A DNA stretch of 64,000 nt from a bacterium (GCA_046331705.1 JAXLQJ010000007.1:1-64000), one strand, 5' to 3'; shown: positions 1-64,000, counted from the first letter of the stretch. The notes: generated from the sequence alone by a model not told the origin. A program made the numbers and translations.

Positions 1-1183
1 GCTCGCGGGCCGCCGCCGCCATCCGTGCCCGCAGCTCGGGCTCGCGCACCACCCGCGCCACGGCCTCCACCAGCTCGCGGTCGCTCGCGGCGAGCAGCCC
101 GTCGCGCTCGTGGGTCACGAGCTCGGGCGTGCCCCCCGTCGCGAACGCCACCACCGGCGTGCCCAACGCGCCCGCCTCCAGGAGCAACCGGCTCAGCGGC
201 TCGGGCCATCGCGACGGCAGCACCAGCGCCCGCGCGTGGGCGATCCAGCCGAGAGCTTCGTCGTTCGGCACCTCGCCGAGCCGCACGAGTGGCGCGCCCG
301 CGCTGCTCGCCGCGTCGATCGCGCCCGCGAGCGGCCCGTCGCCGAGGACCACGAGCTGGCCGCCCGAGGGCAGCGCGCGCGCGATCTGCGCCAGCAGATC
401 GGCGCCCTTCTCGCGATTGAGCTTGCCCGCGAACACGACGTAGGGCCCGTCCGGCGCCGCTGGCGGGCGCGGCCGGGCGTCGACGGGCCGCGGCGGCAGG
501 TTCGCGAGGACCTCGATGGGCGCACGCACGCCCGCCGCCCGCAACGCTTCGGCGACGTAGCGACTGACCGCGATCACCCGCCCGAAGCCGTCGAGGGCAT
601 GCGTTCGTCGCCGCGTGGCCCAGAGCCCGATCGGCACGGCGGGAGCCAGCGCCCAGCCCGCCCTTCCGTAGCGGTCGGCGAAGCAGCTCGCCAGGGCGAG
701 CGGCGAGCAGCCCGGGCAGATCGCTCCCGCGGTGAAGCGCGTGGTGCGCAGGCAGATCGGCGCGTAATCGCGCACCGTCGCGACGCGCCCGATGCCCGCT
801 CGCCTTCCCGCGCGCGCGACGGCAGCGAAGTTCGACCCCTGCTGCGCGTGCAGGACGTCCGGCCGCGCGGTCGCCACGTGCGCCGCGATCGCCCGTTCGA
901 GCGCGCGGTCGCGCACCAGCGCCCGGTGGAGATCGCGCAGCGCGGGCACGGCGAGCTCGGGTACCTCGAGGCGCTGCACGGAGATCCCGTCCACGTCGTC
1001 TTCGCGGATGCGCGGCCGGCGTCCCACGACCCGATGCAGGACCCCGACCTCGGCACCGGCCTCGCGCAGGCCGCGGGCGAGCGCCGCGACGCTATGACCG
1101 CTTCCGCCGCAGCGCGGCGGAAACGAATCGGTGATCAGGAGCACTCGCACGCGGGGATCGCCGCTCGGCGCGGCGCTGCTCAC
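1..1183 (-). CDS. Glycosyltransferase family 4 (3' end runs off the window)
   Basis: Hand translation from a GTG overlapping the icmF stop gives RVLLITDSFPPRCGGSGHSVAALARGL...VFAGKLNREKG...LVLPSRWPEPLSRLLLEAGALGTPVVAFATGGTPE (GT-B ExxxxxxxE motif). It is missing from the ORF track because no stop lies in the window. Confidence 0.9.
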   Translation of the reverse strand, partial: MSSAAPSGDPRVRVLLITDSFPPRCGGSGHSVAALARGLREAGAEVGVLHRVVGRRPRIREDDVDGISVQRLEVPELAVPALRDLHRALVRDRALERAIAAHVATARPDVLHAQQGSNFAAVARAGRRAGIGRVATVRDYAPICLRTTRFTAGAICPGCSPLALASCFADRYGRAGWALAPAVPIGLWATRRRTHALDGFGRVIAVSRYVAEALRAAGVRAPIEVLANLPPRPVDARPRPPAAPDGPYVVFAGKLNREKGADLLAQIARALPSGGQLVVLGDGPLAGAIDAASSAGAPLVRLGEVPNDEALGWIAHARALVLPSRWPEPLSRLLLEAGALGTPVVAFATGGTPELVTHERDGLLAASDRELVEAVARVVREPELRARMAAAARE

Positions 1184-4100
1184 ATCGAGCGACGGTACTG
1201 TCCGCCGACGCCGTAGAGCACCTGCGAGATCTGTCCGAGACTCGCGACCTTCACGGTCTCCATGAGCTCGGCGAAGACGTTGCCGCCTTCGAGCGCCACC
1301 TTCCGCAGGCGATCCAGCGCGGCGCGCGCCCGATCGCGGTGGCGGTCCTGGAACGCAGCCAGCTCGCGCACCTGGCTCGCCTTCTCCTCGTCCGAGGACC
1401 GGATCAGCTCGCGTACGCCGCCCACCGCGGACTCGCGATCGGGATGGAGGAACGTGTTCACGCCCACGATCGGCAGCTCGCCCGAGTGCTTGAGCGTCTC
1501 GTAGTGCAGGCTCTCGTCCTGGATGCGGCCGCGCTGGTACATCGCCTCCATCGCGCCGAGCACGCCGCCGCGATCGCTGAGCCGCTCGAACTCGGCGAGC
1601 ACCGCTTCTTCCACCCGGTCGGTCAGCTCCTCGATGAAGAACGAGCCCTGCAGCGGGTTCTCGTTCTTGGCCCACCCCAGCTCACGATTGATGATGAGCT
1701 GGATGGCCAGCGCGCGGCGGACCGATTCCTCGGTGGGCGTGGTGACGGCCTCGTCGTACGCGTTCGTGTGCAGGCTCTGACAGTTGTCGAAGATCGCGTA
1801 GAGCGCCTGCAGCGTCGTGCGGATGTCGTTGAAGTCGACCTCCTGCGCGTGCAGGCTCCGGCCGCTGGTCTGGATGTGGTACTTGAGCATCTGCGAGCGC
1901 TCGTTGGCGCCGTAGCGCTCGCGCATCGCCACCGCCCAGATGCGGCGCGCCACCCGGCCCAGCACCGCGTATTCCGCGTCCAATCCGTTCGAGAAGAAGA
2001 ACGAGAGATTGGGCGCGAAGTCGTCCACCGCGAGGCCGCGCGCCCGGTAGTACTCGACGTAGGTGAAGCCGTTGGCCAGCGTGAACGCGAGCTGGGTGAT
2101 GGGGTTCGCGCCAGCCTCCGCCATGTGGTAGCCGCTGATCGAGACGCTGTAGAAGTTCCGCACGTCGTTCTCGACGAAGTACTGCTGCACGTCGCCCATC
2201 AGCTTGAGGGCGAAGTCGGTCGAGAAGATGCAGGTGTTCTGAGCCTGGTCTTCCTTGAGGATGTCCGCCTGCACCGTGCCCCGCACCTGCGCGAGGACGC
2301 GGCAGCGGATCTCCTGGTACTCCGCGCGCGGCAGAACGCGATCTCCGCTCGTGCCGAGGAGCGCGAGACCGCTACCGTCGTGCCCAGCGGGTAGCTCGCC
2401 GCGATAGGTCGGCGGCTCGCCACCGGCCTCCGCGCGGGCCGCGGCGATGGCGGCCTCCAGCCGGCCGGTCTCGCGGAGCCGCTTCTCCACCGCCTGATCG
2501 ATGGCGGTGTTGAGGAACATCGCGAGGATCGCGGGCGCCGGCCCGTTGATGGTCATCGAGACGCTCGATTTGGGCGACACCAGGTCGAAGCCCGAGTAGA
2601 GCCGCTTGGCGTCGTCGAGCGTGCACACGCTGACCCCGCTGTTGCCGATCTTGCCCCAGATGTCGGGGCGCTCGGCGGGGTCGTCGCCGTAGAGCGTCAC
2701 CGAGTCGAAGGCCGTCGAGAGCCGCACCGCGGGCAGGCCACGGCTCACGTAGTGGAAGCGACGGTTGGTGCGCTCGGCGGTCCCCTCGCCGGCGAACATG
2801 CGGGTCGGGTCTTCTTCGGCGCGCTTGAACGGGAAGACGCCGGCGGTGAACGGGAAGCGGCCGGGCACGTTCTCGATGCCGAGCCAGCGCGCGAGCGGCC
2901 CCAGCGACTCGCCGCGCGGCAACGATACCTTCGGCACGCGGCTGCCCGAGAGCGTTCGGTAGTCGTTGCGGATGGTGACCGCCTTGCCGCGGACGGTGAA
3001 CGTCGAGACGTCGGCGGCGTAGCTCTCGCGAAGCGAGCCCAGCTCGGCGATCTCGCGCTTGAGGCGCGGGTCGACGCTCTCGGTCAGCTCGGTGTAGCGA
3101 CGCTCCAGCTCGAGCACGACCGGATCGCGGTTCGACGCGTCCGTCGCGCTCGCGGGCAGCGCGGCGAGCGGGGAGCTGGGCGGCGACTCGCCGAGCTCGG
3201 CGAGCGCGACACCGAGGGCCTCGGCGCGTCCCACGATCTTCGCCTGGCGCTCGACGCTCGCACGATAGTCCCGGCAGGTCTCGGCGATCTCGGCCAGGTA
3301 GCGCACGCGGGCGTCGGGGACCACGGTGAGCGTGACGCCGCTGCGCAGCGGCGGCTCGCCCGGGTTCCAGTCGCCGGCGCCGATCTCGTCGACCTTGCGC
3401 ATCAGCGCCACGAAGAGCTTGTCGACGCCGGCGTCGCCGAATCGGCTCGCGATGGTGGAGAAGACCGGCATGTCCTCGGGAGCGAGGCTGGTGAGCCCGC
3501 GCACCCGACGCAGCTGCCGCCGCACCTCGCGCAAGGCGTCGGAGGCACCGCGTCGATCGGCCTTGTTGATGACCACCAGATCCGCGAGCTCGAGCATGTC
3601 GATCTTCTCGAGCTGCGAGGGCGCGCCGTACTCGGGCGTCATCACGTAGAGCGAGAGATCGGAGAGATCGACGACCTCGCTGTCGCCCTGCCCGATTCCC
3701 GCGGTCTCGAGGAGGATCAGATCGAAGCCGCTGGCGCGCAGCGCGAGCAGCGCGTCGCTCACCGCCGCGGAGGTGGCGAGATTCGCGCGGCGCGTGGCCA
3801 TCGAGCGCATGAAGACGCGCCCGCCGCGGGCGGCGTTCATGCGAATGCGGTCGCCAAGCAGCGCGCCGCCGGTACGGCGATGGGTGGGATCGACCGACAG
3901 CACGGCCACCGTACGCTCGGGGAAGCGATCGAGGATCCGCCGCAGCAGCTCGTCGGTCAGCGACGACTTGCCTGCCCCGCCGGTACCGGTGATGCCGAGG
4001 ATCGGCGCCACGCTCGCGGGAAGGCGCGCACGCAGCTCGTCGCGAAGCGCGGCCAGCCGCTCGGCGGTGGCGCTCGACGGGTCAGCGGTCCCCGCCTCCT

Positions 4101-4656
4101 CGAGCGCGCTGACGAAGCGCGCCAGCGTGCCCGGGTCGCGCGTGGCGAGCCCCGCGGGCACGCTCTCGGGAAGCGCCGGCGCGCCGCGCGCCACGTGGCT
4201 CAGCATGTCGCGGATCATCCCGACCAACCCGAGGCGGCGTCCGTCCTCGACCGAGTAGACGTGCGCGACTCCCGCGCGGTGCAACGCCTCGATCTCCTCC
4301 TCCACGATCACGCCGCCGCCGCCGCCGAAGACCCGGATGGAGCCGGCGCCGCGCTGCCGCAGCATCTCCACCATGTACGTGAAGAACTCGACGTGGCCGC
4401 CTTGGTACGACGACACCGCGATGCCGTGGGCATCCTCTTGGATCGCCGCCTCGACGATCTCTTCCACCGAGCGGTTGTGGCCGAGGTGGATCACCTCCGC
4501 TCCCTCCTGCTGGAGGATGCGGCGCATGATGTTGATCGAAGCGTCGTGGCCGTCGAAGAGCGAGGCCGCGGTGACGAACCTCGGGCGCTGCGCCACGCCG
4601 GCGGAGGCCGTGGAAGCCGCCGGGGAACGATCGGATGCTGTGCTGGGCGGGTTCAT
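1180..4656 (-). CDS. icmF: Fused isobutyryl-CoA mutase/G-protein chaperone IcmF
   Basis: N-terminal B12 domain (FDGHDASIN), MeaB-like GTPase (GTGGAGKSS, ETAGIGQ, NKAD) and C-terminal mutase barrel with DPTRMFAGEG (Phe at the specificity position). Confidence 0.95.
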   Translation of the reverse strand: MNPPSTASDRSPAASTASAGVAQRPRFVTAASLFDGHDASINIMRRILQQEGAEVIHLGHNRSVEEIVEAAIQEDAHGIAVSSYQGGHVEFFTYMVEMLRQRGAGSIRVFGGGGGVIVEEEIEALHRAGVAHVYSVEDGRRLGLVGMIRDMLSHVARGAPALPESVPAGLATRDPGTLARFVSALEEAGTADPSSATAERLAALRDELRARLPASVAPILGITGTGGAGKSSLTDELLRRILDRFPERTVAVLSVDPTHRRTGGALLGDRIRMNAARGGRVFMRSMATRRANLATSAAVSDALLALRASGFDLILLETAGIGQGDSEVVDLSDLSLYVMTPEYGAPSQLEKIDMLELADLVVINKADRRGASDALREVRRQLRRVRGLTSLAPEDMPVFSTIASRFGDAGVDKLFVALMRKVDEIGAGDWNPGEPPLRSGVTLTVVPDARVRYLAEIAETCRDYRASVERQAKIVGRAEALGVALAELGESPPSSPLAALPASATDASNRDPVVLELERRYTELTESVDPRLKREIAELGSLRESYAADVSTFTVRGKAVTIRNDYRTLSGSRVPKVSLPRGESLGPLARWLGIENVPGRFPFTAGVFPFKRAEEDPTRMFAGEGTAERTNRRFHYVSRGLPAVRLSTAFDSVTLYGDDPAERPDIWGKIGNSGVSVCTLDDAKRLYSGFDLVSPKSSVSMTINGPAPAILAMFLNTAIDQAVEKRLRETGRLEAAIAAARAEAGGEPPTYRGELPAGHDGSGLALLGTSGDRVLPRAEYQEIRCRVLAQVRGTVQADILKEDQAQNTCIFSTDFALKLMGDVQQYFVENDVRNFYSVSISGYHMAEAGANPITQLAFTLANGFTYVEYYRARGLAVDDFAPNLSFFFSNGLDAEYAVLGRVARRIWAVAMRERYGANERSQMLKYHIQTSGRSLHAQEVDFNDIRTTLQALYAIFDNCQSLHTNAYDEAVTTPTEESVRRALAIQLIINRELGWAKNENPLQGSFFIEELTDRVEEAVLAEFERLSDRGGVLGAMEAMYQRGRIQDESLHYETLKHSGELPIVGVNTFLHPDRESAVGGVRELIRSSDEEKASQVRELAAFQDRHRDRARAALDRLRKVALEGGNVFAELMETVKVASLGQISQVLYGVGGQYRRSM

Positions 4657-4723
4657 GACCCGATTATGGCCGCGCTCCGCGAAGCCCGGGAAGCAACCGC
4701 CGAGGCGCGACCTCGACCGCGCG

Positions 4724-5578
4724 TCAGCCGGGCTTGCGCGCCTCGACGAGCCAGCACGCCGAGGGCGCCACCACTCCCTCCGGCGAGGCGAAGGGAACCA
4801 GCGCCTCGCGCATCGCCGCGCGCGCCGCGGCGGCCTGCTCCGCCGGCGCGTCGCTCACGAGCTTCGCCATCGGCCCTGCCGCGGTCATGAAGTCGACCAC
4901 CGCGTCGACGTCGCTGCCCCCGCCGAAGCGAAACGGCATGCGCAGATCCTCGATTCGGGGCGGCGCGAAGCCGGCCTGAACGAGCAGGCTCTCGACTCGA
5001 TCGCCGGCGCCGAGGGAGAACGGTCCCGGCGCGTCCGGCGCAGGCGGCTTGGGGATCTCGATGACGCTCGCCACCGCCGCCATGAGGCGCGCGAACCAGG
5101 GGTTCACCTCGCGCCCCTGCCACGCGAGGAACACGAATCGCCCGCCGGGGCGCAGCGCGTGCGCCAGGTTGCGAAACGCCGCCGCGGGCTCGACGAAGAA
5201 CATCACGCCGAAGCGCGAGCACATGGCGTCGAACCGTCCCGCCGCGTACGGATACGTCTGGGCGTCGGCGTGCTCGAAGCGAAGGTGCGCGATCCCGGCG
5301 CCGCGCGCTGCGGCGATGGCGAGCATCGGCTGGGAGATGTCCACTCCCAACACCTCGCCGCGGGGGCCCACGCGACCCGCCAGCTCGAGCGAGGTCGTGC
5401 CGCAGCCGCAGCCGACGTCGACGATGCGCTCGCCCGACGCTGGCGCCAGGCGCTCCACCAATCGCTCGCTGAAGGGGGCGAGCTGCCGATCGAGCTCCTC
5501 GCGGTGCTCGACCCAGCGGGGTCCTGCTTCCTCGTTCCAGTGACGGGCTTGCTCGTGGCTCGGATCGGGTGTCGTCAT
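4724..5578 (-). CDS. Class I SAM-dependent methyltransferase
   Basis: C-terminal part of the 1027-aa ORF, from MTTPDPSHEQARHWN; motifs IVDVGCGCG, GVDIS, SRFGVMFF. Confidence 0.9.
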   Translation of the reverse strand: MTTPDPSHEQARHWNEEAGPRWVEHREELDRQLAPFSERLVERLAPASGERIVDVGCGCGTTSLELAGRVGPRGEVLGVDISQPMLAIAAARGAGIAHLRFEHADAQTYPYAAGRFDAMCSRFGVMFFVEPAAAFRNLAHALRPGGRFVFLAWQGREVNPWFARLMAAVASVIEIPKPPAPDAPGPFSLGAGDRVESLLVQAGFAPPRIEDLRMPFRFGGGSDVDAVVDFMTAAGPMAKLVSDAPAEQAAAARAAMREALVPFASPEGVVAPSACWLVEARKPG

Positions 5579-5737
5579 GACCGGCGAGCGTAACAGCGTC
5601 GCTCGGAATTCGAGCGCCCGCGGCGCACCTCGCGGCGCGTTGTCTGGACCGGGGGTCCCTGCTAGCTTCGCGACACAGCGCGTTATCCGTCGTTCCATCG
5701 TCGTTCGTCGCGTTTCGCCGCGGAGGAGAAACACCCC

Positions 5738-7870
5738 GTGAGCCCGACCGATCTCGTGGTGCGTCCGCTGTTCGCGGAGTTCCCGCCACCCACCGAAGGC
5801 GACTGGCGTGAAGCAGCGCGCGCCGAGCTGGGTGGCAAGACCGTCGAAGAGAAGCTCGGCGACAGGAAGCTCGACGGCATCCCGATCCAGCCGATCTACA
5901 CCCGCAGCGCCGAGGCCGGCCTGCCGCACCTCGGCAGCCGTCCGGGCTCGGCGCCGTTCGTGCGGGGCGGCCGCGGCGAGCCGGGCCCCTGGGCGGTTCG
6001 CGTGGACGTCGATGAGGCGCGCCCCGCCCAAGCGGCCGCGCGAGTGGCCGCCGAGCTGGACGGCGGCGCGACGGAGATCGCCGTGCTCGCCGATCGCGCG
6101 GCGCGCGGCGAGCTCGATCCGCACGATGCCCGCAGCAGGGGCGCGGTCGGCGAGGACGGCGTGTCGATCGCCACGTGCGCCGATCTCGATGCCATCGTGG
6201 CCGTGCTCGATCCGAGCGCGCACGCGCTGGTGATCGCCACCGGCGCGGCACCGCTCGGCCTCGCGGCGCGCGCGATCGCCAGCCTGGGCACCCGCTCGGC
6301 GTCGCTCGATTCGCTCACCGTCGCCGCCGATCCGCTCGGCGCGCTCGCGGCGAGCGGAACGAGCCACGCGCCACTCGACGCCGCTTACGGCGAGCTCGCC
6401 GCGCTGGCGCGCTGGGCGGCGCGCCACGGCTCGGCTCTTCGCGTCGCCGTCGCATCGGGTGCGCCCTACCACGACGCGGGAGCGTCCGTGGACCAGGAGT
6501 TGGGCCTCGCGGTCGCGGCCGCGGTCGAGTACCTGCGGGCGCTCGTCGACCGCGGCGTGCCCGCGCCCGAGGCCGCGCGGCGGATCGCGTTCTCGTTTCC
6601 GGTGGGAACGCGACTCTTCCTCGAGGCCGCCAAGCTGCGTGCCGCGCGACTCGTGTGGGGACAGGTACTGGCGGCGTTCGACTGCGAGGCGGCCGCCGCC
6701 CGAGTTCGCATCCACGCAACCACCTCGCGCCGCAGCGAGACCGAGTTCGATCCGTGGGTGAACATGATCCGCGGCACCGTGGAGGCGTTCGCGGCGGTCG
6801 TGGGCGGCGCGGACAGCGTGTCGGTCGCGCCCTTCGATCACGCCCTGCGGCCGAGCGACGGCCACTCGCAACGGGTGGCGCGCAACACCCACGCGTTGCT
6901 GCGCGACGAAAGCCACCTCGCCAAGGTGCAAGATCCCGGCGGCGGCTCGTATTTCGTCGAAAGCCTCACGGACGCGATCGCGCGCAAGGCGTGGGGCGTG
7001 CTGCAGCAGATCGAGAAGGAAGGCGGCCTGGCGGCGGCGTTGGCGAGCGGTCGAGCCCAAGCGCTGGTGGTTGCGCGCAGCGGCGAACGGCGCGCGGCGG
7101 CGAGCAAGCGACTCGAACCGCTCATCGGCGTCTCCAAGTTTCCGAATCTCGGGGAGCAGCGGCCGGCGCGCTCGCCCTGCGATCGCAAGGCGCTGCGCGA
7201 GGAGCGGATCGCCGACCTGTCGCGACAGCGAGCCGCGCTCGACGCGGACCGGCTCGTCGCGGCCTTGGCCGCGCTGGCCGCGGAGCGCGATCCGGTGGCG
7301 CGGGTCGAGAAAGCCATCGCCGCCGCGGCGAGCGGCGCGACCCTCGGCTAGCTGCGCGGCGCGCGCTGCACCGACGCCGCGTCCGGCCCCTCCATCGAGG
7401 CGCTCGTGGCGGAGCGCGCCGCCGCCGGTTTCGAGCGGCTGCGGCGTGCGTCGGAAGCGGTCCTCGCACGAACCGGCGAACGACCGCGCGTGCTCGCCGC
7501 CGCCACCGACGCGGGCAAGCGCGCCAAGGCCAAGCTCGGCTTCGCCCGCGAGGTGCTGGAAGTGGCCGGCCTTAAGGTGGTGACCCGGGATGGCCTCGGA
7601 GATGGCGCCGCCATCGCGGCGGCGTATGCCGAGGCGGCGGCGCAAGCGGTCGCGCTCTCGCCCGCCGACGACCTGGACGGCGACCGAGTGGTGGCGCTCC
7701 TCGACGCGATCGGCGCGGCGCTGGGCGCGGTGCCGATCGCCCTCGTCGGCAAGGTCCAGGCCGGCGCCACGAGCCACGCGCGCATCGAGTCGCTGCCCCG
7801 GCTGCATGCCGGCGCCAACCTGGTCGAGGCACTCGCTTCCCTCGAACGCGCGATGGGGGTGTCGTCATGA
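5738..7870 (+). CDS. mutA: Methylmalonyl-CoA mutase small (non-catalytic) subunit, interrupted by one in-frame TAG at 7349-7351
   Basis: RBS GGAGGAG before the GTG; motifs [55 protein letters not shown] 7406-7870 is in the same frame and supplies the degenerate B12-binding domain. The stop overlaps the mutB ATG (ATGA). Confidence 0.85.
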
Positions 7871-10038
7871 GCCGGACCCAGCCCAAGCCGCATCCCGATC
7901 TCGCCAGCCTCGACTACGCGCCCCGAGTGGCGCCCGCCGCCGCCTCGCCCGCGGTGGCGAGCGATCCCTGGCACACCGCCGAGGAGATCGCGGTGAAGGC
8001 GCTCTATACCGAGGGCGACCGCGCCGGGCTCGAGCACCTCGACTACCTCTCGGGCCTCGCGCCGTTCCTGCGCGGCCCCTACGCGACGATGTATCTGGAA
8101 CGGCCGTGGACGATCCGCCAGTACGCCGGCTTCTCCACCGCCGAGGAATCGAACGCGTTCTATCGCCGCAATCTCGCCGCCGGGCAGAAGGGGCTCAGCG
8201 TCGCCTTCGACCTCCCCACCCACCGCGGCTACGACTCCGACCACCCGCGGGTGATCGGAGACGTGGGCAAGGCGGGAGTGGCGATCGACTCGATCCTCGA
8301 CATGAAGATCCTGTTCGATCAGATCCCGCTCGGCGAGATGTCGGTGTCGATGACCATGAACGGCGCGGTCATCCCGATCCTGGCCAACTACATCGTCGCG
8401 GCCGAGGAGCAAGGAGTGGCCACCTCCCAGCTCACCGGCACGATCCAGAACGACATCCTCAAGGAGTTCATGGTCCGCAACACGTACATCTATCCGCCCG
8501 AGCCTTCGATGCGGATCATCGCGGACATCTTTTCCTACACCGCCGAGCACATGCCGAAGTTCAACTCGATCTCGATCTCCGGCTACCACATGCAAGAGGC
8601 CGGCGCCTCCGCGGATCTGGAGCTCGCCTACACGCTCGCCGACGGTCTGGAATACCTGCGCACCGGTCTCGCCACGGGCTTGAAGGTCGACGAGTTCGCG
8701 CCGCGGCTCTCGTTCTTCTGGGCCATCGGCATGAACTTCTTCATGGAAGTGGCGAAGATGCGCGCCGCGCGGCTCTTGTGGGCGAAGATCGTCCAGCAGT
8801 TCCAGCCCAAGAACCCGCGCAGCCTGTCCCTGCGCACCCATTGCCAGACCAGCGGCTGGAGCCTCACCGAGCAGGACCCGTACAACAACGTGGTGCGCAC
8901 CACCATCGAGGCGATGGCCGCCGCCCTCGGCCACACCCAGTCGCTCCACACCAATGCCCTCGACGAGGCCATCGCGCTGCCCACCGATTTCTCGGCGCGC
9001 ATCGCCCGCAACACCCAGCTGGTGCTCCAGGAGGAGACGGATTTCACCAAGACCGTGGATCCGTGGGGCGGGAGCTACTACGTCGAGAAGCTCACCCACG
9101 ACCTCGCCCACCGTGCGTGGGACCTGATCCAGGAGGTCGAGAAGCTCGGTGGGATGGCCAAGGCGATCGAGGACGGCTTGCCCAAGATGCGGATCGAGGA
9201 GGCGGCGGCCCGCAAGCAGGCGCGCATCGACGCCGGGCTCGACGTGATCGTGGGCGTCAACCGCTACCCGGCGAAGGACGACGTCCCGCTCGACATCCTG
9301 GAGATCGACAACTCGGCGGTGCGCGAGGCCCAAGTCGCGCGCCTCGCCAAGCTGCGCGCCGAGCGCGACTCCGCGAAGGTGGACGCGGCGCTGAACGCCA
9401 TCACGCGCGCTGCCGAGACGAAGAGCGATAATCTCCTCGCGCTGGCCGTCGACGCCGCCCGCGCCCGCGCCAGCGTGGGCGAGATCTCGCTGGCGATGGA
9501 GAAGGTCTACGGCCGGCACGAGGCGACCTTGCGCGTGATCTCGGGTGTCTACCGCGCCGAAGCGCAGAGCACGGACGCGTTCCAGCGGGTGCGCGAGAAG
9601 GCTGCGCGCTTCGAGCGCGAGCACGGCCGCCGGCCGCGCATCCTGGTCGCCAAGATGGGACAGGACGGTCACGATCGCGGCCAGAAGGTGATCGCCACCG
9701 CGTTCGCCGATCTGGGCTTCGACGTGGACCTGGGGCCGCTCTTCCAGACCCCCGAGGAGACCGCGCGCCAAGCCATCGAGAGCGACGTCCACCTCGTCGG
9801 CGTGAGCTCCCAGGCCGGTGGGCACCGCACGCTGGTGCCGGCGCTCATCGACGAGCTCGCCAAGCACGGGCGCGAGGACATCGGCGTGGTGGCGGGAGGC
9901 GTGATTCCGGCCAAGGACTATGCCGCGCTCGAGAAGGCGGGAGTCGTGGCGATCTTCGGGCCCGGCACCGCGATCCCGGCGGCGGCGGAGGCGTTGCTCG
10001 ACGAGGTCGAGAAGCGACTCGCCGGCGGCTCGGCGTAG
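7867..10038 (+). CDS. scpA: Methylmalonyl-CoA mutase large catalytic subunit (MutB/ScpA)
   Basis: [11 protein letters not shown] (Tyr specificity residue), [20 protein letters not shown] (DxHxxG B12 ligand motif). Confidence 0.97.
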
Positions 10039-10154
10039 CCCGCTCCACCGCAAAGCTTCGCGGCCGCGCGGTCGCGCGAACGAGACGGACCGCCGCCGCG
10101 AGACACTTCCATGACACCCGATCGCCGGCCCAACGCCGAGACCGAGAACCCGCG

Positions 10155-11540
10155 ATGACGCTCGTTCATCCTCGAACCCACGTGCGATGGCGCGCAGCCG
10201 CCCTCGCGATCCTGATGCCTTGGGCTCTGGGCGTCGTCGTCGCCGACGTCGCTAGCGCCGAGCCGGTGGTGCCGGTGACCTCGGTCTTCAGCTCGCCACC
10301 GAGTCCGGTGGGCGCCGGGGCGCGCGCGACGGGGCTGGGCTCGGCGTTCATCGGCCTGGCGGACGACGCCACCGCAGCGTCCTGGAACCCCGGAGGCCTC
10401 ACTCAACTCCAGCGGCCGGAGATGTCCGTGGTCGCTCGTGCGACCACTCAGCTCGACCGGATCGGCGCGGGCGAGCGCACGGCGGTGGTGAACGACATCG
10501 AGACGCGGTTCACGGCCCAGGGCGAAACCGACTCCGTCGCCGACGCCTCGCTCGACTACCTGAGCGCCGCGATCCCGCTCTCGCTCTCCGGCCGGAACGT
10601 GGTGCTCTCGCTCAATTACCAGCAACTCTACGCATTCCAGGGCGATTACCACTTCCACTCGGGTTCGCTCGACGCGCAGACGACGGCCACGGTGGACACG
10701 CACCTGGTGCAGAGGGGAACCGTCGATGGGATCACCGCCGCCGGTGCGATCGAACCCATCGCCGGCCTGTCGATCGGGATCGCGCTCAACTTCCTTCGCG
10801 ACGGGCTGAGCCACCCCTTCGCCTGGCGCCAGTACTACGCGGATTCGGGTTCGCTGGTCTTCTCGGACGGAAGCGAGCCGGTGGTCTTCGACTCCCAGTC
10901 GCGAGTCACCTACAAGAACTTCACGGGCTACAACACCTCGTTCGGGGCGCTCTGGCAGGTGGGCGGAGGCGTGGCGCTCGGTGCGGTGTACAAGATGGGA
11001 TTTCGCGCCCATTCCGAGCGCGTCCTCGAGTTCCTACCGAGCGGCGACAAGTTTCGCGACGGGCCGCGCTTCGATTTCCCGCCGGCGTACGGAGCGGGCA
11101 TGAGCTGGCGCCCGACCGACGCCTTCACCGTTTCCACGGACTTCACGTTCGTCGATTGGGGACAGTTCCGATCCATCGACGCCTCGGGCGCGGAGACACT
11201 GGTCACCGGCGACCGCGCGACCGAGCACTCGACGGACGGCGTGTTCACCGAGCGCTTGGGAGCGGAGTACGTCTGGACGATCTCGTCGACACGCGTCGCG
11301 GCGCGAGGCGGCGTGTTTCACGACCCGGAGCCATCACGCGGCGCGCCCCATTCGTTCTACGGCGGCAGCGTCGGGCTGGGCGTGACCTTGTCACGCATGA
11401 GCATCGATCTCGCCTACCAAGGCCGCTTCGGTCTGGACGTCGAGAGCAGCACGGTGGCGACGCAGTTCATCCAGATCCCCGAAGTGCAGACGGACAAGGT
11501 GCAACACACCTTCTATCTCTCGATCGTCGAGTATTGGTGA
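10155..11540 (+). CDS. OmpP1/FadL-family outer-membrane beta-barrel transporter
   Basis: Signal peptide; hatch motif GARATGLGSAFIGLADDATAASWNPGGL; amphipathic strands; C-terminal aromatic residue (EYW). Confidence 0.85.
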   Translation: MTLVHPRTHVRWRAAALAILMPWALGVVVADVASAEPVVPVTSVFSSPPSPVGAGARATGLGSAFIGLADDATAASWNPGGLTQLQRPEMSVVARATTQLDRIGAGERTAVVNDIETRFTAQGETDSVADASLDYLSAAIPLSLSGRNVVLSLNYQQLYAFQGDYHFHSGSLDAQTTATVDTHLVQRGTVDGITAAGAIEPIAGLSIGIALNFLRDGLSHPFAWRQYYADSGSLVFSDGSEPVVFDSQSRVTYKNFTGYNTSFGALWQVGGGVALGAVYKMGFRAHSERVLEFLPSGDKFRDGPRFDFPPAYGAGMSWRPTDAFTVSTDFTFVDWGQFRSIDASGAETLVTGDRATEHSTDGVFTERLGAEYVWTISSTRVAARGGVFHDPEPSRGAPHSFYGGSVGLGVTLSRMSIDLAYQGRFGLDVESSTVATQFIQIPEVQTDKVQHTFYLSIVEYW

Positions 11541-11570
11541 CGGGCGGACGCGGTTCTCGTGCTGGGCAGA

Positions 11571-11605
11571 CCGTCACTCGCTCGCGAATCGGGAGCGAGT
11601 GACGG
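11571..11605. terminator. Perfect 13-bp stem-loop between convergent genes (possible bidirectional terminator)
   Basis: CCGTCACTCGCTC (11571-11583), 9-nt loop, GAGCGAGTGACGG (11593-11605); no U-tract. Confidence 0.55.
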
Positions 11606-11635
11606 CGAACCACGGGAGTCGCGGCGGCGCGACCG

Positions 11636-11965
11636 TCACGGATAGTTGCAGGTGCTCGCCGAGCCGCTGCAGGTGCAGTTCTTCACCGACCCGCCGGGCA
11701 GGCCCTGGATCGTGACCGGGCCGGTGCTGGTGTCGCAGTTGTACTTGCCACCCGACACGTTGACGGTCGGACCGGGATTGCAGTCGATCTGCGTATAGGC
11801 GCCCGTCACGCTCCCCGAGAGCCTGCAGAAGGACATCCCGCCGCACTCCTCGTCGGTGCGGCACTTCGCCCCCTGTGCGCAAGTGCCATCGCAGAACCAG
11901 GCACAGCAGCCGCTGACCATGGCCAGCGCGACGACCAGCGCCGCAGCGTATACACCTCGTCTCAT
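11636..11965 (-). CDS. Small cysteine-rich secreted protein/lipoprotein (109 aa, 12 Cys)
   Basis: RBS GAGGAGGAG before the ATG at 11965; signal peptide with lipobox-like VSG-C; GC3-biased codons. Confidence 0.75.
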   Translation of the reverse strand: MRRGVYAAALVVALAMVSGCCAWFCDGTCAQGAKCRTDEECGGMSFCRLSGSVTGAYTQIDCNPGPTVNVSGGKYNCDTSTGPVTIQGLPGGSVKNCTCSGSASTCNYP

Positions 11966-12053
11966 GTTCTCCTCCTCTGGTGAGGGGTTGGGATTTCGGG
12001 TGTCGGGCCCACCTCGGCTGCGGGACGGCGGGACGAAGATTGCTCGACGCGCC

Positions 12054-13220
12054 TCACGGTGCGATCGCGAGCCCCTTTCCCACGTCCATCTCGGCAAGCG
12101 CCGGCAGCGGCTCGGCGCTCGACTCGATCAACTGCCGAAGCTCGTTGCCCCGCAGACCGGACAGGTCGGCGTGGAGCGCAGCGATGCCGGTGACGAAGCC
12201 GGCGGCCGCGCTGGTCTCGGGAATGAGCGTGTGGGTCCGTCCCCTGTCGCGCGTGGTCGCCGTGTACACGTCCTCTCCTGGCCCGCCGACGCTGACCCGG
12301 CCATCGGGATTCAAGCTCGCATTCGAGGTGCGCCACACGTCGAGGTTCCGCCCGAGCGCGCCCACCGCCACGATCGACGGGCAGTTGGCGGGGCCGCTGA
12401 CGGGGAGGACGACGTCCGGGCGCTCGGACCGATTGCCTGCAGCCGCGATGAGCAGCGCTCCTCGAGCAAGCGCCTTCTCGCCGATGGCGTTCCAGCTGGG
12501 CGAGTAGCTCTCTCCCACGTCCACTGGCCATGCCCAGGTGATGCAGATCAAGTCACAGCGTTGCGGCTCGGCGAGCGCCCATTCGATTCCGGCCTTGAGC
12601 CCTCCCTCCGCGAGCTGGCCGTCGTCCGTCACGGCCTTCCACACGTGCAGCTCCGCTTCGTACGCGATGCCGTACTGGATCCCTTCGGCGCTCACGCGAT
12701 TTCCGCACGCGAGCGCGGCGATGCTCGTGCCGTGCCCGTGACCGTCGTGGCTCACGCGACCCGGCGGCAGCACGACGTCGCGATGAGTGAAATCCGGGTG
12801 CTCGCGATCGATGCCCGTGTCGAGCACAGCCACCCGCACGTGGCGTCCGCTGGCGTGGGAGCGCAGGACGCCCGTTCGCTCCGGCCACCATTCGAGCCAC
12901 TCGCGGGAAGGTGCGCCCTGCGGGACCGGCTCCGGTGGGGCGATGTACGCGATGCGCTCCGCCTCGACGGCCAACACGCCGCTCTGACCGTCGCAGCAGG
13001 CTCGCAGGGGCTCGGTCTGCTCGGGTGTCGCCCGCAGGACCGCGATGCCGAGCTTCTGCAGGACGAAACCGTCCTCGGCTGCGCCTTCGTCGACCGCACA
13101 CCCCGGGAAGTCGCCCGAGAACGAGAGCCGGCTGAGGCCGGCTCGGTTCGCGATGGTCTTCAACGCGTCGTCGAGACGGCGCCCATCCAGGGCCACGATC
13201 CATCGCGGTCGATCGTCCAC
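12054..13220 (-). CDS. S8 family (subtilisin-like) serine peptidase
   Basis: VAVLDTGID (Asp), HGHGTS (His), AAAGN (oxyanion Asn), ETSAAAGFVTGIAAL (Ser; variant of GTSMA). Confidence 0.88.
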   Translation of the reverse strand: MDDRPRWIVALDGRRLDDALKTIANRAGLSRLSFSGDFPGCAVDEGAAEDGFVLQKLGIAVLRATPEQTEPLRACCDGQSGVLAVEAERIAYIAPPEPVPQGAPSREWLEWWPERTGVLRSHASGRHVRVAVLDTGIDREHPDFTHRDVVLPPGRVSHDGHGHGTSIAALACGNRVSAEGIQYGIAYEAELHVWKAVTDDGQLAEGGLKAGIEWALAEPQRCDLICITWAWPVDVGESYSPSWNAIGEKALARGALLIAAAGNRSERPDVVLPVSGPANCPSIVAVGALGRNLDVWRTSNASLNPDGRVSVGGPGEDVYTATTRDRGRTHTLIPETSAAAGFVTGIAALHADLSGLRGNELRQLIESSAEPLPALAEMDVGKGLAIAP

Positions 13221-13556
13221 CGTCGGCTCCCGAGCGCGCGAGGCGTATCCCGGGAGCCGCGGACGGCCGGTCGATCCCGGGAGACACGCGTCCCGTACGA
13301 TGTGGAGTTATACCACGCTAACCAGGCTGCTGCCGTGCGCTGCGGGTGACCTTGGCGGGCTCGTTCCTCGCGATGCGGTCCCACCGAAAGCGCGATTCCC
13401 CTCGCGGGTGGCTTCCTGGGTCTTCTGCCCGTCAGGAAGTATGTTGCCGCCTCGTTGCCGGCCTCCACGGGATCGTCCGGAGGCGCCCGCAACCCGCCAG
13501 CTGGCGCGGAGAGCGATGACCGATCCCGTCTTCCTCGCCTCGATCCGGTCGATCTC

Positions 13557-14585
13557 GTGAGCGTGTCTCGGGTCGCGTCGCCGGAGCGAGCGGAGCTGGT
13601 GAAGCGCGCGCTCACGCTCGACGATTACGTCGCTGGCGTGCGAGCCGGCGAACGCGTGACGCTGGCGCGCGCCATCACGCTGGTCGAGAGCACCGCGGTG
13701 GCCCACACCCGGCTCGCGCACCAGCTGCTGGAACGGTTGAGCAGCCACACCGGCGGCGCGCGGCGCATCGGCATCACGGGCCCGCCCGGCGCCGGCAAGA
13801 GCACCCTCATCGATTCGCTCGGGACCCGGCTCACCGTCGCGGGGCATCGGGTCGCCGTGCTGGCCGTGGATCCCACCAGTGGCCGCACCGGCGGCAGCTT
13901 GCTCGGCGACAAGACGCGGATGAGCCGCCTCTCCGTCGATCCGAACGCGTTCATCCGGCCCTCTCCCACCGCGGGGACGCTGGGCGGTGTCGCGCGCAAG
14001 ACCCGCGAGAGCATCCTGCTCTGCGAGGCCGCCGGCTACGACGTGGTGCTCGTGGAAACCGTCGGCGTGGGGCAGTCCGAGACCGCCGTGCATTCGATGG
14101 TCGATTGCTTCCTGGTATTGCTCCTCGCCGGCAGCGGCGACGAGCTGCAAGGGCTCAAGAAGGGCATCATCGAGCTCGCCGATCTGATCGCGATCACCAA
14201 GGCGGATGGCGACAACCAGTCGCGCGCCGAGCGCACCCGGGTCGATTACCAACGTGCCCTCGAATACCTGACGGCGAGCGAGGACGGCTGGAAAGTGCCG
14301 GTCCTCACGATCTCGTCGAAGACCGGCGACGGCGTCGAGGCGCTGTGGCGAACCGTCGAGTCCCATCGCGCAGCGGGCCTCGCGAACGGTTCCTTCGCCA
14401 GCCGTCGCAGCGCGCAGGCGCGCGACTGGATGCGCTCGCTCCTCGACGAGCAGCTGCGCGCGCGCTTCCTGGCGCAGCCCGGGATCGCGGAGCGGCTTCG
14501 CGAGCTCGAGGCCCAGGTCACGGGGGGCGAGCTCGCGCCGGAGATCGCCGTGGAGCGCTTGCTGATGACGTCGGAAGCGGGCTGA
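13557..14585 (+). CDS. meaB: Methylmalonyl-CoA mutase-associated GTPase MeaB (start uncertain; ORF open from 13455)
   Basis: LARAITLVES, GITGPPGAGKST, LAVDPTS, LGDKTRM, VETVGVGQSE, GDELQGLKKG. Confidence 0.95.
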   Translation: MSVSRVASPERAELVKRALTLDDYVAGVRAGERVTLARAITLVESTAVAHTRLAHQLLERLSSHTGGARRIGITGPPGAGKSTLIDSLGTRLTVAGHRVAVLAVDPTSGRTGGSLLGDKTRMSRLSVDPNAFIRPSPTAGTLGGVARKTRESILLCEAAGYDVVLVETVGVGQSETAVHSMVDCFLVLLLAGSGDELQGLKKGIIELADLIAITKADGDNQSRAERTRVDYQRALEYLTASEDGWKVPVLTISSKTGDGVEALWRTVESHRAAGLANGSFASRRSAQARDWMRSLLDEQLRARFLAQPGIAERLRELEAQVTGGELAPEIAVERLLMTSEAG

Positions 14586-14600
14586 GCCGCCGCACCAGCC

Positions 14601-15188
14601 ATGTGGTCGTTCCGCCGCCCCTCGACGGACGCCGTCGCGGCGGCCATCGTCGATCAGGCTTCCCGCCCGTTTTCGTATCCGGAGGTCGGGGCGTCTCGCG
14701 ACGGCTCGCCGACGGGCTACGACCTGGATCACAACCGGGCGCTGCTCGGCCACGGGGAACCGGCCTTTCGCGCCGCGTGCGACGCGTTGCGCCGCTGGCG
14801 CATGTTCCCGGCGCCGTGGGCGCTGATCCAGCCAGCCGAGACCCCCATCGAGGAAGGACGCGTGGTGGCGATGCTCGCGCACGCGCTCGGCCTGTGGTGG
14901 CTCAACACCTGCCGGATCGTGTACGTGCTCGACGAGGCTGCGCCCGTTCGGCGCTTCGGCTTCGCCTACGGCACGTTGCCGCGCCACGTCGAGCGGGGCG
15001 AGGAGCGCTTCAGCGTCGAGTGGCTCGCCGACGACTCGGTCTGGTACGACATCCGCGCATTCTCGCGGCCGCGCTACTGGGCCACCCGCCTCGGATACCC
15101 GGTCGCGCGCGCGCTGCAACGGCGCTTCGTGCGGGATTCGAAGGCGGCCATGCACGCGGCCGTCGCCGAAGCGTTCGTGAAGTGGTGA
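14601..15188 (+). CDS. DUF1990 family protein
   Basis: FSYPEVGAS, CRIVYV, FGFAYGTLPRHVERGEERF, IRAFSRP. Confidence 0.88.
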   Translation: MWSFRRPSTDAVAAAIVDQASRPFSYPEVGASRDGSPTGYDLDHNRALLGHGEPAFRAACDALRRWRMFPAPWALIQPAETPIEEGRVVAMLAHALGLWWLNTCRIVYVLDEAAPVRRFGFAYGTLPRHVERGEERFSVEWLADDSVWYDIRAFSRPRYWATRLGYPVARALQRRFVRDSKAAMHAAVAEAFVKW

Positions 15189-16102
15189 AGCCGAGAGGGG
15201 TGGCGGCGGCGCTCGGCGTGCTCGTCTGGTGCGGTCTGGTCGCAGGGCATGCCGCCGACTCGGGAGCGTGGCCGCGTGCGCTGGTCGCGTTCGCGGCGCT
15301 CGTGATCGTGCCGCTCGGACTCGCTCTCGACGGTCGCCGCGGGCCCGGGCCCGCGGTCCTGCTCGCCGCGGCGGCAGCGCTCGCCGTTTCCGCGCGCGTC
15401 GAGGCCGGCGGGATCGCGGGGACACTGGCCGTTCCCTGGCTCGCCGCGACCGTCTCCCTCGCGCTCGGGGAGGTCCGTGACGCGTGGGCGCGCCGTGGCA
15501 GCGGCAACACCTGGGGCGACGATGCGGCCCGGGCGGCTCGCCTCTTCCTGCCCATCGGTGCGATGTGGGCGTTCGCCGATCGCCTCGGCTGGACGCCGTT
15601 CGGTTTCGACGCGAGCACCGTGATCCTCACCGCCGCTCACTTCCACTACGCCGGGTTCGCGCTGCCGCTCGCCGCGAGCAGCGCCGCGCGAGCGCGGCCG
15701 AGCACCCGCGGCGATCTCGCGTGTGCTGGGGTGATCACCGGCGTGCCGCTGGTGGCCCTCGGCATCTCCGCCACCCACGCGGGTCTCGGCGCGGCGCTCG
15801 AAACGGGGGCGGTGGCGCTGCTCGCCGCATCGGCGCTGGGCGTCGCCACGCTCCACGCGGCGAGCGCGCGCGACGCGCGGCTGCCGATCCTGGCGCGCGC
15901 TCTGTTGAGCCTCGCCGCGGGCGCGCTCGCTCTCGGCACGACGCTCGCGCTGCTCTACGGTCTGCGGGCGCTGGTGCCGGGTGTCGCCTTCGAGCTCGAC
16001 TTCATGTGGACCACCCACGGCTCGATCCAGGCCTTCGGTTTCGCCTTGCCGGCGATGCTGGGATGGTGGGTCGCGTTGCTGCGGCCACACGCGGGGAGCT
16101 AG
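15185..16102 (+). CDS. YndJ-like membrane protein
   Basis: Multiple transmembrane segments; LTAAHFHYAGF motif; MWTTHG; GTG overlaps the upstream stop. Confidence 0.8.
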   Translation: MKPRGVAAALGVLVWCGLVAGHAADSGAWPRALVAFAALVIVPLGLALDGRRGPGPAVLLAAAAALAVSARVEAGGIAGTLAVPWLAATVSLALGEVRDAWARRGSGNTWGDDAARAARLFLPIGAMWAFADRLGWTPFGFDASTVILTAAHFHYAGFALPLAASSAARARPSTRGDLACAGVITGVPLVALGISATHAGLGAALETGAVALLAASALGVATLHAASARDARLPILARALLSLAAGALALGTTLALLYGLRALVPGVAFELDFMWTTHGSIQAFGFALPAMLGWWVALLRPHAGS

Positions 16103-16138
16103 CGTCAGCGCGTCCTCGCTCGACCTCGGAGATCGCCG

Positions 16139-17113
16139 ATGAAGCGCCGTGCTGGGCCTGAAACGAGCGCATCGAGAATCGAGCCTTGCTGGCCGATGCG
16201 ACGAGTGGCACGCGCCAGGGCCACACCGCCAGTGCAACGAGACGACTCGCGGGTGGGGCGCCACGACCACGGCGCTGCTCGTGGGGCTGCGCTGCGGAGC
16301 CCCCCGAAGCAACGTCGCCTCACCCGGGGCTGGTGGCTCGTCGCCGCGCTCGCGCTCGCGACCCAGGGGTACGCCGCGGATGGTTCCGCAACCCCGCTAC
16401 GCGCGCCGGAGCGCATCGCCAAGGCGGGCGTGTTGCGGGTCGCCGTCGACGCCACCTACCCGCCGATGGAATTCGAGGGACCGGACGGCAAGCCGACGGG
16501 TTTCGACGTGGACCTCGCTACCGCGCTGGCCAGTCGCCTCGACGTTCGCGCCGAGCTGGTGGTGATGAACTGGGACGGCATCCTCGCCGGTCTCTCCTCG
16601 CAGCGCTACGACGTGATCCTCTCCTCGATGAACGTGACGCCCGAGCGCAAGCAGGTGGCGGACTTCGTGGAGTATCTGCAGATGGCGCAGGTCTTCGTGA
16701 CCAAGCCCGGCGGCAAGGTGGGCTCGACTGCCGAGCTCGCCGGGAGGTCGGTTGCCGTGCAGGCGGACACCACCTCGCACTCGGCGGTGCAGAAGGCGCA
16801 GGCCGAGGGGGTGAGGATCAAGCAGATCAAGGCATTCCCGCTCGCCACCCAGGCATTCCAGGCGCTCAAGGCCGGGCAAGCCGAGGTGATCGTCATCGAC
16901 GAACCGGTGGCGCGCTACTACGCGAAGCAAGACCCGGCGAGCTTCACCGTCACGGGCCAAGCGCTCACGCCGGAGCCGGTTGGCATCGCGATCCGGAAGA
17001 GCGACCCGGATCTGGTGCGCGCGCTCACCGAGGCCGTCGCCGCGGTGAAGGCGGACGGCACGTTCGAGCGGCTGTCGAGGCAGTGGTTCGGGACGGTGCT
17101 CGGGGCCCCCTGA
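16139..17113 (+). CDS. Polar amino-acid ABC transporter substrate-binding protein (true start probably downstream)
   Basis: DATYPPMEF, GFDVDLA, WDGILAGL, TPERK, DGTFERLSRQWFG. Confidence 0.9.
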   Translation: MKRRAGPETSASRIEPCWPMRRVARARATPPVQRDDSRVGRHDHGAARGAALRSPPKQRRLTRGWWLVAALALATQGYAADGSATPLRAPERIAKAGVLRVAVDATYPPMEFEGPDGKPTGFDVDLATALASRLDVRAELVVMNWDGILAGLSSQRYDVILSSMNVTPERKQVADFVEYLQMAQVFVTKPGGKVGSTAELAGRSVAVQADTTSHSAVQKAQAEGVRIKQIKAFPLATQAFQALKAGQAEVIVIDEPVARYYAKQDPASFTVTGQALTPEPVGIAIRKSDPDLVRALTEAVAAVKADGTFERLSRQWFGTVLGAP

Positions 17114-17166
17114 GCCTCGGCCGAGCTTCCGCTCTCTTCCCGACGCCGCGCGCCGAGTCCACGCGG

Positions 17167-17841
17167 ATGACCGACTCGCCCGACTTCTGGACCTTCTCGA
17201 CCCAGGTCGTGCTGCCGCGAATCGGCGCCGGCTTCTGGCTGACCGCCGAGCTGACGGTGCTGGCCGGCGTGATGGGGCTCGTCCTCGGCTTGGCGCTGGC
17301 GCTCGCGCGGCTGTCGCGGCTCGCGCCCGTTCGGAACCTGGCGCGCGCCTACATCGCGCTCTTCCGCGGCACGCCACTGCTGCTCCAGATCTCGTTCACG
17401 TATTTCGCGTTGCCGCCGCTCGTGGGCGTCACGCTCGATTCGTTCCCCGCGGGGGTGCTCGCGCTCGGGCTCAACGCCGGCGCCTACTTCGCCGAGATCC
17501 TGCGCGCCGCGATCGAGTCCATCGACCGCGGCCAGATGGAGGCGGCGCGCGCCCTCGGCATGAGCCGGGCGCTGGCGATGCGGCGGATCATCCTGCCGCA
17601 GACCTATCGCCGGCTGATCCCGCCCATCGTGAACGAGCTGGCGGCGCTCTCGAAGGACACCTCGCTGGTCTCGGTGATCTCGCTCAGCGAAGCGCTCTAC
17701 GCGACCCAGCGGCTCGCGGCGGCGTATCTGCGTCCCTGGGAGGTCTACGGCTGGGCGGCGCTCGGTTACTTGACGATCGTGCTGGTGCTGGGAGGGGTCG
17801 CCGCGCGGCTCGAGGCGCGCCTGGGGGCGCGCGAATCGTGA
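17167..17841 (+). CDS. Polar amino-acid ABC transporter permease
   Basis: FRGTPLLLQ, AYFAEILRAAIESIDRGQMEAARALGM, KDTSL. Confidence 0.92.
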   Translation: MTDSPDFWTFSTQVVLPRIGAGFWLTAELTVLAGVMGLVLGLALALARLSRLAPVRNLARAYIALFRGTPLLLQISFTYFALPPLVGVTLDSFPAGVLALGLNAGAYFAEILRAAIESIDRGQMEAARALGMSRALAMRRIILPQTYRRLIPPIVNELAALSKDTSLVSVISLSEALYATQRLAAAYLRPWEVYGWAALGYLTIVLVLGGVAARLEARLGARES

Positions 17842-18611
17842 GCGAGCCGATCCTGCGCCTCGACGGAGTGAGCAAGCGCTTCGGTGCCCACGAGGTGCTC
17901 AGCGACGTCGATCTCGCGGTGGCGCGCGGCGAGGTGGTGGCGATCATCGGCCCGAGCGGTTCCGGCAAGTCGACGCTGCTTCGTTGCATCAACCACCTCG
18001 AGCGGCCGACCCGCGGTCACGTGTGGTTCGACGGCGAGGCCATCGGCGAGCGCGAGGTGGACGGGCGCTGGATCCCCCGGCCCGAGCGCGAGATCGACGC
18101 CCAGCGGCGCCGCATCGGCATGGTCTTCCAACGCTTTCATCTCTTCCCCCACAAGACCGCGCTCGCCAACGTCGTCGAGGCGCCGGTGCGTGTGAAAGGG
18201 GAACCGGTCGCCGCCGCCACCGAAGCCGCGCTCACGTTGCTGGAACGAGTGGGGCTTGCCGACAAGCGCGACGAGTACCCCCCGCGGCTATCGGGCGGGC
18301 AGCAGCAGCGCGTGGCCATCGCGCGAGCGCTCGCGATGCAGCCCGACCTGATGCTCTTCGACGAAGCCACCTCGGCGCTCGATCCCGAGCTGGTCGGTGA
18401 GGTTCTCGAGGTGATGCGCGACCTGGCGCACAGCTCGATGACGATGCTCGTCGTCACCCACGAGATGGGCTTCGCCCGCGAGGTGGCTCACCGCGTGGTG
18501 GTGCTCGAAGCCGGGCGCAAGGTCGAGGAAGGATCCGCCGAGCAGGTCTTCACGGCGCCGGCGCAGCCGGTCACGCAGCGCTTCTTGCGACGGGTCCTCG
18601 AGCGCCGGTGA
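17838..18611 (+). CDS. Polar amino-acid ABC transporter ATP-binding protein
   Basis: GPSGSGKST, LSGGQQQRVAIARAL, FDEATSALDPE, VTHEMGFA. Confidence 0.95.
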   Translation: MSEPILRLDGVSKRFGAHEVLSDVDLAVARGEVVAIIGPSGSGKSTLLRCINHLERPTRGHVWFDGEAIGEREVDGRWIPRPEREIDAQRRRIGMVFQRFHLFPHKTALANVVEAPVRVKGEPVAAATEAALTLLERVGLADKRDEYPPRLSGGQQQRVAIARALAMQPDLMLFDEATSALDPELVGEVLEVMRDLAHSSMTMLVVTHEMGFAREVAHRVVVLEAGRKVEEGSAEQVFTAPAQPVTQRFLRRVLERR

Positions 18612-18702
18612 GCGCCGCCGGCGGGCGACGGGAGACGGCCCGGGACCTTCGAGCCCAGCGCTTGCGATCGGCAGGGCTCCCGCGCGGCCTCTCGTCCGGC
18701 GC

Positions 18703-19503
18703 TCATTTCCGTCCGGAGTTTCGGCGCGAGGTCACCCGCGTCAGCTCGCCGGATTGGATCAAGGCTGCGAGGGTCCGCTCGATCTCCTGGCCAAAGATCA
18801 CCGCGGCCGCCTCCAGCGCCTTCGGGCGAATGGCCGCCACCGCGCGCCCGATGTCGTCAGGGGTCTCCGCGCGTCCGAAGCCGCGGCCCGCGTGCTCGAC
18901 CAGGTAGTGGACCACCTCCTGGGCGGCGCGGGCGGTGTGCTTGCGGATGAGATCGGCCGCGTTCGACGCGACCTCGAGGTCGACGCCCGCCGCATCCAGC
19001 TCGAGGGCCAGCTTGAGCAACGCGGAGCTGCGCACCAGGAACGCGCCGTGCTCGCGCTCCACCACGCCGAGTCGCACCAGATCGCTCACCAGCCCGGGCC
19101 GATCGCGCCCCACCAGCTCGCGCAGCTCGTCCTCGCTCATCAGCCGCGGCGCGTCGTTGGCCCACGGGCGCGAGAGCTGCTCCTCGACCCCGAGCCACTC
19201 GCCGAGCTCGAGGTCGCCGCGATCCATCCGCGCCACCAGATCGCGGATCGCGCGAATCGTGAGGCCGCGGTCCTGAAGATCGGCGATCAGCTTGAGGCGC
19301 TCGACGTGGGTGTCGCTGTAGTACGCCGTGCGCCCGCGCATGCTCGGCCGCGGCAACGCACCCTTGGCTTGATAGAACCGGATCGTGCGGCTCGGAACGC
19401 GGGTGTGCGCTGCGAGCTCGTCGATGGTGTACTCGGCCGCGGCGGGCGTGGGCTCCGCCGCGGGCGGTTCCGGCTCCTCGATCTTGGTCTTCGACTTGGC
19501 CAT
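18703..19503 (-). CDS. MerR-family transcriptional regulator
   Basis: YTIDELAAHTRVPSRTIRFYQAKGALPRP...YSDTHVERLKLIADLQDRGLTI. Confidence 0.9.
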   Translation of the reverse strand: MAKSKTKIEEPEPPAAEPTPAAAEYTIDELAAHTRVPSRTIRFYQAKGALPRPSMRGRTAYYSDTHVERLKLIADLQDRGLTIRAIRDLVARMDRGDLELGEWLGVEEQLSRPWANDAPRLMSEDELRELVGRDRPGLVSDLVRLGVVEREHGAFLVRSSALLKLALELDAAGVDLEVASNAADLIRKHTARAAQEVVHYLVEHAGRGFGRAETPDDIGRAVAAIRPKALEAAAVIFGQEIERTLAALIQSGELTRVTSRRNSGRK

Positions 19504-19535
19504 GACCGCATTATCGTCGACAACCGCGAGGGCGT

Positions 19536-20726
19536 TCACGCCGCCCCGAGCGCGACGTCGGCCGCGGCGAACGGCTGCGCGGCGCGGTCCGGGTGGCTGA
19601 GACGCGCGATCTGTCGCAGCGCCTTGGCGAGGGTGCGTCCCCAGGTATCCGTCTTGTAGCGGATGCCGTGGCGCTCGCACGCGGCGCGCACCTTGGGCGC
19701 GATCTCGCGGAGGCGATTGGTCGGAAAGCGCGGGAAGAGATGGTGCTCGATCTGCAGATCGAGGGCACCGCAGAGCATGGAGATCGGCAGCGGCACCTCG
19801 AAGTTGTTCGCGGACTCGACCTGCATCGCGTACCAGGCGCCTTGGCCGCGCGGGCGCGTGCCGTCCGGGTAGCTCGCGACGTCCTCGCCAACGTGGCCGC
19901 AGTAGATCGTCACCGCCGAGTACACGTCTCGCGCCGTGGCCGCGAGCCAGTTCCCCAGCATCACCTTCCAGAAGAACGGCCCGGCGAGCAGCGGAAAGAA
20001 CGCGTACTCCTTCAGGTAGTGCGGGAGGTACTTGCGCAGCGCCCGGCGGTGGGCGGTGAGCGCGGTCTTCCACGAGCGATCCGGCAGGAAGTCCATGCCG
20101 TCGGCGCGATCGTTGCCGAAGTAGAAGTCGTTGAGCCCGGTGAAGTGCAGGTTCATCAGGAACCCGAAGTTGGGCCACAGGAAGAACACCGTGAAGGGAA
20201 GCTGGGCGCGATGGTGTGCCCGAAACGGCGTGTGCTCGGTGAGCCGGACGGGTCCGAAGTGGATGTCGGGGTCCTTGCCGGCGATGTTCGTGTACGGGTG
20301 ATGACGACGATTGTGGCCCTCGTCCCAGGACTCCTCGTCGATCGGGACGTCCCAGCGGAAGCCCTTCGACTGGAAGCGCTCGGCGCCAGGGAGCCCGTCG
20401 AAGGCACCGTGGAGCGCCGTGTGGCCCACCTCGGTCGCCTGCAGCTGCTTGTGCAGCCACAGCGCGGTGACACCGGTGAGGAACGTGATCGGCTCGGGGC
20501 TCACGTGAATGAGCACGCGCCCGAGCACCTCCATGGCGCGCGAGAACGCATCCACCTTCTTCACGTAGCGGACGTCCTCGGCACCGAGCTTCGCCTCGAC
20601 CTCGCGGCGGATGGCTTCGATCTCGGCACCGAAGCGCTTGAGCGCTTCGGCCCGATCCGCGCCGCGGGCGGTGTGGGACGCGGAGGATGGTGCGTGGGTG
20701 GCTCGCGCCGTGTGTGCGACTGACAT
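19536..20726 (-). CDS. Membrane acyl-CoA/fatty-acid desaturase (DesA3-like)
   Basis: His boxes HTALH, HNRRHH and QIEHHLFP; TNIAGKDPDI. Confidence 0.9.
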   Translation of the reverse strand: MSVAHTARATHAPSSASHTARGADRAEALKRFGAEIEAIRREVEAKLGAEDVRYVKKVDAFSRAMEVLGRVLIHVSPEPITFLTGVTALWLHKQLQATEVGHTALHGAFDGLPGAERFQSKGFRWDVPIDEESWDEGHNRRHHPYTNIAGKDPDIHFGPVRLTEHTPFRAHHRAQLPFTVFFLWPNFGFLMNLHFTGLNDFYFGNDRADGMDFLPDRSWKTALTAHRRALRKYLPHYLKEYAFFPLLAGPFFWKVMLGNWLAATARDVYSAVTIYCGHVGEDVASYPDGTRPRGQGAWYAMQVESANNFEVPLPISMLCGALDLQIEHHLFPRFPTNRLREIAPKVRAACERHGIRYKTDTWGRTLAKALRQIARLSHPDRAAQPFAAADVALGAA

Positions 20727-20772
20727 TCGTGGCTCCGATACGATGGCACTCGCTGGAGGCGCATCGTGTGAT

Positions 20773-20820
20773 GTGACAGTTAATGGTGACACTATTAATC
20801 GTGACACCACGAACTGTCAA
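20773..20820 (-). promoter_or_regulatory. Promoter/operator of the desaturase-merR operon
   Basis: AT-rich patch; TTGACA on the minus strand at 20820-20815; three GTGACA direct repeats (20773, 20786, 20801); inverted repeat TGACAGTT (20774-20781)/AACTGTCA (20812-20819). Confidence 0.7.
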
Positions 20821-20873
20821 GCTCGCGCCTCCCGCCGAGCCAGCGCCGCAACGCCTGCTACGCTCGGCGGCCC

Positions 20874-21557
20874 ATGCGTCCCGTTCGCCACGCGATCTTC
20901 GACCTCGACGGCCTGCTCCTCGACACCGAGAGCATCTACACGTCCGTCACCAACTCGATCCTCGCGCGCTTCGGCAAGCGTCTGCCGCCCGAGGTGAAGG
21001 CGCGGATGATGGGGCAGAAGAAGCTCGAGAGCGCCCGCATTCTCGTGGCCACGCTCGACCTGCCGATGACGCCCGAGGGCTATCTCGAGGAGCGCGCCCC
21101 CCTGCTCCTCGAGCGCTTCCCGGATTGCGCGGCGCTACCTGGCGCCGAATCCCTGGTGCGCCGTCTCGCCGGTGCAGGCGCGTCGGTCGCGCTGGCCACG
21201 GGATCCGATGCGGTGGAATTCGAGGCCAAGACCCGCCGCCATCGCGACTGGATCGATCTCGTCCGCACCCGGGTGCTCGGCGACGATCCGGCCGTGAAGC
21301 ACGGCAAGCCGGCACCGGACATCTTCCTCGAGACGGCGCGGCGACTCGGTGCCGAGCCGGCCGAGTGCTTGGTGTTCGAGGACGCCCCCAACGGCGCGCA
21401 GGCGGCGCTGGCGGCCGGCATGGCGGTGGTCGTGGTGCCCGGCGATCACGCGCCGCGCGACGCGTATCCCGAGGTCGACCAGGTGCTGGCGAGCCTCGCC
21501 GATTTCGACCCGCGACGCTGGGGCTTGCTCGACGCAAGCGAGCCCGGCGGCTCCTGA
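20874..21557 (+). CDS. HAD-family phosphatase
   Basis: IFDLDGLLLDTE, GKPAPDIF, CLVFEDAPNG. Confidence 0.92.
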   Translation: MRPVRHAIFDLDGLLLDTESIYTSVTNSILARFGKRLPPEVKARMMGQKKLESARILVATLDLPMTPEGYLEERAPLLLERFPDCAALPGAESLVRRLAGAGASVALATGSDAVEFEAKTRRHRDWIDLVRTRVLGDDPAVKHGKPAPDIFLETARRLGAEPAECLVFEDAPNGAQAALAAGMAVVVVPGDHAPRDAYPEVDQVLASLADFDPRRWGLLDASEPGGS

Positions 21558-21619
21558 AACGCCGCCGGGCTCTAACGCCGGCTCACGGCGCGCGATACCT
21601 CACGCGCGGGCCGATCCGA

Positions 21620-23701
21620 TCACGCCCCCATCGAGCGCGAGGCGGTGCCGCGATCCGTCGCCAGCGCTGTCCGGAGCTCCCTTCGCATCTCCTCCGCCTC
21701 GGGCGTCATCGGTGAGGCGGCACCGACGTCGAGACCCATCTTCTCGGCCAGCAGGAGCCCGAGCAGTCCCTCCAGGAAGTTCCCGCCGCCCAGCGGTGCC
21801 TTGCCGTCTCCGTTCGCCGCGGCGCCACCGCCCAGCAGGATTCGCGGCACGATGTCCACCCGCGCCTTCTCGATCGCCTCGGCGAAGCGGTTCATGACTT
21901 CCTTGGTGAGCTGGAAGCGCGGGCCGCCGTACGCGCGGACCTGCTCCTCGATCGCCATCGCCTGCGCGACACCCACGCGTGCGGCGCGCTCGGCCTCCGA
22001 CTCGGCCATGACGCGCACCTTGCGCGCCTCGCCCTCGCCCAGCCGGGCGATCTTCTCGGCTTCCGCCTGAGCCAGCGCCTGGATCTGCGCCGCCTGCTGC
22101 TGCGCGCGCGCCAGATCCGCCTTGCCCTGGTTGGTCTGTACCACGATCGAAAGCTCCGACTCGGTGATCGGCGTCTGCTGCTTGGCGCGCGCCTCCGCCT
22201 CACGCAGCTCGCGCTCCTTCACGGCCGCGGCCTCTTGGCGGCTATAGGTCTCGACCTGCTCGATCGCGACCTGACGCGAGCGCAGCTGGTTCAGGATCTG
22301 CTCGATCTGTCCGCCACCCTTGCCGGCGGTGGGCGTACCGATCAGCACCTCTTCGAGCTCCAGGTTGTAGTTCGCGAACTTCGACTTCATCTCCCGCGAC
22401 GCTTGATCCTGGATGGCGCTGCGGTCCTGCAGAAGCTGAATCAGGGTGCGAGTCTGCGCGATGTTCTTGAAGTACGCGGACACCATCGGGTCGAGGGTCT
22501 GCTCGACCAGCCGCTTGATGTCGCCGAAGCGCTGCACCACCAGCGGTGCCTTCTTGTAGTCGATGTGCACCACCACGGAGAGCGGCAGCGACGGCTCGAA
22601 CGCGTCCTTGGTGATGAGCGAGACCTCGGCGAGGTTTTCGTCGTAGTGATGGGCACCTACCTCGGATTTGTTCCACTTCAGGATGAAGTTGGTGGTCGGC
22701 ACCGGCAGCAGCTTCCCGGCGTACGTGTTGAACGGATACTTCCCCGGCAGCAGGGCGCGGCTCCACACGCCCTTCTGTCCTTCGACGACCAGCTCGCCGT
22801 GGGTGTAGTCGGTGCCGGAGAGGTCGGTGCCCGCCTCGCCGATGTACGACACCACCACGCCGACGTTGCCCACGTCGACCACGGTCTTGGGCACCAGCTC
22901 CACCGTCGCGAAGAGTCGGTTGATGTAGTACGTGCCTTCGACGAGCACCTGGTGCTGGCGGCCGCGCATGCCGTTGGCGCGCAGGAAGGCGCTGATGTCC
23001 TGGAAGTTGTTGTGGTAGGTGAGCGGGTCCTTGGCATCGTCACCCACCGTTGGCGCGATGATCTGGCCCGCGGGAAGCGAGAGCCCGTCGTGGACGGTGA
23101 CGATCCCGATGACGTCGTCGGCGCCCTTGATGACGACCGGGCGGAAGCCGTCGCGCTCGCGGATCATCGCCGCCATGCGCTCGAAGAGCTTCTGCTCGCC
23201 ATCGTCGAGCTGCAGCGCCGAGACACCCTCTTCGGTCAGGACCACGAACTGGGCCAGGTTCAGCGCGTAGGTGCCTTCGCGCAGGATGGTGCGCTGCGGT
23301 CCGCGCTGCCCGCCGAGGCGCAGGAACGCTTCCACGTCGTCGAAGTCCTTCGCCTTCTCGTTGCTCGCGAGGGTCTGGGTCGCGGGCAGCGCCGCGCCGT
23401 CGCGGGCGAACACGTACCCGATCTTGCCTTGGGGCACGGTGACCAGCGGCATGCGGTGCACCGCGTAGAAGATCGGCAGCAAGTAGTGGAGACCGCCGCG
23501 CAAGACCTCGGGCTGGAAGCCGGCCTCTCCACCGAGCGCGATCAATCCGCTCTCGATCGATCCCTTGCGGCTGATGCGCTTCTCGACGATGCCCACCTTC
23601 GAGTTCGGGATGTAGCGAATGCCGCCCACCAGGTAGAGGCCCACCACCGCTCCCAGCGTCACCAGGAACCAGTGGGCGATCACGAACGTCAACAAGGCCA
23701 T
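21620..23701 (-). CDS. SPFH/flotillin-like membrane scaffold protein
   Basis: N-terminal TM helix, repeated G(Q/M)RG..L.EGTY..N units, SPFH domain (ITKDAFEPSLPLSVVVHID) and Ala/Glu/Gln coiled coil. Confidence 0.85.
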   Translation of the reverse strand: MALLTFVIAHWFLVTLGAVVGLYLVGGIRYIPNSKVGIVEKRISRKGSIESGLIALGGEAGFQPEVLRGGLHYLLPIFYAVHRMPLVTVPQGKIGYVFARDGAALPATQTLASNEKAKDFDDVEAFLRLGGQRGPQRTILREGTYALNLAQFVVLTEEGVSALQLDDGEQKLFERMAAMIRERDGFRPVVIKGADDVIGIVTVHDGLSLPAGQIIAPTVGDDAKDPLTYHNNFQDISAFLRANGMRGRQHQVLVEGTYYINRLFATVELVPKTVVDVGNVGVVVSYIGEAGTDLSGTDYTHGELVVEGQKGVWSRALLPGKYPFNTYAGKLLPVPTTNFILKWNKSEVGAHHYDENLAEVSLITKDAFEPSLPLSVVVHIDYKKAPLVVQRFGDIKRLVEQTLDPMVSAYFKNIAQTRTLIQLLQDRSAIQDQASREMKSKFANYNLELEEVLIGTPTAGKGGGQIEQILNQLRSRQVAIEQVETYSRQEAAAVKERELREAEARAKQQTPITESELSIVVQTNQGKADLARAQQQAAQIQALAQAEAEKIARLGEGEARKVRVMAESEAERAARVGVAQAMAIEEQVRAYGGPRFQLTKEVMNRFAEAIEKARVDIVPRILLGGGAAANGDGKAPLGGGNFLEGLLGLLLAEKMGLDVGAASPMTPEAEEMRRELRTALATDRGTASRSMGA

Positions 23702-24194
23702 TCGACCCCTCCGTCGCGGCGCGCGCGCACGCCGGTCGAGATGACCGGCGACCGCGCTCCGTTTGGCTCGATGTGGATGATCAGCGCCCGGGCGCCGCGC
23801 GAGCGCGCCCGGTGCGGCGAGCCTCGCCGGCGAGCGATGCGCTCTTGCGCACGCACTCGTTAGCGGGCTCGCGCCGGCATGGATTCTACGGTTGCGGACC
23901 GAAGAGCGGGCGGCGGGCGACGCAACCGGGGAGGTCGCGCGCCGAATCAGCCGAGATCACGACTCGCGAAGCAGGTCGCATCGTCATCCCCCGCACCAAC
24001 TACGTGTAGCAACCATCGTAATCACGTCCCACGGGCGCGCAAGCACGCGCGCGCCGGCGAGGGCCCAAGCGCGCGCCACCGTTCGCGATCAAGCCGCTCT
24101 CGAGCGCCGCTTCCGCGGCGCCGGCGGGTGCGATTGCTCGAAGCGACGTGGCATGGGATACCTCTGCGATCCCGGGGAGAGGTCATGGGTCCGA

Positions 24195-26063
24195 ATGAAG
24201 ATTTTCGTTGCGATCCTGGGGTTGATCCTCTGCACCGCGTGTGAACCGGGCCAGCCCTCCGCGGGCATCCGCATCCCCTTCGCCACGGGGATCGCCTTCC
24301 CGGCCGAACCGCTCGGTCGTGGTCTCGCCAACCCCAAGGAAGTGATCGCGTCCGCAGACGGACGCATCGTGTGGGTGCTCGAGCGCGGAGCCGGGCGACT
24401 GGCGCGCATCGAGGTCGCGACGGGCACGCTCACGCGCCATCGCGCGCCGGATGGCCGGCCGATCACGCACCTGCGCGCGAGCGAGGACCGATCCACGCTG
24501 CTCGCGGTGTCCGGCGTTCCCGCCGGCGATCCGTCCGGGGCCTACACCTCGTTCGGCGCGAGCCCCGCGACGATCTGGCGCGTGGACGCGGCGAGCGGCG
24601 AGCTCACGCGCGTCTCCGACGTCGCGTCCGTGGCCGGCTTCTTCCTCGCGCTGGACGGCTCGACGTACCTCGACACCTCGCGCGGCATCGAGCGCGTCGC
24701 GATCGCGACCGGAGCGCGGGAGACGCTACAGGCGTGCGACGGTGCCATCGCCGAGCTCGTCGACCCGAGCGGCCGGTTCGTCGCCTGGCACACCACGCAC
24801 GACCCCGTCGGCATCCACGACAGCACGTACGAGGAGCTTCGCGTCTGCGATCGCGCCACTGGCACCACACGCACCACCGGTGTACCCGCACGCGAGCTGC
24901 TCTCCTTCGCTTGCGGCGGGCGCTGGCTCGTTCGTCCGGCCACGGGCTTTCCCGCCGACTCGCCCATCGAGCCCCATCGCTACGCGCTCTTCGACGTCTA
25001 CGATCCCGCCACGCTGGAGCGCGTCGCGAGCTACTCCACGGCGACGCCACCGGCGTTCACGGGCCCGATGGGACCCGTGACCACCGATGCGGCGTGCGAG
25101 CGCGCGTGGTTCGCGGTCCCCACGGCGGTGGTCGAGTACGCGCTCGCGACCCGCACGCTGACGTCGCTGGGCACCGCGGCCGGGCCGATCGGCGGCGTGC
25201 TCGCGCGTGACACGCCGTCCTCGCTCCTGGTGACGACCGACGAGGACGTCGGCGTTGGAGTGGAGGTGCTCGACCTCAGCACCGCCGAGCTCCAACCGGC
25301 GTGGTCGCGCCACTCGTTCGGAACCCCGAACGGAATGGCGTGGCGATCCGACGAGCGTGAGCTGGTGCTCGGGTTCTCCGCTCACTACCAGGACCTCTAC
25401 CCGGTCGAGATCTACGACTGGAGCGAGATCCAGCGCTACGCGCCGCTCACCGACGAGCTCGTCACCGGAGACTCCACTCGAGACACGGTCATCGGCGGCC
25501 TCGCCGCGTGCGATGCGAGCGGTGAGCTGCTCGCCTGGACGAAGCTCACCGACGGCGAGACGCCGGAGCTCGCGCACGTCGAGGGGACGACACTGGTTCG
25601 CGACCGGGCGGGTCCGGTTCGCACGGCAGCGGAAGACGTGGGCATCCCCGCGCCGTTGGTCGGACAGGGCATTCCCATGGTCGCGAGCGCTGACTGCCGC
25701 TCGGTGTACTTCCTGAACGGCGAAGTGGTGCGGCTCGATCGCGCGCGGAACGTGCTCCACTCGCTGGCGGCGGCCGGCGTGGTCGACGCCATGGCGCTCG
25801 ATCCCAGGCAGGACGCGCTGCTACTTCAAGACGGCGATGACCTGGCCGCGCTCGACCTGGTGAGCGGCGAGCGCTGGCCGATCGCGACCGGCGTCCCCCG
25901 CTCGCGCGCGCTCTTCGTCACGCCCGAGGGCCAGCTGGTGCTGGTGGGCGACGAGGAGCTGGCGATCGGCGTGATCGACCTGGTGAGCGGAGACGCGCGC
26001 CGCGTGTGGGAGGGACACGGCAAGCTCGGGCGGTGGTACCGGGACTTCGACGTCTTCCCGTGA
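24195..26063 (+). CDS. Hypothetical lipoprotein, probable beta-propeller
   Basis: MKIFVAILGLILCTA-C lipobox; repeated blade-like motifs (SADGRIVWV, DPSGRFVAW, DLVSG twice). Confidence 0.7.
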   Translation: MKIFVAILGLILCTACEPGQPSAGIRIPFATGIAFPAEPLGRGLANPKEVIASADGRIVWVLERGAGRLARIEVATGTLTRHRAPDGRPITHLRASEDRSTLLAVSGVPAGDPSGAYTSFGASPATIWRVDAASGELTRVSDVASVAGFFLALDGSTYLDTSRGIERVAIATGARETLQACDGAIAELVDPSGRFVAWHTTHDPVGIHDSTYEELRVCDRATGTTRTTGVPARELLSFACGGRWLVRPATGFPADSPIEPHRYALFDVYDPATLERVASYSTATPPAFTGPMGPVTTDAACERAWFAVPTAVVEYALATRTLTSLGTAAGPIGGVLARDTPSSLLVTTDEDVGVGVEVLDLSTAELQPAWSRHSFGTPNGMAWRSDERELVLGFSAHYQDLYPVEIYDWSEIQRYAPLTDELVTGDSTRDTVIGGLAACDASGELLAWTKLTDGETPELAHVEGTTLVRDRAGPVRTAAEDVGIPAPLVGQGIPMVASADCRSVYFLNGEVVRLDRARNVLHSLAAAGVVDAMALDPRQDALLLQDGDDLAALDLVSGERWPIATGVPRSRALFVTPEGQLVLVGDEELAIGVIDLVSGDARRVWEGHGKLGRWYRDFDVFP

Positions 26064-26125
26064 GCAGGAGCGCGATCCGCGAAGGGGTGGCGACGCCTGC
26101 GCGCGACGCATGTACCTTTCGTCCC

Positions 26126-27058
26126 ATGGACACCACCGTCACCCCCTCCCAGTCGGAACCGCGTCCCTCGTTGCTGAGCCGCGGGGGCTATGCGGGTGTG
26201 CTGCTCGCCGCCCTCTTGGCCACGGCGTTGCTGCTGCGCATGGGCTGGGCGGCTGGCTCCGCCACCGGCTCCGTGGTGTTCGTCACGGCGCTCGTCCTCG
26301 GCCTGCTCGAGGTCTGGTCACCCCACAGTGCCGCGTGGCGCTTGGAACGGCAGAGCTTCGTCGTCGACCTCACGCACACCCTCGTCACGGCGTACGTCGT
26401 GGCGCCAGCGGTGCGCGCGACCCTCGCGGTGGCGTTCGCGGATTTCGGCACGAAGCTCCTCTACGGCACGGGCACGACTCCCTGGCCACACCACTGGCCG
26501 CTGGTGCTGCAGGTGGCGCTGGCGGTGGTCATCGCCGATTTCGGGGCCTACTCGGCCCACCGATTCATGCACGCGACGCGCATTGGTTGGCGGATCCATT
26601 CGGTCCACCACTCGCCGCAGCGCCTCAACTTCCTGGCCTCGGCCCGGTCCCATCCGTTCAACGTGATTCTCACGTTCAGCGTCGAGAACGGCCCGCTCAT
26701 CCTGCTCGGCGTCTCACCGCAGGTGCTCGCGTTCTGGACGGTGATCAAGGCCGTGAACGGCTTGTTGCAGCACTGCAACGTGGAGCTGGCCGCGGGTCCG
26801 CTCAGCCGCGTGATGGCGACGCCGGAGGTCCACCGCTGGCACCACTCGGTGGTGCTCGACGAGTCGAACCGGAACTTCGGCAACACCACGATGCTGTGGG
26901 ATCAGCTCTTCGGCACGTATTTTCGGCCCACGGATCGTCGCCCGGGAACGACGGTCGGCGTCTCGGGCGCGCTGATCCCCGAGCGCTACCTTTCCCACCT
27001 GGCAACGCCGTTCCTGCTCGACCGCTTCGAGCGCGACGCGGTCGCCGTCACGCGCTGA
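26126..27058 (+). CDS. Sterol desaturase/fatty-acid hydroxylase family protein
   Basis: His boxes HRFMH, HSVHHS and HRWHHS; NFG...WDQLFGT. Confidence 0.9.
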   Translation: MDTTVTPSQSEPRPSLLSRGGYAGVLLAALLATALLLRMGWAAGSATGSVVFVTALVLGLLEVWSPHSAAWRLERQSFVVDLTHTLVTAYVVAPAVRATLAVAFADFGTKLLYGTGTTPWPHHWPLVLQVALAVVIADFGAYSAHRFMHATRIGWRIHSVHHSPQRLNFLASARSHPFNVILTFSVENGPLILLGVSPQVLAFWTVIKAVNGLLQHCNVELAAGPLSRVMATPEVHRWHHSVVLDESNRNFGNTTMLWDQLFGTYFRPTDRRPGTTVGVSGALIPERYLSHLATPFLLDRFERDAVAVTR

Positions 27059-27106
27059 TCGCGCGACGGCGCCGACGAGGCGACCGGAACGCCCTGCTCG
27101 CTTCGC

Positions 27107-27478
27107 TCAGCGAGAAGGAACGCTCAGGTAGTAGATGGTGATCGCGACCACCTGGCCGGCGGAGTCGCAGTCGAAGAGATCCATGGCGCGCTGGTCGGGG
27201 ATCGGCATTCCGAAGCCGTTGTCGGCCGGGAACGTTCCCAGCATCTGCTGCGCCACCGTGCTGCCGCCCACCAGCACCGGGCCATCCGCTGCGAGATGCG
27301 TCTTCGCGCGAAACACCGCGTTCTCGTAGAAACCGAGGACCAGGTCGCGGCCCTCGAAGACACCCATCGGGTGGTGAAGCACCACGTGCTCCGCGCAGAG
27401 CTCGCGCAGGGCGTCGAGGCTCTGCGCGTTGATCGCGGCCATGTAGCGTCCCGGCACCGCGGTTCGATCGACCGGCAT
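27107..27478 (-). CDS. NTF2/SnoaL-like protein (ketosteroid-isomerase fold)
   Basis: 123 aa; YMAAINAQSLDAL...HPMGVFEGRD...FY...DLFDCDSAGQV pattern; RBS GGAGG. Confidence 0.7.
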   Translation of the reverse strand: MPVDRTAVPGRYMAAINAQSLDALRELCAEHVVLHHPMGVFEGRDLVLGFYENAVFRAKTHLAADGPVLVGGSTVAQQMLGTFPADNGFGMPIPDQRAMDLFDCDSAGQVVAITIYYLSVPSR

Positions 27479-27515
27479 TCGTTCCTCCCGCCACTCGCCG
27501 TGGCGTGGCGAGCGC

Positions 27516-28769
27516 TCAGCGCGCGCCCACCAGGCGCACCGGCATGTGGCGCATGCCGATGAATTTGTTGGTGCGCATCCACTCCACGTCGCCGGTCCGC
27601 TCCACCCGTTCCACGCGGCCGAGGATCTCCTCGAAGACCACGCGGATCTCGAGGCGCGCGAGCGACGCGCCGAGGCAGAGATGAGGCCCGGCGCCGAAGG
27701 CCAGATGATCGTTGGGTGCGCGCTCCAGATCGAAGCGAAAGGGATCCGCGAACACCGATTCGTCGCGATTCGCCGACGCGTACCAGACCGTCACCTTCTC
27801 GCCGGCGCGCATCGCCTGCCCTCCGACCTCCGTGTCGCGGCTGGTCGTACGCCGGTTGTAGGCCGTGGGCGTGCTCCAGCGCAGCATCTCCTCCACCGCC
27901 GTGGGCATGAGGCGCGCCGGCTCGGAACGGAAGCGATCCCAGCTCTCGGGGCGCTCGAGGAGCGCCAGCATCCCACCGGCGATGGCGTTGCGCGTGGTCT
28001 CCGAGCCAGCGGTGATGAGCAGCACGAAGAAGAGGTCGATCTCGATCGCGTCGAGCCGTCGTGCGGTGCCGTCGTCGTCCGGCAGCTCGGCGTGCACCAG
28101 GACGCTCAGGATGTCGTCGCCCGGTGCGGAGCGTTTGCGCTCGACCAGCTCGTGCGCGTACGCGAACGCCTCCATCGCCGCGGCGCGAGCGCCGGCGATC
28201 TCGCCCGCGCTCTCGCCGGCCTCGTGATCGGTGAACGCGTTGGCCCACGCGAAGAGCCGATGGCGATCCTCCTGGGGCACGCCGAGGATCTCGGCGATCG
28301 CCTGCAGGGGTAACTCCGCGGCGACCTCCACGACGAAGTCGCAGGCGCCCTGCGCCAGCACGCGGTCCAGGATGCGCCGGGTGCGACCGCGCAGCCCGGC
28401 CTCGAGCGCCGCGATCATGCGCGGCGTGAAGCCTTGGTTGACGAGGCGCCGAAAGCGCGTGTGCGCCGGCGGGTCCGTCATGTTGATCATCTGCCCCGGG
28501 CCTTCGCCGGGTCGGTAGTCGACGAGCGTGGTGCCCCCGCCGGCGCGGCCCGGGCCGCCCTCGGAGGAAAACGTCCGCGGGTCGCCGAGCACGCGCTTGG
28601 CGAGGGCGTGGGAGCTCACCACCCAGAAGCCCTCGCCGCCCGGCGCTCGCGGCGTCGGCGGGTGCCACCACACCGGCGCCTCGCGTCGCAGCGCCGTGAA
28701 GTGCGCGTGCGGGAAGCCGTGCTCGAAGCGATCGAGATCGGTGAGGTCGATCGCGTCGAGCGACGTCAT
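27516..28769 (-). CDS. Cytochrome P450 (CYP124/125/142-like)
   Basis: INMTDPPAH, AGSETTRN, EEMLRW, SANRDE, FGAGPHLCLG (heme Cys). Confidence 0.95.
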   Translation of the reverse strand: MTSLDAIDLTDLDRFEHGFPHAHFTALRREAPVWWHPPTPRAPGGEGFWVVSSHALAKRVLGDPRTFSSEGGPGRAGGGTTLVDYRPGEGPGQMINMTDPPAHTRFRRLVNQGFTPRMIAALEAGLRGRTRRILDRVLAQGACDFVVEVAAELPLQAIAEILGVPQEDRHRLFAWANAFTDHEAGESAGEIAGARAAAMEAFAYAHELVERKRSAPGDDILSVLVHAELPDDDGTARRLDAIEIDLFFVLLITAGSETTRNAIAGGMLALLERPESWDRFRSEPARLMPTAVEEMLRWSTPTAYNRRTTSRDTEVGGQAMRAGEKVTVWYASANRDESVFADPFRFDLERAPNDHLAFGAGPHLCLGASLARLEIRVVFEEILGRVERVERTGDVEWMRTNKFIGMRHMPVRLVGAR

Positions 28770-28782
28770 CGGACGACGGCGC

Positions 28783-29622
28783 TCAGTGGGCGAGGAGCTT
28801 CGCGAGCTCGTCGAGGCGCGGCATCACGGCGTCACGCGCCTCCGAGGGGATGCGAAGCACGACCTCGTCGATGCCCAGCGATCGGTAATAGTCGAGCTTG
28901 CCGGGGCTCGGCAGCGTGCCGAAGGGCACGATGCGGATCGCCTTGGGATCCCGCCCGCGCGCTTCCACCGCCTCGTGCAGCTGGGGGATCAGCTCGCGCA
29001 CTCCCGCGCCGCCGATCGGGATCCAGCCATCGCCGTACTCGGCGATGTGCGCGAAGAGCTTGGGACCGCCGCCCCCACCCAGGAGAACCGGCACGCGCGG
29101 CCGCTGCAGCGGCTTGGGCCACGACCAACAAGGCGGGATCTTCACGTGGGTGCCCTGGAACTCGGCCACGTCGTTCGCCCACAGCGCTTGCATCGCGAGC
29201 ATCTTCTCGCGCGCGATCTCGCGGCGCTCCTTGAACGCCACACCGTGGTCTTCCATCTCGTCCTCGTTCCAGCCGAAGCCGATGCCGAGCACGGCACGTC
29301 CTCTCGAGAGGACGTCGAGGGTCGCGACCTCCTTGGCGAAGACGATCGGGTCACGCTGCGCCACCAACGCGATGCCGGTTCCGAGCACGAGCTTCGAGGT
29401 CGCCGAGGCACACGCCCCCAGCGCCACGAACGGGTCGAGCGTGCGCTTGTACTCTTCCGCGAGCACCGCGTCCCCGGTGGGCGGCGGGGTACGGCGGCTG
29501 GTGGGGATGTGGGTGTGCTCGGGGATGTAGAGCGAATGGAAGCCGCGGGCCTCGGCTTCGCGCGCCAGCTCGACCACGTCCATGCACTGGTCGGTGGCGA
29601 AGATCGTGATCCCGAGCTTCAT
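28783..29622 (-). CDS. LLM-class, probably F420-dependent oxidoreductase (Rv2161c-like)
   Basis: PEHTHIP, LDPFVAL, AKEVATLDVLSRGR, GFGWNEDEM, WPKPLQ, YGDGWIP. Confidence 0.88.
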   Translation of the reverse strand: MKLGITIFATDQCMDVVELAREAEARGFHSLYIPEHTHIPTSRRTPPPTGDAVLAEEYKRTLDPFVALGACASATSKLVLGTGIALVAQRDPIVFAKEVATLDVLSRGRAVLGIGFGWNEDEMEDHGVAFKERREIAREKMLAMQALWANDVAEFQGTHVKIPPCWSWPKPLQRPRVPVLLGGGGGPKLFAHIAEYGDGWIPIGGAGVRELIPQLHEAVEARGRDPKAIRIVPFGTLPSPGKLDYYRSLGIDEVVLRIPSEARDAVMPRLDELAKLLAH

Positions 29623-29672
29623 GCGGAACCCGCCTTCCGGACGGCGCTCACCACGCTCGGCGAGGCCGCGCC

Positions 29673-29701
29673 TTTACACGATTTCGGTGGATCAATACAC
29701 T
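29673..29701 (+). promoter_or_regulatory. Sigma70-type promoter of the SDR/MaoC/ACAD operon
   Basis: TTTACA (29673-29678), 17-nt spacer, TACACT (29696-29701). Confidence 0.7.
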
Positions 29702-29713
29702 CGCAGCGCAAAG

Positions 29714-29727
29714 TGAAACGTGTTCTA
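29714..29727. promoter_or_regulatory. KstR-type operator
   Basis: TGAAACGTGTTCTA matches TnnAACnnGTTnnA exactly and lies between the -10 box and the ATG at 29736. Confidence 0.75.
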
Positions 29728-29735
29728 TTTTCGTC

Positions 29736-30518
29736 ATGACCGTCAAGCCGCCGCCCTATCCCGCTGGCCACCGATTGCTCGCCGGCAAGACCGTGCTGGT
29801 CACGGCTGCCGCGGGCACGGGAATCGGGTTCGCGGCGGCGCGGCGCGCCGCCGAAGAGGGCGCGCGCGTGATGATCAGCGACATCCACGAGCGGCGACTC
29901 GCGGAAGCCGCCCAGGAGCTCGAACGGCTGACCGGGACGCGTCCGCCGACACGGATCTGCAACGTCACCGAGGAGGCGCAGGTTCGAGCCCTCGTGGACG
30001 CGGCGATCGAGGCGCTCGGCCACGTCGACGTGCTCGTCAACAACGCCGGCCTCGGCGGCAACGCGCCACTCGTCGACATGACCGACGATCAGTGGAACGC
30101 GGTGATCGGCATCACGCTCACCGGCACCTTCCGGATGATGCGCGCCACCTTGCCGCACATGTATCGGCGCGGGACCGGCGTGATCGTGAACAACGCGTCG
30201 GTGCTGGGGTGGCGAGCGCAGCCGCTGCAGTCGCATTACGCCGCTGCGAAGGCGGGCGTGATGGCGCTCACGCGCTGCGCGGCGCTGGAAGCGGCCGAGC
30301 ACGGTGTGCGCATCAACGCCGTGGCGCCCAGCCTCGCGACCCACAAGTTCCTGACCAAGGTCATGCCGGACGGCCTGCTCGAGGAGCTGGAGCAGAAAGA
30401 GGCCTACGGCCGCGGCGCGGAGCCGTGGGAGGTGGCCAACGTGATGATGTTCTTGGCCAGTGACCTGTCGAGCTACCTGACCGGCGAGGTTCTCGCCGTG
30501 AGCAGTCAGCATCCGTGA
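29736..30518 (+). CDS. ipdF: SDR oxidoreductase, IpdF/Rv3559c-like (steroid C/D-ring, HIP-CoA catabolism)
   Basis: GHRLLAGKTVLVTAAAGTGIG, ISDIHERRL, NNASVLGWRAQ, YAAAK, GRGAEPWEVA and terminal VSSQHP, as recalled for IpdF. Confidence 0.85.
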   Translation: MTVKPPPYPAGHRLLAGKTVLVTAAAGTGIGFAAARRAAEEGARVMISDIHERRLAEAAQELERLTGTRPPTRICNVTEEAQVRALVDAAIEALGHVDVLVNNAGLGGNAPLVDMTDDQWNAVIGITLTGTFRMMRATLPHMYRRGTGVIVNNASVLGWRAQPLQSHYAAAKAGVMALTRCAALEAAEHGVRINAVAPSLATHKFLTKVMPDGLLEELEQKEAYGRGAEPWEVANVMMFLASDLSSYLTGEVLAVSSQHP

Positions 30519-30528
30519 GGGCGGAGCG

Positions 30529-30981
30529 ATGGTGAACAAGGCGGCCCTCGGCGCGACCGGGACACCGTTCGTCCTCGACGTGGAGCGCGGCAAGATCCAC
30601 GAGTTCGCCGCGGCCACCCACTCGAGCCACCCCGCCTACTTCGAGGGCGATCATCCCGTCTGCCCGCCGACGTTCCTGACCACGGCGTTCTTCTGGGAAA
30701 CACGCGTTCCCGGCAGCAACCCGTGGCAGCAAGTCGAGATGGACCCGAAACGCGGCATGCACGCCGAGCAAGAGTTCGTGTTCCACGGGCCACCGCCGCG
30801 CGCCGGAACCCGCCTGGTCGGCACCTCGCGGATCGAGAGCATCTTCGAGAAGCAGGGCAAGCGCGGCGGCACCATGACCTTCGCGGTGATGGTCACCGAG
30901 TGGCGCGACGAGTCGGGCAAGCTCGTCGCCGAGAGCCGCCTCACCGGCGTCGAGACCGCGAAGTCGCCCGAGGAGAGATGA
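30529..30981 (+). CDS. MaoC/FAS1-type hot-dog dehydratase partner subunit
   Basis: VERGKIHEFA, PPTF, MHAEQEFVF, GGTMTF. Confidence 0.85.
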   Translation: MVNKAALGATGTPFVLDVERGKIHEFAAATHSSHPAYFEGDHPVCPPTFLTTAFFWETRVPGSNPWQQVEMDPKRGMHAEQEFVFHGPPPRAGTRLVGTSRIESIFEKQGKRGGTMTFAVMVTEWRDESGKLVAESRLTGVETAKSPEER

Positions 30982-30984
30982 GCG

Positions 30985-31401
30985 ATGAGCGCCTCGTGGG
31001 ACTCGCTCGTGGAGGGCCAGGGGCCCGAGCCCTGGACCGTGGGGCCGATCACGCTCACGGACGTGGTGCGCTATCAGGGTGCCTCGGGCGACTTCAATCC
31101 GATCCATCACGACACCGATTTCGCGCAGGCCTCGGGCTTCAGCCGGCCGCTCGTGGTCGGCATGTTCCAGGCGGGCGTTCTCAACACCTACGGCGCCAAC
31201 TGGCTGGGTCCCGAGAACGTGCGGCGAACCAAGGTGCGCTGGAAGACGCCGCTCTTTCCCGGCGATCTCGTCACCTGCACCGGCAAGGTCACGCGGAAGT
31301 ATGCGGAGTCGGGTGAGCGACGCGTGGACGTGGAGCTCGTCTGCGCGACGCAGACCGGCGCCATCGCCGTCGAAGGCACGATGACGTTCGTGGTCCCCTG
31401 A
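30985..31401 (+). CDS. MaoC-family (R)-hydratase/dehydratase
   Basis: YQGASGDFNPIHHD (DxxxxH catalytic motif); PLFPGD. Confidence 0.9.
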   Translation: MSASWDSLVEGQGPEPWTVGPITLTDVVRYQGASGDFNPIHHDTDFAQASGFSRPLVVGMFQAGVLNTYGANWLGPENVRRTKVRWKTPLFPGDLVTCTGKVTRKYAESGERRVDVELVCATQTGAIAVEGTMTFVVP

Positions 31402-31460
31402 GTGCGCTCGGGCGGGGCTCCGTCCCCTGCCCTCAACCGCGGGTTCGAGGTCTCTCACCC

Positions 31461-32642
31461 ATGGACTTCGCGTTCACCGAGGCCGAACAACAGTTCCTCG
31501 CCGACGTCGACGAGTTCATCGCCGCGAACCGCTCGCCCGACGTGATGGACGTGACGCGCGAGAACATGGCGCAGCTCGTCGACACACCGCCGCGGCGCGC
31601 GCTGATGGGCAAGATCGGCGCGCGCGGCTGGCTGGGGCTCACCTGGCCGCGCGAGCACGGCGGGAGCGCGCAGAGCGGTGTCTACGAATACCTGCTCAAC
31701 GAGCGTCTCGCGCGGGTCGGCGCGCCGCAGATCGGCAAGGGCGTCGGCATCATCGGCAAGACCCTGATCCGCCACGGGAGCGAGAAGCTCAAGCGCGAGT
31801 TTCTGCCCAAGATCCTGCGCAACGAGATCGAGTTCGCGATCGGCTACAGCGAGCCGCAAGCCGGCTCGGACGCCGCGAACATGCAGTTGCGCGCCGTTCG
31901 CGAGGGCGACGGCTGGCGGCTCAACGGCCAGAAGATCTTCACCACCTCCGCGCATTTCGCCGACTGGTATTGGGTGGGTGCCCGCACCAACGTCGACGTC
32001 CCCAAGCACGCGGGCATCACGCTCTTCCTGCTGCCGATGAGATCGCCCGGGCTCACCGTCCAGTCCATGCCCACCATCGGCGACGAGATCACCAATCAGG
32101 TGTTCTTCGACGACGTCCACGTCGGTGACGATTACCGGGTGGGCGAGCTCGATCACGGATTTCAGTACATCTCCGAAGCGCTCGACCTCGAGCGGTTCAC
32201 GATGTTCACGTTCTCGCCCATCGAGGCGCGCGTCGAGCTCTTGTGCGAATGGGCCCGCACCGCCACCCGCGACGACGAGGCCATCAAGGACGATCCGTTG
32301 GTGCGCAGTCAGATCGCCAAGCTGGTCACCGAGACCGAGGTCGCGCGGGTCCTCGGCCTCAAGTTCGTGAACGCCGCGATGAAGGGCGGCGCCGCACCCA
32401 CCATCGAGGCCTCGACCTACAAGCTCTACGCCACCGAGCTCTCGAAGCGCGTCGCCGATGCCTCCATGGACCTCGCCAGCCCCGGCAGTCAGCTTCGCGT
32501 CGGCACCGACGACGCGCCGATGAAGGGGCGCGCCGAGAAGACCTATCGCTACACCGTCATCGACACCGTCGGCGGCGGCGCCTCCGAGATCCAGAAGAAC
32601 ATCATCAGCCGCCGCGGGCTGGGTCTGCCCCGGAACTACTGA
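31461..32642 (+). CDS. Acyl-CoA dehydrogenase, catalytic subunit (FadE26/FadE29-like)
   Basis: FAIGYSEPQAGSD, NGQKIFTT, PKHAGIT, LDLERF, GGGASEIQKNII, LGLPR. Confidence 0.92.
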   Translation: MDFAFTEAEQQFLADVDEFIAANRSPDVMDVTRENMAQLVDTPPRRALMGKIGARGWLGLTWPREHGGSAQSGVYEYLLNERLARVGAPQIGKGVGIIGKTLIRHGSEKLKREFLPKILRNEIEFAIGYSEPQAGSDAANMQLRAVREGDGWRLNGQKIFTTSAHFADWYWVGARTNVDVPKHAGITLFLLPMRSPGLTVQSMPTIGDEITNQVFFDDVHVGDDYRVGELDHGFQYISEALDLERFTMFTFSPIEARVELLCEWARTATRDDEAIKDDPLVRSQIAKLVTETEVARVLGLKFVNAAMKGGAAPTIEASTYKLYATELSKRVADASMDLASPGSQLRVGTDDAPMKGRAEKTYRYTVIDTVGGGASEIQKNIISRRGLGLPRNY

Positions 32643-32717
32643 GATGCGCCCTCGAACTGCACCCCGCTCGGCTGGAGGGCAACCGCTCCGTCGGTCGCCC
32701 CGGCAGCGATCCTCCCC

Positions 32718-33890
32718 ATGATCGGATCCACGGTTCGGCTCGACGGTGTGACGGTGCTCGATCTGGCGAGCGTCGGCCCGGCCGCGCGCGCCTCGCGCAT
32801 CCTCGCCGACTACGGCGCCACCGTCGTCAAGGTCAGCCCCACCGCCAAGAAGGGCGCCGTGCAGATCGAGCCGCCCTTCTTCAGCTACGGCGCAGGCCGG
32901 GGCATGAAGCGCGTTCGCATCGACCTCAAGGCACCCGAGGGCAAGGAAGCCTTCCTGGCCCTCGCCCGCACCGCCGACGTCGTGATCGAGAGCTATCGTC
33001 CCGGCGTGGTCGCGCGCCTCGGCATCGGCTGGGAGGCGCTCGAGCGCGTCAATCCGCGGGTGGTGCTGTGCTCGACGAGCGGCTACGGCCAGGACGGTCC
33101 GCGCGCCGCTTGGGCCGGTCACGACATCAACTACCTCGCCGCGGGTGGCTATCTGCACTGCTCGGGTCGGCGCGCCGACGGTGGGCCCGCCATCCCGGGC
33201 GCCACCGTCGCGGATAGCGCGGCTGGCGGCATGCACGCGGTCATCGCCATCCTCGCGGCGCTGCTCGAGCGCGAGCGCACCGGGCGCGGCGCGTGGCTCG
33301 ACGTGTCGATCGCCGATGGCGTCTTGCACCTCATGTCGCTCCACGTCGATCGATTCCTCGCCACCGGTGAGGAGCCGGGCCCCGGCGGCGACATCCTGAC
33401 GGGACGATACGCCTGCTACGACGTCTACCGCTGCCGCGACGATCGCTGGATCTCGGTGGGCGCCATCGAGCCCGCGTTCTTCGCGAATCTCTGCAGGGCG
33501 CTGGGCTGCGAGACCTGGATCCCGCACCAGCTCGACGACGCCAGGCAGGACGAGATCCGCGCCGCATTCGGTGCCGCGTTCGCGACCCGCGAGCGTGATG
33601 CGTGGATCGCCGAGCTGGCGCCCAAGGACACCTGCGTGGCGCCGGTGAGCACCATTCCCGAGGTCGCGTCCGATCCGCAGTTCGCTGCCCGCGGCGCCTT
33701 CACCGACGCCGAGCACCCCAAGCGCGGATCGTTCCGCCAGGTGAGCGAGGTGCTCGCCGGGAGACGCGCCGCGTTGCCCACGCACACCGTCCGCTCCGCC
33801 ACCGAAACCGACACCGCCGCGCTGCTCGCCGCCGCCGGCCTCCCGAGCGACCGGATCGAGGCACTTCGCCAAGCCGGCGCCATCGAGTGA
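32718..33890 (+). CDS. CaiB/BaiF family III CoA-transferase, alpha-methylacyl-CoA racemase-like
   Basis: LADYGA, ADVVIESYRPGV, GYGQDGP, GHDINY, VADSAAGGM. Confidence 0.88.
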   Translation: MIGSTVRLDGVTVLDLASVGPAARASRILADYGATVVKVSPTAKKGAVQIEPPFFSYGAGRGMKRVRIDLKAPEGKEAFLALARTADVVIESYRPGVVARLGIGWEALERVNPRVVLCSTSGYGQDGPRAAWAGHDINYLAAGGYLHCSGRRADGGPAIPGATVADSAAGGMHAVIAILAALLERERTGRGAWLDVSIADGVLHLMSLHVDRFLATGEEPGPGGDILTGRYACYDVYRCRDDRWISVGAIEPAFFANLCRALGCETWIPHQLDDARQDEIRAAFGAAFATRERDAWIAELAPKDTCVAPVSTIPEVASDPQFAARGAFTDAEHPKRGSFRQVSEVLAGRRAALPTHTVRSATETDTAALLAAAGLPSDRIEALRQAGAIE

Positions 33891-33911
33891 TCAACCCGCT
33901 GGAGAGACCCG

Positions 33912-34427
33912 ATGTCCGAGCCCCTGCCCGAAGAAGTGAGATCCTGGATCGATCAGATCCGCTACGAGGAAGAGCCCGAGTTCGAGATCGAGAAGGGCTA
34001 CGTCTACTCGAGCTGCTCGTCGACCCAGAACGGCAACCCCCTCTTCTGGGACGAGACCGTCGCCCGCGAGATCACCGGCGGGCTCATGACGCCGCCCTCG
34101 ATGCTCTCGGTCTGGTTTCGCCCGCACCACTGGGCTCCCGGCCGCACCAAGCAGCGCCTGCCGCTCCAGGTCCACTTCGACCTCAAGGAGAAGCTCGGCC
34201 TGCCGGAGGCGGTGATGACCGACAACGAGGTCGTCTTCTACGAGCCGGTGCGTCCCGGCGACAACCTGCGCACCCACCAGATCCTGCGCTCGGTGAGCGA
34301 TCTCAAGAAGACCAAGCTCGGCCTGGGACGCTTCTGGGTGATCGACGTCGAGTACTTCAACCAACACGACGTGATGGTCGGCAAGGAGATCTACACCGGC
34401 CTCGGCTACCGGCGGGGGAGCGCATGA
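33912..34427 (+). CDS. MaoC-like hot-dog subunit (ChsH2 N-domain-like, no DUF35)
   Basis: GNPLFWDE, TPPSML, PVRPGD, KKTKLGLGRF. Confidence 0.8.
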   Translation: MSEPLPEEVRSWIDQIRYEEEPEFEIEKGYVYSSCSSTQNGNPLFWDETVAREITGGLMTPPSMLSVWFRPHHWAPGRTKQRLPLQVHFDLKEKLGLPEAVMTDNEVVFYEPVRPGDNLRTHQILRSVSDLKKTKLGLGRFWVIDVEYFNQHDVMVGKEIYTGLGYRRGSA

Positions 34428-34906
34428 CCACACCGGTGAAGATCACACTGGATCAGGTGAAGCCCGGCGACGTGCTGCCGGAGCTCGCGCACGACGTCAG
34501 CGCCACCACGGTGGTGCTGGGCAGCCTCGCGACCCGCGACTGGCGCCCCATGCACCACGACAAGGATTTCGCGATCCAGCGCAACGGCGTGCGCGACATC
34601 TTCCTCAACACGCCCAACCAGGCCGCGTGGTTCGAGCGCTACGTGACGGACTGGACCGGCCCGCACGGGCGGCTGGGACGCATGAAGTTCCGCATGAAGG
34701 ACTCGGTCTTCCCGGGCGATCGGATGGTGTTCCGGGCGAGTGTCGAGAAGGTCGAGACCGACGACGTGGGCTGCGGCTGGGCGACGCTCGACGTGAAGCT
34801 CGGCGTCGGCGAGAAGGTCATGACCGAGTGCAAGGTGCGGGTCGCGCTGCCGACGACCGTCGCCGACAATCCCTGGCGCCGCAAGGGCGCCGATTGGAAG
34901 CCGTGA
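34424..34906 (+). CDS. MaoC-like hydratase (ChsH1-like)
   Basis: ATRDWRPMHHDKDFA, DIFLN, RYVTDWTGP, FPGD; ATGA overlap with the upstream gene. Confidence 0.82.
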   Translation: MTTPVKITLDQVKPGDVLPELAHDVSATTVVLGSLATRDWRPMHHDKDFAIQRNGVRDIFLNTPNQAAWFERYVTDWTGPHGRLGRMKFRMKDSVFPGDRMVFRASVEKVETDDVGCGWATLDVKLGVGEKVMTECKVRVALPTTVADNPWRRKGADWKP

Positions 34907-34999
34907 GCGTCTGACCGGATGGAGGGCCGCGGTCCCTCGCGGCCACCCGACGTCACGTGGCGGCCGAGGGACCGGCCGTCCGCGCGTGCGAGGTGATCG

Positions 35000-36145
35000 A
35001 TGGATCTCGAGTTCAACGACGAACAGAACATGCTGCGCGACATGGTGCGCGGCGTTTGTGACCAGTACGCGTCGCTCGCCGCGCTGCGAAAGCTCGAGGA
35101 CGATCCCGTTGGGTTTTCGCCGGAGCTGTGGAAGAAGCTGGGCGAGCTCGGGGTTCTCGGTCTGACGCTGCCGGAGGCGTACGGCGGCTCGGGCCAGTCG
35201 GCCCTCGAGGCGGTGGTGGTCTACGAGGAGTTCGGCCGCGCGCTCGCTCCCTCGCCTCATTTCGTGAGCTGCGTCGCGAGCGCCGGCGCGATCCTACGCG
35301 CCGGGAGCGAGAGCCAGAAGCGGGCGTGGCTGCCCAAGATCGCCTCGGGCGAAGCGATCCTGACCCCGGCATGGCTCGAGCCCGATCGCGGTTACGGCCC
35401 CAAGGGGGTCCAGCTTCGTGCCCGAGTCGACGGTGACACCGTGGTCCTCGACGGCGTGAAGCGTCACGTGCTGTTCGCGTCCTCCGCCGCGCGCTTGGTG
35501 GTGCTGGCGCGCAGCGGCGACGCGCCGGAGGCGATCGATCTGCTGCTGGTCGACCCTACGAGCCCGGGCGTCACCCTCGTCCAGCAGCGCACGCTGGGCT
35601 CCGACTGCCAATACCAGGTTCGCTTCGACAACGTGCGCGTCCCCGCGGCGGATCGCATCGGCGGCGCCGGCAGCGGCTGGGCGACCTGGCACGACACGCT
35701 CCTGGAAGGAATCATCTACCTCGCCGCGCAGTCCGCCGGCGGCGCCGAGCGGGCGCTCGAGATGACCAACCACTACGCCAAGATTCGCGAGCAATTCGGC
35801 AAGCCGATCGGCGCCTTCATGGCGATCGCCCATTACCTCGCCGATTGCGCGACGCTGGTGAGCGGCGGGCGAACGCTGGTGCACGAGGCGGCGTGGGCGC
35901 GCGCCACCGGCCGTCCCATCGAGCGACTGGCGCCGATGGCCAAGCTCTTCGCCTGCCAGATGTTCCGCGACGTCACGGCCAAGGCCGAGCAGATCCACGG
36001 CGGCATCGGCTTCACCATCGAGCACGACATCCAGCTCTACTTCCGGCGCGCCAAGCAATGGCAGCTCTCGTGGTGGGACTCGCGCTATCTCGAGGAGCTG
36101 GTGGCGCACACCGTGCTCGACGCGCCCACCCCCTGCATCGTCTGA
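35000..36145 (+). CDS. Acyl-CoA dehydrogenase, partner subunit (FadE27/FadE28-like)
   Basis: EEFGRALAPSP, REQFGKPIGAF, QIHGGIGF, QLYFRRAK; lacks the SEPxxGSD motif. Confidence 0.9.
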   Translation: MDLEFNDEQNMLRDMVRGVCDQYASLAALRKLEDDPVGFSPELWKKLGELGVLGLTLPEAYGGSGQSALEAVVVYEEFGRALAPSPHFVSCVASAGAILRAGSESQKRAWLPKIASGEAILTPAWLEPDRGYGPKGVQLRARVDGDTVVLDGVKRHVLFASSAARLVVLARSGDAPEAIDLLLVDPTSPGVTLVQQRTLGSDCQYQVRFDNVRVPAADRIGGAGSGWATWHDTLLEGIIYLAAQSAGGAERALEMTNHYAKIREQFGKPIGAFMAIAHYLADCATLVSGGRTLVHEAAWARATGRPIERLAPMAKLFACQMFRDVTAKAEQIHGGIGFTIEHDIQLYFRRAKQWQLSWWDSRYLEELVAHTVLDAPTPCIV

Positions 36146-36192
36146 GCGCGGGGCGGATCGCACCTACGCGCGCCGCCACGGCGGCGTGCGGT

Positions 36193-36894
36193 TCAGCGTG
36201 GCTCGGAGCCCGCGCGCGCGCCGCCCGCGTCGCCGCCGACCAGCAACGACGCCGCGAGCCGGACCGCGGACCCTTCCACCCGTAGCGAGCGCGGCTCGAT
36301 CCGCCCAGCCTGAATGCCCGGACCGAGGGCGAGCACGCGCGGGCTCGCCGAGCGTCCCTCGCCCGTGCTGGTGAAGCTCACGTTCGACCCGAAGAGCGCG
36401 TCGAGGCCGCGTGGCTCGGTGGCGCGGATCTGCTGGCGGATCCAATCCGCGAGCCGGTCGGCGAAGAGCGGCGTGTCGACGAAGACCTGCAGGCGATCCG
36501 CGCGCCATGCGTTCCGCCCGACCAGCACGGGGCGGCCGCGGATCTGGATCGTGCCGACGTTCGGCGCTGGCACGAGCGAGATCACGAGGTCGCCGTTCGC
36601 GGTGCCGACCGCCACCGACGCGACGCTGAGCCTCCAATCGGTTCCCGGCACGACGAAGACGGCACCGGGCGCGCGTGCAAGCGCGGCGAGGCGGCGCCCC
36701 AGGTCGACCGTCGTGATCGACGCCTCGGCGGCTTCGCTCGTGGGCTCGACCGGCGTGACCGTGCGCACGGGGCTCGGTTTGCGAGCCGGAGCACGCGCGG
36801 GCCGACGGGTCTCGGCGGGCGCCGGGCGAGCGGCGGCGAGGAGCGTGAGACAGGTCACGCCCAGCACCCAGGCACGCGCCGCGGATCGCCTCAT
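36193..36894 (-). CDS. Hypothetical secreted protein
   Basis: MRRSAARAWVLGVTCLTLLAAA signal-like N-terminus; GC3-biased frame filling the gap between neighbours. Confidence 0.55.
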   Translation of the reverse strand: MRRSAARAWVLGVTCLTLLAAARPAPAETRRPARAPARKPSPVRTVTPVEPTSEAAEASITTVDLGRRLAALARAPGAVFVVPGTDWRLSVASVAVGTANGDLVISLVPAPNVGTIQIRGRPVLVGRNAWRADRLQVFVDTPLFADRLADWIRQQIRATEPRGLDALFGSNVSFTSTGEGRSASPRVLALGPGIQAGRIEPRSLRVEGSAVRLAASLLVGGDAGGARAGSEPR

Positions 36895-36997
36895 CGACTC
36901 GAAAGATAACCGCGACCGACCGTCGCGATGCGAATCGTCTTGAATCGCACGCGTCAACTTGGGTACACGTGGCGGGTCGCGGTGCGAGGAGAGGCTC

Positions 36998-38302
36998 ATG
37001 CTCGATGCGGTGGTGATCGGCGCGGGAATGGCGGGAATCACGGCGGCACGCGAGCTGGCGCGGCAAGGCCTCTCGGTGCGCGTGCTCGAGGCACGGGATC
37101 GGGTGGGTGGTCGCGTGTGGTCGATCCGCGATCTCGCGGACGATCCCATCGAGGCAGGCGCCGAGTTCGTCCATGGGGTCGGCGCAGCCACCTGGCCCGA
37201 GGTCCGCGCTGCGGGAGTGGGCACCCGCCCCACACCCAACATGCGCGGCTTCATGTTCAACGTGGGCGGCAAGACCAACTGGCTGCCGCTGATCCTCCTG
37301 CACCCCGAGATCTGGCCCACGTTCCCCATCCTCCAGCAGATCCGGCGCGTGCGTCCCCCCGACATCACGGGACGCGAGTTCCTGGACCGCAAGGGCTATC
37401 GCGGCCGCGGGCGCGCCCTCGCCTCGATGGTGCTCACGGCGCATCTTCCCGCGAGCATCGACGAGGTCGGGCTGCTCGGTCTGGTCGACGATGGCGTCGT
37501 TCACCTCGAGAGCGGCGTGAACCACCGCGTGGCCGGCGGCTACGACGCGGTGATCCAGTTCATGGGGAAGGAGCTCGAGATCACCCACGGATTCGCCGTG
37601 GATTCCGTGCGCTGGGCACGCGAGCGCGTCACGGTGCGCAGCACCGCCGGCGAGGAGATCCAGGCGCGCACGGCGATCACCACCCTACCGGTCGGCGTGC
37701 TCAAGTCGGGCCGGATTCGATTCGAGCCCGAGCTGCCCGAGTCGAAACGATCGGCGCTCGACCGCCTGGTGATGGGTCCGGTGAGCAAGATCCTGCTCGC
37801 GTTTCGGGAGCCGTTCTGGCCCGACGCGCTCAACACCCTCGCCTGTGCCGTCGGCCCGGTCACGCTCTTCTGGAACGTGTTCTACGGCGCCGGTCGGCGC
37901 CCGCCGGTGCTCACCGCCTACTTCACCGGCCCCCGGGCGGCCCACGTCGCATCGCTCGGCGACGACGCGGCGCTCGAGCTGGTGCTCGCGGATCTGGTGC
38001 GCCATTTCCCGAAAGCCCGGCCACGCGAGCTCTTGAGCGGGTTTCGGCGCATCGATTGGTCGAACGATCCGTTCGCGTGCGGCGGCTACACGTTCCTGCG
38101 GCCGGGTGGCGTCGGTGCTCGCAAGGACCTCGCCGCGCCCAACACCGGCGCCCTCTTCTGGGCCGGCTCCGCCACCGAGTCGACGCCCATCGCCGCAACC
38201 GTCGAGGCCGCCTACCTGAGCGGCAAGCGCGCCGCGCTCCAAGCGCTGGCGCTTTCCAGCAACCAGGTGCCGAGCGCCTTTCCCGACGACCGCACTCGCT
38301 GA
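36998..38302 (+). CDS. Flavin-containing amine oxidase family protein
   Basis: VIGAGMAGITAA, LEARDRVGGR, EAGAEFVHG, ITTLPVGVL, WSNDPFACGGY; RBS GAGGAGAGG. Confidence 0.9.
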   Translation: MLDAVVIGAGMAGITAARELARQGLSVRVLEARDRVGGRVWSIRDLADDPIEAGAEFVHGVGAATWPEVRAAGVGTRPTPNMRGFMFNVGGKTNWLPLILLHPEIWPTFPILQQIRRVRPPDITGREFLDRKGYRGRGRALASMVLTAHLPASIDEVGLLGLVDDGVVHLESGVNHRVAGGYDAVIQFMGKELEITHGFAVDSVRWARERVTVRSTAGEEIQARTAITTLPVGVLKSGRIRFEPELPESKRSALDRLVMGPVSKILLAFREPFWPDALNTLACAVGPVTLFWNVFYGAGRRPPVLTAYFTGPRAAHVASLGDDAALELVLADLVRHFPKARPRELLSGFRRIDWSNDPFACGGYTFLRPGGVGARKDLAAPNTGALFWAGSATESTPIAATVEAAYLSGKRAALQALALSSNQVPSAFPDDRTR

Positions 38303-38480
38303 GACGGCACGCTTCGCTCCGCCCGAGCGGGCGGAAGTTCTGTCCTACCTCGGCATTTCGGGCCGGGCCAACGTGGCCGACTCACGGGAGCACGGCGGCG
38401 CCGCCGCTCGGCGCTGGCGTCTGCGGCGGCGCGTGCCGAGGCCCCATGCGGGTCCGGTGATCGCCGGGTTTCGATCGTCA

Positions 38481-38493
38481 TATCAGTGACTTG
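38481..38493 (+). promoter_or_regulatory. Candidate IHF-binding site
   Basis: TATCAGTGACTTG matches WATCARnnnnTTR and ends about 70 nt upstream of the sigma54 motif. Confidence 0.5.
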
Positions 38494-38565
38494 AGCAAGC
38501 GGGCTCGGAACGCGCGAGCGCCGTCCGCGGCTGCGGTTCCGGGGATGGCCGCACGGCTTCCGCCC

Positions 38566-38581
38566 TGGCGCGGCACTTGCT
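38566..38581 (+). promoter_or_regulatory. Sigma54 (-24/-12) promoter
   Basis: TGGCGCGGCACTTGCT: GG-N10-GC with TGGC...TTGCT, 36 nt upstream of the ATG at 38618. Confidence 0.7.
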
Positions 38582-38617
38582 CAACCGTGCCCGAACCATT
38601 CGGGCGCGGAACAGTCG

Positions 38618-39214
38618 ATGGATTCGTGGCTCAACCTTTCCAGGGAAGACGCCCAGCTCTTCATGGGCGATTACCGCAATCGCGTGACCGGCGTGCCGGT
38701 CACCGCGAAGAACCGCCAGCCGGTGCGCGCGGTGATGGCGGCGGCGACCCGCGGCGGCACGGTGCTGGACGTGGGTTGCGCGAAGGGCGCCGAGATCCGC
38801 CAGCTCTTCGATCCCGCGCTCTACCTCGGAGTCGACATCTCGCCCCAGCTCATCGACCTGGCGCGGGAGCTCAACCCCGGCTTCCGCTTCTTGCAGGCCG
38901 ATGCCACGCGGCTGCCTTTCGCCGACGACAGCTTCGACTTCGCGATCTCGAAATCGGTTCTCGAGCACGTGCCCTCCGAGGAGGTCGCCGTGGCGATCTT
39001 TCGCGAGCTGGCGCGCGTCGGGCGCCGCGCGATCGTCGTCTGGCACACCCCGCCGATCTACGACGAGACCGAGATCATCGTGCTTCACGGCTACATCCCG
39101 AGCCCGCTCTACCAGAACCACTACGCCCGTCGCGCGTTCGCGTTCGACGATCTGAGAATCGACCGGAGAAGAATCGATGACGCGTTCGAGCTCTGGACTG
39201 TTGAACGTCTTTGA
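38618..39214 (+). CDS. Class I SAM-dependent methyltransferase
   Basis: VLDVGCAKG, GVDIS, ADATRLPFADDSFD, VLEHV. Confidence 0.88.
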   Translation: MDSWLNLSREDAQLFMGDYRNRVTGVPVTAKNRQPVRAVMAAATRGGTVLDVGCAKGAEIRQLFDPALYLGVDISPQLIDLARELNPGFRFLQADATRLPFADDSFDFAISKSVLEHVPSEEVAVAIFRELARVGRRAIVVWHTPPIYDETEIIVLHGYIPSPLYQNHYARRAFAFDDLRIDRRRIDDAFELWTVERL

Positions 39215-39830
39215 GGACTTCTGTCCCCAAGACGGCGACACGGCGTTGCTGGTGACGGGCGCCGACTATCAGCACCACACCGAGATCCGCGAGGCCCGCT
39301 ATCACCTCGCGGACGGCGTGGTGGTGATCGAGTCGTCGCGACTCGTCCGCAGCGGCACGCACCTGCGCCTCGGCAACGTCTTCGAGGGCGCCCTGACCTA
39401 CAGCGATGCCGGCCGCATCACGAGCGACTTGTCCTTCCCGTCGCGCGGCTACGTCGAGCAGCCGTTTCGAAGCGAGGACGGTCTCTTCTACACCCAGGAC
39501 AGCGAGATCTGGCTCAACGGCCTCCCCTTCATCGGCCGCTTCGACGGTTACGACGAGGTCTGCCATCCCACGGTCCACGAGCGCTGGGTCTACTTCGAGG
39601 CGAAGCGCGTCGACCCGGCGTTCCCGGGAAGCGCCCAGGGTTGGCAGGTGTTGCGTCGCCACCTCGACGAGGGGGTGACGGAGCTGGTGCTCGCCCACGG
39701 TGCCAATCCGTACGTCCACGGCGGGCTTCTCTTCCACAGCCGCTGGAACGCCGCGAAGGTCGCGTTCGAGACCGCGGCGGTTCCCCTTCCCGGCGCGGCG
39801 CCCGCAGTCGCGCTCCGAGGTGCCGCATGA
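39177..39830 (+). CDS. Hypothetical protein
   Basis: 217-aa ORF overlapping both neighbours; strong GC3 bias; aromatic/beta-rich; no family recognised. Confidence 0.7.
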   Translation: MTRSSSGLLNVFEDFCPQDGDTALLVTGADYQHHTEIREARYHLADGVVVIESSRLVRSGTHLRLGNVFEGALTYSDAGRITSDLSFPSRGYVEQPFRSEDGLFYTQDSEIWLNGLPFIGRFDGYDEVCHPTVHERWVYFEAKRVDPAFPGSAQGWQVLRRHLDEGVTELVLAHGANPYVHGGLLFHSRWNAAKVAFETAAVPLPGAAPAVALRGAA

Positions 39831-40495
39831 GCGCCGCAGCAGCGCTGGCGCAGACGAGCCCGCTCGACGAGCTACAGGCGCTCCTCGACGCGCAGGCGTA
39901 TCCGCCCACGCACACCTATCGAATCGAGCCGTTCGAGCCCACCGACGTGCTGCACCAGCGGGTCGCGCTCATGAACCGGCTCTCGCCACAGTTCTTCGAG
40001 CGCGGGCACGCGCTGCTCGACGTGGGCTGCAACAAGGGCTTCTTCTCGCTGAACGTCGCCGGGCGCTTCACGCGCGTCGTCGCCCTCGACACCGACGCCC
40101 ATTGCATCTGGCTCTGCCGGCGCATCGCCGACTACCTGGGCATCGAGAACGTCGAGTTCGAGGCGTCGAGCTTCGGACGTCTCGCCACCCAAGGCCGCTT
40201 CGACCGGGTGCTGATCGGCAACGTCCACCACTACATCTTTCGCGAGGCGGGCGGTCGCTGGAGCTGGGTCGACAAGCTGGCGCGGCTCGCGACGGGGCTG
40301 GTGCTCATCGAGGGCCCGCTCGGCATGGAGTGCGCGGACATGGACGCGGCCATCCCTGCCGAGATGCGCGTGGCGTTCGATCGCGATCTGTTCTTCGACG
40401 CGATGTCGCGGCATTTCACGCTGCTCGACTTCGCACCGACCGTCGCGTACACGCCGGATCGCTACCTGATGCTCTTCGAGAGGCGCCCGCGGTGA
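39827..40495 (+). CDS. Class I SAM-dependent methyltransferase
   Basis: LLDVGCNKGFFS, VVALD, FDRVLIGNVHHY, VLIEGP; ATGA overlap. Confidence 0.85.
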   Translation: MSAAAALAQTSPLDELQALLDAQAYPPTHTYRIEPFEPTDVLHQRVALMNRLSPQFFERGHALLDVGCNKGFFSLNVAGRFTRVVALDTDAHCIWLCRRIADYLGIENVEFEASSFGRLATQGRFDRVLIGNVHHYIFREAGGRWSWVDKLARLATGLVLIEGPLGMECADMDAAIPAEMRVAFDRDLFFDAMSRHFTLLDFAPTVAYTPDRYLMLFERRPR

Positions 40496-41136
40496 GATCG
40501 ATCGAGCTCGCCGAGCTCGCCGAGCTCGAGGTGCTGCGCGCCGAGCGCACCGAGGATTGGTATCCGAAGGTGCACCGGATCTTCCGCACCCACGACGACC
40601 TGCTGGTGAAGCGGGTCGATCTCCGGCCCGCGCACGTCGACTATTACCTGGAACGGTTGCTGGTCGCCGGCGAGGCACCGTGCGCGGAGCCCATCGAGGC
40701 GCTGGTGGTGGAGCACGGGCGCTTCTGCGGTTGGGCGGAGCGCTATCTGCCGAACCTCGTGCCGTTTCGGTACTTCGAAGCCGAGCGCGACGTCTTCCGC
40801 GCCCACTGCGCGCGCCAGCAATACCTGGCTCAGCGCGGCTACTTCGACCTCGACGCCGCCACCATCAACTACGCGCGCCGCGCCGACGGCTCGGTCTTCA
40901 CGTTCGACAAGGACGCCGTCTTCCGCCTCGACTCGCTCGAGCCTTGCCAGGCGGCCTTCGACGAGATCGGCGAATCGCCGTTCTGGAAGCTCCACGGCGG
41001 CACGTACTTCGTGTTGCTTCGTCAGAGCTACCGCACCCTTCCGGACGCGTTGCTGACGGACATCAGCCACGCCTTCGCCAGCGGCCAGCGGCGGCGCATC
41101 GTCGCCGCGTTCGCCGCCGCCGCGGCGTCGGTCTGA
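40492..41136 (+). CDS. Hypothetical protein with protein-kinase-like motifs
   Basis: GTGA overlap; LLVK (beta3 Lys), YFDLDAATIN (DxxxxN catalytic loop) and FTFDKD (DFG-like) in canonical order. Confidence 0.6.
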   Translation: MRSIELAELAELEVLRAERTEDWYPKVHRIFRTHDDLLVKRVDLRPAHVDYYLERLLVAGEAPCAEPIEALVVEHGRFCGWAERYLPNLVPFRYFEAERDVFRAHCARQQYLAQRGYFDLDAATINYARRADGSVFTFDKDAVFRLDSLEPCQAAFDEIGESPFWKLHGGTYFVLLRQSYRTLPDALLTDISHAFASGQRRRIVAAFAAAAASV

Positions 41137-41138
41137 CC

Positions 41139-42596
41139 ATGTACCCCAGCCTCGCCCAGCTCGCACGGCCGCTCGGGCCCTTCGAGGTCGCCGCCGTGAT
41201 CCCCGCGCGCGGCGGATCGAAAGGCGTGCCGCGCAAGGCGCTCGCGGACCTGGGCGGCGAGCCGCTGCTCGTGCACACGATTCGCGCGGCGCTGGCGGCG
41301 CGCAAGGTCCGCACGGTGGTGGTGAGCACCGACGATGCGGAGATCGCCGAGGTCGCGCGCGCCGCCGGCGCGCTCGTTCCGGCGCTTCGCCCCACGAATC
41401 TCGCAGGCGATGCCGCGTCGCTCGAGGGCGCGCTGCTCTGGACGCTCGACACCATCCGCGAGCGCCTGGGCCGCCGCGTCGACATCCTCGTGAACCTGAT
41501 GCCCACCTATCCGTTCCGAGATCCCGCCTGGATCGACGACGGCGTGGAGCGCCTGATCCGCAGCCGCGGCGACACCGTCTCCACCTGGACGCGCTTGCGC
41601 GGCCGTCCCGAGGAATGGCTGGAATCCCTCGACGGCGCGCTCTACCCGGTGCTGCACGGCCCGATCCGCGACGCGATCGCGACCGAGCGCGTGGAAGTGT
41701 TCCGCGCCTCGGGCTCGATGAACGTCGAATGGCGCAACCCCCGCTCGGAGCGCACGGGTTGGGTGCGCGGCGGTTGGGTGGGCGCCAAGATCCGCGGCGC
41801 CGCCAGCATCGACGTCGACGAGCCGGCGCACCTGATCGCGGCGCGCGCGGTGGTGGCCGGTCGCGAGCGCTCGCCGTACGACGCGCCGCCGTCGCGCGAC
41901 GTGCTGCCGAGGGTGCCGGTGGCGGTGGCCATCCCCGATCCCGCGTTGCTCTGCGACGACCCGCCTTCCGGTGATTGGCGCGCGTGGGGGCGACATCTCG
42001 CCGCGCTCCTCGGCGATCCGCGCCCGCTCGTGCTCGAGCGCGAGAGCTCCGCGGATTCCCGCCCCCGCATGCGCGGCCTCTTCGGTTGCGCCGCGGCGCT
42101 GACGCGGCACCGGGACTGGCGAGCCGGCGCGCGCGTGCGGGTGGTGGTCGACACCCGCCGTCCGAGCCTGGACGTCGCGGCGCTCGCGGTTGCGCTCGAC
42201 GCCCTGGCGCGCGGCGATCGTCGGCTCGCGCTCGGTGTGGAGCGGGTCGACGATCACCCGCTGCTCTGCCTCGTGGAAGCCGCCGGCGAGGGGACGCTCT
42301 TGCTGGATCGCGTGGGCCTGCGATCGTTCCGGCGCCAGGACTTCAAGCCGGCGTTCGAACCGGCGGGTTACGTCGCGTGGCGACTTCGTCTCAGCCGCGC
42401 CGAACCTGGCCGCGGGCAGGCCATCGCCCTCGATGCGGTCGCGCGCACCGTCGTCGACACGGCGCTCGACGCCGCGCCGAGCTGCGCGGAAAGCCTGGCC
42501 TCGCGGGTGGTCGACGCTCGAGCGCAGGGCCGGATTACATCGCCATCGAGCTCGATCACGCGCTCGACGACCAGGGCGCTGCCTCGGGCGGCGTGA
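41139..42596 (+). CDS. Acylneuraminate cytidylyltransferase (NeuA-like) with a second degenerate NeuA-like domain; C-terminus uncertain
   Basis: IPARGGSKGVPRK, VVSTDD, LRP, PTYPFR, SIDVDE; second half has DDHP and RRQDFKPAF. Confidence 0.82.
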   Translation: MYPSLAQLARPLGPFEVAAVIPARGGSKGVPRKALADLGGEPLLVHTIRAALAARKVRTVVVSTDDAEIAEVARAAGALVPALRPTNLAGDAASLEGALLWTLDTIRERLGRRVDILVNLMPTYPFRDPAWIDDGVERLIRSRGDTVSTWTRLRGRPEEWLESLDGALYPVLHGPIRDAIATERVEVFRASGSMNVEWRNPRSERTGWVRGGWVGAKIRGAASIDVDEPAHLIAARAVVAGRERSPYDAPPSRDVLPRVPVAVAIPDPALLCDDPPSGDWRAWGRHLAALLGDPRPLVLERESSADSRPRMRGLFGCAAALTRHRDWRAGARVRVVVDTRRPSLDVAALAVALDALARGDRRLALGVERVDDHPLLCLVEAAGEGTLLLDRVGLRSFRRQDFKPAFEPAGYVAWRLRLSRAEPGRGQAIALDAVARTVVDTALDAAPSCAESLASRVVDARAQGRITSPSSSITRSTTRALPRAA

Positions 42597-43203
42597 CGAG
42601 CCGCGAGATCGGCGCGCTGGAAATGGGAGTGCTTCTGGAACGACGTCTTCGCCAACGAGAAGCCGCTCAGTGGGTCGCGCCGCACCCGCCCTCGTGCTTC
42701 CTCAGTACCTGTCGCGCACGTCGGGGATGGGTTTCCCGAGCGGTTGCAGGCTTCTGGAGGGGCGGTCCTCGACGTCGGCCTGGCCGAGCGCGTCTGCTCC
42801 ATTCCTTGCCGCCCACGGTCGCGAAGTTCGCCATCGAGGTCTCGGTGAATCGGCAGGCGCTGCACGCTGCGGGCATTCGGACCCGACCTGCCCTCTTGCG
42901 GCATCGATCTCGCCTGGAGCGTATCGTGCTTTCACATTTGCCCCGATGCGACCAGGCCGCGGCTCCTTCAGGACACGGCGCGCGCGCTGCGGCCAGCGGC
43001 CACTTCTACCTCGAATGCGTCGAGCAGCGGCCCGGCTTCAGCGACGACGTTCCCGAGGGGATTCAGCTTCCCGCGGGCCGTTTCGTGGTGCCCCTCGACC
43101 GCATGCTGGACGAAGGGCGGCGCGCCACGGCCTGGTTCCGGTGGCGCACGTCGGCGCGATCAATACGGCGACGACTGCCCGGTGCAGGGCTTCATCATCT
43201 GCT

Positions 43204-44640
43204 TCACGAAGCCCGTCGGATCGTGACCCGCACCTCAGTGGCGCTCGGGTCGCTCTCGATCTCGGTGCGGCTCGCGCGGCGACACGCGCCCCGCGCCCCT
43301 CCACCGCGAGGCGTAGCCGCTCGCATGGCGTGTCGTTCGAGGAAGGGCCAGATCTCCGTGAGTCCCCACTGCCCCGTCGGATCGACCGTGTACGCCAGAT
43401 CGAAGGCGCCGCTCGACGAGATCAAGCGCATCGTCGTAGGAACCCCGCCACGGCTCGGGCGTAGGTCCGCTCGAGGACCGCGATCTTCGGCGCTGGTAGG
43501 CGATCAGGCCGGTATCGTTCGTGACGATGCCTTCCGTCCGCGTCGCCGGTGGGATCGTCGTAGCGCTTCCAGGCCCAATGGGTCCATCCCACGAGGTTCT
43601 GTCCGCGACGTCCGCGTGCCGAGCGATGTCGGCGACGAACCGCTCGCGCCGAACCCGTCAGGAGCCAGCCGCTCGCCTGACGATCGCGGGCAGCGCGGCT
43701 CTTGTCGAACGCCGGCGCGGTGGCCTCCGCGCAATAGCCGTCCAGATAGACCCGCAAGAAGATGCTGGTCGTAGACGTGGAAGCTGAGCGCGAGGTCGTC
43801 GTAGCCGAGCACGCCGAGGTCGGAGTCGATGCCGACCACCCCCGGCAACGCCAACGCCCAGAACACCGTGTGCGCGGGATCGACCTCGCGGATCGCGGGA
43901 TGATGCGGCGGTAGAAGGGGGTTCGGTGGTGGCGGATTCCTGGGGCACGAACCACGCCGCCGTGGTCCACGGCTCGTTCATCACGTCGTAGCCCAACACA
44001 CCGTCCTCGTCCGCGAACGTGCGCGCGACTTCCCGCCACGTATCGACGTAGCGCGATTGCGTCCCCTCGCGGTCTCGCCAGGAAATCGCCGACCGTGCTT
44101 CCTCGATCGGCAGATTTCCAGGCGCAGTTCAGGCCCAGTTGAACGCCGCGCCGATCGCGGCGGCGACGAAGTCGCCAGTCGGCGCGCCTCACCGCCGAAG
44201 CGCTCGTTCCAGAGATCCTGGTGCGCGTCGACGAGCACGTAGATCCCTCGGCTCGTGAAGAGCTTCACGAGCGCCTCGAGCCGCGCGAGATAGCCCTGGT
44301 CGAGGACGCCGCGCTCGGGTTCGAGCCCTTCCAGATGAAGCCGAGGCGCACCACGTTGAAGCCGAGGTCCCGCATGGCGTCCGCATCGGCGTCGCTGAGC
44401 CCGTCGTGCTCGGAGGGCAGATAGGGCGGACGCTTGTCCACCACGTTCACGCCGTGCAGCAGCACGACGCGTCCGGACGCATCCACGAACCACCCGTCCC
44501 GGACGCGCAGACCGCCACTCTGGTGCAGCACCGTCCGCGCTGCCACCGTCGGCGCAGGCGCTTGAGCCGAGCATCAGCACGAAGAGCCCACCCGCCACGA
44601 TCCCGCGTCGGAACCGACGCTCGCCTCGTCCTCGATCCAC
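43204..44640 (-). pseudogene. Endoglycoceramidase-like GH5 glycoside hydrolase (frameshifted, probably sequencing error)
   Basis: Fragments in different frames: GRVVLLHGVNVV, GFNVVRLGFIW, VLVDAHQD, GYDVMNEP, GWTHWAW, LERTYARAV. Confidence 0.8.
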
Positions 44641-44769
44641 TCATGCGATTCATTCTCCTCGCGCGCGACTCTCTACCGCGGAACGGCGTGCCAGCGCCAT
44701 CGCCGCGGCACGTCGGCGCCGACCGGCGCGGGCTCTGTCGCCGTGGCCGAAGCGGCCAAGACTGCCCAC

Positions 44770-45690
44770 ATGCGGCTCGCGAGCTTCAATCTCTTCTTCT
44801 TTCCGGCGCACGCGCCCCATCGCATCGCGCGGACCGGAAGATCTCGAGCTGGTGGCGCGGGTGCTGGCGCGCCCTCGACGCGGACGTGCTGGTGCTGCCG
44901 GAGATCCTCGATCTCGCGGTGCTCGAACGGCTGCTCGAGGACGTCGGCCAACGCATCGGGCGTGACTATCGCCTGCGACGAGAACGGGAAAATGGCCTGC
45001 CAGCGCGGGAAGCGCTCAGATCCTCAAGGTCGCGATGGCCTTCGACGCGCGCCCCCTGACGCTGGTCCGCCGTCACAAGCTGCCGAGCCCTGCGGGGCGC
45101 AGCGTCGTCCTCGAGCCTTCCTCGGAGCGCGCCTCCGGCGAGACGCTCACGGTCATCGGCGTGCACCTGCGCTCGTCCGGCGCCGCGCCGAACCCGGACG
45201 TCGACGACCCAGGCGCGCCGAAGCGCACGCGCGAGACCCACGCCATCGCGGCGTGGGTGGAGGATTCGACGCCGACGCACCTTCGTGGGGCTGCCGACCG
45301 CCGACGCCGTGCTGCTCGGCGACTTCAACGAGCCGCGCGGCCGTGCCTCGCTGGCGCCGCTCACGGAAGGCGCGACGACGAGCTGGCACTGGCACGAGCC
45401 GACGCTGGATCCCGCCGGCGCGAGCGACGGAGACGACGACACGGCACCTTGGTCGAGCTACCTCGACCGGTCGGTCCTCGATCGCCTCACGTCGCCGCGA
45501 GTGACGGCGCGGGCCTCCGGCGAGGCGCGGATCTACGCCTTCGACCGCGACCCCACGATCGCCGATCCCGCCTGGATGCACGCCGACGGACCGACGATCA
45601 TCCCGGGGATCGGCACTCCTTCCTCCACGCGGTGCCGAATCTCTACCGCGTCTCGATCACCGCCCGATCTACCTCGATCTCGCGTGACGC
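44770..45690 (+). pseudogene. Endonuclease/exonuclease/phosphatase-family hydrolase (frameshifted)
   Basis: MRLASFN, DADVLVLPEI, GVHL, LLGDFN, and a terminal SDHRP recoverable with one inserted base. Confidence 0.75.
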
Positions 45691-45694
45691 CTGA

Positions 45695-46987
45695 TCAAGG
45701 CCCGCGGCCGAGATCCTGGGGCAGGTACCGAGCAGCACGGACGAAGAGCGGTACCGACAGCGCGCTGACCGCGATCACCGCCAGCAGCGAGTAGCGGATC
45801 GCGAGCGCGCCGTGGCTCGCGGCCAACGCATCATGCCGATGCCGACCACCAGTGGCCCCAAGCCGAGCCCCACGAGGTTGAGCACGAACAGGACCACCGC
45901 CGACGCCGTCGCCTGCATGTGCGGCGTCACGACCCTGGGTGACCGCCAGCATCGAGTCCCACGTACATCTGTGCCGCGACGTAGAACGGAACGAACGAGA
46001 GCAGGGCCGCGCCGGAGCTGGGCGCCAGCAGGAAGCCCACGCCGAACGGCACGTGCAACGCCGACACGATCGCCGAGAGCCATCCGTACCAGCGCGGGTC
46101 GCGAGCGAGGCGATCGGCGAGGGCGCCGCTCAACCAAGCGCCGAAGGTCCTGGTTGATCCCCACGATCAGGCCCAGCGAGAGCCCCACCTGCCCGATCGG
46201 CATCGCGTGAACGCGCTGCAGGAACGACGCGCCCCAGGTCAGGAACGCATACCTGCCGAGGGTGTTGCAGCAGCCGCGGCCACCACGTACACCAGCGCCG
46301 CGCCACGAGGTAGCGCAGCACCTGCGCGAGCGTCGCGCGATCGGGAAGCCGGCGCGACGGCCCCTGCCGGCCGGCGCTCGGGCTCGCGCACCGTCCAACG
46401 CACCAGCGCGCTGCGCAGCGCGCCCGAGGCCCACTCAAGAAGAACGCCGTCTCGCCACGAGAAAATGCGGCCACGTATCCCCTCCCACGAACGCGTCACC
46501 CCGATGCAGACACCGGTCGCGTAGAGCGCGAGCAGGTCGCGCGGCGCTGGGGTGGGAAGTAAATCGGAGAGCAGCGAGTGGGCCGGCGGGCTTCCCGCCG
46601 CCTCGCTGATCCTGACCGCGACTCGCGCCAGCGCCAGCCCCAGAACCCGCGGGCGAGCCCCGAGCACGCCGTCATGCCGCTCCAGAGCGTCAGCCTGGGC
46701 GCGATGATCGTGCGGCGCGGCCGCGATCCGCCCAGCGCGCGATGGGGATTCCCGCGACCGTGTAGGAAGAGCGCGAACGCGAAGCCGTCATCAGGAAGCC
46801 CATCGCCGTATCGACGCCCCGAGGTCCTTCTTGATCGGCTCGAGCAGGATCGCCAGCACCTGCCGGTCGACGAAGTTGAAGACGTAGACTAGCGACAGCA
46901 GCGCGAGCACGTAGTAGGCGTACGCACCCGGCTCCGGGGGCGCGGCCGACCCGGAGCTTCGACGGGATTCGGGTCTTCGGCGTGCAT
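45695..46987 (-). pseudogene. Spinster-like MFS transporter (frameshifted)
   Basis: VYVFNFVDRQVLAILLEPIKKDL, EAAGSPPAHSLLSD, NLVGLGLGPLVVG. Confidence 0.8.
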
Positions 46988-47130
46988 GCGCTCGTGAGTC
47001 AGCGGGGACGCGCGATCCTACGCCACGCGAGGCCGTCCTGGCGCGCCGACTTCGTGGTATCTTCGCGTACGCCCACAGCGTTCCGCGGCTCCTCTACACG
47101 GCGCACACGCTCACCTCGCTCAGGCCCGCG

Positions 47131-48560
47131 GTGCAACTCGACGAACACGTCGCGCTCGAGTGCTCGCCGATCACCTCGGCTCGCTCCATCCCGCGGTGCG
47201 GGCACAGGACGCGTACCTGGACCGCGGCCCAACGCGGCGTGGCGCTGCGCGCGTTGCGCGCGCCGTCGCCGAGAACCGGGCAGGCTCTATCCCGGCTCGG
47301 CGGACGAATGGGAGACGATCGGCCGCGCGCTGGCGAAGCTCGACGCCCGCAGCGGCGCACGCCTTGGCGGAGTCGACCGCCATCTCTTCACCCTCGACGT
47401 CCGCTATTGGGCGCAGCGCCGTCGTTTCCGCACCTCGCCGCCGCCCTCGGCGAGCCGACGACGCCGCGGCAGCGACGCTCGTCCGCGACGCGTTCGGCGC
47501 AGCGCTCGCCGCGCACGCTTCGCCCGCGGTCTTGGCCGGATCGCGCAGCGCTGCGCCGGCGCATCCTCGACGGAGACCCTCGCCCTCGTCGCGGGTTACC
47601 GCCTCCCGCAGCCGCCTGGCTGGTGGCGGAGGCGAGCGCCAGCCAGCCCGCGGCGATGAACTCGCTCGCCGCGCTCGCGGCGCTGGCGGCCGTTCCGCCT
47701 CGCGCTGGACGCGTCCGCCGTCGCGAAGCCCGAGGCGCGCTGCGCTCGCTCATGACGAGCGCCGAGCTCTGCTTCGTGCAGGCCGCTCGCTTGGTGGGCG
47801 AGTTCATCGAGGCGGTTCCATTCGTCACCGGTGAGCTGGCGGCGAAGATCGACGCCCTCGCGGCCACCGTGCGCGCACTACCCGCCAGCGAGGAGCCGGT
47901 CCCCTGGCTCGATACCGTGGCGACCGCGGCCGCTTGGTCCGAGTAGCTCAGAGCTCGTCTGCGCCGGGCTGGCGCGCTGGGTGACGCTTCACCCGCCGCC
48001 CATTGCCGGGCGCTGGCACGCTCGTTGGCGCAGCTCACCCGCTCGTCCCGGCTCTCGGCGAGGATGCGCTCGATCGTCTCGCCGAGGTTGCTCAGCTCGC
48101 CCCCGATGGGCGATGCGAGCTCTTCATGCAGGCGAGCCTCCGCGAGACCCGTGCCGAGGTCGTCGAGACGTTCGTGGCGCTCGCCGCCGCCGCCGAGCTG
48201 GGGTGCGCGGAGCGCGTCGATGCGCTCGTGGGGGCCTTCCACCGCGAGCGAACCACGGGACGCCGGGCCAAACGGTTGCTGCGCGCGCTCACGCGATTGA
48301 GCGAGCTCGCCGAGCCGTGGGGATCAGCTCTGGTGCGCCGCCCTCGGCCCTGCTTGAGCGCCGCCGAGTCGAGCTCCGAGAGCGCGCTGGTGCTGGCCGT
48401 GCTCGCGGAGCGGCCGCCTGCGATGCCGGTCGCCGCGCTTGCCGTAGCCCAGCATGCGCCGTGCACGAGCTGGTGCACCACTACGGCGTGCGTTTCGGTG
48501 GGATACGCGCTCACGGATCTTCCGCGCGGTCAATGGACGCCGCCGCCCCCCCGCTCATGG
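47131..48560 (+). pseudogene. Hypothetical Ala/Leu-rich protein (fragmented)
   Basis: Coding-like segments switch frame repeatedly; no family recognised; boundaries approximate. Confidence 0.3.
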
Positions 48561-48694
48561 CCTGATCCGCGCGCGCCAGAGGCGCGCCGCCGAGCGTTGC
48601 GCGTCGATCGAGGTGGGCCCCACGAAAACGGCCTTCAAGGCGGGCGTCCGGAAGAGCCCCCCGAAGAACCATCGGCGCGCTCGCGACGGCGAGC

Positions 48695-49115
48695 TCATCC
48701 GCGGCCCGTTAGAGCGCTTCGAGGAAGCGCAGCACCAGCCGTCGCGAGGAAGCGCCAGCCGGCGCGGTGCGGACGTACTCGTCGTCGTAGTGACCGCCGC
48801 CGATTCGGCGCTGGCCCTCGATGCTGGCGCGCAGTCCAGATAGCGCGGCCGCCGCCCTGATCGCCATCCAGATCGACGACGTGGTTGGCGACGAACGGCA
48901 GGAACTCGTTGGCCCCAGCGACGAGCTGTCGGTAGTTCTCGAGCAACGCGGCGCGGCCCCGGATCGGCGGCCGATCGCCGGTGTCCATGACCTCGTCCTC
49001 GGCGAACAGGTCGATGGCCGCGGTGACGTCGCGCCACACCGCGTCGGCGTAACGGCGCGCCAGGTCACGGATCGCCTCGAGATCCTCGAGGCGCGCTGGG
49101 GTCGTGCACGTTCAC
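48695..49115 (-). pseudogene. SnoaL/BaiE-like NTF2 protein (frameshifted)
   Basis: LEDLEAIRDLARRYADAV, DLFAED, IRGRAAL, NHVVDLDGD, GHYDDEYVRT. Confidence 0.7.
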
Positions 49116-51183
49116 GCCTCGAGAGCTCCTCGGCCACCAGCTCCGCGATGTCGGCGGCGCGGATCGATCAGTCCAGGGTCTTGAGCGCGTCGTCGAACAT
49201 CTGCATGCAGAGCAAAGGGGTGAGACCGCCGCGGTCTTGGCGCCGCATTCACGTCGGCGAGACGCAGGTGATTGATGCGCGTCTTGGGATCGTCGTCCAT
49301 CCAGGCGTAGCCGCCGCCCGCGCCGCAGCACAGCGACTTCGACCGGCTGCGCCCCATCTCGATTCGCCTGCCCGGAACGGCGAGCGAGTCGAGGACCTCT
49401 CGCGGCGCCTCGTACACGCCGCCGGCGCCCCAGGTAGCAGGGATCGTGATAGGTGAGCGCGTCGAGCCCGGCGCGCAGTCTGAGCTTCCCGGCGCAGCAG
49501 GTCGGCGATGAGCTGGTGCGTGGCGGACCACCTCGTAGTTTCCGCCGAAGTCGGGATACTCAACGGGTAGCTGTTGAAGCAGTGCGGGCAGGTGGTGATG
49601 ATCTTCCTCATCTGCATTGCGCCAGCGCGTCTCGATGTTCTGCTTGCGCAGAGCTGAAGGTGAACTCGCCTCCCACGCGCCGCGCCGGGTCGCTGGTGCA
49701 CGCTTCCTCGATCGCGAAGTCGACCCCCGCCGCCTTGAGCACCTTCACCATGGCGCGGGTGACCTGGATGCTGCGGTCGATCATCGCCCCGGTGCAGCCC
49801 ACCCAGGTGTTCGGCGTGCGCACCGTCGCCGAGCACCTTCACGTCCAAGTCCTGGTACTCGTCACGGTTGTAGCGGCGCCTTCGCTCAGGGGCAAGGTGC
49901 ATGCGGGTCATCCATGTTCTTCAGGAAGAGCTGGCCGGGTACGCTCATCTTCGAATCGGTCAGCGGTGAGGACGCATGTCGACCATCTTGGGATGTGCTC
50001 GATGAAGACCGGGCACTCGTGGGTGCACGCGCCACAGGTCCGACATCCCCAGAGCTCGTCCTCCAGCACCGCGGGGTGCGCGCGCCGGGCTCGGCGGGCG
50101 CCTCGCCGAAGAGCGACGGGCGGGTCGAGACGTCACTGGCGGGCGGCGGTGCCCGCACTCGACGCCCGCGACGGTCTGTCTCCGGGCGAGGCGCGCCAGC
50201 AACGACGAGGGGCCGACGCCGCCAGGTGCGCCTTCATGTCTTGAATGAGCTTCCGCGGCGGTAGGCACACCGCTCAGGCTCGCGGGACAGACCGCCTTCG
50301 CAACGGCCGCAATTCATGCACGCATCGAGATCGAGCAGGCTCTTCCACGGATACGTCGATGCGGCTCGTGCCCAGGACCACGTCGCCCTCGGGATCGGCC
50401 TCGAGCGCCTTGTCGATGTCGAAGTGAGCGAGCTTGCCGCTCGGGCCCAGATTCCGCAGCAGGTGCGGATGCGTTCGCGGTGCCGAACCAGAGGAGCTTT
50501 CCGTACGCCATGTAGCCGAGAAGCGAGAACGCCGTGGCGGCGTGGAACCACCAAACACCCCGGTGAAGCGCACGCAAGGCATCCTCGCCGAGCCCGGCGA
50601 CGCCACCAGGTAGCCGCCCGGAGACCACACCGCCAGCGACGGGTTCTGCCGCAGCTGGTGGCGGCGATGCGCAGGCCCTCGACGACGAAGCCTTGCGCGA
50701 AGACCAGCCCCAAGAGCCCGATCGCGATCCAGTCGTCGGTGATGGTGTGCAGCCGCGGCACCTTCTTCGCAACGCTGCGCCGCCACAGGAAGATCGCGCA
50801 GCCCACCAGCCCGAGGACGCCGAACACGTCGCTCACCAGCGAATAGCCCCGATAGAAGGGCCTCGTGCAGGAAGTGGATGCCGGTCCATTCCTTGGACGG
50901 CGATCAGGCCGGTCGCGACGAGCTCGACCAGGAACCCGTAGAAGACGAAGAGATGGGCGACGCCCGGCACCGGATCGCGCAGGCGGCGGTGCCCGAAGAT
51001 CTCGACCACGAGGCCGCGAATCCGCTCCGCCATGCGATCGGTGCGAATTCCCGGCGGCGCCGAGACGAATGAGCCGTATGCGTCGGTGGATGCCGCGGAC
51101 CGCGAAGCCGAGGCCACGGCCGCGAAGCCGTAGATCAGCATGCCGAGGGCGATGTTCCAGTAGATCGGTCGAGTCGCTTCCAT
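49112..51183 (-). pseudogene. Membrane Fe-S oxidoreductase (FadF/EtfD/HdrD-like, CCG domains; frameshifted)
   Basis: MEATRPIYWNI, TM segments, DACMNCGRC, TCGACTHECP, ITTCPHC, YHDPCYL, CCGAGGG. Confidence 0.82.
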
Positions 51184-51252
51184 CGTTCTCGTCTCGTTCG
51201 TGAGGATGCTCTCGGTGCCTGGATGCTCGGTGCCCGCGTGCGCGCCGCTCGC

Positions 51253-51619
51253 CTAGCCGCCCGCCGCTTCCTTCTCGCGCTCGGCCAGGCTCGCCATCAG
51301 GGTGTCGAAACCGAACTGTCCCACCGGCCAGCCGGCGTACGGCGACGTGGATCATCAGCTCCGACAGCTCCTTCTTCGTCAGGTCCTTCTTGAGCGCTTG
51401 GCGCAGATGGAGGGCGAGCGACTCTTCCTTCATCTGCAGCGCCAGGATCGTGAGCGTGATCCAGGCGCCGATCGCGGGATCGAGAGTCCTTCTCGAGCCC
51501 ACACGTCCGCGAACAGGTTCTCGACGGTGATCCTGAAAAGCCGGACCCTGCTCGGGCGGGCGAAGCCGATGACTTCCTCGAAGACCGCGCACCCTTCTCG
51601 AGAACTTCTCGGACGGCAT
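51253..51619 (-). pseudogene. Carboxymuconolactone decarboxylase-family protein (frameshifted)
   Basis: ENLFADVWAREGL, ITLTILA, LALHLRQAL, ELMIH, YAGWP. Confidence 0.75.
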
Positions 51620-51639
51620 GAGCGCGCTCTCCTCTCTCC

Positions 51640-52850
51640 TCGCCGGCGTGCGGCGGCGGAGGCCGTCGGCGTCACGGAGGGTCTGCGCGGGGCGAGCGCT
51701 AGGCCGCCACCAGGCATCGGCAGCCGATCAGGCCCCGCGGACGTCGGTTCTGGACGTTGTACTTCGCCCGCAGGCACCAGGTCGCGCGCGCGCGAGCAGC
51801 ACGTCCAGAAGAGAACGTGAGTGTCTCGAGGCGCGCGAGCATCAGGCCCAGGCAATGGTGGATGCCGCTGCCGAACGAGAGATGGTCGTTGTCGCAGACG
51901 CGGTCCACGAGGGTCCGGTCAGCTCGGCGAAGACCCGCGGGTCCGCGGTTGCCGGCGGCGATGGTGAGCATCACCCGCGCATTCGCGGGGATGGTCTGGC
52001 CATGAAGCTCGATCGGTCGCGTGGTCTCGCGGAAGAAGCATTTCGAGGGCGGCCCGAAGCGCAGCATCTCCGCCGCGCCCGGCGAGCTCCTCAGCGCCGC
52101 GCGCTGGCTACGAGCTCATCAGGTTGGCCATCAGCGCCAGGAGCGCATTGCCCAGAAGGTTCGTGGTGGTCTCGTTGCCGGCGATCAGGAGCAGGATGCA
52201 GAAGTGGGCGGCTTCCTTGTCCGTGAGCGCCTCGCCATCGCCGGCCTGGGCCACGCGCGTAGTCGGGTCCTCGCGGGCCGTGCGCCGCTCGCGCACCTTC
52301 GCGTGAAGTAGTCGTTGAGCGCCGAACGGCGGTGCGCCTTTCGACCTCGGCATCGAGTGCTGTGGCGACGCCCTCGACCATCGGAATGGACAGCGCTTGA
52401 ACTGGGCGAGGTCGCCGTCGGGATGCCGAGCATCTCCACGATGACCTGGACAGGCAGCGGCAGCGTGGCTCGGAACGCATCGAACAGGGCACCATCAGCG
52501 TGCCGAGGCCGAATCAGCTCCTCGCAGATCGCGCGGATCCCGCCCCCAGGCCTCTTCGATCGCGCGGCGCGTGAAGACCGCCTGGACAGCGATGCGGCGC
52601 AAGCGGGTATTGCTTGGGCGGATCCGTGGCGATCAAACCCGGCTGGAAGCCGAGCTCGGTGAAGTTGCCCGCGCCGAGGAGTACGTCTGGTGGTCGCGAA
52701 ACGCCTCGCGCACGTCGGCGTAGCGCGTCAGCACCCAGTAGCCGCGCCGGGCGACGTGATAGAGCGGCGCCTCGTCGCGCAGGCGCGCGTACCAGAGGTA
52801 CAGGTCCGCGACGACGGCCGCATCGAAGGATCGAAGTCGAGCAACGCTTG
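51640..52850 (-). pseudogene. Cytochrome P450 (frameshifted)
   Basis: YARLRDEAP, TDPP, LLIAGNETTTNL, EMLRF, HLSFGSGIHHCLG. Confidence 0.85.
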
Positions 52851-52898
52851 AGCCCCCGAACGCCGTGATTCAGGCCGTTGACGCCTTGACGCGCCAAG

Positions 52899-52934
52899 TA
52901 GAACATGTTTCATTTTGGAAGGAAACCGGTTCGA
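52899..52934. promoter_or_regulatory. KstR-type operator(s) in a divergent promoter region
   Basis: TAGAACATGTTTCA (52899-52912) matches TnnAACnnGTTnnA; GGAAACCGGTTCGA (52921-52934) has one mismatch; TTGACG hexamers at 52878 and 52886. Confidence 0.72.
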
Positions 52935-53021
52935 CCTCACCTCGCGTTCGTACCCAAAATCAGGCGCTTTTCGTTCCTCCACCCGAAGTTCCGCTGGAAC
53001 GCGTTCCCGGCGAAGGCTCCG

Positions 53022-54070
53022 ATGGCGAAGGAGAATCGCTCCACACCCCGTTCTGCGAGATGTTCGGGATCGAGTACCCGATCATCGCCTTCACCCACTG
53101 CAGGACGTGGTGGTCGCGGTCACCAACGCCGGCGGCTTCCTCGGTGCTCGGCGAGGCGATGCACACGCCCGACGAGATCTCGGCCGACATCAAGTGGACC
53201 GCGATCGCATCGGTTCCAAGCCCTTCGGCGTGGATCTCGATCCTGCCGGTGCTGCTCGCGGGCGGTCTGGACGAGCTCCAGTCGAAGATCCCCGACGGCC
53301 ACCGCGCCTACGCGAAGATGATCCACGAGAAGTACGACGTGCCGGCGCCCAAGGGCAAGAGGCGCTTCACCAATGGGGCGAGGCTCAATCAGCAGATGGC
53401 GCGCGCCCAGCTCGAGATGCTGCTGGAAGAGCAGGTGCCGCTGCTCTCCAGGCCTCGGCAACCCGGCGTTCATCGATGCCGCTCATGCCCGCGGCATCAA
53501 GGTGTTCGGGCTGATCGGCAAGACTCGTCAGGCCAAGCGTGAGATCGAAGCGGGTGTCGACGGCATCATCGCCCAGGGCTTCGACGCCGCAGGCCACACG
53601 GGCGAGATGGGCACCTTCAGCATCGTGCCGAAGGTCGTCTCGGTCGCCCAGGGTCGTCCCGTCATCGCGGCTGGTGGTGTGACCGGGCCGTCACCTGGCC
53701 GCCGCGCTCTGCCTGGGCGCCGCAGGCGTGTGGACCGGCACGCTCTGGCTGGCGTCGCGCGAGAGCGACGTCGACATGATCATCAAGGAGCGGCTGATCG
53801 CCTCGAGCGCCGAGGACACCGACCTCGAAGTCGATCTCCACGACGATGCGCGTGCTCAAGTGCCCATGGACCACCGAGTGGAAGAAGCCCGAGGCCCCCG
53901 CCCCGCTACCGGCGCGCCTATCAGATGCTCCTCAGCTCGCCGTATCCAGGGCGCCAACGACAACCGCCGCGGTGACCTCGCGGCCGGAGGCTGGCCGGCC
54001 AGGGCGTGAGCTTCGTGACGGCCATGAAGCCGGCCTTGGATCGTCTGGACGTCGTCGACGGGCGCTCTGA
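53022..54070 (+). pseudogene. Nitronate monooxygenase/FabK-family flavin oxidoreductase (frameshifted)
   Basis: FGIEYPIIAFTHC, VTNAGG, IIAQGFDAAGHTG, VIAAGG, VWTGTLWL. Confidence 0.82.
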
Positions 54071-54509
54071 CCTTCGAACCTCACCGGCGGCGACGAGTGA
54101 CCGTGACCGAGTCGCAGCAACCGACGTATGCGGCCGTGCCCGGCTTCGACGCGAGCGTCGCCGGCAAGCGCGCCGGAAATGCGACGGCGAGCGGCCCGTC
54201 CTGGGAACGCGCTACGCGGGGCAGGAGTTCTCGGGACGCTGAGCGGCGATTACGTCGACCACGGCGATCCACCGTGGCGCTGGTATTTGCTCCGCGACCT
54301 CAAGCGAAAGCCGGACAACTACGCCAACGAATGCGTCGTGGTGCAGAATCGGGCAGCGTCTTCCTGGTCGACGAGCCCAACCGCGTTCAGGAGCGACCGT
54401 GACCAGCATGGCAGTCGTTCCCGGTGGCGCGGCCCCGGCGCAACGAGTGCCCCGACCGATCGGCCCGACCAGCCAGCGACCGGCAGCCTCGAATCCTGGA
54501 GATCAACCC

Positions 54510-55295
54510 GTGAAGATCGTCGTGTGTGCCAAGGAAGTCCTCGATCCCGATGCCGTGAACAACTACGCCCTCGCGGGCGGCCTGCAGATCGGCGCGGATG
54601 GCAAGACCGCACAGTCCGCCATTCCACGGCTCATGAACGCGTACGACGGCAAGCGATCGAAAACGCTGCGGCTGCGTGACGGCGGTGTCGCGGCGAAGCT
54701 CGCGGTGGTGTCGGCCGGGACCGACCCCGCGAGCATCCTGCCAGGCGGCGGCTCTCGGCGCCGACGAGACCAACTCCACGTCCAGGTCGATCCGGCGGCC
54801 CTCGACCTGACGGCGGTCGCCAAGCTGCTCGCGGCATACGTCACCAAGACCGGCGGCGCGGACCTGATCCTCTGCGGGCGCCAGGCATCCGACGACGATC
54901 AGGGTGTCGACGTTGCTCAACGAGCGGCTCGGCATGCCGGTCGTCACCGTCGCGCGTGCCATCGCCATGAGCGGCGACAAGGCCGTGCGCGTGACCCGCG
55001 TGACTCCCGACGGCGACGAGGTCGTCGAGGTCGCCCTACCCTGCATCGTCACCATCTCGAACGAGCTCGGCACGCCGCGCTACCTACCGCGCAGACCATC
55101 AAGGCGCGCAAGATGAAACCGGCAGCCTTCACGCCCGAGACGCTGGGGCTCGGCGCCGGCGAGCTGGCGCCGCGAGTGGTGCTCACCAATTCGTGCCCAC
55201 GGTCCGGGGCCAGTGCGAGTTCCTGTCGGGGGTCGCCAGCCGAGCTGGCCCAAGCGCTGCTCGCGCGTCTGCGCGCCGACGGCGCCATCGCCTGA
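54510..55295 (+). pseudogene. etfB: Electron transfer flavoprotein beta subunit (frameshifted)
   Basis: KIVVCAKEVLD, MNAYD, DLILCGRQASDDD, LPCIVTISNE...PRY. Confidence 0.85.
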
Positions 55296-55321
55296 GCGAC
55301 CGCTCCCTTCCGATCGGAGAC

Positions 55322-56281
55322 ATGACCATGTGCTCAACGCTGTCGTCGCATGCACCTGGGGTCGGCGGTCAACGGCCTCGCCGTCGACGCCGAAGCTCCT
55401 CACCGTCGCGTCCAAGGCCGCTGCGGGCCTGGGCGCGCCGCTGGCTCGTCGCGGATCCCGGTGGCCACGCCGAGCGCCGTCGCTGACTCGCTTCGGGGTC
55501 GCGAGCCTGGACCGGATCGAGGACGCGAAGCTCGCGTCGTTCTCGGCGGACGTGTACGTCGAAGCGCTCGCCCAGTACTGCGGCGCGGGTCGCCTGCAGC
55601 GCTGCTGGTCGTGCAGGTTTCGACAGCCGTGTGGTGGCGCCCGCTTCGCCGGTCGCCTCGGCAGCGCGGTGAGCAATGCCGTCGATGCCGACGTCACGGG
55701 CGGCAAGCTCGCGATCACCGCCTCGGCCTACGGCAGCGACACCCGCGTGGTGTACGAGTTCCAGGGCGGCGGCGCGCGCGTGGTGTCGGTCACGGCGAAC
55801 GCGGTCTCGATCGCCCCACCCGCTGCATCAAGGCGCGACACCACGACTCGCGCCATCGCCGTCGATCTGGTGGCGTCAGCGAACGCGTGAAGGTCGTCGA
55901 GCGTCCCACCGTCAAGGCCAGCGGCTCGAGAGGTGATCATCGTCTCTCCGAGCCGGGCGCGGCCTCGTGGCTACAAGCTCGTGGAAGAGCTGGCCGCGGC
56001 GCTCGGCGGCATGGCTGGCGCATCGCCCATCGTCGACGACGGCCAGGTCGGCTCAATCGCGCCCGGGGTCGGCCTCACCGGCCGGATCACCCGACCGGCG
56101 CTCTACCTCGCCGCCGGCATCTCGGGCGCGAGCCGGCACATGGCCGGTTGCTCCGCCGCCAAGACCATCGCCGCGATCAACACCGACAAGGACGCGGCGA
56201 TCTTCCACCACCCGCTACGGCGTGGTGGGCGGTCGCGTCGCGATCCTGGGCGAGCTCACCAAGGCCGCGAAAGGCGGGTGA
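55322..56281 (+). pseudogene. etfA: Electron transfer flavoprotein alpha subunit (frameshifted)
   Basis: VGLTGRITRPALYLAAGISGASRHMAG, AINTDKDAAIF. Confidence 0.85.
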
Positions 56282-56285
56282 ATCG

Positions 56286-56731
56286 ATGAAGGCGATGCCA
56301 AGACCGGCCAAATCCACGGGCTCGACGGATTCTTCGTCGACACCGCCGAAGGTCCGCGGTTGCTGGGCTGCGCTGCTCAACCTGTCGACACCGCCTATTT
56401 CCCGCGCTCGCCGCTCTGCCACAACCCCGACTGCGCGGGCTCGGATCGAGGACGCCCACCTCGGCGCCCAAGGCAAAGTACCTGGGCGTCGATCCAGAAC
56501 TATCCGCCCTCCACCGTCGAAATACAACGAGCCCTACAAGCCCTACGCCATGGGTGTGGTCGACACCAGCGACGGGCTGCTGCGCGTTCTGACGCAGATC
56601 GCGACCGGCGATCCCCACTCGCTCGCGATCGGTTGCGACGTGCGCCTGGTGATCGACGACTACCGCGACAAGGACGGCACCTCCGTCCTCACCTGGAAAG
56701 TACCGCCCCGTCGTCACAGGCCGATGCGTGA
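56286..56731 (+). pseudogene. DUF35 Zn-ribbon/OB-fold protein (frameshifted)
   Basis: YFPRSPLCHNPDC, PYAMGVVD, LRVLTQI, IGCDVRL; lies directly upstream of a thiolase. Confidence 0.75.
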
Positions 56732-57890
56732 CGTCGCCGCGATCGGCTGGCCTCCATCCCGCAGGGCAAGTTCAACGACAGATCCGTCGGCGAGCTTTGC
56801 CGTTTCGCCGTCGAGGCGCTCGCGGCGCCGGTGTCGCCTGGCGCGAGTGCAAGCGGTGGCCGCCGCCAGCTCCCGGACTACTCCGGCGGCAAGGGCTGGG
56901 CTCAACGGCAACGACGTCGTCGAGGACATGGGTTCGACCATCCCGGTCTGCAACCTCTCGGCCGGCTGCGCGGCGGGCGCCAACGCCTTCAACATCGGCT
57001 GGACGCGCTGGTCGCGAGCGGCGCCGACGGCCGTGCTGGAAATCGTCGGCGGCGAGAAGATGCCGAAGGCTTCATCCAGACCTCCGGCAACGAGGAAGAC
57101 CGATCCCGAGTTCGTGCGCCAGCGCATGATCGGCATGCCCGGACCCGCGTTCTGGCGCTGCTCTGTCGTCGGCGGATGGCCGAGTTCGGCACCACCGAGG
57201 AGCAGCTCGCGAAGATCGCGGTCAAGGCGCACAAACTCTCGGTCCACAATCCCAACGCGCGCGCTTTCGCGACGAGTTCACCCTGGAGGAAGATGTCGAG
57301 CGCGATGGTGAGCTACCCGCTGCGCTTGTTCGAGATCTGCCCGGTCAGCGATGGCGCGGCCGCGGTGCTGCTTGCTCGGCGGAGTTCGCGCGCAAGCACA
57401 CCACGCAGCCGGTGTGGGTGGCGGCAGGCGCCGTCGCCACCGCGCGCTTCGACGACGGCATCCCGCGCGGTCTCGCCTGCCGCGGCGCCCAAGTCGGGAC
57501 GCGTATCCGCAGCGAGGCGAGCTGGCGGTCGAGAAAGCGCTCGCCGCGGCACGTCGGCCCCAAGGACCTGGATTTCGTCGAGCTGCAGGACAACACGGTC
57601 TACTACGAGCTCGCGTTTCCCCGGGGATTGGGGCCTGTGCCGCGCCCGGCGAGGCCGAGCGCCTGATGGAACGCGGCGAGACCATGCCCACCGGAAGCTG
57701 CCGACCAATCGAGCGGCGGCTTCCTGTCCTTCGGCGAGGCCACCACCGCGCAGGGCATCTTCCAGATCTGCGAGCTCGGCTGGCAGCTCGGCGAGGCGGG
57801 CGCGCGTCGGAGTGCCGAATGCAAGCTCGGCCTCGCGCAGACGCTCGGTCTCGGCGGCAACGGCACCGCCACCGTCCTCGAAAGCGATAG
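56724..57890 (+). pseudogene. SCP-x-type thiolase (frameshifted)
   Basis: NLSAGCAAGANA, VGGEKMPK, NPNA, ICPVSDGAAA, VELQDN, GGFLSFGE, LGLGGNG. Confidence 0.82.
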
Positions 57891-57900
57891 GACTGACGAC

Positions 57901-58749
57901 ATGACCACGCCCAACCACTACCTCTACGAGCTTCGCGACGGCGTCGGCATCGTCACGCTCAATCGTCCCGAGCGCTTCAACGCCGTCACCTGGGAGCTCG
58001 CCGCCGATCTGGTGAAGCTCTTCGCCAGCGTCCGCGAGGACGAGGACGTCCGCACCATCCTCCTCACCGGCGCGGGCAAGGCCTTCTGTGCAGGAGGGGA
58101 CGCCGACTTCGTGAGCGGTAACGCGGCACGTCCCCTTCCTGGGCTCTCGGATCCGTCGATCCCGATGAAGCGCTCGCAGCGCAAGACGCCCGGCAAGCAT
58201 TCGCCGCCTTCACCAAGGCGCTCATCGACGTCGAGGAAGCCGGTGATCGCCGCGATCCACGGCGCGTGCGTACCAGGTGCGGGTCTCGCGGCCTTGTGTA
58301 CGACCGGCGCTTCGCCGACTCCACCGCCAAGCTCTCGGCCATCTTCGTCAAGCGCAGCTTCAGCCCCGACTGTGGCGTCGTGGTTCCTGCCACGGATCGT
58401 GCCGCTACCGGTGGCGCTGATGATGGTCGAGACCGGCAAGATGTTCTCCGCCGAGGAGTCGAAAGCGGTGGGGCTCGTCGGTGCCCGAGGGCAAGGACTT
58501 CGAGGCCGCGTTCGCCTACGCCAAGGGCTCGCCACGGGCACAGCGTGGCCATCGACCTCGGCCGCCGCTTCGTCCACAAGGCGAGCTCACGTCCGCACCC
58601 TCGACGAGATGCTCGACTACGAGTGCGTGGCCTCGACCATGACCTCGTCGACGCGGGACGCCAAGGAAGGCGTCGCCTCGATCCTCGAAGCGCAAGCCCG
58701 AGTGGAAGGGCTTCTGACGAGCGCTCGGAACGCGCGCCCCGCCCACTGA
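57901..58749 (+). pseudogene. Enoyl-CoA hydratase/isomerase (frameshifted)
   Basis: VTLNRPERFNA, LTGAGKAFCAGGD, KPVIAAIHGA, SWFLPRIV, DAKEGV. Confidence 0.85.
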
Positions 58750-58820
58750 CGAAGCGAGTACCTGATCACCTCGCCGCTGTCCTCGCTCCGCTCAGGATCG
58801 GGATCCGGGCACGAGATCCC

Positions 58821-59755
58821 TCACTCGAAGGTGCGGTCCGCACCCGCGAGCAGCGCTTTCCCGATCGAGCTTCAGGTTCATGTTGCTCCATCGTGCGCAG
58901 GTTCACGACGTAGCGGACCCGCCGCGGCGCCACCGGTGGCAACGCGCTCGGCGCCTTTCCAGCGAGCACCGCGTGGGCGAGCTCGCCGCATTGAAGCGGC
59001 CCAGGTCGTAGTCGCGCTCCAGGGCATAGAGTGCCCCGGCCTTGGCCCACGCCGGAGACACCGACGAACGGGATCCGGTTCTGGAACGAGAACAGCAACA
59101 ACGTCTTGGAGATCTCCGGAGGCGCGGGAAGTCCAGGGGATGCCGAGGATGACGTCGCTTTGCTGCTCGAGGGCCTCGAGGGCGCCCGGGATCTCGTTCG
59201 GTGGGTGCGTGCACGGGTTGCGCGACGAGGATCATGCCCGCGCGCTCGTGGCTGCCGCCAGCGCATCCACGTTCCGCTGATTCGGCAGGCTCGTACATCA
59301 CGCCGACGTTCTTGCGATCGAGGAGAAACCGCTTCAGCCACTCCACCTGCACGGCGATCAGGAACTCGAGGTGACGGCGGTGGCGAGCACTGCCGCCAGT
59401 GCCGCCGTTGACAGCACCGAACAGCCGATCACCGGGACGCGCGGATCGAGCCGCAGCGCCGCGTCCGTAGCTTCGCTGCCGATCGTCACCACACGGCGGC
59501 ACCTTCCGCGGACGCAGGCGACTGCCGTGGAGCGGCGGGGTCGAAGTCCACGGCGCGGACGTCCGTCACGCCTCGGCCGGCGAGGAAGCTCCGCCTGCAA
59601 CCCTTCGATCACCCTGGGCGTACGGTCGCTGCGCCGTGCGCAGGCACCGCCACCGTTCGTCCGCGCCGACCCTGCTCACCGGCACGAGGACGACGCGGCG
59701 GCAGGAGGGCCAGTGTCCGCAGCCAACGCCGAGCCGCCCCCGGCTCGTGGCTCAT
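58821..59755 (-). pseudogene. ABC-type substrate-binding-like periplasmic protein (frameshifted)
   Basis: VVTIGSEA, NVGVMY, LLLFSFQNRIPFVG, AGALYALERDY, YVVNLRT. Confidence 0.65.
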
Positions 59756-61760
59756 GGCAGCTCGAATCGATAGTCCACGTCGAGGGCGAACCGTGCGGCC
59801 ATCCTGGCGGATGGCGTCCTGGCGGAACTCCGCGGACACCGGATCCGCGTAACGTCGAAGGGTGTAGGCGGTGACCGAGGCCGCCGAGGCCGCCCAGCAC
59901 GCGCTGGGCGCGCAGGTGAGATTCGTGAGGTCGAGCAGATCGACGGCGCCGCCCGAGAGGGTCTTGCGCGACGAGGTGAAGAGCACCTCGGCGCCACCAC
60001 CAACCGATGCGTCGAGAACGGGGGACCGACCAGGTTGGCCTTCGCGGGAATGGGCAGGCGAGTTGGTGAGCCGCTGGTGCTGGCGCGGTCCTCGATCTCG
60101 ACGAAGTTGTAACTGAGCCGGGTGCCGATGCCGACGCGGTCAGGCCGCCGCGAGCTCGACGCCGTTCGCGAAGGGTCTCGCCGCGATTCCTCGGCACGCG
60201 CACGCCGCTCGTCGCGTCGCCGACGAACTCGATGAGGTCCGAGATCGTCGTGATAGAGCGAGCAACTCAGCCGCACTTGCTCGGCGAGCGCCTGTTCGGC
60301 CACCAGCTCGTAGCTGCGGATGATCTCCGGGCTCAGGTCCGCGTGACGCCCGTCCTCGCCCTGCGCATACGCGGTCTCGTACGGATTCGGCGCGCGGAAC
60401 GCCTCGCCGTAGATCCAGCTTCACGGTGGTGTCCGCGAGCGGACAGGTGACCCAGCGCGGCGCGTGGGCTCACGCGCTCGCCAGCTCTGCTGGTGGTCGA
60501 ACGGAGCCCGGCCTGCAAGGTGACGAACGACCACGGCGTCGGCCACTCTCGTCCTCCTGCAGGTAGAGCGCCCGGTCGACGGTGCTGCTTGTCGATGTCC
60601 ACGTAGGGCGTGCGCGGCTCGACGTCAAGGATTTCGAAGAAGGTGGAGGTCGAAGTTGGCGGGCCTTTCGCCGCCGCGGCCGGCGTTGCTCTGCAGGCGC
60701 GGGCGGTACATCGCTGTTGATCTCGCCACGCGCTCGCCGTGCGGTCGCCGTCTGGGCGTTCGGGACGGTTGCGCGGTCAGACGTTAAAATGGTGACGAAG
60801 CGCGCGCATCCGCAGCAGGCGATGTAATGCCGTGCCACGCCGCGTTCCAGCGCGGCGCAGGGTGCGCGTAGCTCGAGGTCGCCCCAGCTCTACCTGGTCG
60901 CGGGTGAGGTTTCGCGGCGAGTCGAAGACAGTCCCGAAGGAGACCGGTCAGGATGTGCTTGTTCCGCTCCCCGTAGCCCGCCGTGAGCGTGAGATCCCGC
61001 CAGGAGAGCTTCGCGAAGAGGTTCCGGCCGCGCTCGCCGTCGACGTCGTCGGCGATGCCCGTCATGGGTCGCGGGGTCGTCGAATTCGGGGAAATAGAGC
61101 CTCGGATTGCCGGCGCTGTCGAAGTAGCTGGCGCCGGTCAAGGGGCTCGAACCCGGCGCTCGTCGCGATCCGCGGCGAGCCGGGCACCGTAGGTCTCGAA
61201 CAGGCCCACCGTGCCGCCCGCCTCCGCGCCCTCGAGATCGCGGCTTCGCGCTTGGTGATGACGTTGACGATCGCGAAGAACGCGTTGGTGCCGGCCGGCG
61301 ACAGCCGGGCCGCGCGACCTCCTCGCTCGATCAGGCTCATGTCCATCGTGCCGCGCGCCCAGGCTCGCCGAGTCGAAGACCGGTTCGTTAAGACGATGCC
61401 CGTCCACGAGGATCAGCACGCGAGCGTTGTAGTCGCCCGGCCGAAGGAAGCCGCGGGCACCGGCGTAGCTGTAGTTCGGTCGTTCGTCCACGAAGAAGCC
61501 AGGCACGCTCGCGAGCAAGTCCGCCAGCGTGCGATAACCAAGTTGCAGATCTCCTCGGTGACGATCGTCACGTTCGATGGCGCATCGGTCACCTTCTGCT
61601 CGTACTTGGAGCCGCGAAGACCGAGGAATGTCCTCCGAGAACGCCGCCTCCGCCGTGGGGCGCGGCGACGGTCTCCTCCGCGTTGGCGGCCACGCTCGAC
61701 ACGGCCCAGATCAGGCATGCCAGCGCGAGACGCCTTCGACTCGAGGCCCGTTCGTTAGCG
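59752..61760 (-). pseudogene. TonB-dependent receptor (frameshifted; start approximate)
   Basis: SKYEQKVTDAPSNVTIVT, YNARVLILVDGHRLN, NAFFAIVNVIT, C-terminal QDGRT...DYRF. Confidence 0.82.
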
Positions 61761-62369
61761 CGGCTGCGGGGGAACGAGCGCTGTGCGCTGCAGCAGCAGC
61801 TCTCGCTGGCTGCTCGCTGTCGGGGTCGGATCGGCCCACGCTCGACGGCCTGAAGAAAGGTTTGGACGAGCATCGGTGCCTCCTTGGGACGAAGGCGGCG
61901 CCCATCCCACTCGCTCGAGCCCGTCGCCGGCGGGGTCGCTGGTAGCCGGTTTATCCGGGCGCGCGACCCCGCGCGTGGTCGTCCACGTACGGCCGAACAG
62001 TCCGAGTTGGCCCGTCGTCCAGGCCGCCGGGGTGCGGTGGTACTGAGGATGGCGCGGCGTTCAAGGTGGTCGCTTCGGCGGCTGCCTCGAACAGAGCAAG
62101 CGCGATGCCGCCACGCGTGACTGTCGCGCCACCGGGGGCACGGCCGTCAGGATCAACGCGAACCGTCCGTGCTCCGAACAGTCGCCCTCGACCGTTCGCT
62201 TTCGAGACGGTGATCGCCGCCCCCTCGTGGATCGGACCCGGAAAACACAGTCTTTTTGAGTTCGGTCGCAACGTGGCCCCGCGGTTTGCCTCGGTGCGCG
62301 GGGCGATCGTCCGAGGGCACGCGCTGCCCGGTCTTCCAGCGCCGCGTAGTCGCGGCTCGTGGGGAGGTA

Positions 62370-64000
62370 CGGCGTGGATCGGCAATCCGTTCCTGGGGGT
62401 CGTTCTTCGTCATCACGGTGCTTGCCCTCTTCGGGGTGAGCTCGGTGCCGCGTGGCGGCGGCCGTTCGCCCGGCAGCGGCGCGGCGGTGGCCACCGGCGA
62501 GGACACGTCCGCAGCGGACGCGGCGGCAGCGTCGCGATGCGTCGGGCGGAACCCGGCCGCAGATGCTGCGCCGGCGCAGCCCCCGGACGAGGCGTCGCCG
62601 CGGTCGTCGAGGTCGCTACGCGGAGCCTGGTCGCCCGCGCCCAGCGCATCGGCGTGCGATGGATGCGAAGCTCGCCATCCAGGTACCGCTGGAGACGAGT
62701 GCCGAGGACGCAAGCACGGGGCTGCCCCCAGCGCTCCCGGCGAGCCCCCGATCGGCGGCGGCAGCCCGGAGGAGGCCGCTCGACGCGGCCGCGTCGCCGC
62801 GGGCGAGCTTCGAGATGCGCGCGAGCACCTTGCCCCGCCGCGAATCCGAGCTTCGTGCAACCAGCACCGACGTGGTCGAGGTCACGTCGCTGATCGCGAT
62901 CGTCCCGGACCCATCGGTGACGAGCATGGAGCTGCGCTTCGACCGCACCATCGCGGCGCTCCTCGCCGGCTTCAAGCCGTACCAATTGGTGCTCGGGCCA
63001 GTGGCTTCCTGGAACGTCGATGGCGCGGGAAACGTGCGCCGTCAGGACCAAGCCCAAGCGGGTGAGGGCTCGCTCAAGGAGCCGGGCGTGCTGGTGCTCC
63101 GGAAGGCCGACGCGCTGATCAAGCAGCCGGCGTGCCGGCACCTCGCTCGGCGGCCGCCGGCAGCACCATACGACTATGCCGTCGTGTTCCTGGTGCCCGA
63201 GACCGCGGTGTGCAGGTCGGCACCGTTCCTGTTGCGCAAGGCCTTCAGCTCACCGCCGGGATCGATCCAGCGCCGGGGAAGTACGGGATTCGCTTCGTCA
63301 GTTGCGGCCCGGCGGCCGATCCGGGCCGCGCGTCATCGTACCGGCCCCGCCTACTCCGCTTCGCTCGAGCCGCTGGCGACGGCGCTCACCAACCTATCGC
63401 TTTTCGCCGGCGCGCCCACGAGGTTCACCCCCGACATGCAGTGGTCTCCACGCTGACCACAACATCACGCCTGAGGCATGGGTAGCACCACAGCGCTTCC
63501 TGCGCGTCACTCCGACGTTCCGCGACCAAACGGATGCTGCGCAGGTTCCTGCGGACCACCCTCGCGCCGTGGAATCAAGGAGGATTTTCCCGCGGCGCTC
63601 ATTCAAGAGACCGACACGGTTTACGGCTCCGCGCAGCTTCTTCGAGCGCGCCATGACGGCGACGAGGCGGTGGCCGGCGACGACTTTCCAGTTCCCGCGC
63701 GATCTGAGCGTCCTGCGGCAGGCCAGCGACGCATCGCGCCGGGAACCTCGGCAACCTGTCCGCGGATGCGCGTTCTCGCTCTCCCAAGGGGTCGGCTTCG
63801 ACATGCGCGACCACCTGGTCTCGCGGGGCGTGCCCGTGATCTCGAGCCACGCCGCCGGGTCTACGCCGGGCTGCTCGACAGCGCAAGGCCGATGATCCGC
63901 CAGCACCGGCTCAGGGCATTCGTCCTCGCCGGCACCAACGAGATGGACCTGCTCTTCGCGGCCCGCGTGATCCGATCGATGCGGATGCACGCCCCATCAC
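62370..64000 (+). pseudogene. Large hypothetical protein, N-terminal part (frameshifted; runs off the window)
   Basis: Coding-like blocks IAIVPDP...RFDRTI, EPGVLVLR, VVFLVPET, GPAYSAS, FPRDLS, GTNEMDLLF; no function recognised. Confidence 0.5.

Follow-up and report, generated by a model that had tools for sequence, protein, structure and literature searches.

A candidate KstR-type operator and a putative sterol/lipid catabolic regulon in an uncultured diderm bacterial phylum

A 14-bp palindrome, TGAAACGTGTTCTA, is located on the plus strand of a bacterial contig (C7), between a sigma70-like promoter and an operon of lipid-catabolic gene types. We identify it as very probably the operator of a KstR-type TetR repressor, the putative gene for which is encoded elsewhere in the same genome (C2:305294-305968). 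KstR of mycobacteria recognizes TnnAACnnGTTnnA, and the form TAGAAC(N2)GTTCTA is given for the repressor's own promoter (Kendall 2007, PMC1995591). In the genome studied here this motif is enriched, is placed at the 5' ends of genes for sterol and lipid catabolism, and is conserved among relatives. A KstR-like regulator is present, and in other lineages the regulator and the motif occur together. "The window" below refers to the whole stretch of 64,000 nucleotides of contig C7 that was analysed.

A promoter scan of positions 29400-29900 returned a single sigma70-like match, TTTACA and TACACT separated by a 17-nt spacer, against 0.0 expected from shuffles of the region. The palindrome begins 12 nt past the -10 box and ends about 8-9 nt ahead of the ATG of an SDR gene, and the range 29673-29735 extends from the -35 box through the last base ahead of that ATG. 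This is the arrangement that the original prediction had described, an operator just 3' of a clean sigma70 promoter. If transcription begins 6-8 nt past the -10 box, the operator would cover approximately +6 to +19. SDR orthologues were found in all five relatives (88-92% identity), and the operator is retained in each of the four relatives that have upstream DNA; footprinting, which had been proposed as a check, likewise showed that these four conserve both promoter boxes and the stretch from the operator to the ATG. The block AAGTGAAACGTGTTCTATTTTCGTCATG (28 nt, from the AAG flank through the operator to the ATG) is identical in all five aligned genomes. The spacer, unlike this block and the -35 box, differs among them, and in one genome (G005) the DNA 5' of the -35 box is unrelated. 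Because the promoter and operator are invariant while the spacer varies, and because the upstream DNA of G005 is unrelated, the promoter-operator unit is assigned to the SDR operon.

The looser pattern TnnAACnnGTTnnA occurs four times in the 64-kb window (8149, 29714, 37871 and 52899). By comparison, 100 dinucleotide shuffles gave a mean of 0.08 matches and none reached four; the original prediction had roughly estimated fewer than 0.1 chance matches per 64 kb. Two of the four matches lie within genes and were rejected as operators. The match TCGAACGCGTTCTA is a loose, chance-type match within the methylmalonyl-CoA mutase coding sequence. The near-consensus match TGGAACGTGTTCTA, in an amine-oxidase gene, is kept in two of five relatives, broken by a synonymous change (GTG-to-GTC) in two more, and absent from the fifth. 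The remaining match, TAGAACATGTTTCA, differs from the reverse complement of TGAAACGTGTTCTA at one of 14 positions, the 13/14 agreement originally claimed, and lies in an indel-ridden, duplicated segment that is considered below.

Table 1. Features located in the 64-kb window (coordinates counted from its first nucleotide)
Feature	Coordinates	Strand	Basis
Loose match TCGAACGCGTTCTA inside methylmalonyl-CoA mutase gene (mutB)	8149..8162	.	Pfam
Divergent unit: F420-type LLM oxidoreductase, CYP125/126-like P450, SnoaL-like protein	27107..29622	-	Pfam, NCBIfam, PDB
SnoaL/NTF2-like gene	27107-27478	-	Pfam
P450	27516-28769	-	Pfam; PDB CYP125MRCA E 2e-132
Luciferase-like monooxygenase (LLM)	28783-29622	-	Pfam; TIGR03619 244 bits vs cut-off 167
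-35 box TTTACA, SDR-operon promoter	29673..29678	+	Promoter scan; invariant in 5/5 aligned genomes
-10 box TACACT	29696..29701	+	Promoter scan; TACACT in 4/5, TAAACT in 1/5 aligned genomes
Candidate KstR-type operator TGAAACGTGTTCTA, AAG left flank	29714..29727	.	Motif search and conservation
SDR, first operon gene ("ipdF" of the original prediction)	29736..30518	+	Pfam adh_short_C2
Hotdog (FAS1_DH_region) and MaoC hydratase pair, ChsH1/ChsH2-like arrangement	30529..31401	+	Pfam
Acyl-CoA dehydrogenase (ACAD), large-subunit type	31461..32642	+	Pfam, NCBIfam
Family III CoA-transferase	32718..33890	+	Pfam CoA_transf_3, 300 bits
Hotdog protein	33912-34427	+	Pfam
Second ACAD, small-subunit/IpdE2-like	35000-36145	+	NF050027 IpdE2 153 bits, below cut-off 450
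Near-consensus match TGGAACGTGTTCTA inside amine-oxidase gene	37871..37884	.	In frame, encodes WNVFY
P450, frame-broken here	51677..52898 (approximate; inferred from L016:6066-7295, C63 copy)	-	C63 copy
Second KstR-type candidate operator TAGAACATGTTTCA, duplicate of C63:29859	52899..52912	.	Motif search, contig alignment
Nitronate-monooxygenase/FabK-like (IpdC-like) gene, frame-broken here	52915..54123 (approximate)	+	Pfam NMO 164 bits

Genes in the window were called as GC3-guided open reading frames and then assigned with Pfam, which supported the proposal that the operator lies in a divergent gap between an LLM-P450-NTF2 unit and an SDR-MaoC-ACAD unit. The best PDB matches of the divergent P450 are CYP125MRCA (a reconstructed CYP125 ancestor), CYP126, CYP124 and CYP125, the last labelled in the PDB as a steroid C26-monooxygenase. 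The plus-strand operon ends at 36145. Its hotdog/MaoC pair has PDB matches that include HadB and ChsH1/ChsH2 (E 1e-6 to 7e-10). The first ACAD is most similar to 4x28 (E 1.4e-59) and to the Thermomonospora enzyme Tcur3483 (6wy8), both labelled in the output as acyl-CoA dehydrogenases, which we take to be steroid side-chain ACADs. The SDR passes the NCBIfam equivalog NF005880 (PRK07831; 434 bits, cut-off 336), and its best PDB match is 3o38 (E 6e-90; runner-up 1.7e-45). It had been named ipdF, a label that neither the PRK07831 nor the 3o38 output carries, and its neighbors (hotdog, MaoC and ACAD genes) differ from the ipd neighbors given in PMC5380842.

We then consider the motif across the metagenome-derived assembly as a whole (a MAG of 8.17 Mb, 70% GC, 95.7% complete, 2.57% contamination). 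The loose motif has 54 matches genome-wide, against 9-16 expected. A strict form, T(AG|GA)AAC-RY-GTT(CT|TC)A, has 26, against 0.03-0.06 expected under analytic Markov models of orders 1, 3 and 5, and four composition-matched control palindromes gave 0, 0, 1 and 0. Because two of the 26 fall on redundant contig copies, 24 are independent; these are distributed over approximately 21 promoter regions on 13 contigs. Gaps or gene 5' ends contain 22 of the 26. The other four are in the early part of the longest open reading frames, 5' of the Pfam domain starts, and are probably upstream of the true starts of over-extended reading frames. Among loose matches that are not strict, 18 of 28 lie deep within genes, which is the pattern due from chance matches. 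The genome scan that had been suggested as a check therefore found the motif enriched, in the 5' regions of steroid/lipid catabolic genes. The core is preferentially flanked by AAG and CTT (33-43 of 50 half-sites), giving a 20-bp palindrome with the extended consensus AAG-T[AG][GA]AAC-RY-GTT[CT][TC]A-CTT. A consensus sigma70 promoter was found within 110 nt at four of the 25 sites scanned. A shared sigma70 architecture across the sites was accordingly rejected, and the promoter-operator geometry is established for few of them.

Nearly all strict sites are located 5' of KshA-, KstD-, CYP125/126-, ChsH-, ACAD-, Ltp-, EchA19- or FadD3-type genes. KshA-like Rieske oxygenases are present in three copies, two of which have sites; their best PDB match is KshA (E 9e-44) and the next family follows at 7e-16. 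Also beside sites are a KstD-like flavoprotein (576 bits, NCBIfam), lipid-transfer-protein (Ltp) thiolases (PRK06059, 698 bits against a cut-off of 424; PRK07937, 527 against 419), an EchA19-like hydratase (378 bits against a cut-off of 400; PRK07799, 421 against 316), an Rv3520c-type F420 LLM (433 against 335), and, divergent from a gene for a TonB-dependent receptor, a FadD3-family ligase (780 against 657). P450s, proteins with ChsH2 OB and zinc-ribbon domains and several ACAD pairs adjoin further sites, as do a GMC oxidoreductase, aldehyde dehydrogenases and acyl-CoA ligases. By these family assignments, the site-adjacent genes are recognisably those of the cholesterol cluster of actinobacteria. 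A steroid 5-alpha-reductase-family gene is present near site C2:104770.

Thus gene types for the cholesterol side chain and for rings A and B adjoin sites, but a search with TIGR03213 at 1e-10 found no extradiol dioxygenase of the HsaC/BphC type in the 95.7% complete genome. The organism may therefore lack part of the canonical 9,10-seco ring-opening route, and its true substrate may be something other than a steroid nucleus. This bears on a reading that keeps the operator and repressor as described and has the regulon serve general lipid, branched-chain or isoprenoid beta-oxidation, or remodelling of the organism's own sterol-like lipids, in place of external steroids. Besides the missing HsaC-type match, this reading draws on the generic beta-oxidation character of most neighbors (ACAD, ECH, thiolase, FadD and SDR), on the 5-alpha-reductase-family gene, on an ERG2/Sigma1R-family gene that is coupled to the repressor gene, and on the mycobacterial KstR regulon itself, which includes lipid genes according to Kendall 2007 (PMC1995591). 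We nevertheless consider it unlikely, if a serious competitor: the KshA-like genes match KshA in the PDB better than any other family by 28 orders of magnitude, and the KstD-like, CYP125/126-like, ChsH2, FadD3-family and Rv3520c-type LLM matches pass or approach curated cut-offs.

The original prediction had proposed a KstR-like repressor encoded elsewhere, and one such TetR was found, at C2:305294-305968, as the single strong KstR match in the genome; the second-best match to the KstR model reaches 48 bits. The protein contains TetR_N (PF00440, 50.9 bits) and TetR_C_20 (PF17925, 50.3 bits) domains. Its best PDB matches are the KstR structures 5aqc, 3mnl and 5cw8 from M. tuberculosis and M. 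smegmatis (E 5e-21, over residues 28-216, full length), followed by 3bjb, an unnamed TetR-family protein (2.6e-16), and CprB (4e-8). In an alignment, 10 of 13 positions of the recognition-helix stretch are identical to KstR. The best NCBIfam family is likewise the KstR equivalog (NF033703), at 124.5 bits, below the cut-off of 280, and we therefore regard the protein as a distant KstR relative and not a certified equivalog; its putative orthology to KstR follows best-match logic. The TetR gene takes fifth position in an operon that encodes, in order, two ACADs, a FadD acyl-CoA synthetase, an ERG2-like protein, the KstR-like TetR and a KshA-like protein. This operon is headed by the site C2:300519. 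The stop codon of the ERG2/Sigma1R-family gene (229 bits) is 4 nt ahead of the TetR start.

Could the palindrome be a real operator of some other regulator, with the KstR-like TetR recognizing a different sequence? The genome has at least 40 TetR_N matches, and its kstR-like gene has no site immediately upstream. Among the 39 other TetRs tested, however, there was no KstR match at E 1e-15, the TetR gene belongs to the operon headed by the operator at C2:300519, and the consensus equals that of the closest characterised relative of this TetR, as given in PMC1995591. Other lineages also bear on this question. A scan of species-representative genomes yielded 18 loci with relatives of the TetR. 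The palindrome precedes the TetR match by 12-118 bp in 10 of these, which come from MAGs labelled Myxococcota, Deltaproteobacteria, Binatia, Gammaproteobacteria and 'Spirochaetales'. In the two closest loci, as in the present genome, the palindrome stands 4.7 kb upstream and heads the operon. One locus has a site downstream only, and five of the 18 lack a site, one of them cut at the gene and one with a weak match (32% identity). The TetR neighbors in these loci are thiolase and SDR, ACAD and ChsH2-like, ligase or hydratase genes, and in five of the genomes the sites number 3-9, compared with 0-1 occurrences of the reversed control pattern. Taken together, a different regulator for the palindrome seems quite improbable. 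JGI automatic annotation assigns 'cholesterol catabolism regulator' to two among the 120 homologues listed.

A phylum-level search of GTDB returned six species genomes, all of one family and divided between two genera, and the lineage is thus not Actinomycetota. The TetR is present in all six genomes (81-93% identity), a count that is a matter of consistency and not of statistical weight, as the genomes are close kin and not six independent observations. Matches to TRRAACRYGTTYYA number 20-27 per phylum genome, against 0-3 for a control pattern. In 25 unrelated genomes there were 0-5 sites, and no TetR of this kind at E 1e-20. The genome encodes LpxC (272 bits; among control genomes, those with an LpxC match were the four that make lipid A), and a TonB-dependent receptor and a FadL-type protein are encoded. 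These three together support an outer membrane, as had been proposed for this lineage. The concern that the contig might prove chimeric did not materialize at this locus, and an actinobacterial source for it is excluded; the genome belongs to a six-genome phylum.

Site 52899 requires a separate account. In contig C7 from approximately 42.3 to 66 kb, the best coding frame switches every few hundred bases and codon periodicity is halved; the site sits in the indel-ridden part of the window (42.3-64 kb). The segment C7:42273-82536 is a reverse copy of the entire contig C63 (94-96% identity, 558 gap openings, 764 mismatches; 92-94% identity around site 52899), in which the frame-switching part corresponds to 16.5-40.8 kb. 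Because of this duplication, site 52899 is the same locus as C63:29859. In the clean C63 copy the site has a nitronate-monooxygenase/FabK-like gene on one side and a P450 gene on the other, and so the claim of a divergent gap beside a P450 holds there, the C7 copy being frame-broken. The Pfam NMO match of the FabK-like gene was made on L016:4849-6057; its best NCBIfam match is FabK (165 bits, below cut-off). A second redundancy was found at the end of C67, which copies C4 at 43 kb with 97.6% identity. That the matches reflect chance, coding coincidence, or an assembly or contamination artefact such as a misbinned actinobacterial contig is hardly credible and already contradicted: two of the four window matches do lie within genes, one not conserved at a synonymous site, the second site falls in a low-quality duplicated segment, and the MAG has redundant contigs and some contamination, but there are 26 strict matches against about 0.05 expected, spread over 13 contigs, with similar site counts in all six phylum genomes, an operator that is invariant while its flanks vary, a phylum of six genomes outside Actinomycetota, and genes for LpxC, a TonB-dependent receptor and a FadL-type protein.

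With a KstR-type operator as the preferred reading, the following circuit can be proposed. A dimer of the repressor would bind the 14-bp core just past the predicted start site of the SDR/hydratase/ACAD/CoA-transferase operon and, when bound, would block its transcription. A sterol- or lipid-derived acyl-CoA thioester may release it, by analogy with mycobacteria; KstR of M. tuberculosis is released by steroid-CoA thioesters (review PMC6678751). P450s and acyl-CoA ligases belonging to the regulon could themselves produce the releasing ligand. The site at 29714 would be one of the 24 independent sites of a sterol/lipid catabolic regulon. The circuit would also feed back on itself, as the repressor gene lies within an operator-headed operon, an argument from placement.

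Compared with KstR (Rv3574 / MSMEG_6042; Mycobacterium, Nocardia and Rhodococcus), the system shares the core palindrome, including its best form, a TetR-family regulator that has the Pfam domains of KstR and resembles it in the recognition helix, and a predicted regulon with KshA, KstD, CYP125-type P450, ChsH/ChsE-type, Ltp and EchA19-type genes. Autoregulation, here suggested by placement, and two sites at some promoters are further likenesses. The host differs, however, being a diderm of a six-species candidate phylum, and the core is flanked by AAG...CTT here, whereas the mycobacterial sites in Table 3 of Kendall (PMC1995591) have AC...GT. Kendall 2007 (PMC1995591) describes kstR as divergent from a fadE34-type ACAD gene 'in all cases', whereas the kstR-like gene here is on the same strand, after the ACAD-ACAD-FadD-ERG2-like genes, and in other lineages the TetR precedes thiolase and SDR genes or an ACAD and ChsH2-like pair. 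The operator at 29714 lies just past the predicted start site, with no overlap with the -10 box. The same source gives KstR orthologues in mycobacteria and Nocardia and a possible relative in Streptomyces at 32% (PMC1995591). Searches of the openly available full-text literature turned up no description of KstR regulons beyond Actinobacteria, and the text of Bergstrand 2016 contains neither 'myxo' nor 'Deltaproteobacteria'. A last difference is that homologues of targets of a second actinobacterial repressor, KstR2, carry KstR-type sites here, namely the FadD3-family ligase and the IpdC-like gene.

The KstR2 palindrome is AnCAAGnnCTTGnT, which differs from the operator described here. This palindrome is not enriched genome-wide (9 observed against 4.3 expected, 8 of the 9 within genes), and no KstR2-like TetR was found among the 39 other TetRs with NCBIfam, which may lack a KstR2 model, or in two PDB checks. 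Control of the KstR2 type was accordingly rejected for the palindrome and for the TetRs scanned, from a genome with at least 40. In actinobacteria, KstR2 (Rv3557c) is a HIP-CoA-responsive repressor of C/D-ring genes (Crowe et al. 2017, PMC5380842), and fadD3, ipdF and ipdC belong to its regulon (PMC5380842); homologues of some of these adjoin sites here. The proposal that the wiring would differ from that in actinobacteria thus held in part: the FadD3-family ligase and the IpdC-like FabK-type reductase carry KstR-type sites, and the SDR is a candidate IpdF. These observations, drawn from incomplete searches and putative orthology, suggest a single regulator for both halves of the pathway.

In our assessment the switch itself is conventional; what is unexpected is the uncultured lineage that has it, and the regulon is possibly undivided. 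A broader proposal, which we put forward tentatively and with more doubt than conviction, is that one KstR-type repressor governs the whole sterol pathway, including the C/D-ring (HIP) genes, in the candidate phylum and probably in Myxococcota and Binatia. The undivided regulon would then be either the ancestral state or the outcome of an old transfer of pathway and control code between Actinobacteria and diderms, and these uncultured lineages with large genomes would be unrecognised sterol degraders of the environment. KstR has been known as an actinobacterial regulator, of mycobacteria, Nocardia and Rhodococcus; here its operator code appears in an uncultured diderm phylum and is common to Myxococcota and Binatia MAGs. 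The code may serve as an inexpensive sequence marker with which to find sterol/lipid catabolic regulons in metagenomes and would lengthen the list of likely environmental sterol degraders. It would also offer a natural comparison for the origin of the split between KstR and KstR2.

Genes for transport proteins lie beside KstR-type sites, the 14-bp palindromes resembling the mycobacterial KstR operator, on two other contigs of the genome. The TonB-dependent receptor encoded on contig C82 may be an outer-membrane uptake component of the regulon. In actinobacteria uptake is the role of Mce4, which here is possibly filled by this receptor instead.

Features beside KstR-type sites or the KstR-like gene, and further clusters in the window
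Feature	Position	Context or content
TonB-dependent receptor	L018:12059-16203 (C82)	Divergent from a FadD3-family ligase, KstR-type site in between
MMPL/HAE3 transporter with sterol-sensing-domain match	L010:8219-10612 (C17)	Operon downstream of KstR-type site C17:102627
ERG2/Sigma-1-receptor family gene (sterol C-8 isomerase family)	L004:10156-10791 = C2:304655-305290	229 bits
Luciferase-like oxidoreductase	window 28783-29622	Adjoins operator
Luciferase-like oxidoreductase	L003:5916-7001	Adjoins operator
B12 mutase cluster	window 1180-14585	IcmF-like gene, methylmalonyl-CoA mutase subunits, MeaB
Membrane lipid-modifying genes	window 19536-27058	Upstream of the promoter and KstR-type operator at 29673-29735; fatty acid desaturase, Band 7 protein, FA_hydroxylase-family gene

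On contig C2, the KstR-like gene, which encodes the putative TetR-family repressor of these sites, begins 4 nt after the end of the ERG2/Sigma-1-receptor family gene, and a KshA-like gene comes next. Judged from its sequence match, the ERG2/Sigma-1-receptor family gene would place a eukaryote-type sterol isomerase fold within a bacterial catabolic operon. KshA-, KstD- and FadD3-type genes are present in the genome, despite the lack of any HsaC/BphC-type extradiol dioxygenase in a whole-genome search with TIGR03213 (E 1e-10); ring A cleavage may be performed by another enzyme, or may be absent.

Within the window, the IcmF-like gene of the B12 mutase cluster lies on the minus strand and encodes a fused B12-binding/MeaB/mutase protein; it is accompanied by small and large methylmalonyl-CoA mutase subunits and a separate MeaB GTPase. 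The top NCBIfam match of the FA_hydroxylase-family gene was OlsE, at 209 bits, below the cut-off.

The whole of contig C63 is duplicated in reverse orientation at positions 42273-82536 of the window's contig (window part 42273-64000) at 94-96% identity, with 764 mismatches and 558 gap openings in the alignment. Between 42.3 and 66 kb of the window's contig, the reading frame switches every few hundred bases in coding DNA. This duplicate is either an unpolished or misassembled copy or a decaying paralogue, and the gene reading for the second half of the window is to be taken from C63. A second contig-end redundancy occurs around a KstR-type site, where 36.6-37.9 kb of contig C67 and 42.7-43.5 kb of contig C4 share 817 nt at 97.6% identity. 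Because of these redundant copies, site counts should be lowered by two.

In GTDB, the phylum to which this genome belongs comprises just six species genomes of 5.5-8.4 Mb, divided between two genera of a single family. Both operator-adjoining luciferase-like oxidoreductases scored above the cut-offs of F420-dependent families, the families matched being TIGR03619 and TIGR03559 (Rv3520c type), which suggests that this diderm lineage uses F420.
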